Below, piece after piece: positions 1 to 40,117 of a stretch of DNA of 40,117 nt (position 1 is the stretch's first letter; each line of letters opens with the position of its first letter). This DNA comes from a virus (Duplodnaviria; Caudoviricetes). A model generated the notes under the pieces. It saw only the letters and a list, made by a program, of their open reading frames with translations. It did no database searches and was not told the origin of the DNA. The stretch is from the IMG/VR virus record IMGVR_UViG_3300033067_001922, positions 1 through 40,117 of that record, one strand, 5' to 3'. The translations under genes were made by a program, and so were the position numbers.

Positions 1-216
1 GAGTACGAGGGTTTCATCTTTCTCCCTCTTGACAAGGATACCTGCCCAAGGGTAACCCTGGAAGCCCGTGTGATGGGCTTGAACGTCATGACCAATGACA
101 ACGTCCTCCAGAAGAGAGACCAGTGGTATGCTTCCTCTGCTGAGGACTGTGAAGCTTACCTACGCTCCAGGGCTTCGTTCTTTTGGGAACAGATCAATCA
201 AGCCAAGTCGGCGTAG
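1..216 (+). CDS. C-terminal part of a glycosyltransferase (GT-B/GT4-like), truncated by the window start
   Basis: Frame 1 is open from base 1 to TAG at 214-216: EYEGFIFLPLDKDTCPRVTLEARVMGLNVMT..., resembling the GT4 'ExFGxxxxEAMAxG' motif. Confidence 0.6.
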   Translation, partial: EYEGFIFLPLDKDTCPRVTLEARVMGLNVMTNDNVLQKRDQWYASSAEDCEAYLRSRASFFWEQINQAKSA

Positions 217-563
217 ATTTCCTTGTTCTCTCTTCCAAACCACCTGACAAGCCTACCGGCATAGACGTTTGCTTGATCCTCAAGCATCTGGTTGTCGGCA
301 TCCTCCGGCCCAATCATCCCAAGCTCGAATTGCCTGTGATGCGTCAGTTCATGAGCAAGGGTTCGCATGATGTCGGCAATGGCCCTGTTCTTTGCTGCCA
401 CAATCACCTTTCCAGCTTGCGGGAGATAACCCCCGGCACTGGGATAGTTTGGATCGTGCCCAAACAAGAACACGATTTCGGCATTGCGTTGGATCTTGAG
501 GGACTCCACCACGTAGGCAGTGAACTTCTTGATCAGAGCTAGGTTTTGTGGCGTTTTTTCCAT
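198..563 (-). CDS. Small HExxH zinc metallopeptidase-like protein
   Basis: RTLAHELTHHRQ with a downstream Glu in EDQANVYAG. Start placed at ATG 563 (MEKTP), which follows a TATTTA motif and avoids overlap with the divergent gene at 615. Confidence 0.7.
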   Translation of the reverse strand: MEKTPQNLALIKKFTAYVVESLKIQRNAEIVFLFGHDPNYPSAGGYLPQAGKVIVAAKNRAIADIMRTLAHELTHHRQFELGMIGPEDADNQMLEDQANVYAGRLVRWFGRENKEIYADLA

Positions 564-614
564 TGCTAGGTCTAAATAGCACACAAAGGCAGTCTCCAAG
601 CCCAATCTAGGCTC

Positions 615-1499
615 ATGACTGTCCACCTCCCGCTATTCAAAGACGAAACTAGGCTGCCAACAGGGAAGAACCACATTTCTTTTTCCGAGGTATCCACTGC
701 TCTTGAATGTGGTTGGCAGCACAAGCTCAAGTACGTCCACAAACTGGAAGATCCTGGGTCGGAGCATACTGTGTATGGCTCGTGCATCCACGACTCAGCA
801 GAGAATTGGCTCCTGAACAAGGACAGTGCTTGGTACGACTTGGAGGAGAGCATCGAGAGCTGCGTTGCCAAGGTGAAGGAAGAGTTCGCAAGGATTGGCT
901 TCGATGCTGATGGCAACCCAAAGAAGCTGGAAAAGGAGTGGATTACTCCTGTCGGCGGAATCCTCACCAAGATCCCATCTTGGATGGATGAGACCTTCCC
1001 AGGATATAGTGTGGTCGCAGCAGAGCTTGAACTCTTTGAGCCATTGGACGGCCAGAAGAACAAGTGGTACAAGGGCTTTGTTGACTGTGTGATCAAGGTT
1101 CCAAAGAAGGCAAGGAAAGGAGCAAAGAAGGCTCCAAGTGGTTTCACTTACTGGATTCTTGACTGGAAGACGACTTCCTGGGGTTGGGACAAGAAGAAGC
1201 AAACCGACCCTGTCAAGAAGATGCAGCTCGCCCTCTACAAGCATTTCGTCGCAAGGAAGCTTGACATTCCCCTTGCAGACATTAAGTGTGGGTTCGTTCT
1301 GCTCAAGAGAACCGTGAAGTCTGGCGACCACTGTGAGCTCCTTGAGGTGCCTGTTGGTGATCAAACAAGGCTTGCAACCTTGAAGATCGTCTCCAACACC
1401 GTGAACATGATCAAGAGAGAAATGTGGATCAAGGAACGTGGAGACGCCTGCCGCTATTGCAAGTTCTTTGTCACTGAGCACTGCAAATGGGAGAAATAA
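615..1499 (+). CDS. PD-(D/E)XK nuclease (RecB/Cas4-like exonuclease family)
   Basis: HISFSEV...C start, GSCIH, GFVDCV, ILDWKT, QLALY, and C-terminal CRYC...C (possible Fe-S ligands). Confidence 0.85.
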   Translation: MTVHLPLFKDETRLPTGKNHISFSEVSTALECGWQHKLKYVHKLEDPGSEHTVYGSCIHDSAENWLLNKDSAWYDLEESIESCVAKVKEEFARIGFDADGNPKKLEKEWITPVGGILTKIPSWMDETFPGYSVVAAELELFEPLDGQKNKWYKGFVDCVIKVPKKARKGAKKAPSGFTYWILDWKTTSWGWDKKKQTDPVKKMQLALYKHFVARKLDIPLADIKCGFVLLKRTVKSGDHCELLEVPVGDQTRLATLKIVSNTVNMIKREMWIKERGDACRYCKFFVTEHCKWEK

Positions 1500-1506
1500 C
1501 GAGAAA

Positions 1507-2571
1507 ATGAAGATCGTTGGCAACTCAATTCTGTTCGAAAACGGCTTTTCGCTTGTCCTGCACCGCACAATCCGCCTGCCAGAGGATGGAAAGGCTCATG
1601 CCCTTCCCCCTTCTCGTGGTGCTTTCCCCATGAAGCGCATCGAGGACTACAAGGACAAGGTTCCCGAGGCATGGCGTGATCACGGTGGCGTGTTCATTCC
1701 CATGTATGCCCGCGAAGCCATGTGGCTTGGTTTCAATGGAGCAACCTCGGCTGTCAAGGTTGCTACCGGGAAGGTGAACGCTGTCTCTGGTGGCAAGTGG
1801 ACCCAAGAGCTCCAGCCTCCTACTGGGGTTGATGGCAAGGACCCTGAGCAAGACTACATGGTTGCTCCCCGTCCCCAGCCTTGGTTGGACGGATTCAATG
1901 TTGGCGGCGGACAGATTCGTCAGTTTGTTGCCATGCAGATGGGCCAGGGTTACACCGTCGAAGGACAGGTAACTGGCAAGGAAGATGTGGGGGGAATCCA
2001 GGTGCTCGTTGTTCCTGCGAAGCCTGGGAAGATTTCTGCCTCAAGCGCTTGCATTCTGGAGTCTTTTGCGATGCCAGCCAGCACTGGTTACTACATGGCA
2101 GGTGAAGATGTCGTGGCGGCATCGCCTGCTTCTGCTACGCTTGGCGGAGCATTGCGGTCGGCAACAAGGTCATCTCTTCCCAAGGCTGCTGAGATGGGTC
2201 TTGCTCAGGGTGGAAGGATGAAGCAGGATGTCTACGCTGACCCACACGGCATTGACACCTGGGATCAGACAAAGGCAGAACGCATCTTCATTCACATCGT
2301 GAATGCGGAGTTGTGGGAGAAGATCACCGGAGAGAAGTGCCCTCCAAGCCCAATCTCTGCTTCGGAGTACAACGGCCCGTGGTTTGACTACAGCAGCGGC
2401 GAGGAAGCCCTCCAGGGTTCTGGAACGCTCGCCAACGTCAAGCCAGTGTCTCAGAAGGACAAGGAGCACGGCTTCGTTGGACAGCAGAACGACGAACCTC
2501 TGAACGAGGCCCCAAAGGTCGTGAACCTGACACCAACGCCAAAGAACGTGATTTCTGACGGCAACTGGTGA
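1507..2571 (+). CDS. Conserved hypothetical protein (family I recall from bacteria and fungi, function unknown)
   Basis: 355-codon ORF with RTIRLPEDGK-LPP, GGVFIPMYAREAMW, QPWLDG and RQFVAM-G-GYTVEGQ-TG blocks. ATG 1507 follows the stop of the nuclease gene. Confidence 0.7.
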   Translation: MKIVGNSILFENGFSLVLHRTIRLPEDGKAHALPPSRGAFPMKRIEDYKDKVPEAWRDHGGVFIPMYAREAMWLGFNGATSAVKVATGKVNAVSGGKWTQELQPPTGVDGKDPEQDYMVAPRPQPWLDGFNVGGGQIRQFVAMQMGQGYTVEGQVTGKEDVGGIQVLVVPAKPGKISASSACILESFAMPASTGYYMAGEDVVAASPASATLGGALRSATRSSLPKAAEMGLAQGGRMKQDVYADPHGIDTWDQTKAERIFIHIVNAELWEKITGEKCPPSPISASEYNGPWFDYSSGEEALQGSGTLANVKPVSQKDKEHGFVGQQNDEPLNEAPKVVNLTPTPKNVISDGNW

Positions 2572-2580
2572 CAAACACCA

Positions 2581-2634
2581 CTCCAGGGGGGTAATATGAA
2601 AGGCGGCGAAAGTCACCTTTCGTCATTTCTGGAG
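2581..2634 (+). other. Intergenic long stem-loop capped by a GAAA tetraloop
   Basis: ctccagggg pairs with tttctggag, and gaaaggcggc-GAAA-gtcacctttc forms the inner helix (G-U pairs, one mismatch). Confidence 0.5.
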
Positions 2635-2640
2635 CAACAC

Positions 2641-2943
2641 ATGAAAAAGAATCCCCGCTCTTCAACAAAAAAGAACTCAGCCTTCAAGCAAGCTGCACCA
2701 AGGAGGTCGGTTGACCTTGCCGAACAACGCTTGTTGATTCTTGGTCTCATTTCCGAGCTTCGCAGCCTAGCGAAGTCCATGAAGAAAGCCAAGCCTGCAA
2801 ATATCAGACAAATGAGCTTCCTTCGGGAGGAGATTCGTCGAGCCTTTCGCAGCATGTACCTCCTTGACAACAGCCTCCTTCTTGCGACGATTCAAAGCAC
2901 CAAGAAGGCAATCCCCATCGCCAAGAACGACGAGGAAGAGTGA
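2641..2943 (+). CDS. Basic, helical hypothetical protein
   Basis: ORF fills the gap between neighbours. ATG 2641 preferred because ATG 2596 lies inside the hairpin. Confidence 0.6.
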   Translation: MKKNPRSSTKKNSAFKQAAPRRSVDLAEQRLLILGLISELRSLAKSMKKAKPANIRQMSFLREEIRRAFRSMYLLDNSLLLATIQSTKKAIPIAKNDEEE

Positions 2944-3008
2944 TGAAGATTTCAGCCTACACGACCACTCGAAACTGCGAGGAGATCCTTACTTGTTGGC
3001 ATGGATAA
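2943..3008 (+). pseudogene. Orphaned original 5' end of the downstream glycosyltransferase (MKISAYTTTRNCEE...)
   Basis: The 21-aa ORF MKISAYTTTRNCEEILTCWHG matches the N-terminus MKFKISAYTTVRNAIS of 3636..4658. Its ATG overlaps the upstream stop codon (TGATG). Confidence 0.75.
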
Positions 3009-3639
3009 GGCATTTTTTGTGCAACGCTATGTAGTTGAAGGCAAATCATATTCTGAGATAGCCAAGGAACTTGGTTGGAGCAAGTCATCTGTCGGATATT
3101 ACCTGAAAAAGTATGACATCCAACTTGCAGATCACAAAGTTCGGCAACGGGAAAAAACATTGCGTGGCGAGAACCACCCAATGTTTGGAAAACCAGGCAC
3201 ATTGACTGGCCGCCACCATTCGGATGAAACTAAGAAGAAAATTGGCGCTGCACATTTAGGAGTTCCAGAGCCGCCTGTCAGTGAAGAGACTCGGAAGAAG
3301 CTCTCGGCCGCGCAAAAAAAGCGGCCGAGAAAACCTGACTCTGAACGTAAAACACCCTTGTATAGGGCTGTCCGAATTTTGCCTGAGTACAAGATGTGGC
3401 GTACAATGGTGTATGAACGAGATGGCTATACTTGCCAGGAATGTCAAACCCGTGGTGGCGAGCTGAACGCAGATCATGTTGTAGCATTGTCTGCCATTAT
3501 GAGAACTTACAACGTGAAGACAGTAACAGATGCTCTTGCGTGCAAAGAATTGTGGGATCTTGACAACGGAGTAACTCTCTGTGTGCCATGTCATAAACGA
3601 ACACCAACTTATGGTGGCGGCTCCAAGGTGAGAAAATGA
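3001..3639 (+). CDS. Free-standing HNH homing endonuclease (N-terminal HTH, NUMOD3-like repeats)
   Basis: KSYSEIAKELG HTH; HPMFGK and HSDETKKKIG repeats; RDGYTCQEC...LNADHV...NGVTLCVPCH HNH core. Confidence 0.9.
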   Translation: MDKAFFVQRYVVEGKSYSEIAKELGWSKSSVGYYLKKYDIQLADHKVRQREKTLRGENHPMFGKPGTLTGRHHSDETKKKIGAAHLGVPEPPVSEETRKKLSAAQKKRPRKPDSERKTPLYRAVRILPEYKMWRTMVYERDGYTCQECQTRGGELNADHVVALSAIMRTYNVKTVTDALACKELWDLDNGVTLCVPCHKRTPTYGGGSKVRK

Positions 3640-4658
3640 AATTCAAGATTAGTGCTTATACGACTGTACGAAATGCCATTTCGATGGACTATCCCTTTGT
3701 GGAGTCTATTCGGTCCATGCTTCAGTTCGCCGATGAGGTCGTTGTCCTCGATACCAGCGATGGGGAGGATGGAACTCCAGAGAGGTTGGAGTCCTTGGCC
3801 AAGGAGGATTCCAGAGTAAAGGTTCTCCACGGGAACAAGCTCTTCGACTGGACAGCTCCGAACCACGGCATCTTCGATGGACAAACCAAGGCCATGGCTC
3901 GTGCTGCTTGCACCGGTCAATTCCTTTGGCAGTTTGACGTGGATGAGCTTGTTCATGAGAAGGACGCTCCCAACATCAGGAAGATTATCGAAGGCAGCAA
4001 GTACCTTCAAGGAGCACCGATCCTTGCCCTCCCAGTGGTCGAGTATTGGGGCCGACAGGGTAAGGTGAGGGTGGACATCAATCCATGGAAGCCTCGCCTC
4101 TCCAAGAACCTTCCTGACATTACCCATGGCATCCCGAAGCACCTTCGAAGGAAGTTCGATGGCTTGGATTATGCTTCCCCTGGGACCGACACATGCGACT
4201 ACATCTCAAAGGCAAGCGGCAACCCGCTTCCAGTCATTGGTTTTGTCCCTGAGCAGATTGAGCAGCTTCGCCGAGGAAGCTTTGTCAACCCAAAGCTCGC
4301 TGAGCCTTACGGACGTTGGTACAACTCAGTGATCAACCAACTCCCAGGTGTCTTCCATTACTCTTGGTTCAACATTGAACGCAAGATCAGGCAGTACAAG
4401 CTCTTCTGGACTGATTTCTGGAAGGCAATGTACGGTCCCGACTCCACTCAGAACAAAGACCCCAACTGGAATCCCTTCTTTGAGGTCCCTTGGTCTGAAG
4501 TCACCGATGAGATGATCAAAGCCAAGGCGGAAGAACTGGAGACAAAGACCGGAGGTCACATCTTCCACACAAGGTGGGCTGGTCAGGTAACTCCGCACGT
4601 CAAGATCAACCGAGAGCACCCGGCTTTGATCAAGGAGTGGGTGAAAGCACATGGATGA
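3636..4658 (+). CDS. Glycosyltransferase, GT-A/GT2-like
   Basis: ISAYTTVRN, ADEVVVLDTSDGEDGT, WQFDVDE (DxD) and GVFHYSW. Confidence 0.85.
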   Translation: MKFKISAYTTVRNAISMDYPFVESIRSMLQFADEVVVLDTSDGEDGTPERLESLAKEDSRVKVLHGNKLFDWTAPNHGIFDGQTKAMARAACTGQFLWQFDVDELVHEKDAPNIRKIIEGSKYLQGAPILALPVVEYWGRQGKVRVDINPWKPRLSKNLPDITHGIPKHLRRKFDGLDYASPGTDTCDYISKASGNPLPVIGFVPEQIEQLRRGSFVNPKLAEPYGRWYNSVINQLPGVFHYSWFNIERKIRQYKLFWTDFWKAMYGPDSTQNKDPNWNPFFEVPWSEVTDEMIKAKAEELETKTGGHIFHTRWAGQVTPHVKINREHPALIKEWVKAHG

Positions 4659-4812
4659 GAACATCCCGGAAGTGAACATCGTTTTCGAGGGCCCACCAGT
4701 TCCCAAAAAGTTGAAAATTAAGCGGTCTGGCCTTCTTGAAAAAAGAAATCCATTCCGTCGCACTCTGTTGGCCTACTCGGTCTGGCTGAGATATGTACGA
4801 AGCAATCCCTGA
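4651..4812 (+). CDS. PFRxT-tag mini-protein 1 (53 aa; capsid-like IPEVNI segment)
   Basis: Not in the ORF track. Translates as MDENIPEVNIVFEGPPVPKKLKIKRSGLLEKRNPFRRTLLAYSVWLRYVRSNP and overlaps both neighbours. Confidence 0.7.
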   Translation: MDENIPEVNIVFEGPPVPKKLKIKRSGLLEKRNPFRRTLLAYSVWLRYVRSNP

Positions 4813-5011
4813 GATCACCATTGATCTTACCACTGTAGAAGCCCCAAAGAGGAAAATCAGGGCTATATGGGGTCCTTCACTGTTTGATGATTTGTACTGG
4901 GTGCACCGTGCTTGGCTAGCAGGTCCATTCCGTCGTACTGTCTTGATTCCAAGGCTCAAAGATGAAAAACCCATTTCGCATGACCTGCATTCGGATCAAG
5001 ACGGTGTATAG
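4793..5011 (+). CDS. PFRxT-tag mini-protein 2 (major-capsid-like segment)
   Basis: IPEITIDLTTVEAPKRKIRAIWGPSLFDDL followed by GPFRRTVL. Confidence 0.75.
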   Translation: MYEAIPEITIDLTTVEAPKRKIRAIWGPSLFDDLYWVHRAWLAGPFRRTVLIPRLKDEKPISHDLHSDQDGV

Positions 5012-5156
5012 TCAGATGAGCAACCTTCTGATGAAGTCTAGAAGCATCGGCATAAGCGCCACCCTCGCTAGGCTGATGATGTTGCAGTCGTCGGGATCAC
5101 GAAGAGAACGCAGGTTGTGGCTCAAGCAAGTAAGAAGACGAAAAAGGCTGAAATGA
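4962..5156 (+). CDS. PFRxT-tag mini-protein 3 (tag at N-terminus; terminase Walker-A-like segment)
   Basis: MKNPFRMTCI followed by NLLMKSRSIGISATLARLMML. Confidence 0.7.
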   Translation: MKNPFRMTCIRIKTVYSQMSNLLMKSRSIGISATLARLMMLQSSGSRRERRLWLKQVRRRKRLK

Positions 5157-5359
5157 CAAACAACAACAGCTTCACGAAATTCCAGTTCCCGATTATTAAG
5201 AGGGTCTTTCCTTCTCTCGGCGATTTGTTTGTTCGAAAGGCCAAAAACCCCTTTCGATTCACCTGCTTGAGACCTGATGTGTTCCTTCACCGTGATTCTC
5301 CAGCCATACTTCTCACAAAAGACATGTTCCAACTTCTGAAGTGTGAGATTTCCCTGTGA
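5153..5359 (+). CDS. PFRxT-tag mini-protein 4 (major capsid N-proximal, Gol-region-like segment)
   Basis: ATGA overlap with the previous stop; SFTKFQFPIIKRVFPSL followed by NPFRFTCL. Confidence 0.75.
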   Translation: MTNNNSFTKFQFPIIKRVFPSLGDLFVRKAKNPFRFTCLRPDVFLHRDSPAILLTKDMFQLLKCEISL

Positions 5360-5589
5360 AAACTCTTTCAGTGGAGACGCTAAGGGAAATGGCTGTTCAC
5401 CTCTATGGTTCAAATTTGGCTATAGCTGAAACTGAAGTCCCAGTGTTCGTTGAGAGACACGAGGAGTTTCTTCCGGTCATTCGCCCTTTTCGCTTTACAT
5501 GTCTCAGTAATTCCATCAAGGAGAACGCCGTTGGTGAGTTCCTGGAATTCGTTCGGTCCAACTACCGAACCAAGGATGGAAGTGCCTGA
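5356..5589 (+). CDS. PFRxT-tag mini-protein 5
   Basis: GTGA overlap with the previous stop; contains RPFRFTCL. N-terminal part not recognised. Confidence 0.7.
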   Translation: MKTLSVETLREMAVHLYGSNLAIAETEVPVFVERHEEFLPVIRPFRFTCLSNSIKENAVGEFLEFVRSNYRTKDGSA

Positions 5590-5660
5590 AGAGGGAGCTA
5601 TCCAAATATGTCGCCCCAAGAAATTCTCAAGCGTCGCATAGGAAAGACGAAGATAAAGGT

Positions 5661-6428
5661 ATGTCAGAAACAACCTCCCCAGCCGAAGAGGCTACTGATT
5701 CAGTTGTCACAAGTCCTCGGATCACTGTTGTGGTGCCTTGCTACAATCATGGACGGTATCTCCGAGAAGCTACGGAAAGTCTGATCGCTCAGACCTACAA
5801 GAACCTGGAGATCATCATTGTCAATGATGGCTCATCGGACAATACCGCTGAGGTTGCCCGAGAGCTGGTCAAGGAAGATCCAAGAGTCAGGTTCATCAAC
5901 TTCTCCGAGAACAAGGGGAAGTGGTTCTGCTTGAACACAGCGATCGAGCAGAGCACCGGTTTGATCATCACCTCCCAGGACGCCGATGACATTGCTCTTC
6001 CCAATAGGATTGAGCGCCAGTTCATGGCGATGCAGTTCACAGAGAGCGTCCACAATCTCTGTGGGTTCCATCACTGCCGTTCCGAGGCCGAAGTTGAGGC
6101 TCTCAAGAGTACAGTGGTTGAAGGGGAGCTCAAGGGAATTGACTCCGAGAACGTGGCCAAGATGGTTGAATACGGATTCTCCACAAAGGGAATCAACCAC
6201 TACTTCACCGCCGAGTTTGAAACGGCGGGAACATCTGCTATGTTCCTGAAGGCGATCTGGAACATTGGTTTCCGTTTCAACCCACCTGGAGTGGGCTTGA
6301 GGGTTACAAATTCCGAGGATTCGGACTTCAACATCCGAGTTACCTTGGCTTTGAGGAATACCAGCGTTCTCGCTGAGCAGCTCTACCTCTACAGAAGATG
6401 GACGGGCACAAACAACGAGAGTAAGTGA
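5661..6428 (+). CDS. Glycosyltransferase family 2
   Basis: ITVVVPCYNHGRYL, IIIVNDGSSDNT, QDADD and EDSDF motifs. Confidence 0.92.
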   Translation: MSETTSPAEEATDSVVTSPRITVVVPCYNHGRYLREATESLIAQTYKNLEIIIVNDGSSDNTAEVARELVKEDPRVRFINFSENKGKWFCLNTAIEQSTGLIITSQDADDIALPNRIERQFMAMQFTESVHNLCGFHHCRSEAEVEALKSTVVEGELKGIDSENVAKMVEYGFSTKGINHYFTAEFETAGTSAMFLKAIWNIGFRFNPPGVGLRVTNSEDSDFNIRVTLALRNTSVLAEQLYLYRRWTGTNNESK

Positions 6429-6429
6429 A

Positions 6430-6711
6430 ATGCTACAATACGACGAGCAAACTCTAACGTCTTACGGATGGGCACCCTTTGCTCAGGTCTTCGGTGAACT
6501 CCCTGGCTTGGAGCAGGAACTACAGCAGTTCGTGCATGAACGACTGACACAAGAAACTGCTCGCAGGATCACTGAGGTCACTCAGAACTACCTCGATAGA
6601 GCAATGCTAAGCATGCACCTCCATCCTAGCGGTCCTCGTCCCAAACTGGAGTTCTGGAATCCACCCGGCACCAGTTCGATGATTTTGGTTGTGAAAACAG
6701 GAAGAAAATGA
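6430..6711 (+). CDS. Hypothetical protein, weak resemblance to a tail-sheath C-terminal segment
   Basis: 93-aa ORF coupled to both neighbours; contains QQFVHERLTQETARRITEVTQNYLD. Confidence 0.55.
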   Translation: MLQYDEQTLTSYGWAPFAQVFGELPGLEQELQQFVHERLTQETARRITEVTQNYLDRAMLSMHLHPSGPRPKLEFWNPPGTSSMILVVKTGRK

Positions 6712-6944
6712 GCAATTCAACTCTCCCTCCTGTGCCAACCCATCCACCCCTGCGTAGCTGCTGGAGACACTTCAAGGGCAACGTCTACATCGTATCGGAC
6801 ATTGCTCGGGACTGTGAGGAGCCAGGGAGGTTCCTCGTGGTTTACCGAAGCATGAAAGGCGATGTTTGGGTTCGTCCCCTTCCTGACTTTCTTGGAACTC
6901 ACGGAAGCGGCGTTCCGAGATTTGAACAAATCACGCGTCCGTAG
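6708..6944 (+). CDS. DUF1653-family protein
   Basis: WRHFKGNVYIV...ARDCE...VVYR...VWVRP...F...RF signature. Confidence 0.85.
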   Translation: MSNSTLPPVPTHPPLRSCWRHFKGNVYIVSDIARDCEEPGRFLVVYRSMKGDVWVRPLPDFLGTHGSGVPRFEQITRP

Positions 6945-6982
6945 TTCCGGTTCCGAACCGTCAAGTGACATAATTACCGTGG

Positions 6983-8689
6983 ATGCCAAGTCTATCGAAA
7001 TTCTTTGAATGGTACTCGAACCAAGAGCTCCAGGAACGCCAGCGTGGGGAAAAGCTTGGCTTGCCCAAGGTCGATCGAGCAGCGATGATCAATTCGTACG
7101 CCAAGTACGGATACGTCGCCCATTTTGGGGACCTTCAGGGCAGTGGCGACCGCTTTTCGAACGACCGCTATGTTTCCAAGCATGAGTTCAGGTGGAACAC
7201 ACCATCTGGTGTCTATGGGTACCCACTTGATTTGATGGCTGACAACGTCATTAAGAATGCCGTCCCATTCGCAGCAGAGTCTCCGTACATCTACATCCTC
7301 AAGGTTCATCACCCTGAAAAGCTCTTGAACTTGCGGGAGTACGACGACCCAGAACTTGCTACTGACTTGGAAAAGCTCAAGGGCATGTTTGATCCTGAAA
7401 AATTTGCTGAGACCACCAAACGTTTTCGGAATTACAACGCCCCCGAGCAGATCGTGTACATGACCAACACCCTAAGTGGAATGAATCCACATAAGTGGTC
7501 CTCCATTCTGAGGAAACTTGGGTATGTCGGGATTTACGATCCAGAGTATGGCATTGTTCACGAAAACGAACCAACTCAAGTGGTCCTCTTTGGACCCGAT
7601 GTGTTCGAAGTGGTTGACAAAATTGAAAACAACCCCGGAAGTCAAGAAAGGAACTACGAGCTGGCATCTTCCCCCAGCACTGATGCACGCACGCTAGCCA
7701 AACTTGCGTCACTCCAGGATGGGGAATTGAGTAGTTTGATTGCCAAGAATCCGAACGCCAACGAGCGAACTCTCAGGAAGATTTTCTCCGACTTCGCTTG
7801 GCCTGGGGTGGCCATGAGTCTTTTGATTAACCCGAAGCTACCAGCAGACATGATCGAACCTGCTATAGCTGTGTTGGAAAAACGCCCCGATTTGATTTCT
7901 GGCGTTGCCAGAAGTGCAGTTTCTCAAAAGGTAATCCAAGCCTTGCTTGCTAGGAACAACCATAACATCAATTCCAGTTTGGTAGGAAATCTAAACATCC
8001 CGGACGCTACAGTCGCAGGCTTGTTTCAAGTCGGGCCTATCACTTGGGACTTTATGGCAGAATTGTCTTCTAGGCCAAAAATCTCACCACAGTTGTATCA
8101 GATGGTGTGGCCGTCACTATCCCCCAAGAACAAGATAAACATTGCCTTCCGAGATGATTTTCCTGTTCTTGCAGACGATCAGAAAACGCTAAGCACGTAC
8201 TTTCATGATGTACTTGCTGCTGCAACTGAACCTGTTGATTACGCGAGCATTCTCCGAAAGGAAAAGTTGCCAGTAGAAGCTCTTATGCAAATTGCAGTGA
8301 AAGTGCAAAGCAACACCTCGTGGAACGTTCACCAACTCAAACAAGTTTACGAGCCAATGTTTGAACAAGAGAACGCCACCGAGGTCATTCGAGCTCTTGT
8401 TAACTCTGCGCCCGAACTCGTCAAAACACTTATGGCTTCTTCCGATCAAACACCAGTGGACGTGTTGGAGCAACTTGCTACAGGGAACAACATGGATTTG
8501 CTCTACGCCCTCGTGTACAACTCGAAGTCAACCCCTAAGATTTTCCAAGCAATTCTGTCGAAGCCTCTACCAGAGAATCCAGACGATCAAAGCGTCTTGA
8601 AACTTGCCCAAAAGGCGGCAGCTCGTAAGTTGGGTGTTGCTCCTCCGCTTACGGAGAGCTTGGTGAACTTCTACACCAGACTTTACTAG
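6983..8689 (+). CDS. Putative virion-associated protein: ADP-ribosyltransferase-like N-terminal domain plus helical (LRV/HEAT-like) repeats
   Basis: TPSGVYGYP...VPFA...ILRKLGYVGIYD...HENEPTQVVLF, then repeats such as LASSPSTDARTLAKLA, IAKNPNANERTL and LVYNSKSTPKIF. TAATTA lies 6 nt upstream. Confidence 0.6.
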   Translation: MPSLSKFFEWYSNQELQERQRGEKLGLPKVDRAAMINSYAKYGYVAHFGDLQGSGDRFSNDRYVSKHEFRWNTPSGVYGYPLDLMADNVIKNAVPFAAESPYIYILKVHHPEKLLNLREYDDPELATDLEKLKGMFDPEKFAETTKRFRNYNAPEQIVYMTNTLSGMNPHKWSSILRKLGYVGIYDPEYGIVHENEPTQVVLFGPDVFEVVDKIENNPGSQERNYELASSPSTDARTLAKLASLQDGELSSLIAKNPNANERTLRKIFSDFAWPGVAMSLLINPKLPADMIEPAIAVLEKRPDLISGVARSAVSQKVIQALLARNNHNINSSLVGNLNIPDATVAGLFQVGPITWDFMAELSSRPKISPQLYQMVWPSLSPKNKINIAFRDDFPVLADDQKTLSTYFHDVLAAATEPVDYASILRKEKLPVEALMQIAVKVQSNTSWNVHQLKQVYEPMFEQENATEVIRALVNSAPELVKTLMASSDQTPVDVLEQLATGNNMDLLYALVYNSKSTPKIFQAILSKPLPENPDDQSVLKLAQKAAARKLGVAPPLTESLVNFYTRLY

Positions 8690-9372
8690 AAGGACTTAGC
8701 AACGAAGTCTTTGATCTTCTGGACGTGCTCACCGCTTACGTTGCCAAGGATCGTTCTCACAGACTGAGTTCCAGCGTAATCCTTGGAATACCAGCCTTCA
8801 CCTGGGAAGTTCTTCTTGGTTGGGTGGTGCCCGTGCCACTCGAAGTTCGAGTTGAACACCCTGCGTCCAAGGAGCATGAGAACCGCTTCTTGGCTGGAAA
8901 CCACCGGAACCCCTCTGGAGATGAAGAAGGCAGCGGCTTGGTCAGGAAGTTCCGCCCACCAGTTGGGCCTTCCCAGGATGTCTTTGATTGCCTTCATCAG
9001 GAAGCCCTTGCCAGCAGGGGAGCCATCGGAAGCAAAGACGGAAACCTTGACGCTTCCATTCCTTGTTGTTGAAGCAAAAGCAGCACTCCTGATCTTGCCT
9101 TCTTTGTCAAGGGCGGGGTTGTTGAAAAACCAGTAGTCGTAGTTGTCCAGAGCTCCAGGGGATGATACGTTCATGTGCCCGCCAACATCTCCGTAAGCGG
9201 AGTTGATGAGCTTGAACAGTTCAGATCGAACTTCATCAGCAAGTTCTGAATCTGGAGAGATTTCGATCATCTCTGGCTTTCCCTCAAAGGGGCTTGGTGT
9301 TGCATTGAGCTCAGGTTCAACTGGCTCATTTTCGAGCAACAACCAAGAGTAGTATTCGTACAATGTCCGCAT
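8686..9372 (-). CDS. Hypothetical protein (possible degenerate GNAT-like fold)
   Basis: Start reassigned to ATG 9372 (MRTLYEYYSWLLLENE), 5 nt after TATTTA. Contains LFKLINSAYGDVGG. Converges on 6983..8689 with a 4-nt overlap. Confidence 0.65.
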   Translation of the reverse strand: MRTLYEYYSWLLLENEPVEPELNATPSPFEGKPEMIEISPDSELADEVRSELFKLINSAYGDVGGHMNVSSPGALDNYDYWFFNNPALDKEGKIRSAAFASTTRNGSVKVSVFASDGSPAGKGFLMKAIKDILGRPNWWAELPDQAAAFFISRGVPVVSSQEAVLMLLGRRVFNSNFEWHGHHPTKKNFPGEGWYSKDYAGTQSVRTILGNVSGEHVQKIKDFVAKSF

Positions 9373-9418
9373 AGGGCTAAATAGCCCAAAGTGATCAACA
9401 AGAAAGAAGTTCAGCAAT

Positions 9419-10120
9419 ATGAAGATTTCACTTTTGTGTCCAACCCGTTCTCGCCCCCATGCAATGCAGCGCCTTTGGGAGTCTGCGTGGGAGACAGCCG
9501 ACGACAAGGCGAACCTGGAGATCGTCTTTTACATGGACAAGGACGACTTCCACTCCCACCGCCAGTTTGAGAAGATGGATTCTCCTCAACACTACGGAAT
9601 CATTGGGGAGCGAATCGTCCTCTCCGAGATGTGGAACGAGTGCCAGAAGATCGCCACGGGCGAGGTCTACATGCACTGCGGGGATGATATCATTTTCCGT
9701 TCCAAGGGTTGGGACACCTTGGTTCGTGAGCACATGAATCGCTACCCCGACAAGATTGTCTTCGTCCACGGAATGGACGGCATCCAGAACGAACGCCTTG
9801 GAACCCACGGCTTCCTTCACAAGAACTGGGTGGAGACGATCGGTTACTTCGTTCCACCGTACTTCTCCTGCGACTACAACGATACGTGGCTGACAGATGT
9901 GAGCTCGATGATTGGCCGTAGGATCTACGAGCCCAAGATTTACACCGAGCACATGCATTGGGCAGTTGGGAAGCAGCCCAGGGATCAAACCTACACAGAC
10001 ACCATCGCCAGAGGCCAGCGCGACGGCGTGACGGCCATGTACGAGTCCATGCTCCCCAAGCGCCAGGAAGACGCCAGGAAGCTCCAGGAGTTCATCAAGA
10101 GCTGCGAGGTATCCAAGTGA
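9419..10120 (+). CDS. Glycosyltransferase, GT2-like
   Basis: ISLLCPTRSRP, EIVFYMDKDD, MHCGDDIIF and YNDTWL. Confidence 0.85.
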   Translation: MKISLLCPTRSRPHAMQRLWESAWETADDKANLEIVFYMDKDDFHSHRQFEKMDSPQHYGIIGERIVLSEMWNECQKIATGEVYMHCGDDIIFRSKGWDTLVREHMNRYPDKIVFVHGMDGIQNERLGTHGFLHKNWVETIGYFVPPYFSCDYNDTWLTDVSSMIGRRIYEPKIYTEHMHWAVGKQPRDQTYTDTIARGQRDGVTAMYESMLPKRQEDARKLQEFIKSCEVSK

Positions 10121-10206
10121 CTTGGCTTGAACTCTACCGCCTCAATCACCCTCAGAACGCCATGAAGTACGGCATCCTGTGTCCGTACATCCGATTGGTG
10201 ATGTGA
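10117..10206 (+). CDS. 29-aa mini-ORF
   Basis: GTGA overlap upstream and TGATG overlap downstream; MTWLELYRLNHPQNAMKYGILCPYIRLVM. Confidence 0.45.
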   Translation: MTWLELYRLNHPQNAMKYGILCPYIRLVM

Positions 10207-10529
10207 TGTTGAAACACTACACCCTGATCTATTCCCGTGGGGAACCAAAAATTGCTCTAGACCTCTTTGAAGAAGAGCTCAAGCGCAAGGGCTCAATTTT
10301 CGAGACCGACACGGAGTTCCATGTTTGGGTCGACAACGACGACCATGCTACAGCGAAGGAGTTCTACTCCTTTCGGAAGTACATTCGGAAGGGTCTGAAG
10401 ATCAAGCTCTACATCAACCCACCTCGGTCAAACCAAGAGGTTTGGGACTTTTTGATGAACCAGCTTGGCTCAAACATTCAGATCAACAACGTTTCCCGTG
10501 AAGTTATCTACGCCTCGGAGAGTGCATGA
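10206..10529 (+). CDS. Hypothetical protein
   Basis: ATG 10206 overlaps the previous stop, and the ORF ends overlapping the radical SAM start. Confidence 0.65.
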   Translation: MLKHYTLIYSRGEPKIALDLFEEELKRKGSIFETDTEFHVWVDNDDHATAKEFYSFRKYIRKGLKIKLYINPPRSNQEVWDFLMNQLGSNIQINNVSREVIYASESA

Positions 10530-11581
10530 AACGCCTGACAGTTATCCAAGAAGGTGCTCCAGCGCCCACAAAGCCAGTGAGCTACGAGAAGCAGACGCAA
10601 GCCTACTCCACCTGGGGAGGCAAGCTCTTGCAACACACAGACGTGCTGCACTCCATCCAGGCAAAGAAGGAGTTCAAGCCAATCACCATCCAACTTGCTC
10701 CAACGGAAGCTTGCGACTCCAACTGTCCGTTTTGCTCGGTTGCCTGGAGACCTGTGGACAAGAAGATTCCCTGGGACACCCTTGAGAAGGGCTTGAGGGA
10801 GTTCCGGGAGCTTGGAGCCAAGTCCGTGGAAATCACAGGCGGTGGAAACCCTCTCCTTTACAAGGATGGTTCCAGGAACATCAACGATGTGATCGAGCTG
10901 GCCCATTCCCTTGGGTACGAGATTGGTGTGATTACCAACTCCGAGAAGCTCTCTCGGCATATCAAGCCAGAGAATGCCAGCAAGCTCTCTTGGATCAGGA
11001 TTTCCTTGATCAAGCTTGACGAAGGAAAGCACCCGGAAGATTACGACTTTTCAGGTTTCCCTGTGGAGAAGCTTGGATTTTCCTACATCATCTATGAGGG
11101 AACTACCAAGAAGTCCATCGAGAGCATCGCAAGGCTTGTGGAGCTCAACCCCGAGATCAAGTTCGTCCGTATTGCTTCGGACTGCCTTACCGAGCAATCC
11201 CTGACGATCAAGGGGGATTGGGGCGATATCGTGCAGGCAATGGACACCCACAAGAAGTTCTTCATCAAGGAGATCGGGGAGACCTTCCATCCCTATGAGG
11301 GTGGCTGCTGGGTTGGCATGGTAAGGCCGTATTGGGTTTGGGACGGGGTGTACATGTGCACCTCCCATGTTCTCAAGCACAGGGGCTACCATGACACCTG
11401 GAAGCTCTGTAAGGGCGATGAGATCAAGGAAGCCTGGGGCAAGATGAACCAGCGCTTCCAGGCCGGTCAGAACCCTTACGACATCGACATCCAGAAGGAG
11501 TGCTGGCACTGTTACTACTACAACAATAACCGGCTCCTGTCCGATGTGATCACGGAACTGCCAGACAGGAATTTCGCATGA
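10526..11581 (+). CDS. Radical SAM enzyme with C-terminal Cys (SPASM/twitch-like) cluster
   Basis: CDSNCPFC (CxxxCxxC), ITGGGNPL, ITNS, and C-terminal CWVG...YMC...CWHCYY. Confidence 0.92.
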   Translation: MKRLTVIQEGAPAPTKPVSYEKQTQAYSTWGGKLLQHTDVLHSIQAKKEFKPITIQLAPTEACDSNCPFCSVAWRPVDKKIPWDTLEKGLREFRELGAKSVEITGGGNPLLYKDGSRNINDVIELAHSLGYEIGVITNSEKLSRHIKPENASKLSWIRISLIKLDEGKHPEDYDFSGFPVEKLGFSYIIYEGTTKKSIESIARLVELNPEIKFVRIASDCLTEQSLTIKGDWGDIVQAMDTHKKFFIKEIGETFHPYEGGCWVGMVRPYWVWDGVYMCTSHVLKHRGYHDTWKLCKGDEIKEAWGKMNQRFQAGQNPYDIDIQKECWHCYYYNNNRLLSDVITELPDRNFA

Positions 11582-11760
11582 CGGATTCCTCTGATACTTC
11601 GTGGATGGAAGAGCAGCTCGCCAAAATATTGGCCGCTGAAATAAAGAATGCGATGGTTCGAAAGCTCAGCGAGACCTATGAGTGCTATTTGGCACAAAGA
11701 AGGAAATCACCATTTAGGATGACTTGGGTCAAAATCCGAGAATGCCAACATACCCGTTGA
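11578..11760 (+). CDS. PFRxT-tag mini-protein 6 (capsid spine-helix-like segment)
   Basis: ATGA overlap; EEQLAKILAAEIKNAMVRKL followed by SPFRMTWV. Confidence 0.72.
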   Translation: MTDSSDTSWMEEQLAKILAAEIKNAMVRKLSETYECYLAQRRKSPFRMTWVKIRECQHTR

Positions 11761-11972
11761 CCACAACCATCCCAACGAACGTGGAGTCGATCGCTACAAC
11801 ATCAAGCCTTCCCAAGTTCGAAACGTCGGAATCGCTTTACACACCATATGTGCCCATGCAAGTCACGCCACTTTTTCCTGCGAAGAAGGTTGGCTCTCCT
11901 TTTAGGTTTACCAACCTAAAGCTGATTCCTGTTTTCTCTACAAGAAAGGCGTTTCGGTATGCACAGGGTTAA
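11742..11972 (+). CDS. PFRxT-tag mini-protein 7 (capsid C-terminal-like segment)
   Basis: ETSESLYTPYVPMQVTPLF followed by SPFRFTNL. Confidence 0.72.
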   Translation: MPTYPLTTTIPTNVESIATTSSLPKFETSESLYTPYVPMQVTPLFPAKKVGSPFRFTNLKLIPVFSTRKAFRYAQG

Positions 11973-12093
11973 AGGATCGCCCTTTCTTGAATCTGGGTAC
12001 GTGTTCGCTCCGTACATTCCCAAGCTCGGCTTGATGAGCCCCTTTCGATTCACTTGTCTCAAGATCAAGAAGAAAGAGAAGGCAGTTTGGTGA
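11959..12093 (+). CDS. PFRxT-tag mini-protein 8 (44 aa; capsid C-terminal-like segment)
   Basis: Not in the ORF track. Translates as MHRVKGSPFLESGYVFAPYIPKLGLMSPFRFTCLKIKKKEKAVW. Confidence 0.75.
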   Translation: MHRVKGSPFLESGYVFAPYIPKLGLMSPFRFTCLKIKKKEKAVW

Positions 12094-12245
12094 TAAGCAC
12101 GGGAAGCGGATTTGGCATTTGCTTGACAATCAGCGAAAGCGTGACTATCTCAATCCCTTCGTGGCCCAAGGGCAGTCCGTTTAGGCGGACGTGTTTAACG
12201 ATCAAGAGGTACAATGAGCTCTACTGCAAACCCATACACCGCTGA
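12090..12245 (+). CDS. PFRxT-tag mini-protein 9
   Basis: GTGA overlap; MISTGSGFGICLTISESVTISIPSWPKGSPFRRTCLTIKRYNELYCKPIHR. Confidence 0.65.
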   Translation: MISTGSGFGICLTISESVTISIPSWPKGSPFRRTCLTIKRYNELYCKPIHR

Positions 12246-12819
12246 CTACTACAAGTCCAGCAACTACGCTGACTACCTGGAGCGAGCTGACCGCTACAAG
12301 AAGACAGCCTACGAGCTGGTTGACCTTCTTCGGAAGCTTGGTTTGATCGACAAAGAGAGCTACATCGTTGACTTCGGTTGTGCGGTTGGCTTTCTCCTGG
12401 AGGGGTTTAATGATCATGGTTACCGCGAGGTTGCGGGCTATGACGTATCCGATTGGGCCATTGCTGAGGGCCGCATGCGCGGCAACAACATTACCAAGTG
12501 GGACGACACCGTTCAGTGTGCCAGGAGGGTAAGTGCTCTTACGGCACTCGATGTTTTCGAGCACATGGAGGATGACGAGATCAGGAGGATGCTGAAAGTC
12601 CTCGAACCGGAGTGCATGGTCCTGAGAATCCCCACTTCGGTGGATGGTGGAAAAACTTTCGCCCTGGAGGTTTCTCGTCAGGACCCGACCCATATCAATT
12701 GCAAGACCAAAGAGCAGTGGATCGACTTTTTGCGTGATTGCGGCTATGGTATCTGTTTGAAGCTGAATCTCTTCACGGTTTACGACACGCCAGGGGTGAG
12801 TTGTTTTTTGGCACTCTAA
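12214..12819 (+). CDS. Class I SAM-dependent methyltransferase
   Basis: IVDFGCAVGFLL motif I, GYDVS, ALDVFEHM and DPTHIN. Confidence 0.9.
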   Translation: MSSTANPYTADYYKSSNYADYLERADRYKKTAYELVDLLRKLGLIDKESYIVDFGCAVGFLLEGFNDHGYREVAGYDVSDWAIAEGRMRGNNITKWDDTVQCARRVSALTALDVFEHMEDDEIRRMLKVLEPECMVLRIPTSVDGGKTFALEVSRQDPTHINCKTKEQWIDFLRDCGYGICLKLNLFTVYDTPGVSCFLAL

Positions 12820-12846
12820 ACCTCCCCTGTGCTCGTACTTACATAC

Positions 12847-13653
12847 ATGAAGTTTCACTACAACGAACACTCCCTGAAATCCGGTATCTACAAGATCCTG
12901 AATACTCACACCAATCGCATCTACATTGGACAGGCGAAGGAATTCAAAGAACGTTGGAAAGCTCACGCTAGTTCACTGCGGTTAGGCAAACACAAAAACA
13001 GTTTTCTTCGAGCTGACTTCAATAAGTGCAAGGGGGATCTTGGGCACGACGACTTCCTTGAGTTCCATGTCCTGGAGGTGCTGGAAGGATCTACCAGGGA
13101 AGAACGAAACAAGAGGGAAGAGTGGTGGATTGCCCAAACTCTCATTAATTGGCAGTGCTACAATTTCGAGCTCAAGCCATCCAAATCAGAACAGAGCATT
13201 TGGTCTCGCTCACCCGAACAAACTCGTCAAAGAAGATCGCAGGCCCACAAAGGCAAACACTATTCTCCCGGCACAGAGCTTTCAAAGGGAGAGGATCATC
13301 CTGGGTTCGGCAAACCTCTTTCTGAGGAAACTAAGCAGAAGTTGAGTTTGGCCAACAAAGGCAAGCATAACCCCACTGAAGCAACCAGAGAGCTTATCCG
13401 TCAAGCTAATTTGGGCTCGAACAATCCCAATTTTGGCAAACGGAAATCCGACATCACGAAAGCCAAGATGAGTCAGGCTCATTCTGCAAGAAAGAAAGCT
13501 GTTATTCAACAAACTCTTCATGGCGAAGTAGTGCATGTTCACGCAAGCATCATGGAAGCCTCCCGCGCCACCAACGTAAACCATTCCAGTATTATTGCTT
13601 GCTGTCGTGGCCGTCTTCGATCTGCTGGCGGATTTAGATGGATGTACTCATAG
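12847..13653 (+). CDS. GIY-YIG homing endonuclease (NUMOD3 repeats, C-terminal NUMOD1-like HTH)
   Basis: SGIYKILN...IYIGQA...RW..H; SEETKQKLS; SIMEASRAT...CCRG...SAGGFRW. ATG 12847 lies 5 nt after TACTTA. Confidence 0.92.
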   Translation: MKFHYNEHSLKSGIYKILNTHTNRIYIGQAKEFKERWKAHASSLRLGKHKNSFLRADFNKCKGDLGHDDFLEFHVLEVLEGSTREERNKREEWWIAQTLINWQCYNFELKPSKSEQSIWSRSPEQTRQRRSQAHKGKHYSPGTELSKGEDHPGFGKPLSEETKQKLSLANKGKHNPTEATRELIRQANLGSNNPNFGKRKSDITKAKMSQAHSARKKAVIQQTLHGEVVHVHASIMEASRATNVNHSSIIACCRGRLRSAGGFRWMYS

Positions 13654-13725
13654 AGAAGTCTACTTTGCTTGCCTTCTGAGTATCGTTGAATTTGGTACAC
13701 AATATCTGCTTTCTGCTCTCAGAAG

Positions 13726-14073
13726 ATGGGACAAGAAAAGCAGATGTTCTACAGGCCCAACCCATATAGCCCTATCGCTAACACCGATAGCAAGACAGTT
13801 GGCGAACTGATTATTGAGTTGGGGGAGAAACTCAAGGATGGTTCGGTAACGTACAAGCAAGCCGTGGAGTTCTTCCAAGCCCACAAGATTTGCTTCCCCA
13901 ACGAGCGCACTGGAATGCTTTCCAGTGATTGGCGTGAGCCGGAGGCGGATTACAACAAAGCCGTCTTCACTTGCGTTATTTCCTGTTCGTGCGGCTGTGG
14001 CCCAATGGACGAGGGTTGCAACCAGCTTGGTCCTGGCTCCAAGCCAAAGTACGATTTTACCTTCAAGAAGTGA
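13726..14073 (+). CDS. Hypothetical protein with Cys-rich C-terminus
   Basis: 115-aa ORF containing CVISCSCGCGPMDEGC. Confidence 0.6.
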   Translation: MGQEKQMFYRPNPYSPIANTDSKTVGELIIELGEKLKDGSVTYKQAVEFFQAHKICFPNERTGMLSSDWREPEADYNKAVFTCVISCSCGCGPMDEGCNQLGPGSKPKYDFTFKK

Positions 14074-14085
14074 GGAGACAAGAGA

Positions 14086-15387
14086 ATGAAGATCGGTTTC
14101 ATGGGGCTCGGCAAATTGGGTTTGCCATGCGCACTGGCATCGGAGCATGCAGGTCACGAGGTTGTGGGTTATGACCCAAACCCTGCGGTCAAGGATTACA
14201 TCAGGGACAAGAAGATCCCCTACCGTGAGGAAGGCACGCCAGAGCTGCTTCAGAACACCAAGATCAGGGTGGTTTCCGTCCAAGAGATGGTTGACTTCTC
14301 GGATTTGATCTTTGTGGCTGTTCAGACGCCACACAACCCACGTTTCGAGGGAACGACAAGGATTCCAGAGGAGAGAGTCGACTTTGACTACTCCTACCTC
14401 ATTGGAGCTTGCAAGGAGTTGAATGCAGCGATCGAGAAGAAGGGCAAGGATACCCCTGTTGTGGTCATCTCCACGGTCCTTCCTGGGACAATGGACTCCC
14501 AGGTGATCCCTCACCTCGGCCCACACTTCAAGCTCTGCTACAACCCATTCTTCATTGCAATGGGTACGACGAGATACGACTTCACACACCCTGAGTTCGT
14601 TCTCTTTGGGATGAGTGACGAGAAGACGGCTGACCTTGCAGAGAGCTTCTACAAGACGATTCACAATGCTCCGTTCTATCGTTGCTCGATCAAGTCTGCC
14701 GAGTTGATCAAGGTGGCCTACAACACCTTCATCAGCACGAAGATTGCCTTTGTCAACAACCTCATGGAAATTTGCCACCACACGGGCGCAGATGTTGATG
14801 AGGTTACCGATGCCCTGAAGCTGGCAAACGAACGCCTTATCTCGCCGAAGTACCTCTCGGCTGGAATGGGAGATGGTGGTGGATGCCACCCAAGGGACAA
14901 CATTGCCCTTTCCTGGCTCTCCAGGAAGCTTGGAATGACCTTCGACTTCCATGAGGCCATTATGATGGCTCGTGAGAAGCAGACGGACTTCTTGGCCAAT
15001 CTGGTTGAGAAGTACCGCAAGGTTGGCATTTACTCCACAGAAGACTTCACAGTCAAGGAGTACAGAACTCTTCCTGTTGTCATCCTCGGCAAGGCATTCA
15101 AGGAGCAGACCAACCTTGAAGTTGGTTCTCCTGCAATCCTCCTGAAGAATATTCTTGCGGAGCGTGGGATTGAAGCGGAGATGTACGATCCGTGGATTGA
15201 CCCATGTGAGGACAAGACGGTGAATCCTTACGAGAAGGGTGAAGCGAAGCTCTTCTTCATTGGAACACGTCACGCTGTGTTCAAGGGCTACAAGTTCCCC
15301 GTTGGTTCAACGATTCTTGATCCTTGGGCCTTGATCGACAAGGCAGCTCATCCAGGTTGCCGCGTCATTCACATCGGTAGGGTGTGA
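14086..15387 (+). CDS. UDP-glucose/GDP-mannose dehydrogenase family protein
   Basis: GLGKLG Rossmann motif, FVAVQTP, STVLPGT, AELIKVAYN, catalytic GGGCHPRD and GKAFK. Confidence 0.93.
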   Translation: MKIGFMGLGKLGLPCALASEHAGHEVVGYDPNPAVKDYIRDKKIPYREEGTPELLQNTKIRVVSVQEMVDFSDLIFVAVQTPHNPRFEGTTRIPEERVDFDYSYLIGACKELNAAIEKKGKDTPVVVISTVLPGTMDSQVIPHLGPHFKLCYNPFFIAMGTTRYDFTHPEFVLFGMSDEKTADLAESFYKTIHNAPFYRCSIKSAELIKVAYNTFISTKIAFVNNLMEICHHTGADVDEVTDALKLANERLISPKYLSAGMGDGGGCHPRDNIALSWLSRKLGMTFDFHEAIMMAREKQTDFLANLVEKYRKVGIYSTEDFTVKEYRTLPVVILGKAFKEQTNLEVGSPAILLKNILAERGIEAEMYDPWIDPCEDKTVNPYEKGEAKLFFIGTRHAVFKGYKFPVGSTILDPWALIDKAAHPGCRVIHIGRV

Positions 15388-15406
15388 TTCGCGTTTAGCA
15401 GGGGGA

Positions 15407-15412
15407 TAATTA
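15407..15412 (+). promoter_or_regulatory. Representative TAnTTA putative late promoter (-10-like)
   Basis: TAATTA 5 nt before ATG 15418. The same motif recurs before 12 other starts (see findings). Confidence 0.6.
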
Positions 15413-15417
15413 CTTCC

Positions 15418-16224
15418 ATGAAATTGGCAAATTTCTGGAAGTGGATTCTAAGGGAGTCCAGCAACGAGCTGTCCTACTACGGTCTTGATCAGTTCGTTGC
15501 AGGGAAGCCCATGGTTCTCTACCACGGAACCACCTCGGAGCTAACTTCCTTTGACATCAACAAGTCCCGGAAGGAACTCGTTGACAAGTTCACGGGTGTT
15601 GGGATCTTCCTAACACCTTCAAAGAAGGTAGCTTGGGACTACGCAACGAGCTCCAGGAACAAGGGGTTTCCAGAATCCCTTGTTGGCGACCTGAAGAAGG
15701 TGAACAAAGGAGCAGGGGAATTCCTGGAGTTCCTTGTGAAACACGGTCAACCCGGCTGGGAATTGTTTTGGAAGAAACACAACCTCATGAGGGATAACCC
15801 ACCACCAGGAGAAGGCCAGCTCGACACGGAGCGGTTCAAGTCAATCCTTGGGGACGTTGATCCCAATACCATCATGGACGTTGCCCAGCACGTCATTGGA
15901 ACGGCCTACGAATCTCCAAAAGGTGATGACAACGGACTGCTCGATCTTTTTGGTGGCACTTCCAGTGGAACCCCGGACTGGCTCTATGCCAGCTTGGACG
16001 AGCTTGGGCTTGACTCGTCCCGATACCGTCCAAAGGTCTATAAGGTATCAGCCCACGGGACCAGGGTTTTGGTGACCTCCAACCAAGAAGAAGCCAAAAG
16101 CGCCTTTGCCAATGGCTATGATGCCTTCGTTTTCACAGGAGAAGACTTGGTTGGTGGAGTTCCTGAAGTGGCAGTGTTGGATGGTTCACAGGTAAACATT
16201 TTGGACGTTCAGGTGGACTCATAG
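15418..16224 (+). CDS. ADP-ribosyltransferase-like protein (YHGT...GIFLT type)
   Basis: VLYHGT...FD, GVGIFLTPSKKVAWDYA, VYKV, GYDAFVF and EVAVLD. Confidence 0.7.
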   Translation: MKLANFWKWILRESSNELSYYGLDQFVAGKPMVLYHGTTSELTSFDINKSRKELVDKFTGVGIFLTPSKKVAWDYATSSRNKGFPESLVGDLKKVNKGAGEFLEFLVKHGQPGWELFWKKHNLMRDNPPPGEGQLDTERFKSILGDVDPNTIMDVAQHVIGTAYESPKGDDNGLLDLFGGTSSGTPDWLYASLDELGLDSSRYRPKVYKVSAHGTRVLVTSNQEEAKSAFANGYDAFVFTGEDLVGGVPEVAVLDGSQVNILDVQVDS

Positions 16225-16228
16225 CCAC

Positions 16229-17038
16229 ATGAACACTGTCGCAGTTTACCGAGTCCTCTACGGAGAGGACTTCATCAAGGAATCTATCGAGTCCATCCTC
16301 CCGCATGTAGATCATGTGTACGTTGTCAAAGCCGAAAAGCCCTGGGGACACACCCTCGGCGTGACTTACAAGGGTCAATGGGTTGACTGGCCCGAGAAGT
16401 TCGACAACACACGGGAAAAGATCGCCGAACTCAACAGTGAAAAGGTGACGATCATCAACGATTACTGGCCGACACCCAGGAATCAACTCACCCACATCGT
16501 GAATGACTTGATCCTCCCTCGATGCAAGCCAGACAGCGTGGTATTCATCGAACCCGATCACGTCTTCACAAAGGAACAAGCCGAAGCAGCGTTCACTTGC
16601 TGGGGACTCTATTCCGGCGTACAGGCTTCAACCAAGCAGATTGAACTCTGGAGAACACCGGCCTTTGCTGTGCCTGAAAGGCCCAGGAGAACGTCCGTTG
16701 TCTTCCATAGGATCTTTGGACAGAGGATGGGGGAGACAGGCTTCAATGGGGCTTCTGAGGGCATTCACAGGCTTCCTGCCACAGTGCACAACCTTGGTTT
16801 CTGCCTTTCCGAGAAGACGATGTACTGGAAGCACCTCACTGCGTTGGCCTTCTCCAGGATTGTTGGTGATTCACCTCCAAACGAGGATTGGTACGAGTCA
16901 AAGTGGTTGAATTGGGACTTCAAGACCAACAACCAAAACTTGGAAATCTCCCTTGGTTACGAGTGGATGATCCCCCATGCTGAGCCTTACGACACTTCCA
17001 AGCTGCCAGAAAGCATTCGGAAGCGATACGGCTACTAG
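16229..17038 (+). CDS. Glycosyltransferase-like protein (GT-A)
   Basis: AVYRVLYGEDFIKESIESILPHVDHVYVV, FDNT, FIEPDHV and VHNLG. Confidence 0.7.
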   Translation: MNTVAVYRVLYGEDFIKESIESILPHVDHVYVVKAEKPWGHTLGVTYKGQWVDWPEKFDNTREKIAELNSEKVTIINDYWPTPRNQLTHIVNDLILPRCKPDSVVFIEPDHVFTKEQAEAAFTCWGLYSGVQASTKQIELWRTPAFAVPERPRRTSVVFHRIFGQRMGETGFNGASEGIHRLPATVHNLGFCLSEKTMYWKHLTALAFSRIVGDSPPNEDWYESKWLNWDFKTNNQNLEISLGYEWMIPHAEPYDTSKLPESIRKRYGY

Positions 17039-17046
17039 TTAGCCAT

Positions 17047-18048
17047 ATGGCGGAAGACTTGACTAAGTTCCTAGAGGACGTTGCGCGTGCTGAAGTTGAT
17101 AAACTCAAGCCGCTTTACGGAAGCAACTTTCGTTACGACCTTGATCGCTTCACTCAAGAAGAAAATGGGTTGTCGCTGTACGGGGTGCACTACTCGCAAA
17201 ATGAAAATTTTGCCATCTTCCCACAAACTGGATATTACCCAAAAGGCGTCTACTTCTACTTCCTTTCCAACACCTGCGAGGCTGGAAAGGGAACTGGATT
17301 TGCAACTGATCGAAAGTGGGCAAATATCGGCAAGATCAACAATGATCGGATGCTGATTATCAAGTCGGGACACCCGCGAAACTTCTCTGAGGCTGACTAC
17401 AAAAAAGCAGTCTCCAAATTGAAACGTATTGTGCGGAAACTTCCAGAGCCAACGATCAAGCCTGGAGAGCATAGGGAACAATCGGTTCCAGCCGTACAAC
17501 TCTTCAACCTCCTACATGCTATTGAAGCCAGCGGAAAGGGGTTGACAAACAAGATACTCCATTCTCTCGGGTATGATGGAGTCGTCGACTACGACGGCGC
17601 TTTGCTGCCTGTTGAGAGTTGCCAAGGAGTGATGACTTGGCCTGGGAGCTTCTCTTTTGTTCATTCCATTCCTACTCCGCGCGCATCAAACAATCCAGGA
17701 TATGATCCAATGAAAAGGATCGCACGGATGCAGGCCGGATTGAAGGCTATGAAGCCCGGAACATTGAAGCTGTCCTTTGATGAGCTAGAAAGCTGGAAGA
17801 TGATGAAGCCGAAAACAAGCGGAAATCCGTATGCGTTCGGTGATTTGCTACAGTATTTGCTAACAGCTTTGGATTTCCGCAGTGGGGATGCTTGGAAGTG
17901 GGTTGAATGGTATGAATACGGCGAAAGAAACTATGACAGCCTAGAACAGAACCCAACAACACCGAAAGAGTTCTGGGAGAGAAACATCTACGCCACCGAT
18001 CCAGGACTAAGAATGGCAGCTCGCGACCACACTGGTTTCAATAAGTAG
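17047..18048 (+). CDS. Paralog of the N-terminal ART-like domain of 6983..8689
   Basis: YPKGVYFY...GFATDRKW...ILHSLGYDGVVDYDG...ESCQGV parallels the blocks in the 6983 protein. Confidence 0.6.
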   Translation: MAEDLTKFLEDVARAEVDKLKPLYGSNFRYDLDRFTQEENGLSLYGVHYSQNENFAIFPQTGYYPKGVYFYFLSNTCEAGKGTGFATDRKWANIGKINNDRMLIIKSGHPRNFSEADYKKAVSKLKRIVRKLPEPTIKPGEHREQSVPAVQLFNLLHAIEASGKGLTNKILHSLGYDGVVDYDGALLPVESCQGVMTWPGSFSFVHSIPTPRASNNPGYDPMKRIARMQAGLKAMKPGTLKLSFDELESWKMMKPKTSGNPYAFGDLLQYLLTALDFRSGDAWKWVEWYEYGERNYDSLEQNPTTPKEFWERNIYATDPGLRMAARDHTGFNK

Positions 18049-18101
18049 CGATCATACATTCCCCCTTTTGACCATGAGACTTGGCCGAAAAGGATCAAAG
18101 A

Positions 18102-19535
18102 ATGCCGATCGTCAAAAAGGTTGAACCAGTTGTCGAGCCGCTTGAGAAGAAGACCATTCTCTTCTTGTCCGACCACCCCCTTGCACCCTCTGGAGTTGGT
18201 GTCCAGGCAAGGATGTTGATTGAAGGCTTGCTGAAGACTGGCAAGTACCGTTTCCTTTGCTTTGGTGGAGCTCTGAAGCACCACCACTACGGAATTGGTC
18301 AGGTTACCCCTGACTTCATCATCAAGCCCGTTGACGGCTTCGGAGACAGGGAGACGGTTCGAAAGGTTCTGATGACCGAGCGCCCTGATGCTGTTTTGAT
18401 CTTCACCGATCCGCGTCAGTTCATTTGGCTTTGGGAAGCTGAGGACGAGATTCACCAGCTTTGCCCAATCACCTATTGGCACGTTTGGGACAACGATCCA
18501 TTTCCAGTTTACAACCGGGTTTGGTACGAGTCGACTGAGTTGGTGAACTGCCTTTCTCACAAGACCTACGAGATGGTGAAGCCACACTTCCCGGAAGAAG
18601 GCAAGGTGAACTACATCCCTCACGCCTTCCCGAAGTCGATGTACTTCCCTATTCCAGAGAAGGATAGGGCTGAGCTTCGCCGTGGAAACTTTGGAGCTCG
18701 GGCAGATTGGTTTACTGCTCTTTGGGTAAACCGAAATGCAACGAGGAAGCTCCCTTCCGACGTGCTTGAATCCTGGAAGCTGTTCCTGGACAAGTTGGAG
18801 AAGGAAGAGGGGCACCGCAAGGCTCTCTTGGTGATGCACACCGATCCAGAGGACCAGGAAGGTCCAAACCTTTACATGGTCCAGGAGCTTCTCGGACTCC
18901 AGAACAACGTTGTGTTCTCGACGAACAAGGTCGAATTCCAGCAGATGAACCTGTTGCACAACATGGTTGACTGCACCATCAACATTGCAAAGAATGAAGG
19001 ATTTGGACTTTCCACCCTCATTTCCTTGCAGTGCGGCAAGCCGATTGTTGCCTTGAAGACGGGCGGATTGACTCGTCAGGTGGTTGACCACCGAGATGGA
19101 ACAGAGCTTGGAGTTGCCATTGAGCCTGTCACCCGCAAGATGGTTGGCTCTCAGATGGTTCCGTACATCTACGAGGACTTTGCTTCTCAAGAAGACGTGG
19201 CAAACGGTTTGATGAAAATCTACCGCACGACACCAGAGGAAAAGGTTGCCTTCCAAGAAAAGGCAACTGCCTACGTGGACGCGGAGTTCAACTACGAAAA
19301 GATGATTTCTGAGTGGGATAGGACACTTACGGAAACCATTTCTTCCTGGGAGGCAAAGAAGAAGAAGGAGAGGAAGTGGGCTTTGGTTCCATTGAATGTG
19401 GCGGTACCGAACATCCCGGCAAACATCGTCAAGGAAGCTCCTCCATCTCCCCAAGTCAAGCCATTGGGCAAGCCACTGAAGAAGATGGACCCGGCTATTC
19501 TCGCTCGTTTGAGCAATGTCAAAGGAAAGAAGTGA
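18102..19535 (+). CDS. Glycosyltransferase family 4 (GT-B)
   Basis: ILFLSDHP...SGVG, NRNATRK and NEGFGLSTLISLQCGKPIV. Confidence 0.9.
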   Translation: MPIVKKVEPVVEPLEKKTILFLSDHPLAPSGVGVQARMLIEGLLKTGKYRFLCFGGALKHHHYGIGQVTPDFIIKPVDGFGDRETVRKVLMTERPDAVLIFTDPRQFIWLWEAEDEIHQLCPITYWHVWDNDPFPVYNRVWYESTELVNCLSHKTYEMVKPHFPEEGKVNYIPHAFPKSMYFPIPEKDRAELRRGNFGARADWFTALWVNRNATRKLPSDVLESWKLFLDKLEKEEGHRKALLVMHTDPEDQEGPNLYMVQELLGLQNNVVFSTNKVEFQQMNLLHNMVDCTINIAKNEGFGLSTLISLQCGKPIVALKTGGLTRQVVDHRDGTELGVAIEPVTRKMVGSQMVPYIYEDFASQEDVANGLMKIYRTTPEEKVAFQEKATAYVDAEFNYEKMISEWDRTLTETISSWEAKKKKERKWALVPLNVAVPNIPANIVKEAPPSPQVKPLGKPLKKMDPAILARLSNVKGKK

Positions 19536-19537
19536 TC

Positions 19538-20707
19538 ATGAAATCAGTGTTGTTTCGCGCCCCAGTGCTGTCGAAGTCCGGTTACGGTGTTCACGCCCGT
19601 CAGATTGCCAAGTGGCTCTTTTCCAAGGAAGAGGAGCTTGACCTTGACATTACCGTTGAAGCCTTGAATTGGGGCGGTACTGGTTGGATTACAGACGTTG
19701 AGGCTGAGGATGGATTGGTTGGACGTGTTCTCCAGGCTACAACCAACGTCAAGCCATTCTACGACGTGACGATTCAGCTCCAGCTTCCCAACGAGTGGAA
19801 CCCAATGCTTGGGGCATTCAACATTGGAATCACCGCAGGTGTTGAGACGGATCTCTGCTACCCAGGTTGGGTTGACGCTGTCAACAACATGAACTTGGTT
19901 ATCGTCCCGTCCGAGTTCACAAAGGAAACCTTCCTTCGTTCTGGAGATGTTGGCACTCCAATTGAGGTTGTCCCGGAGTCCTTTGTTGACGAGGTTGTTA
20001 CGAGCGACAAGCCCCTTGACCTTGACCTTCCAACGAAGTTCAACTTCCTTGTTTTTGGTCAGGTTACAGGCAACAGTCCAGAGACGGACCGAAAGAATAT
20101 CCCTTACACCCTCAAGTGGTTGGCCGAAACCTTTGCCAATCGCCCTGACATTGGGGTGATCCTCAAGACGAACATGATGCGCAACACGAAGCTGGACCGC
20201 CATGCTTCCACTGCCATTTTCTCGCAGTTGCTCATGAATATCGTAAAGGGGCCTGGACCTCGGTTCTATCTCCTGCATGGAGATATGAGCAACGAGGAAG
20301 TCGTCGGGCTCTACAAGCACCCCAGCGTGAAGGCATTGGTCACTCTTACCCACGGTGAGGGTTACGGCCTTCCAATCTTGGAAGCGGCTGCCTGTGGCCT
20401 GCCTGTGATTGCTCCAGCTTGGTCTGGCCACATGGAGTTCATGAAGCATGGGAAGTTCATCCAGGTTGCCCACGAAGTGAAAGAGATTGATCCGGGTCGA
20501 GTTGATCAAACCATCTTCAGAAAAGAAGCCAAGTGGGCGTATCCCATTGAGGCAGATGCCAAGCACAGGTTGGCGAAGTTCGCTGAGAGTTCAGAGCTCC
20601 CAAGGCAATGGGCTCAGGAGCTCAAGAGCAAGCTTTTGCCTCTTTACAGCTTTGAAGCTGTTTCTGCGATCTACGACAAAGTGCTCACAGAAGCACTCAA
20701 AGGCTGA
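19538..20707 (+). CDS. Glycosyltransferase family 4 (GT-B)
   Basis: SGYGVHAR, IVPSEFTK, DRKN and HGEGYGLPILEAAACGLPVIA. Confidence 0.9.
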   Translation: MKSVLFRAPVLSKSGYGVHARQIAKWLFSKEEELDLDITVEALNWGGTGWITDVEAEDGLVGRVLQATTNVKPFYDVTIQLQLPNEWNPMLGAFNIGITAGVETDLCYPGWVDAVNNMNLVIVPSEFTKETFLRSGDVGTPIEVVPESFVDEVVTSDKPLDLDLPTKFNFLVFGQVTGNSPETDRKNIPYTLKWLAETFANRPDIGVILKTNMMRNTKLDRHASTAIFSQLLMNIVKGPGPRFYLLHGDMSNEEVVGLYKHPSVKALVTLTHGEGYGLPILEAAACGLPVIAPAWSGHMEFMKHGKFIQVAHEVKEIDPGRVDQTIFRKEAKWAYPIEADAKHRLAKFAESSELPRQWAQELKSKLLPLYSFEAVSAIYDKVLTEALKG

Positions 20708-20710
20708 TCT

Positions 20711-21052
20711 ATGGTTGGAATTCTGATTTTCCTACTGTTTCTGATTTTGCTGCTCGGAACTGGGCTTGTGGTTGCGCTATTTTACCTGTGGCGCTTTGCA
20801 AACATCGTTCTGGTGCTGGAAGACGACATCTCAGATGCACGGGAAGTTTTCCTTAGTGCCGAGGAGAGTTTGGAAAGCTGCCTTTCGCAGCCAATGTTTT
20901 TTGATTCCCCACAAGTTCAAATGGCGACAATGGAGGCTTTGCTAGGCGTTCGTGCATCGAAAGTGGCGATTGGCAAGCTGATCCATAAGTTCACCTTGCG
21001 CAGCAAGCAAAAGTTTGACGTTGTGGAGGAGAGAGAGGATGACGACGAATGA
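20711..21052 (+). CDS. Membrane-anchored hypothetical protein
   Basis: About 25 hydrophobic residues at the N-terminus. Confidence 0.7.
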   Translation: MVGILIFLLFLILLLGTGLVVALFYLWRFANIVLVLEDDISDAREVFLSAEESLESCLSQPMFFDSPQVQMATMEALLGVRASKVAIGKLIHKFTLRSKQKFDVVEEREDDDE

Positions 21053-21819
21053 CTCAATCCCCCACGCCACCACCAAGAAAGAAGATCACCAGGAGAAAGC
21101 CTGGGGAGAAGAGCTCGAAGTATTACTTCGATGACAAGACGCAGGATGCGATCATTCGCTTCCAGGAAGCGGTTATTGTCCAGCCTGACGGCTCAACAAA
21201 GCCGGATAGCAAGGCAAGGGATAAGATTTACGCCACGGAAATCCTCCCTGCCTTCTCGACCTTGATCGAGAATCTGATCAACGTCTACGGCTACCATGCG
21301 ATCTTTGAAAGTCGAGATGACCTCAAGAATGAATGTCTTGAGTTTCTCTACGGGGTAATCGACAAGTGGAAGAAGGAGCGTGGGTCAAAGGCTTTCGCTT
21401 ACTTCAACATCGTGGCAAAGCACTGGCTCACTATCAAGAGCAAGCAGGCCGCAAAGATCGTACAGAACTACGTGTCAATTGACAACCGGGACGCCCTGTC
21501 CAGGCAGGATGTGCAAGCGATTGAGGATTACAACGTTCTCCCATCACCAGAAGACGTGATGACCAACCAGGACTATGCCAAGAACCTGAAGGCGCTTCTT
21601 GCGGCTCTTCAGGACAAGGTGAAGACCGACAACGAAAAGCTCTGCCTGAAAGCTATCAACACAATCGCCGACAACATCGACGAAATTGAGATTCTCAGCA
21701 AAAGGGCAGTAATGCTCTACATCCGGGAAATTACCGGAATGACTGGCAAGCAACTATCTATGGTCTTGTCCTCCCTGAAGAAGCAGTACAAGGTTGTGAA
21801 GGAAGAGGTATTGAAATGA
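21049..21819 (+). CDS. Putative phage late-transcription sigma factor (gp55-like)
   Basis: YYFD, DDLKNECLEFL...DKW...SKAFAYFNIVAK resemble sigma region 2 of T4-like gp55 proteins. Located just upstream of the structural genes. Confidence 0.65.
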   Translation: MTQSPTPPPRKKITRRKPGEKSSKYYFDDKTQDAIIRFQEAVIVQPDGSTKPDSKARDKIYATEILPAFSTLIENLINVYGYHAIFESRDDLKNECLEFLYGVIDKWKKERGSKAFAYFNIVAKHWLTIKSKQAAKIVQNYVSIDNRDALSRQDVQAIEDYNVLPSPEDVMTNQDYAKNLKALLAALQDKVKTDNEKLCLKAINTIADNIDEIEILSKRAVMLYIREITGMTGKQLSMVLSSLKKQYKVVKEEVLK

Positions 21820-22247
21820 GGGAAGTTGACGTAGACGAAACGAAGTTTGACGGACCAACACCAACAGAGCTGCACAAGCAAGCTGCTCAGCAAATGAACG
21901 ACTTCTCGTCCTTGCTTGACAGCTTGAACAAGTTGAAGGACAAGAAGAAGCGACTCTGGCAACTGATCTTCGAGAACGCTGTAACGGATCGTAGAAATGC
22001 GTATGTTGCATTCGTTGATCTCTATTCCCAGGTCCACTCTTCCCACGAGAAGCACGCAGTTCACGGCCAGAACCTTTCAAAGTACCTGGAGCGTATGGGC
22101 AAGGCAACGGACCAGCTCTTGAAGTTGGCCGAGCTTGTTGCCGCCGCCGAGGAGAAAGAGGTTCCCGAGGAGAGCGATGATGGGCTGCCTGAAGACTCAA
22201 ACGGGGATATTTACTCGCAAATCCAAAACCGCAAAGGCAAGAACTGA
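21816..22247 (+). CDS. Helical hypothetical protein
   Basis: ATGA-coupled ORF with an acidic C-terminus. Confidence 0.7.
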   Translation: MREVDVDETKFDGPTPTELHKQAAQQMNDFSSLLDSLNKLKDKKKRLWQLIFENAVTDRRNAYVAFVDLYSQVHSSHEKHAVHGQNLSKYLERMGKATDQLLKLAELVAAAEEKEVPEESDDGLPEDSNGDIYSQIQNRKGKN

Positions 22248-22274
22248 CTTTCAGTTCATCCTCTACCTATTCGC

Positions 22275-23939
22275 ATGGGATCAAGAGGAGAAAATATTGG
22301 TCGCCGCCTAACCGGTGGTGTAAGCCCAAACGACACAACACAGCGCACAAGGGAATGGCTCCAGGGTGGGGCTGCACCATTCCTACAACGTGCTGTTGTG
22401 GTTGAGGTTTTCTACGATCCAACTTCCTTGACACAGGAAGAGTTGGAACGTCTACAGGACACTGTGGTAAATCCTGAACTCGTTGAGGGAATGCCGGTAA
22501 ATTCCATTCTTGCCAGGATGGTTACGAACAGCCAAGACCTTGGTACTCCAAGCCTGTTCGTCTTCTTCCCCCTGTTCTCCTCTCACTTCCAATTGCCAGC
22601 AAAAGCTGGTGAGCAAGTGATGGTTCTTTTTGAGGACTATTCGAGGATGGGTGGAGCTGTTGGATACTGGCTGACTCGCCCTATGGCAGTCCGTCAGGTC
22701 GAGGATGTTAACTACACCCACGCGGACCGTGTATACGATCCTTACAACCATCCCATGGCAATCCCAAGGGGAATGGTAAGTTCCCTGACAGCCTCAGCTC
22801 CAACGTTCCCAAATGGGGCTGGGACGCCAGAGTCTTTCTCCTTGCAACCATCGGGTTCTGGCAATCCGTATGACGCCATTGTGAACAGTTCCAAGGCGAT
22901 GAAGCAGTTCACCTTTGAGCCCGTTCCACGCTTCAGGAAGCGTCCTGGGGACCTCCTTATCCAAGGTTCGAACAACTCCATGGTTCTCCTTGGAAGCGAC
23001 CGTACAGGGCCTTCCACGAAGGTCTCGGGGTCCCAAGGAAAAGATATTGTTGAGTTCGCAGGCGTCGTGGACATTGTCACCGGTTTGGGCTCCATTCGGA
23101 AGCTCCCAACTGACCACAGGTCTGATCCAAACCAGTACAGCCCAACAGCTCCCAGAGTCATTGAGAACGTGCGAGGTAAGAAGGAAGTCTACAAGACCCC
23201 TTACAAGAGCCAGAAGGTTGACAATCCAAAAGAAGGTGACCCGGACTTTCTGAGGGACCTATCCCGCTTGTATCTTGCCATGAAGACCAAGGGGGATTTG
23301 AACTTTGGTATTCAGTTCGGAGGGAACAGCGGGATTCTCCCGAACTCCGAGAACTACTTTGGCACCGCTGTTATTGACTTGCCGTCTCAAAACCAAGATG
23401 GGCAGCCATTTGCTGTCTTGAAGTCTGAGCAAGTTCGTTTGATCGCCAAAGGCAAGGACGCAGATAATGGCCCATCCGAGAGCGGAGAGATTCGCTTTAT
23501 CAAAGAGGGTACAGTTAACGACAAAGACCTCTCAGTCTTCGTGATGTCGAAAGATGGACGTGTCCTGATGATGGGGAAGGATGTTCAAATTCAAACCCAC
23601 CAGGACGGGAAGGTGCTGCTGAAGTGTAAGACCGCTGAGGCATCCGACGCTGATCCTATTGTCCTTTACTCCAAGTTCAAGGAGTGCGTCGAGGACATCT
23701 ACTCCAAGCTGAACGAGCTTAGGAATGAAACAGCAAATCAGCTTGCCAATGTCGCAAACAATGGTCTTTCCGTTGTGAATGCAGCCGGTCCATTCAGCCC
23801 AATCCCTGGATTGATTGGAGCAAAGGCATCGCTTTTGGCAGCTCGTGGTAGTTTGCAATCCCTGAACTTGGACTTCAGGCCAAAGATTGCTCCATGCCGT
23901 TCCAAGTGGGTATTTGTGAACAAGGAAAACCAGTCATGA
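22275..23939 (+). CDS. Putative baseplate hub/central spike protein (gp5/VgrG-like)
   Basis: OB-fold-like RAVVVEV...FPL...LPAKAGEQVMV...YW, GDLLIQGSNNSMVLLG beta repeats, and position directly before the gp25-like gene. Confidence 0.6.
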   Translation: MGSRGENIGRRLTGGVSPNDTTQRTREWLQGGAAPFLQRAVVVEVFYDPTSLTQEELERLQDTVVNPELVEGMPVNSILARMVTNSQDLGTPSLFVFFPLFSSHFQLPAKAGEQVMVLFEDYSRMGGAVGYWLTRPMAVRQVEDVNYTHADRVYDPYNHPMAIPRGMVSSLTASAPTFPNGAGTPESFSLQPSGSGNPYDAIVNSSKAMKQFTFEPVPRFRKRPGDLLIQGSNNSMVLLGSDRTGPSTKVSGSQGKDIVEFAGVVDIVTGLGSIRKLPTDHRSDPNQYSPTAPRVIENVRGKKEVYKTPYKSQKVDNPKEGDPDFLRDLSRLYLAMKTKGDLNFGIQFGGNSGILPNSENYFGTAVIDLPSQNQDGQPFAVLKSEQVRLIAKGKDADNGPSESGEIRFIKEGTVNDKDLSVFVMSKDGRVLMMGKDVQIQTHQDGKVLLKCKTAEASDADPIVLYSKFKECVEDIYSKLNELRNETANQLANVANNGLSVVNAAGPFSPIPGLIGAKASLLAARGSLQSLNLDFRPKIAPCRSKWVFVNKENQS

Positions 23940-24262
23940 GTGTGACAAAGAAGCAATTTGAAGAAGCCATGAAGCAGGCCCAGTTGAATATCGCAGACTT
24001 TGAGCCAACTTCCTCATTGCCAGCTTCTTCCAATGGATCATCCCAGGGAGAGGTTACGGTTGACATTCAAGCTGCAAAGGGGGAGTTCGCATCCAAGGCA
24101 GCCTCGGAGCTAACAACCGCCCTATTTGACCACATCAAGGAAATGGCAAAGGACGGTGCCAGGAGCGAGATTGATACCCAGCAGATCATTCAGAAGCTCT
24201 CAAACCTTGAGACGCAGCTCCAAGCCATTCAACAAATTCTCACGAGAAACAGCCTTTCGTGA
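23936..24262 (+). CDS. Hypothetical protein (coiled-coil C-terminus)
   Basis: ATGA-coupled ORF inside the baseplate cluster. Confidence 0.65.
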   Translation: MSVTKKQFEEAMKQAQLNIADFEPTSSLPASSNGSSQGEVTVDIQAAKGEFASKAASELTTALFDHIKEMAKDGARSEIDTQQIIQKLSNLETQLQAIQQILTRNSLS

Positions 24263-24280
24263 TTCTGAATAGTTAAGCAC

Positions 24281-24754
24281 ATGGCTCTTCAAGACTTCAA
24301 GAACGTCGGAATCCGTGAGTTTCAGACTCAGAACGTCCGCACCACCCGACAGAGTGTCCTGCCAATTGGAATCAAGACACCAGTTGAGTTTGGCGGTAAT
24401 GGCGAAGGTCTCTTTGCCATGCACACCAATGTCCAGGATGCTGTACACGACAACTTGAGAAACCTCTTGTTGACCAACTTTGGTGACAGGCTGGTTCACT
24501 ATGACTTCGGAGCCGATCTTCGGCCTCTGGTAGCTGACTTCTCTTCCAAGGACGAGTTCGACGAGGAGGCAAAGATCCGCATTTATACCGCTGTGGCAAA
24601 GTGGATGCCGTTCATCTCCCTTGTCGGCTTCGATTCAAGACCAGAGTTCATCGACAACAGGTACACCGGAAAAATTGTTCTCCTGGTAATCTACAGCGTT
24701 CCACAATTGGGTGTCACGGAAAAGGCACTGGAAGTGCTCCTCTACGTTATTTAA
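24281..24754 (+). CDS. Baseplate wedge protein, gp25/GPW-like
   Basis: DNLRNLLLTNFGDRLVHYDFGADL...AVAKWMP signature. Confidence 0.85.
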   Translation: MALQDFKNVGIREFQTQNVRTTRQSVLPIGIKTPVEFGGNGEGLFAMHTNVQDAVHDNLRNLLLTNFGDRLVHYDFGADLRPLVADFSSKDEFDEEAKIRIYTAVAKWMPFISLVGFDSRPEFIDNRYTGKIVLLVIYSVPQLGVTEKALEVLLYVI

Positions 24755-24762
24755 GGTGAATC

Positions 24763-26607
24763 ATGCCAGTCGATAGTCGCAATCCAGTCACCAAGGCAGT
24801 TAAGCAGCGCAAGTACCTCAACAAGGACTTCGATGGCTTCCGTTCGGATCTCTACGAATACGCCAAGATCCACTTTCCTGACCGCATCCGTGACTTTTCG
24901 GAAGCTAGCTTGGGTGGAATGCTCCTTGAGCTGGCCGCATACGTCGGAGATGTGCAGTCCTTCTACCTGGATCACCAGTTCCACGAACTCAATCCAGAAA
25001 CCGCTGTTGAGGCCAGGAATATCCAAGCTCATCTCCGCAATGCTGGAGTGGAAATTGTCGGAGCTTCGCCTGCTGTTGTCGATGTAACCTTCTCGGTTGA
25101 GGTGCCAGCGGATTCGTCTGTAAGTCCGCCAACGCCTCTTAGGAGTGCCATGCCTCTGATCTACGCCGGAACAAGGGTGCAGGCTCAGAATGGCGTGCAG
25201 TTTGAACTGACAGAAGACCTGGACTTTGCTGATCTCAATAGCGATGGAAGTTTGAAGGCAACAGTGCGCATCTCCCAGAGGGACGCAAACAACACTCCAA
25301 CCTACTTCACCATGGAGAGGACTGGGATTTGCATTTCGGGTTTCAGGGCAACGGAATCATTCTCCGTTGGCTCCTTCGAACCATTCAAGAAGTACACCCT
25401 GGCACAAGAGAACGTCACTCAGGTTGTCTACGTCCAGGATTCCCTTGGAAACGACTACTACGAGGTTGGGTACCTCGCTCAGAATGTTATCTACAAGGCA
25501 CTCACCAACCAAAATGAAGATGGGGACTTGGTGCCTGACAATCTCCAAATTATCCCTTGCCCTTACCGCTTTTTGAAGGAAATGGCGATTGACACAAGGT
25601 TGACAACCCTGACCTTCGGTGGCGGAAATGCCGATTCCCTGGACGACGATGCAATCCCAGATCCATCGGAGTTTGCTCTTCCCCTCTATGGGAAAAGAAC
25701 CTTCTCCAGGTATACCTTGAACCCATCCAACCTTCTCCAGACAACCACCTTTGGTGTCATTGGAGCCAATACCACGATTACCGTGGAATATCGGTATGGC
25801 GGCGGGTTGAGCCACAACGTTGACCGTGGAGCTATCAACAGCACCGTGAACCTTGTTATTGCCTTCCCTCGTTCTCCAAGCGCCGATGTTGCCGCCAGGG
25901 TTCGTCAAAGCTTGTTTGTCAGGAATGACGAAAAAGCATCGGGTGGTGAGGATGCTCCAAACCTTGATGAGCTCAAGCTCAGGGTAGGAGGAGCTAGAGG
26001 AGCTCAGTCCAGGATTGTCACAAAGGAAGACCTCTTGGCAAGGGTCTACACCCTGCCAGCCAACTTTGGCAGGGTGTTCAGGGCTTCGATTCGATCCAAC
26101 CCAAATAACCCCCTTTCTTCCTTGCTCTACATCATCTCCAGGGATTCATCGAGCCAGTTGATCACCTCGCCAGATTCCCTGAAGAAGAACTTGGCGAAGT
26201 ACCTCAACGAGTACAGGATGATCTCCGACGCCATCGACATCCTTGATGCCCAGGTGATCAACCTTCAGGTGGATTTCACAATCGTTGCCGACCCAACTTA
26301 CAACCGAGCTCAGGTCCTCAACAACGTTCTCGTGAAACTGAAGCAGTATTTCGATATCAAGCACTACGAAATCGACCAACCAATCGTCCTTGATGACATT
26401 CGGAACATCATCTACAACAACCCAGGTGTCCTTTCCCTTCAAAGCCTAAACCTGCGAAACGTCACAGGAACAAGCGGAACCAGGACGTACAGCGATGTGC
26501 AATTTGACGTAAATGGCAACACAAATCGTGGTTTTGTGATGGGTCCTCCAGGTTCGATCTTTGAAGTCCGCTACAAAGAGGATGACCTGATCGGTACAGT
26601 GACGTGA
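24763..26607 (+). CDS. Baseplate wedge subunit (gp6/baseplate J-like)
   Basis: YLNKDFDGFRSDL, LELAAYVGD..SFYLD, LTFGGG, YRYGGG and ASGGEDAP...AQSRIVTKED. Confidence 0.88.
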   Translation: MPVDSRNPVTKAVKQRKYLNKDFDGFRSDLYEYAKIHFPDRIRDFSEASLGGMLLELAAYVGDVQSFYLDHQFHELNPETAVEARNIQAHLRNAGVEIVGASPAVVDVTFSVEVPADSSVSPPTPLRSAMPLIYAGTRVQAQNGVQFELTEDLDFADLNSDGSLKATVRISQRDANNTPTYFTMERTGICISGFRATESFSVGSFEPFKKYTLAQENVTQVVYVQDSLGNDYYEVGYLAQNVIYKALTNQNEDGDLVPDNLQIIPCPYRFLKEMAIDTRLTTLTFGGGNADSLDDDAIPDPSEFALPLYGKRTFSRYTLNPSNLLQTTTFGVIGANTTITVEYRYGGGLSHNVDRGAINSTVNLVIAFPRSPSADVAARVRQSLFVRNDEKASGGEDAPNLDELKLRVGGARGAQSRIVTKEDLLARVYTLPANFGRVFRASIRSNPNNPLSSLLYIISRDSSSQLITSPDSLKKNLAKYLNEYRMISDAIDILDAQVINLQVDFTIVADPTYNRAQVLNNVLVKLKQYFDIKHYEIDQPIVLDDIRNIIYNNPGVLSLQSLNLRNVTGTSGTRTYSDVQFDVNGNTNRGFVMGPPGSIFEVRYKEDDLIGTVT

Positions 26608-26657
26608 CACAAAACATCCCCCTCTGCGTCATCTTACTTTTGAGACGCAGAACGGCA

Positions 26658-27488
26658 ATGAAACTCATCTACAACGAACATTCTATCAAGTCAGGCATTT
26701 ACAAGATTCTGAATACTCACACCGATCGCATCTACATTGGACAAGCCAAAGAATTCAAAAACCGTTGGAAGGGTCATCAACGTTCTCTTCTCAACAACAA
26801 ACATCAAAATCGCTTTCTTCAAGCCGATTTCAATAAATGTCGAGAAGAGCTTGGGCACGATGACTTCCTTGAGTTCCATGTCCTAGAGGTGCTGGAAGGG
26901 TCTACTAAGGAAGAACGAAACAAGCGGGAGGAAGAGTTGATTGCGCTATGGTTTGACGGCGGCAAGCAGTGCTACAATCTCACACTGAAAGCAGTTTCTA
27001 GAGAAGGTTGTCCTTCTAGGAATCCTGATGAAACTCGAAGAAGAATGTCTGAGGCAGGGAAGAAGGCAATTAATCCAGCCCGATTTCGCCCTGGAATGAT
27101 TCCTTGGAACAAGGACGAGAAGGGGCTCTTTTCTGAAGACACCATTGAGAAAATCAAAAAAGCTCGTGCTTGCCAGGTATTTTCAGAGGAAACGCGCGCT
27201 AAGATGTCGTCTTCTCAATGTGGCCGGATATGCACCAAGGAAATGAAACGGAAAATTGGCGAGAAGAATAGCGAGCACATGAAAGAACTCTGGCAGAATC
27301 CAGAGTATCGTGAAAAGATGACTGGCAGAGCGGGACATGAACATTCCGTTGAAACCAAAGAGAAAATCAGCAAAAGCCTGAAAGGGAAAAGGAAGAGTCC
27401 CGAGACGATTGAGAAGATGCGCGAAGCAAGAAAAAAGCTTTGGCAAGACCCTGAGTACAGGAAACGAGTCCAACAACACCGGAACTAG
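26658..27488 (+). CDS. GIY-YIG homing endonuclease with NUMOD3 repeats
   Basis: SGIYKILN...IYIGQA, PWNK, SEETRAKMS and HSVETKEKIS. Confidence 0.92.
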   Translation: MKLIYNEHSIKSGIYKILNTHTDRIYIGQAKEFKNRWKGHQRSLLNNKHQNRFLQADFNKCREELGHDDFLEFHVLEVLEGSTKEERNKREEELIALWFDGGKQCYNLTLKAVSREGCPSRNPDETRRRMSEAGKKAINPARFRPGMIPWNKDEKGLFSEDTIEKIKKARACQVFSEETRAKMSSSQCGRICTKEMKRKIGEKNSEHMKELWQNPEYREKMTGRAGHEHSVETKEKISKSLKGKRKSPETIEKMREARKKLWQDPEYRKRVQQHRN

Positions 27489-27519
27489 AAGAAGAAGGGC
27501 TGGATAATTACCTCCAGCC

Positions 27520-29052
27520 ATGTACCGCATCCTGCCAATCTCCAAAGACACCTACCTGACCAACAAGATCATTGCTGGCTCCGGTTCAACTTCTTCGAAT
27601 GTTGGACAGGCTGGTACCTTGGACCTTTACAAGATTTGGACGCTGGTAACATCCGGCAGCACCCCAACAGTCGAGACCTCCCGACTCCTGGTGCAGCCCG
27701 ACCTTGATCCGCTTCGCTCTTTGACAGGTTCCCTGCTCAACATCGCGGATTCATCCTTCAAGTGCTATCTCTCCCTCAAGGATGTTTATGGAGGGCAGAC
27801 CACTCCATCCAACTTTGCTATTGTCCTCAACCCGCTTTCAAAGTCCTGGGATGAGGGTCGAGGACGAGATGTGAGGCTCTACAGAGACTTGGACTCGGCC
27901 AATTGGGTGACTGCCTCGGTTGACAACGGAACGCCCTCTACTTGGGCTGTTACGGGCGCTGCGGGCAGTGGTACAGATTACCTCCCTGCCTACGAGGTAA
28001 AGCAAACCTTTGCGAGGGGTGACGAGAACCTCTTGATGGATGTGACTTCCATCGTCTCTGCGACCCTTGCTGGAGTTATCTCGGACTATGGCTGGAGGGT
28101 TGCATACAGCTCCTCCTACGAGAACGACGAGAGCACCTACTTCGTGAAGAGATTTGGTTCGAGACATACCTCCAACCTGAATCTCCGACCAAAGCTGATC
28201 GTGACTTATGGGGACACCCTTGAGGATAGCGGAAGTCAAGCTGTTTTTGGTCAAACCAACAAGATTCGTACCTACAACAAGGTGAATGGGGCCTACAGCT
28301 ACTTCTACTCGGGCTCCCAGGCTGTTACGGGTTCGGACTCCTTGATGCTGGTGATGGTTGCTTCCAAGAGCGTCAACATCACGACCTCATCCTACGAGAC
28401 CAACTTCTCTGCTTCAATCACCTACACGACGAGCAGCTACTCCTATTTCTCTTCTTCTTTCTCCGCCTCTCTCTCCTCTATTGGTAATCTTCCACTGGTC
28501 GGGTACTACGAGGCAGCGGTTGGAATGAACCCGCAGCTCACATCGTCCCTTGCAACCTTCCTGGGATCGGACAAGTCAGCGGTATTCCAGACTTACTGGA
28601 AGAGCCTGGACGGGACAGTTCTCTACAGCTCTGGCTCTTGGATGACCTTCACCCTCCCACAATCAGGGGAAACGGTGAGCTCTGAGAGGAACTTTGTTGT
28701 TAATGTAACCAACCTCAAGGAGGAGTACGTTCAAGACCAAACTGTTCGCTTCCGTGTATTCGTCCAGGACAGGAATACGGAACAACCAGCACTCAGGCTT
28801 CCAACACCAGCCAAGTCCTTCCTTTTTGGAGCGATGTACTGGAGGTTGCTAAATGCCTTCTCCCGTGAGGTTGTTATCCCATTTCACAGCACAGGAACTA
28901 AGATGTCCTCTGATGGGTTCGGCAGGTACTTCGACATGTACATGGAAGACCTTGACCCTCAAGTGGTCTACGAGCTCGAATTCCAGATCACTGAAGCTGG
29001 TAGGGATTACTTCATCACCAACCAGGGATTCCGCTTCAAGGTAGTGCCATAA
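27520..29052 (+). CDS. Virion structural protein (Ser/Thr-rich, beta-rich)
   Basis: Located in the baseplate cluster; KDTYLTN, LSKSWDEGRG and RPKLIVTY; TAATTA upstream. Confidence 0.65.
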   Translation: MYRILPISKDTYLTNKIIAGSGSTSSNVGQAGTLDLYKIWTLVTSGSTPTVETSRLLVQPDLDPLRSLTGSLLNIADSSFKCYLSLKDVYGGQTTPSNFAIVLNPLSKSWDEGRGRDVRLYRDLDSANWVTASVDNGTPSTWAVTGAAGSGTDYLPAYEVKQTFARGDENLLMDVTSIVSATLAGVISDYGWRVAYSSSYENDESTYFVKRFGSRHTSNLNLRPKLIVTYGDTLEDSGSQAVFGQTNKIRTYNKVNGAYSYFYSGSQAVTGSDSLMLVMVASKSVNITTSSYETNFSASITYTTSSYSYFSSSFSASLSSIGNLPLVGYYEAAVGMNPQLTSSLATFLGSDKSAVFQTYWKSLDGTVLYSSGSWMTFTLPQSGETVSSERNFVVNVTNLKEEYVQDQTVRFRVFVQDRNTEQPALRLPTPAKSFLFGAMYWRLLNAFSREVVIPFHSTGTKMSSDGFGRYFDMYMEDLDPQVVYELEFQITEAGRDYFITNQGFRFKVVP

Positions 29053-32000
29053 TGCCAAGTCCACGAAATCTGAGACTCAACAGACCACCTCTGTTTTCGC
29101 CTTCTGTTATCCGCCAAGTTGGAGATGGGGGCTCTGGTGGTAGTGGATTCTACGAAACCACCTTGACTGCTATGTCCGGGACAGCCTTGGATAGCTCCGG
29201 CTCGTTCCGTTATTCCTTGCAAAAGGAAGGAATGAAATCCACTCAGCAGCTCAATGTGGATTGGTCCGCCTTTGAGAACCACACCTTCTTCAACTCCGCT
29301 TATGTGAAGTCAAACGTTGCCTTCAGGAAGATTTTCGATCAATTTCCTTTCGATGGAACGCAAGGGGAACTTGAGAACTTCCTTGATGGTCTCACCGGCT
29401 TCGAGAAGTACGTCTACGACCAATTTCCGAAGAACAAGGGCTATCTCTTCTTTTCAGGCACCCTTCCATCGGAGACCGGCGTCAGTGGGACTTATGTGAC
29501 AACCAAGGATGTTGCCGGAGCAAGCTACCCTGGGATCTCCAGGGACCTTTCAGGTCAGGCAATCCTGAACCCAGGTCTGTCCTCCATGACCGTGGAGTTC
29601 CAGGTTTACATGCCAGCTCTGGCTAACTCTGGTTCCTTTTTGGTCAACAAGTACGCTTACTCTGCTGTGAGCGGAACACATGGGTTTGGAATCCTCACGG
29701 CTCCAACAAGCTCAACAACCCAGGGGAAGATGACCTTTGAAGTTGGCTCTGGAAGCTACACCCTCTCTGCCGATGCTGTGTTCAACAAAGGCCAGTGGAA
29801 CCACGTTGCTTTTGTTTGGGACAGAAGGGTTTCACAGAACAAGATCCTCTCCTATGTGAATGGAGCTTTCTATGCCTCATCGTCCCAAGTAGAGATTGGC
29901 ACAATGAACATGGATTCCGCTGACTTCATTGTCGGCTCCGGGTCGGCTGTTCCTTTCTTCACTGGAAGTGTTACCTTCTCTGGTGCCTTGGATGAACTCA
30001 GGATTTGGCACACGATTCGCTCTCAAGCAGAGCGCGATGAATACCAGAAGAAGAATGTCAATGCTCAAAGTGGGCTGAAGCTCTACTACAGGTTCAACGA
30101 GGCTTCCGGTTCTCAGTCCCCTGTCGTTCTGGACTATTCTGGCAACTCACTTCACGGAACACTTTGTGATTGGGCAGACACCAGGAATATCAGGAACATT
30201 GCGACTGGCTCCGTGGCTGGCGAAAGTCCAATGACCTATGAAAGGGAGGAGTACAACCCTATCCTCTTCCCTCTTCACCCTGACGTTGAGGCGCTCAACC
30301 AAACCTTCCTTGACAACGCCGAGGAGTTCGACAGGATCAACCCAAACAGGATTGACCGCTTGATCCCACAACACTACCTGCTCCAAGGGCAGGACAAGGA
30401 TGGGCTTAGCACAGAACAAGGCCCGATCATTGATGCCTTGAGTGTCTCCGGCGCAACCCCCGACACAGCAAAGCTCGGGGATACCCAGGTCATCTTGATG
30501 CTTCTCTACACCTGGGCGAAGTTCTTTGACGAGATGAAGCTCTATATCCAAGCCTTTGGAAATCTAAGCCAACTCGACTATGACAGCACAGATACGATCC
30601 CAGACGCCTTTTTGGAGTTCTTGGCTCAACAGCATGGAATCACCCTTCCTCCGCTGTTTACTGGCGCTTCCATTTCTCAGTTCATCAACGCCGAGAACAT
30701 CGACAACCAGATCAGCACAAACAATTACTCCCTTCAGTACATCCAAAACCAGATTTGGCGACGGATGCTCCTGAACATCCAAGACGTTCTCAAGTCAAAG
30801 GGCACTATTCACTCGGTCAAAACGTTCATCCGTTCCGTGGGTATTGAACCCGACAACAATTTCCGAATTCGAGAGTTCGGCGGACCAACCACCAAGACTC
30901 TGACCAACACAAGGGAATCAAGGAGCGAGGTGAGCACCCTGCTTCAGTTCTCTGGTAGCTCTATTGCAAGGTCCGATTACCTCTCTGGTTCTAGGTTGGA
31001 AACGGAAACTGGGTTCCCAAGGGTTCCACCAGGAACGGTTTTCACCAACGGAGTTTCTACAGACAAAGGAACTGGATTCTACACTTCCGGTTCTTGGTGT
31101 TTCGAGGGGATCTACCGCTTCCCTTCGACAAGCTCGCTTTCCAGCACCACGCAGAGCTTGGCAAGAATGCTCTCTACTGGTTCAGGCGCTCCGAGCGGTG
31201 GATACTTGCTGGCAAATCTCCTTGCCACAACGGACGGTGTAATCACCTTTGCGACAACACCAAGCCCAACTGCAACCCTGGAGTTGACGGTGACTGGAGC
31301 TATCTTTGATGGCAACCCATGGCACATCTCCTTTGGTCGCTACAGAGCCGACGAAGTCTCCTCCAACGTCTCCTCGTCCTACTTCTTGAGAGTCGCCAAG
31401 CAGAGCTTTGGTGAAATCACAGACCAACACGTAACGTCCTCTTTTTGCTTCGAAGATGGAAACATCTTCTGGAGCACCTACGATACGTTCTACAACGTTT
31501 CGGGAGCTTGGTTGGCTGTAGGGTCAGAGAGTATTGCAACGGGTAGTGTAGCCCTGAATAGCGCAAGCTTTGGGTCGTTCTACAGGACAACCAACTTCGA
31601 TGGGCGAGCTGGACACTTCAGGTTTTGGTCGAAGGCTCTTGAAGAAGCTGAATGGAGAGAGCACGTCAGGAACTTCAAGTCCCTGGGTGTTGCCGATCCA
31701 TTGACGAACTTCAACTTCGTCACAAACGAGTCGGGCTCCTTTGGAAGACTGCGCATGGACGTTACCACAGACCAGCCGGTTACATCTTCTGATGGCTCTG
31801 GGGCACTCTACCTCACAGACTTTTCTCAGAACGGGACTGACTGGACCGGAAGCTTTGCAATCACAAGCAGCGTGATCGTACCTCAAAGGTTTCAGTACAG
31901 CCTGATCTCTCCAAAGTTCGACGTTGGAGCAACAACCGACAAAGTCCGAGTTCGCTCCTTCCAGAGCTACGAGAACGTCCAGAGTTCCTCCTATGCCCAG

Positions 32001-32471
32001 GTTGCTCCTCTGTATTCAATGAATCCATCTGACACTCCACACGATAACACGAGGTTCACCGTGGATTACTCGATTGTGGATGCCTTGGACCAGGACATGA
32101 TCAACCTGTTCTCCACCTTGGATATCTTGGATAACATCATCGGAAACCCAGAACTGGTGTTCTCCCCTGATTACCCAGACCTTGAGAACCTTCGAAACGT
32201 GTACTTCCACAGGTTGACAGACATGGTCAACCTGAAGGGCCTCTTCGAGTTCTACAAGTGGTTCGATGCCAACATTGGAACCTTTATCGCTCAATTGGTT
32301 CCAAGAAAAACGAAGTTCCTGGGAACCAACTTTGTGATCGAGTCCCACATGCTGGAAAGGCCAAAACTGGAATATCACTACGCTGATATCTACCTTGGAG
32401 ACAGCTACCGCCATGCTCTGAAGGACACAATCCTCTTCTTGCAAATTGCCGGTAACGTAGCGAGGTACTAA
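29052..32471 (+). CDS. Large baseplate/tail protein with LamG (concanavalin-like) domains
   Basis: QWNHVAFVWD...YVNG...FSGALDELRIW, plus wedge-like IWRRMLLNIQDVLKSKGT. Confidence 0.75.
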   Translation: MPSPRNLRLNRPPLFSPSVIRQVGDGGSGGSGFYETTLTAMSGTALDSSGSFRYSLQKEGMKSTQQLNVDWSAFENHTFFNSAYVKSNVAFRKIFDQFPFDGTQGELENFLDGLTGFEKYVYDQFPKNKGYLFFSGTLPSETGVSGTYVTTKDVAGASYPGISRDLSGQAILNPGLSSMTVEFQVYMPALANSGSFLVNKYAYSAVSGTHGFGILTAPTSSTTQGKMTFEVGSGSYTLSADAVFNKGQWNHVAFVWDRRVSQNKILSYVNGAFYASSSQVEIGTMNMDSADFIVGSGSAVPFFTGSVTFSGALDELRIWHTIRSQAERDEYQKKNVNAQSGLKLYYRFNEASGSQSPVVLDYSGNSLHGTLCDWADTRNIRNIATGSVAGESPMTYEREEYNPILFPLHPDVEALNQTFLDNAEEFDRINPNRIDRLIPQHYLLQGQDKDGLSTEQGPIIDALSVSGATPDTAKLGDTQVILMLLYTWAKFFDEMKLYIQAFGNLSQLDYDSTDTIPDAFLEFLAQQHGITLPPLFTGASISQFINAENIDNQISTNNYSLQYIQNQIWRRMLLNIQDVLKSKGTIHSVKTFIRSVGIEPDNNFRIREFGGPTTKTLTNTRESRSEVSTLLQFSGSSIARSDYLSGSRLETETGFPRVPPGTVFTNGVSTDKGTGFYTSGSWCFEGIYRFPSTSSLSSTTQSLARMLSTGSGAPSGGYLLANLLATTDGVITFATTPSPTATLELTVTGAIFDGNPWHISFGRYRADEVSSNVSSSYFLRVAKQSFGEITDQHVTSSFCFEDGNIFWSTYDTFYNVSGAWLAVGSESIATGSVALNSASFGSFYRTTNFDGRAGHFRFWSKALEEAEWREHVRNFKSLGVADPLTNFNFVTNESGSFGRLRMDVTTDQPVTSSDGSGALYLTDFSQNGTDWTGSFAITSSVIVPQRFQYSLISPKFDVGATTDKVRVRSFQSYENVQSSSYAQVAPLYSMNPSDTPHDNTRFTVDYSIVDALDQDMINLFSTLDILDNIIGNPELVFSPDYPDLENLRNVYFHRLTDMVNLKGLFEFYKWFDANIGTFIAQLVPRKTKFLGTNFVIESHMLERPKLEYHYADIYLGDSYRHALKDTILFLQIAGNVARY

Positions 32472-33292
32472 TGGCTTTCACTCCGTTCGATGACACCCAA
32501 ACACCAAGGCGAGATGCAGAGCCAACAACAGACGGCTATGACACCTCTGCGATTGACTACTACCGCCAAGGTGTTGAAATCACAACAAACCGCGTCAGAT
32601 TCATGGGAGCTCAACCAAAGATTTGGTCGGGCGAACTTGATGGTGCAACCAACGTAACGACCTATGGTCAGTTCGTTGGCTATGTGGATTCCAATGCAAG
32701 GGAACTTGGTGGAAAGTTTGAGGACCTCCCAAAGTTCGATCCAGTTGCCTACATCTCCATGGGCAATGACTACCCAGGGCCAATTGAGTTCAATGACGGA
32801 GCTCCGCAAGCAAACGAAGCGGTAATTGAACCGCTCACCATCCCATTCCGCCGTCCTGCAAATGAAGGCCCGTACTACGCCCACAGCGTCCACGGTTCCC
32901 TGGAAGATGGTAATGACTTCGACTCTTACGTCGTCCGAGGTTCAAGTCGTATCCAGCAATTCTACGACCTCCGTCCAACACCACAAATTCGCCCATTTCT
33001 TGATGAAGGTGGCGACTCCTTTGGTGGAATCAGGAGAGACCCCTATGTTTCTCCTGTTGTCAAGGAGATAATTCCATTTGACGATGCAAACACCTTCAGC
33101 CCCGATAAGAGGCTACAAACATCCGATGTTGCCTTCCTAAGTGCAGCAAGCGCTGGAATTGTCACAGGAGAGGAAGACATGTTGCCTTATGCTCAGAAGT
33201 CTTCTGCGGCTGGGTCAACCTACTACGGCCTGAATGCCGGTCAATACGGCACGGATTCCATCACGTTTGGTGGTTGGGCGCGAGGCTCTTGA
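32471..33292 (+). CDS. Putative virion structural protein
   Basis: TAATG-coupled ORF within the structural cluster; recurring PFDD-like motifs. Confidence 0.65.
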   Translation: MAFTPFDDTQTPRRDAEPTTDGYDTSAIDYYRQGVEITTNRVRFMGAQPKIWSGELDGATNVTTYGQFVGYVDSNARELGGKFEDLPKFDPVAYISMGNDYPGPIEFNDGAPQANEAVIEPLTIPFRRPANEGPYYAHSVHGSLEDGNDFDSYVVRGSSRIQQFYDLRPTPQIRPFLDEGGDSFGGIRRDPYVSPVVKEIIPFDDANTFSPDKRLQTSDVAFLSAASAGIVTGEEDMLPYAQKSSAAGSTYYGLNAGQYGTDSITFGGWARGS

Positions 33293-33307
33293 GAAGAAGA
33301 GTGTAAC

Positions 33308-35815
33308 ATGGCAAGAACTCTGAAAAACACGAGGATCAAAGGACTCCCTGCAAGGGTCCAGTTGCAGCAAAAGGATGCTGCTTCAGGGTCCTTTCCCGTG
33401 AAAACAAGGATCGCTTCGGACAACCGAACTGGGTTCTTCTCGTCTTCCTTTGATGACATGAAGACGGTTCCGTTCACCTCCTACCTTTCCGGCTCCGAGA
33501 ATCAAGGCTTCAACGTTGTGGCCGCGGACGGGACGTACTCGAACTATTCCCTTGGACCAGCATACCCAGGTGGTAGCGTTTACTCTTGGTGGAGGTTTCA
33601 AAGCAAGAGCTCCTCTGGTGGGATCTACAGCACCCCAAATAGTGCAATGTCAATGTACTCTGGTTCGTTCGATACCTCGAACTACACCCTGAGTACAACA
33701 CAGCTTCCCTCCTACTACAACAACAGCGGAACCCTTTGGCCCAACACCAACTCTGTTTACGTTGACGGTACTGGCACAGGCATTTTCACAACCTATTCAT
33801 CTTCTGATGGAAGGAATAACGAAATCCTTCGTGATCAGGTGTTGAACTTCACCCTCGCCACGCACTTCTACGTCAGCTCTCTCTTGCCGTACTATCCGTT
33901 CTTTTGGGTGGGAACGAACAACTCCATTCCGATTTTCGAGGTGCTTGGAGCTTCGACGAAAGAGGTTGTTATTGGGTTCTTTTCCGGCCCAACCAAGTAC
34001 CAGATTTTCTCATCTTCAACTCCTGCTTTTGCTGATAAGCAGTGGCATCACCTTGCCGTGGCTGTCTCGGGAAACAGCAACAGCGACGTGGGAGCTACCG
34101 TGTATGTCAATGGTGTGGCCATTGACATGATTCCGGTTATGAACACAGGCTTCTCGGGTGCTCCAACCAACTCTGGCACCATCCACCTGGGGGCTGCTTT
34201 TGACACCCTTGGGTACATTGGAAATGATGTTGTTGGCGATGGGTACTACAGCCAATTCGTCTTTGCAAACCGTCCAATCACAGCAGCCGAGGCGGTGTAT
34301 CTCTACGATGGAACAGTTCCATCTGCTTCCGTTGGAGTGATGATGCCCGCTGGGCTTCATACCTCTCACCCCGCTCTGAAACGCTACGATGCGTACGGAT
34401 CGTTCGTTGATGATCCCGAGATGACCACTGACTTGGTGATCTCTGGAATCGTCCGCAAGGGCGTTGGGGACTCATTTGTCAGGTACACTCCAGGCCAGGA
34501 CATTCAACCCTTCAGGGATTGCAACAACCCAGCGGTTGACGGCAAGTCCCAGGGCAATGTCTTCTATGCCACGGGCAGCAAGGTTTCTGACATTGGAGAG
34601 GGCTTTGATCAGCCTCTTTGGAGCAAAACCAAGATTGAGATTGACCTCACTCCGAACTCCGTCCACTCGGTTTACATCGAGAACTACACCAGCGGCTCCA
34701 ACAACTACCCAATGTGCTACTGGAACAAGGACCTGAAGAAGTGGCAGGGAATTGGAACAGGGAAGGAGTTTGGAACCTATGCGAACACTCTTTCCGGGCT
34801 GCAAAAACTTTGGGACGAGCAGTGCATTGGGTTTGCCCAGGGGCTCGACAACGGAGGTGCTTCTGTCAGGGATTTGGCTGCTGGAGCTCCTACGAGCAAC
34901 TTTGGCTTCCCTTACCATGGAAAATTCCACGCTACATCCTCCAACACAATCTCCCTTTCGGACTACATCCAGGAGCCATTCCTGGTTGAGAAGATTGTCC
35001 TGGAGTTCAGCGGAACCTTTGCTCAAAACTCTTTCGTGAGTTCTGGCAGCACCAAGGCTACGATGAACACCTTCTTCATCCTCAACCAACGTGCTCCTTT
35101 CCGCTACATTGACAGTGGTTTCCAAACGATCCCATATCGTGTCACAAACACCCCAACAGCTTCCTTTGAGGTGACTGGAGCAACCATCCCAGAAACCATT
35201 AATGGAAACTACTGTGCAACCTCCCGTGACCTTGTTACCTGGGCGCAGTTCGTAGCGTTCCAATCGGGCGATGCAACCTCGATCGAGAGAATGTCCAGGG
35301 AGTTGAATCTTACGGGAACAAACGGAAACTGGAGCGGACGCTACGCTCTCTCGGGTGCGGTAAAGAGCCCATTCTCCAGCGATGGTCACGCTGAGATGAG
35401 CTTGGGTGATTCGGTTCAGTTCATGCTGCTCAACAAGAACGGAAGCAGGAATGGCCTATTCGTCCCAAGCGGTCGTGACCACATTGGCTCCTTGGATAGG
35501 GGAAATGTTGTTGCCAGCGCAGGTTTGAACTTCATCAATGCCCCAGTTGTTTCCTTGGGAAGATACAGCAAGCCAAATCCATACCTCTTGCTTCCAACAG
35601 ATAACTTGGTCCTTGGTTGGCAACTTCCGCTGTTCAATGCGCTAAACGACAACGGAATCTCACCAACCTACAACACCCGTGGCCCAAGCCTTACCTTCGC
35701 TGCTGCACCTGCAAAGATCGTTATTTACGGTTCCATGGTGCGGGAAGGTAAGGAACACCACGATACTCTTAATCAGCACTTGACTTCGGTCAGTGTCCAT
35801 GAGGTGATCGGATGA
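33308..35815 (+). CDS. Virion protein with LamG-like domain
   Basis: DKQWHHLAVAV...VYVNGV...IHLG; Ser/Thr/Gly-rich. Confidence 0.7.
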   Translation: MARTLKNTRIKGLPARVQLQQKDAASGSFPVKTRIASDNRTGFFSSSFDDMKTVPFTSYLSGSENQGFNVVAADGTYSNYSLGPAYPGGSVYSWWRFQSKSSSGGIYSTPNSAMSMYSGSFDTSNYTLSTTQLPSYYNNSGTLWPNTNSVYVDGTGTGIFTTYSSSDGRNNEILRDQVLNFTLATHFYVSSLLPYYPFFWVGTNNSIPIFEVLGASTKEVVIGFFSGPTKYQIFSSSTPAFADKQWHHLAVAVSGNSNSDVGATVYVNGVAIDMIPVMNTGFSGAPTNSGTIHLGAAFDTLGYIGNDVVGDGYYSQFVFANRPITAAEAVYLYDGTVPSASVGVMMPAGLHTSHPALKRYDAYGSFVDDPEMTTDLVISGIVRKGVGDSFVRYTPGQDIQPFRDCNNPAVDGKSQGNVFYATGSKVSDIGEGFDQPLWSKTKIEIDLTPNSVHSVYIENYTSGSNNYPMCYWNKDLKKWQGIGTGKEFGTYANTLSGLQKLWDEQCIGFAQGLDNGGASVRDLAAGAPTSNFGFPYHGKFHATSSNTISLSDYIQEPFLVEKIVLEFSGTFAQNSFVSSGSTKATMNTFFILNQRAPFRYIDSGFQTIPYRVTNTPTASFEVTGATIPETINGNYCATSRDLVTWAQFVAFQSGDATSIERMSRELNLTGTNGNWSGRYALSGAVKSPFSSDGHAEMSLGDSVQFMLLNKNGSRNGLFVPSGRDHIGSLDRGNVVASAGLNFINAPVVSLGRYSKPNPYLLLPTDNLVLGWQLPLFNALNDNGISPTYNTRGPSLTFAAAPAKIVIYGSMVREGKEHHDTLNQHLTSVSVHEVIG

Positions 35816-37104
35816 CAACCCTCGACCAATTCGAAGTTGAGCCAAATGTAGCTTACTCTGGCTCCTACCTTGACGCGATCTTCTCTGGCAGCTTTGCTGA
35901 CGGAACAAGGCGGATCATTGCCTTGCAGACCAGCGGTTCCAATGAAGTTAGGTTGGCCCAGTTGCACTCAACCTATGGAGACTACAGCGGAGCAAACCGT
36001 ACAAGGAGCCTGGGTTCTGGTTTCCGTTTCAGGAGATTCGCTTCAAGCATTGAGCGATACGAAGACACGATCTTGCCAGATCCATACCAGTGCTATCTCC
36101 TGAACGGGGGACAAGTTGCATTGGCACAGGCTGAGCTTGGGCCAGCTCCAATTCTCATTACTGACGGAGATAGCTGGGTTATCAGCGGTGCCGTTGGAAA
36201 GCTGATCTACACAACCTACGGGGTAACGGCATCCCACTTGGATTATGGGACAAACATTGCCGACACCGTGTGGACATCAACCTTTCCATTCCAAGAGAGG
36301 TACAAGGACATTCCAAGGTTGATGGAGCAACGCCTTCGGAAGAATAACGTTTACGTTCCAATCTCCGAGTCCTATACCTTGGCTTCCGGCAAGGGTGTAA
36401 GGTACGGGACGTATGTCACCTCTGTTCCATCCAGCTCCTTGACAACCGTCGAATTCATCATGCCCAGGGTTAGCATCCTTGGACCTGATACAGTTGGCGG
36501 AAAGGGCGGGACGGAGCCAGTACGGTACACTTTGCTCGATGTCACCGGTTCCGTTTCGGCAGCGGACGAGCTGTTCTACAGCATCACCAGCGAGCTGTAT
36601 CCGCCTGCCGCTCCAGGACCTTTCGGCATCACAAGGGGAACTATCAACCCTGTTGAAAAGCAGTTGACGAAGGTACTTTTTGGGATTGGAGACAACTACC
36701 AGAACGTTCCAATTGTCACCGCAGTAACTTCCAGCAAGCACTACTCCACGGCTGGGGTGATCAATGGGTACTACGTTTCCTCTGTTGACATCCGTGGATG
36801 GAAATACGGAGTTGTAAGCGGTTTCCCTCTCTACAGCGATTGCGTCTTCAGGAGCAGCCGCTTTGGCCAATTCAGGGATATGCTGGAGCAGAGGAAGTTC
36901 ACCAAGTTCTACAACGTTGAGGGAGTTTCAGCCGATGGTCGTAACACCGGACGAAGAGAATCCCTTGGTGCCATTGTGAATGTCCGTTTTGTCAGCGGAT
37001 CAGCTTCAGCTATTTCTGCAAGCAATCCGTCTGTTTACAACACGAGCGACTCCGGGATCTACGATTTTGAGTGCAAGGCGGCACAGCCATTTAGCGATAT
37101 TTGA
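35812..37104 (+). CDS. Putative virion structural protein
   Basis: ATGA-coupled; contains IRGWKYGV...FRSSRFGQFRDMLEQR. Confidence 0.65.
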   Translation: MTTLDQFEVEPNVAYSGSYLDAIFSGSFADGTRRIIALQTSGSNEVRLAQLHSTYGDYSGANRTRSLGSGFRFRRFASSIERYEDTILPDPYQCYLLNGGQVALAQAELGPAPILITDGDSWVISGAVGKLIYTTYGVTASHLDYGTNIADTVWTSTFPFQERYKDIPRLMEQRLRKNNVYVPISESYTLASGKGVRYGTYVTSVPSSSLTTVEFIMPRVSILGPDTVGGKGGTEPVRYTLLDVTGSVSAADELFYSITSELYPPAAPGPFGITRGTINPVEKQLTKVLFGIGDNYQNVPIVTAVTSSKHYSTAGVINGYYVSSVDIRGWKYGVVSGFPLYSDCVFRSSRFGQFRDMLEQRKFTKFYNVEGVSADGRNTGRRESLGAIVNVRFVSGSASAISASNPSVYNTSDSGIYDFECKAAQPFSDI

Positions 37105-37148
37105 AGTATTCGAGGATAGCATCCAGCACTTGCTAACCTTGGATACTT
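37104..37148 (+). other. 17-bp imperfect stem-loop
   Basis: aagtattcgaggatagc pairs with gctaaccttggatactt (one mismatch, two G-U pairs) around an 11-nt loop. Confidence 0.55.
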
Positions 37149-37154
37149 ACCAGC

Positions 37155-37190
37155 ATGGGTTTTCTCGACTCAAAATCGCGGATTTGGTAA
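37155..37190 (+). pseudogene. Orphaned original 5' end of gene 37947..38972 (MGFLDSKSRIW*)
   Basis: Matches MAGFLSSKSRIM at 37947 and retains TACTTA 5 nt upstream of its ATG. Confidence 0.8.
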
Positions 37191-37209
37191 CCGCGTTCTA
37201 GTTACCAAT

Positions 37210-37944
37210 ATGGCATCTGGCATTTACAAAATCATCAACAAGAACAACAAAAGAGTCTACATTGGATCGTCACAAAATTTGAAGTCAAGATGGAAAGTTC
37301 ACCTTTACCGATTGAGACATCAAACTCACCACAATCAATTTCTGTCCAACGATTTTGCTAAATGTGGCGAGCAGGCATTTGAATTTGTTGTTGTTGAGGA
37401 GTGCGAGAAAGAGTTTTTGGTTATCCGAGAACAGTTTTGGTTGAATCACTATTACGACGATCAAAACCAGTGCTACAATTTGCGTAAAGTAGCCGAATCG
37501 AATAGAGGATTCAAAATGTCTGATACTTCCAGACGAAAAAAGTCTGCTGCTATGAAAGGACGAACGCCGAGGCCCGAAGTCCTAGAGGCGAGTCGGCAAG
37601 CTAGGCTTGGTGCTAAGCTTCCACCAGACGTTTGTGCTAAAATGGCTAATTATCAACGCAACAGAACTATCGAACACCAGCAAAGGTTGAATCAAGCCAA
37701 TGCAGACAAATGGCAAGTGCCAGGATATCGAGAAAAAATGTCGCAAGCTCACCGTCGTCCGGTCCCAAGTAGACGAAAGAAGATCATTCAACTTACAAAA
37801 CAGGGTGAAGTGATTGGCAACTACCTTGGAGCAGACGAGGCTTCAGCAGCTACAGGAGTGAATGCTTCCAATATTCGTGAGGTGGCCAGCGGAAAAGGTC
37901 GGAAAAAGACCGCGGGTGGCTTTATTTGGAAGTATGAGGAATAG
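37210..37944 (+). CDS. GIY-YIG homing endonuclease
   Basis: SGIYKIIN...VYIGSS...RW..H and C-terminal EASAATGV...KTAGGFIWKY. Confidence 0.92.
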   Translation: MASGIYKIINKNNKRVYIGSSQNLKSRWKVHLYRLRHQTHHNQFLSNDFAKCGEQAFEFVVVEECEKEFLVIREQFWLNHYYDDQNQCYNLRKVAESNRGFKMSDTSRRKKSAAMKGRTPRPEVLEASRQARLGAKLPPDVCAKMANYQRNRTIEHQQRLNQANADKWQVPGYREKMSQAHRRPVPSRRKKIIQLTKQGEVIGNYLGADEASAATGVNASNIREVASGKGRKKTAGGFIWKYEE

Positions 37945-37946
37945 AG

Positions 37947-38972
37947 ATGGCTGGCTTTCTTAGTTCGAAATCACGTATCATGGACACCATTATCACCCTG
38001 GAAGGCCGTCGACAGATCGCCACGGGGAAAATGAAGGCGGAATACTACTCCTTCACTGATACTGGAGCCTTCTACAGCCAAGACCTTTCCACCAGTGCTT
38101 CACTTGATGGAACAAGGCGTCCTTACCTGGAAGCTGTTTCCCTTCCCCAGGACAGCATTACCTTTGAGTCGGACGATGCTGGGAAGCTGGTTAACTTTCG
38201 TTCGTCCACTTCGGCTGTCAGAAACGGTAAGATCATGACCGTGGTGACCTCTTCCACGGAGCTTTCCGGCACAACTGGTAGGGTTTATCTCCCAGCCGAG
38301 AACAACGTGTTTTCCTCGATGGCAAACACCCTCCTCAGCGAGTCCTTGGGTTCTTTCCAGAAGAACAGGATCATTGGAAGTCCCGATCCTTTGGATGAGA
38401 ACAGGGAGCTCTTCTTGGTCAACAAGAGCGAGGTGGCCTTCAGAATCTCTGACGACTCGCCATTCGCCCCAGGAGACAGAAGTGAATCGAGTGTGGAGAC
38501 GACAGATGGACTCTTCATTGACTCCAAGCTCAGTCATCTCCCCAACTTCCAATACCTTCCCCCAATCAACAAGTATCGCCCTGGGGACTCCACGGTAAAC
38601 TTGCTTGGGAACTATCCGATCTTGAATCAACGTCCAAAGTTGACTTTTGATGATGTTGAGAAGGAATTGGATGTGGCAACCAGGAAGGGATATTCCACCG
38701 AAGTTTCCTTTGATGAGACCTCCAGAGCCAACAACCTCGTGTGCCAGATGTTTGAGCTGGGGCAAAATGAGATTGTCAAGCTGGACATCATCGACTTTGG
38801 TCTCTTCAACATCCGTGGGGAGGACATCTCTGAGTCGGACAGGAAGAGGCAGGAGAAAGATCCAAGGACTCGACCTATCAGGAGTAAGAGAGTCTTCTTT
38901 GCTGGGAAGGTCTTCACCGACGATGCCGGGGTCCATAAGTTCATCAACCTTTTCACCTTGGTATTCGAGTAG
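37947..38972 (+). CDS. Putative virion structural protein
   Basis: MAGFL..KSRIMDTIITLEGRRQIA start, typical of large-phage structural clusters as I recall them; contains HLPNFQYLPP. Confidence 0.65.
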   Translation: MAGFLSSKSRIMDTIITLEGRRQIATGKMKAEYYSFTDTGAFYSQDLSTSASLDGTRRPYLEAVSLPQDSITFESDDAGKLVNFRSSTSAVRNGKIMTVVTSSTELSGTTGRVYLPAENNVFSSMANTLLSESLGSFQKNRIIGSPDPLDENRELFLVNKSEVAFRISDDSPFAPGDRSESSVETTDGLFIDSKLSHLPNFQYLPPINKYRPGDSTVNLLGNYPILNQRPKLTFDDVEKELDVATRKGYSTEVSFDETSRANNLVCQMFELGQNEIVKLDIIDFGLFNIRGEDISESDRKRQEKDPRTRPIRSKRVFFAGKVFTDDAGVHKFINLFTLVFE

Positions 38973-39008
38973 GTGAAACGTTACTTCGACCTACTTAGCT
39001 TCGTGAGA

Positions 39009-39755
39009 ATGCAATATGAAGGCCATGCTAATAAAGGTGGCGTATACAAAATTGTCAACACCCTGAATGGTCGATTCTACATTGGCTCCTGCAAAGGATT
39101 CAAACAGCGGTGGAGCCAGCATCTCGCCCAACTTGAAAATGGCAAGCACCACAACCAATTCCTTCTCAATGACTACAGGAAGTGCGGCCCCGCCGCCTTT
39201 GAGGTCGTTGTCCTTGAAGTGATCGACGGAGACCAACTTCTCAGGCTCGCTCGGGAACAAGAGTTGCTTGATAATTTGTACGACAACCAAACGAGTTGCT
39301 ACAATCTATCCCCTTATGCCAAATCGCCAGCAGGCGCAAAGCAAAAAGGAAGGAAAATTATTGATAGAGCCAACTGGGGCATGACTGGCAAAAAGCATAG
39401 TGAAGCTGCAAAAGCAAAAATGTCGGCTTCTAAACTTGGGAGACAAACTGGGTCGGCACATCACATGCATGGCAAGTCTCACACGGAGAAAGCTAAGCAG
39501 AAAAATGCCGCTGCTCACACAGGCTCGCGAAACTACATGTATGGCAGAAAACAAACCTTCGAATCAAATGAAAAGCGCAGGCTTTCTCGTTCGAGACCCG
39601 TTGAACAACTCACTAAAGAAGGTAATTTAGTGGCTTCTTTTATTGGTGCAAAAGCTGCCAGTGAGGCAACTGGCATTCACCATTCAGCAATAATCAATTG
39701 CGTAAATGGCAAAGCTAAAAGTGCAGGCGGATTCGTTTGGAGACGAAAATCATGA
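39009..39755 (+). CDS. GIY-YIG homing endonuclease (NUMOD3, NUMOD1-like)
   Basis: GGVYKIVN...FYIGS...RW..H, GKKHSEAAKAKMS and KSAGGFVW. An alternative GTG start lies at 38973. Confidence 0.9.
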   Translation: MQYEGHANKGGVYKIVNTLNGRFYIGSCKGFKQRWSQHLAQLENGKHHNQFLLNDYRKCGPAAFEVVVLEVIDGDQLLRLAREQELLDNLYDNQTSCYNLSPYAKSPAGAKQKGRKIIDRANWGMTGKKHSEAAKAKMSASKLGRQTGSAHHMHGKSHTEKAKQKNAAAHTGSRNYMYGRKQTFESNEKRRLSRSRPVEQLTKEGNLVASFIGAKAASEATGIHHSAIINCVNGKAKSAGGFVWRRKS

Positions 39756-40117
39756 AGGTAACCATTACTCGACAGAACGGGATCTTGACTGTCCCAAATG
39801 ACTTCGCTTCCTTTGTGGGAGTAACAGCTCGGGGTCAGTTCCACTACAAGATCAAATACTCCGTTAACGCCGTCCGTGCCATCAAGAAGCGGGCGTATCT
39901 GACAAAGATTAGCGTTTCGACGGTTTCGCCAGAAACGAAGGCTGTTTCCTTGTTCTCTGGAACCAATGGTCAGGACTTGGTTGCTGGTCTCTTGCGTCAA
40001 TCTTCCAGCAAGATTGAAGCAGGACGAGCTTTTGCCAAGGGGTTGGTAACCTCAATCATCAGCGACATTACCAGTAAGTTCCCAAACGATAGAACTAGGG
40101 AGCTTAACAACCTCAAG
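39752..40117 (+). CDS. Hypothetical (probably structural) protein, truncated by the window end
   Basis: ATGA overlap; open frame MKVTITRQNGILTVPNDFASF... runs to the end of the window. Confidence 0.65.
   Translation, partial: MKVTITRQNGILTVPNDFASFVGVTARGQFHYKIKYSVNAVRAIKKRAYLTKISVSTVSPETKAVSLFSGTNGQDLVAGLLRQSSSKIEAGRAFAKGLVTSIISDITSKFPNDRTRELNNLK

What the first reader, a model, noticed from the sequence alone, without database searches (positions are those of the whole stretch)
4651..12245. Two arrays of tagged mini-proteins built from fragments of capsid and terminase: candidate new decoy or interference system
Seen in the sequence: nine 44-77 aa overlapping ORFs in two blocks (five at 4651-5589, four at 11578-12245). 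Each carries one copy of a tag: NPFRRTLL (4747), GPFRRTVL (4922), NPFRMTCI (4968), NPFRFTCL (5246), RPFRFTCL (5482), SPFRMTWV (11707), SPFRFTNL (11895), SPFRFTCL (12037), SPFRRTCL (12174). Tag codons vary synonymously (Pro cca/ccc/cct/ccg, Phe ttc/ttt, Arg cgt/cgc/cga/agg), so selection is on the peptide, not the DNA. From recalled family consensus: six variable parts resemble different conserved blocks of gp23-type major capsid proteins, and one resembles the terminase Walker A. Established: capsid and terminase are triggers for host sensors (Lit/Gol, CapRel, Avs). Inference: a modular 'epitope + common tag' library, acting as decoys or inhibitors of host pattern-recognition defences, or as dominant-negative poisons of competing phage assembly, with the tag docking on a shared partner. 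I know no described system with this architecture.
Basis: partly seen in the sequence, partly recalled or inferred. Interest (0 to 1): 0.95.

Follow-up and report, generated by a model that had tools for sequence, protein, structure and literature searches.

The report
Shuffled capsid-piece mini-genes with shared tag
An uncultured phage keeps two fast-changing clusters of nine tiny overlapping genes in which one short conserved peptide tag is joined to swappable pieces, six of them resembling its capsid protein, and these likely act as decoys against bacterial immune sensors.

Summary
Confirmed and extended. Nine coupled 44-77 aa ORFs each carry PFRxTxL (9 found; 0.07 expected). Tags change only synonymously between strains (7 of 7 changes). 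Four ORFs match a profile of related gp23-type capsid proteins directly, two only through alleles or counterparts, one matches the terminase Walker A weakly, two have no source. Six close relatives carry arrays at the same gene junction, empty in 22 of 22 distant loci; most use a second tag, LRKAGLK, that aligns in the same register. Modules swap at the tag (a 281-bp tag-to-tag deletion; three N/C combinations of one gene). Two distant 310-kb phages graft the same capsid pieces onto other carriers. The pieces map to T4 gp23's Gol region, spine helix and three-fold P-domain contacts. Best reading: a shuffled library of capsid/terminase mimics against host sensors (0.45); poisoning rival assembly is the main rival (0.25). 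No expression, partner or function shown. Nine literature searches found no description. This scan noted the same design earlier on other genomes.

The parts
4651..4812 (+). A1, 53 aa: drifted piece of the capsid P-domain strand (gp23 about 249-266) + tag at 4750
   Evidence: Does not pass the capsid profile itself; allele P0010 (5.1 bits, 0/100) and G001 counterpart (12.8 bits, 0/100) do; overlaps upstream gene by 8 nt
4793..5011 (+). A2, 72 aa: capsid P-domain basic strand and short acidic helix (gp23 about 249-280) + tag at 4925 + unassigned tail
   Evidence: 14.7 bits, 0/100 shuffles; E 0.024 among 53,032 segments; mapping
4962..5156 (+). A3, 64 aa: tag at 4971 (N-terminal) + terminase Walker-A-like piece + basic tail
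   Evidence: 3.7 bits, 0/100 shuffles at the Walker A columns; not significant genome-wide; same piece in G001
5153..5359 (+). A4, 68 aa: first half of the capsid Gol-equivalent region + tag at 5249
   Evidence: 6.0 bits, 0/100 shuffles; alignment to T4 gp23; ATGA coupling
5356..5589 (+). A5, 77 aa: two unassigned parts joined at the tag (5485); a mosaic
   Evidence: P0013 shares tag+tail only, P0154 shares head+tag only; no match to capsid, terminase or portal profiles
11578..11760 (+). B1, 60 aa: drifted capsid spine-helix piece (gp23 about 287-308) + tag at 11710; hypervariable middle
   Evidence: Allele P0014 0.2 bits (1/100), counterparts 5.6-12.7 bits (0/100); dense block of differences at 11641-11696 in 4 of 4 runs laid
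11742..11972 (+). B2, 76 aa: capsid P-domain strand/P-loop piece of the Q-V-T-P type + tag at 11898
   Evidence: 6.5 bits, 0/100 shuffles; type not found in 69 clade capsid proteins
11959..12093 (+). B3, 44 aa: capsid P-domain strand piece (gp23 about 438-454) + tag at 12040
   Evidence: 19.8 bits, E 7e-4 among 53,032 segments; many alleles
12090..12245 (+). B4, 51 aa: unassigned part + tag at 12177
   Evidence: GTGA coupling; no source found
3636..4658 (+). 340-aa gene upstream of array A (glycosyltransferase-like by recalled motif; no PHROG hit)
5661..6428 (+). Glycosyltransferase downstream of array A
   Evidence: PHROG 841, E 8e-16
10526..11581 (+). Radical SAM gene upstream of array B
   Evidence: PHROG hits E 7e-5
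12214..12819 (+). Methyltransferase downstream of array B
   Evidence: PHROG 27380, E 6e-12

Best explanation
The nine genes are a shuffled set of mini-proteins that join one conserved tag to short, diverged copies of the most conserved capsid (and probably terminase) motifs, and they likely act as decoys that occupy host sensors of these virion proteins. Shown: real coupled ORFs, protein-level conservation of the tag, capsid origin of the pieces, insertion at formerly coupled gene junctions, rapid change of the pieces, exchange of modules at the tag. Inferred: they are co-expressed with the surrounding modification operon; each piece binds a sensor that reads a short capsid or terminase motif without activating it; the tag is a docking or carrier module for a common partner and, because it recurs every 100-300 bp, also the crossover point that reshuffles the panel as hosts change sensors.
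For: Pieces come from capsid, terminase Walker A and, in relatives, portal, proteins that are established triggers (PMC13581612 abstract and Discussion). They cover the Gol-equivalent region (PMC3014915 passage) and the P-domain sheet and spine helix, the surface CapRel is modelled to contact (PMC9712102 passage). Likeness to capsid is at protein level only: third positions of identical residues agree 75 of 154 times with the own or nearest capsid gene and 135 of 310 with other genes (hand sums). Between near-identical strains the tags change silently (7 of 7) while other positions change mostly amino acids (11 of 14; hand count, p about 0.001), often to other capsid-like residues. Both an own-type and an other-phage-type version of one motif occur in this lineage. 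The same pieces recur on unrelated carriers in G014 and G018. DSAD1 shows that a phage mimic can block a sensor (PMC10973363 abstract).
Against: No host, partner, expression or activity is shown; contigs of one RNA run cover array B but cannot show transcription. Avs7/8/10 wrap the whole fold (3,700 square angstroms, mainly A-domain), which a 20-45-residue piece is unlikely to fill. The one known linear-motif case works the other way: free Gol peptide activates Lit. The same conserved motifs are also the assembly contacts, so their choice does not separate decoy from poison. A1 and B1 have drifted below detection, A5 and B4 have no source, the terminase match is weak. Pairwise dN/dS between orthologous mini-genes was not obtained.
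Confidence: 0.45

Rival explanations
1. The pieces poison head assembly or packaging of co-infecting related phages: each would insert into a folding or assembling capsid subunit, the tag blocking further growth or recruiting an effector.
For: Pieces map to the quasi-three-fold contacts, P loop and scaffold/portal-contact N-terminus where T4 head-length mutants cluster. In longer relatives the tag is inserted at the P-loop turn (spacing 33-47 in 9 tagged proteins against 25 in true capsid ends). B2 and pieces of G002, G003, G008 and L168 carry a Q-V-T-P-type motif found in 0 of 69 clade capsid proteins but in 71 of 98 untagged short hits.
Against: G001 and alleles P0008/P0012 carry the own-type motif, which should poison self. 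The comparison set was picked with a profile holding the Q motif, and the Q state may be ancestral. A 20-residue Walker A piece is a poor packaging poison (inference).
Confidence: 0.25
2. The minis tune the phage's own head morphogenesis (timing, size, chaperonin or EF-Tu load).
For: Same mapping to length-determining contacts; coupled inside a conserved operon next to tail genes; Gol binds EF-Tu.
Against: Capsid proteins of the close relatives are 85-89% identical while the arrays are unalignable at DNA level, differ in content and are absent from the junction in 22 of 22 distant loci: too labile for a core role.
Confidence: 0.1
3. Only the tag has a function (or the array is a selfish, self-duplicating junction module) and the capsid pieces are decaying passengers.
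For: Mostly non-synonymous change outside the tags; drifted A1 and B1; unassigned A5 and B4; several tagged minis of L168 without a source; homing endonucleases at these junctions in G004 and G008.
Against: Pieces keep 40-65% amino-acid identity with third positions near random; the same few motifs recur with three different carriers; allele changes in B3 stay capsid-like.
Confidence: 0.15
4. The minis are precursor peptides for the neighbouring radical SAM, methyltransferase and glycosyltransferases, the tag being the recognition sequence.
For: Both arrays sit between such enzymes.
Against: The same enzymes are directly coupled without any mini-gene in 22 of 22 distant loci; a further tagged mini lies beside a DHFR-like gene in G006 and G007.
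Confidence: 0.05

Closest known systems
T4-type major capsid protein gp23 (Pfam PF07068; PDB 8t9r, 6uzc, 5vf3) and paralogue gp24
   Same: The pieces derive from its conserved motifs; relatives' minis reach the Pfam cut-off.
   Different: 20-60-residue excerpts joined to a foreign tag, in arrays outside the head module; no fold predicted.
Gol peptide of T4 gp23 with Lit protease and EF-Tu (PMC3014915, passages read)
   Same: A4 and the third-locus mini of G006/G007 copy the two halves of the equivalent region; a short capsid peptide is the active unit.
   Different: Gol is part of the capsid protein and triggers defence; here stand-alone, tagged genes kept by the phage.
DSAD1, anti-DSR2 of SPbeta-like phages (PMC10973363, abstract read)
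   Same: Small phage protein that mimics a virion trigger and would block its sensor, the proposed mode of action.
   Different: One protein against one sensor; no array, tag or shuffling described in the abstract; mimics tail tube.
CapRel-SJ46 and Avs7/8/10 capsid sensing (PMC9712102 passages; PMC13581612 abstract, passages, Discussion)
   Same: Candidate targets; CapRel is modelled on the P-domain sheet and spine helix, the elements copied here.
   Different: Host systems; the passages read describe no phage decoy made of capsid pieces.
Capsid-interference proteins of phage satellites (SaPI Ccm/CpmAB, P4 Sid, PLE TcaP; recalled, no call)
   Same: Interfere with another phage's head assembly; Ccm is recalled as a capsid homologue.
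   Different: Folded proteins of satellites, not short tagged excerpts in a large phage.

Membership tests
gp23-type major capsid protein (PF07068) | Sequence homology to the family | tested here: met
   Local only: 4 of 9 window minis pass a clade profile; none hits Pfam itself; relatives' minis do
gp23-type major capsid protein (PF07068) | Full-length HK97 fold able to build a shell | tested here: not met
   44-77 aa against 637 aa; the longest relative mini is predicted unstructured but for the tag helix, pTM 0.21
Large terminase | Walker A segment | tested here: inconclusive
   Position-specific, 0/100 shuffles; E 23 or worse genome-wide
Trigger-mimic anti-defence proteins (DSAD1-like) | Resembles a virion trigger | tested here: met
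Trigger-mimic anti-defence proteins (DSAD1-like) | Binds and blocks a host sensor | not testable with these tools
   Host and sensor unknown
CRISPR-like repeat-spacer array or RNA decoy | DNA-level repeats of fixed length with spacers matching target DNA | tested here: not met
   No repeat family; synonymous tag codons; third positions near random against capsid genes
Silent gene-conversion cassettes (vls/pilS type; recalled) | High DNA identity to the expressed gene | tested here: not met
   Third-position agreement 75 of 154 with own or nearest capsid gene
Diversity-generating retroelement | Adenine-specific variation, template repeat, reverse transcriptase | tested here: not met
   Changes of all kinds, T>C about as common as A>G; no reverse transcriptase hit among 39 window ORFs; the rest of this genome is not held
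RiPP precursor array | Precursors travel with the modifying enzymes | tested here: not met
   Enzymes without minis in 22 of 22 distant loci; tagged mini elsewhere
Satellite capsid-interference proteins | Binds or redirects another phage's capsid | not tested
   No complex prediction or assay run

The most novel reading that the evidence does not exclude
Large phages run a protein-level 'repeat-spacer' system: a conserved peptide tag is both the handle for one shared effector and the recombination point for a renewable library of virion epitopes, each of which addresses the effector to a host sensor or to a rival phage's capsid, terminase or portal.
Probability: 0.2. Interest if true: 0.95.

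Novelty: categorically new. Interest (0 to 1): 0.82.

Why it matters
Bacteria are now known to sense most core virion proteins, which phages cannot easily mutate. A shuffled panel of short mimics would be a general viral answer to pattern recognition, and the copied motifs would list which capsid, terminase and portal surfaces are under attack in nature, giving baits to find unknown sensors. If instead they poison rival assembly, they are ready-made peptide inhibitors of gp23-type heads. The genes are tiny and can be synthesised and tested in laboratory strains without culturing the phage.

Tried and rejected
Pfam and PHROG scans of the nine minis: nothing under E 0.04. Portal origin of A5, suspected from a recalled motif: no match to a 13-sequence portal profile. 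Sources for A5, B4 and the tails among 1,247 long segments of related contigs: nothing above shuffle level; Atlas blank for P0013; the representative search for A5 gave only itself and two alleles. Tag as excerpt of the baseplate wedge or another long protein: no conserved hit in 294,130 positions. AlphaFold model of the clade capsid protein unusable, pLDDT 33, so mapping rests on the alignment to T4 gp23; the model of the 100-aa mini showed no hairpin. Own versus foreign capsid could not be told from 69 clade proteins for most pieces. No cultured close relative: best phage-collection matches under 50% identity, one place each in the 40 rows shown. GTDB scan gave one irrelevant hit and no host. 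Promoter scan at chance level. RNA-run contigs cannot show expression. Complex prediction not run: no candidate partner. Pairwise dN/dS of orthologous minis remains open.
Full report
Setting. The window is the whole held record, a 40-kb fragment of a myophage (baseplate wedge genes, five homing endonucleases, a glycosyltransferase-rich operon), estimated 11% complete, without its own capsid, portal or terminase gene. Near-identical DNA stands in activated-sludge, wastewater and freshwater runs. Relatives reach 189 kb (close) and 318 kb (distant), so the genome is likely large. The host is unknown.

Nine + strand ORFs (A1-A5 at 4651-5589, B1-B4 at 11578-12245) each carry one PFRxTxL tag. The tight pattern, chosen after seeing the tags, occurs 9 times against 0.07 expected (maximum 1 in 100 simulated windows). 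The ORFs chain by 4-50-nt overlaps from the upstream enzyme gene onward, 4 of 9 by exact (A/G)TGA coupling. Tags use all four Pro codons and both CGN and AGG for Arg and form no DNA repeat family. Laying contigs of two other runs on 11870-12260 gave 21 differences. By hand count, all 7 inside tags are silent, and 11 of 14 outside change amino acids (hypergeometric p about 0.001; some changes are shared by both runs and two lie in an overlap, so events are fewer). A pairwise dN/dS of orthologous minis was not obtained.

The pieces come from capsid protein. A profile of 68 related capsid proteins searched against 53,032 short six-frame segments (overlapping loci counted more than once) gave 14 distinct segments under E 5: 13 array minis and one 206-aa capsid paralogue. 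Of the window's nine, A2 (14.7 bits), B3 (19.8), B2 (6.5) and A4 (6.0) beat 100 of 100 shuffles; A1 and B1 do not pass, but allele P0010 (5.1 bits, 0/100), allele P0014 (0.2 bits, 1/100) and counterparts in relatives (up to 12.8 bits) do (49 minis tested). A3 aligns on the Walker A columns of a six-sequence terminase profile (3.7 bits, 0/100; the G001 counterpart 4.6 bits), but neither is significant among 43,870 segments: plausible, not proven. A5 and B4 match none of capsid, terminase or portal. Likeness is at protein level: third positions of identical residues agree 75 of 154 times with the own or nearest capsid gene and 135 of 310 times with other genes (hand sums over 11 pieces; G006's gene stands in for G001's and G004's for G008's by inference). 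This rules out recent DNA copies, RNA decoys and conversion cassettes.

Where the pieces lie. Through the alignment to T4 gp23 and residue assignments in PMC9546572 (passages): A1/A2 are the basic P-domain strand and short acidic helix (about 249-280), B1 the spine helix (287-308), B2/B3 the P-domain strand running into the P loop (438-461), A4 the N-terminal region around 94-106. These are the quasi-three-fold and scaffold contacts where head-length mutants cluster. The A4 region is also the Gol equivalent (PMC3014915 passage, gives a 29-residue, most conserved region; the numbering 94-122 is recalled), and the P-domain sheet and spine helix are the modelled CapRel contact (PMC9712102 passage).

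Relatives. Of 28 radical-SAM loci examined (28 of 43 fetched; one truncated and 14 mostly short or duplicate metagenome loci left out), the 6 close ones (79-93%) have inserts after the gene and the 22 distant ones run straight into the next long gene (gap -4, -1 or +1). G001 has both arrays with the same tag, unalignable DNA and pieces of the same capsid regions; its Gol piece and terminase piece share one ORF around one tag, whereas the window has them in two ORFs in reverse order. G002, G004, G005, G008 and L168 use LRKAGLK; G003 has the pieces with at most a degenerate tag. Tags were confined to the two arrays in G001-G005 apart from two stray matches; a third locus exists in G006 and G007. 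Both tags fall in one register, [FLI][RK]x[TA][CG]L[KR][VIL], but matrices of each do not score the other, so common descent is suggested, not shown. Among 115 further proteins from a profile search, 11 carry the LRKAGLK tag by pattern; in 9 measurable ones it widens the P-loop spacing to 33-47 against 25 in true capsid ends. In 2 of 15 more distant records with a capsid match, both over 90% complete, the same pieces are fused to other small carriers; the other 13 are fragments and showed only the capsid gene. In G018 the capsid protein was the only one of 156 long segments with several short excerpts. Untagged portal pieces occur in G002 and G004.

Shuffling. G004 lacks 281 bp present in G008 and the junction lies inside the tag. 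Window A5 shares head+tag with P0154 and tag+tail with P0013. B1's middle is a dense block of differences in 4 of 4 runs, and one contig joins the same flanks across 1,072 other letters. B3 alleles keep both ends and vary the capsid motif conservatively. One motif occurs in an own-clade form (G001, P0008, P0012) and in a Q-V-T-P form absent from 69 clade capsid proteins but common in other phages' (B2, G002, G003, G008, L168; the comparison set is biased and the form may be ancestral).

Mechanism. The selected unit appears to be the epitope; the carrier is replaceable. I commit to decoys against host sensors of virion proteins (0.45): the sources are known triggers, the pieces are too short to fold, and turnover looks like an arms race. 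Against: Avs7/8/10 envelop the whole fold, free Gol activates rather than blocks Lit, and nothing functional is shown. Poisoning rival assembly (0.25), passenger decay around a functional tag (0.15), own-head tuning (0.10) and enzyme precursors (0.05) are the rivals.

Prior knowledge. Nine searches of the held library listed no paper describing tagged capsid-excerpt genes. Seen: PMC13581612 (abstract, passages, Discussion), PMC3014915, PMC9712102, PMC9546572, PMC13728456 and PMC7824862 (passages found by term), PMC10973363 (abstract); all others as listings only. No supplements were read, and most subscription journals are not held, so a description there is not excluded. Earlier AI notes of this scan report the same design on other genomes with other tags, two with LRKAGLK; they are leads, not support; a sequence look-up with B3 found none. 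One led me to the DSAD1 paper.

Verdict. Real, conserved, modular and not found in print: categorically new architecture, function untested. Interest 0.82.

Noticed in passing
L248:502-1659 (G018) and L252, L254 (G014): Two near-complete distant phages fuse the same capsid pieces to the C-terminus of 60-80-residue carriers (SH3-like by weak Atlas leads) instead of a basic tag.
   Followed up: partly
L138:9230 (G002), L030:16829 (G004): Short untagged ORFs with the conserved portal motif (E 8e-6 and 1e-4 among 43,870 segments).
   Followed up: partly
L205:6797-6964 (G006), L207:13511 (G007): Third locus: one PFR-tagged mini with the second half of the Gol-equivalent region, upstream of a DHFR-like gene.
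   Followed up: yes
window 3001-3639, 12844-13653, 26658-27488, 37210-37944, 38973-39755: Five free-standing homing endonucleases at gene junctions; a similar one heads array B in G004 and G008.
   Followed up: no
window 3636-20707: Operon rich in glycosyltransferases, UDP-glucose dehydrogenase, radical SAM and methyltransferase next to baseplate genes; possibly virion or DNA glycosylation (inference).
   Followed up: no
window 15418-16224: 268-aa ORF with an HGT...F-like start that recalls ADP-ribosyltransferase folds (recalled motif; no PHROG hit).
   Followed up: no
window 6983-8689: 568-aa ORF with a repeat-rich helical-looking C-terminal half and no family hit.
   Followed up: no
L043:800 minus (G002); L246, L247, L249: 130-210-aa capsid paralogues covering the middle (A-domain side) of the protein, outside the tagged arrays.
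   Followed up: no
L031 (G004), L279, L285, L287, L288: Overlong terminase (1041 aa) and portal (1468-1601 aa) frames, likely inteins (inference).
   Followed up: no
window 24763-26607: Baseplate wedge holds a short stretch resembling the LRKAGLK tag; it did not pass the tag matrix.
   Followed up: yes
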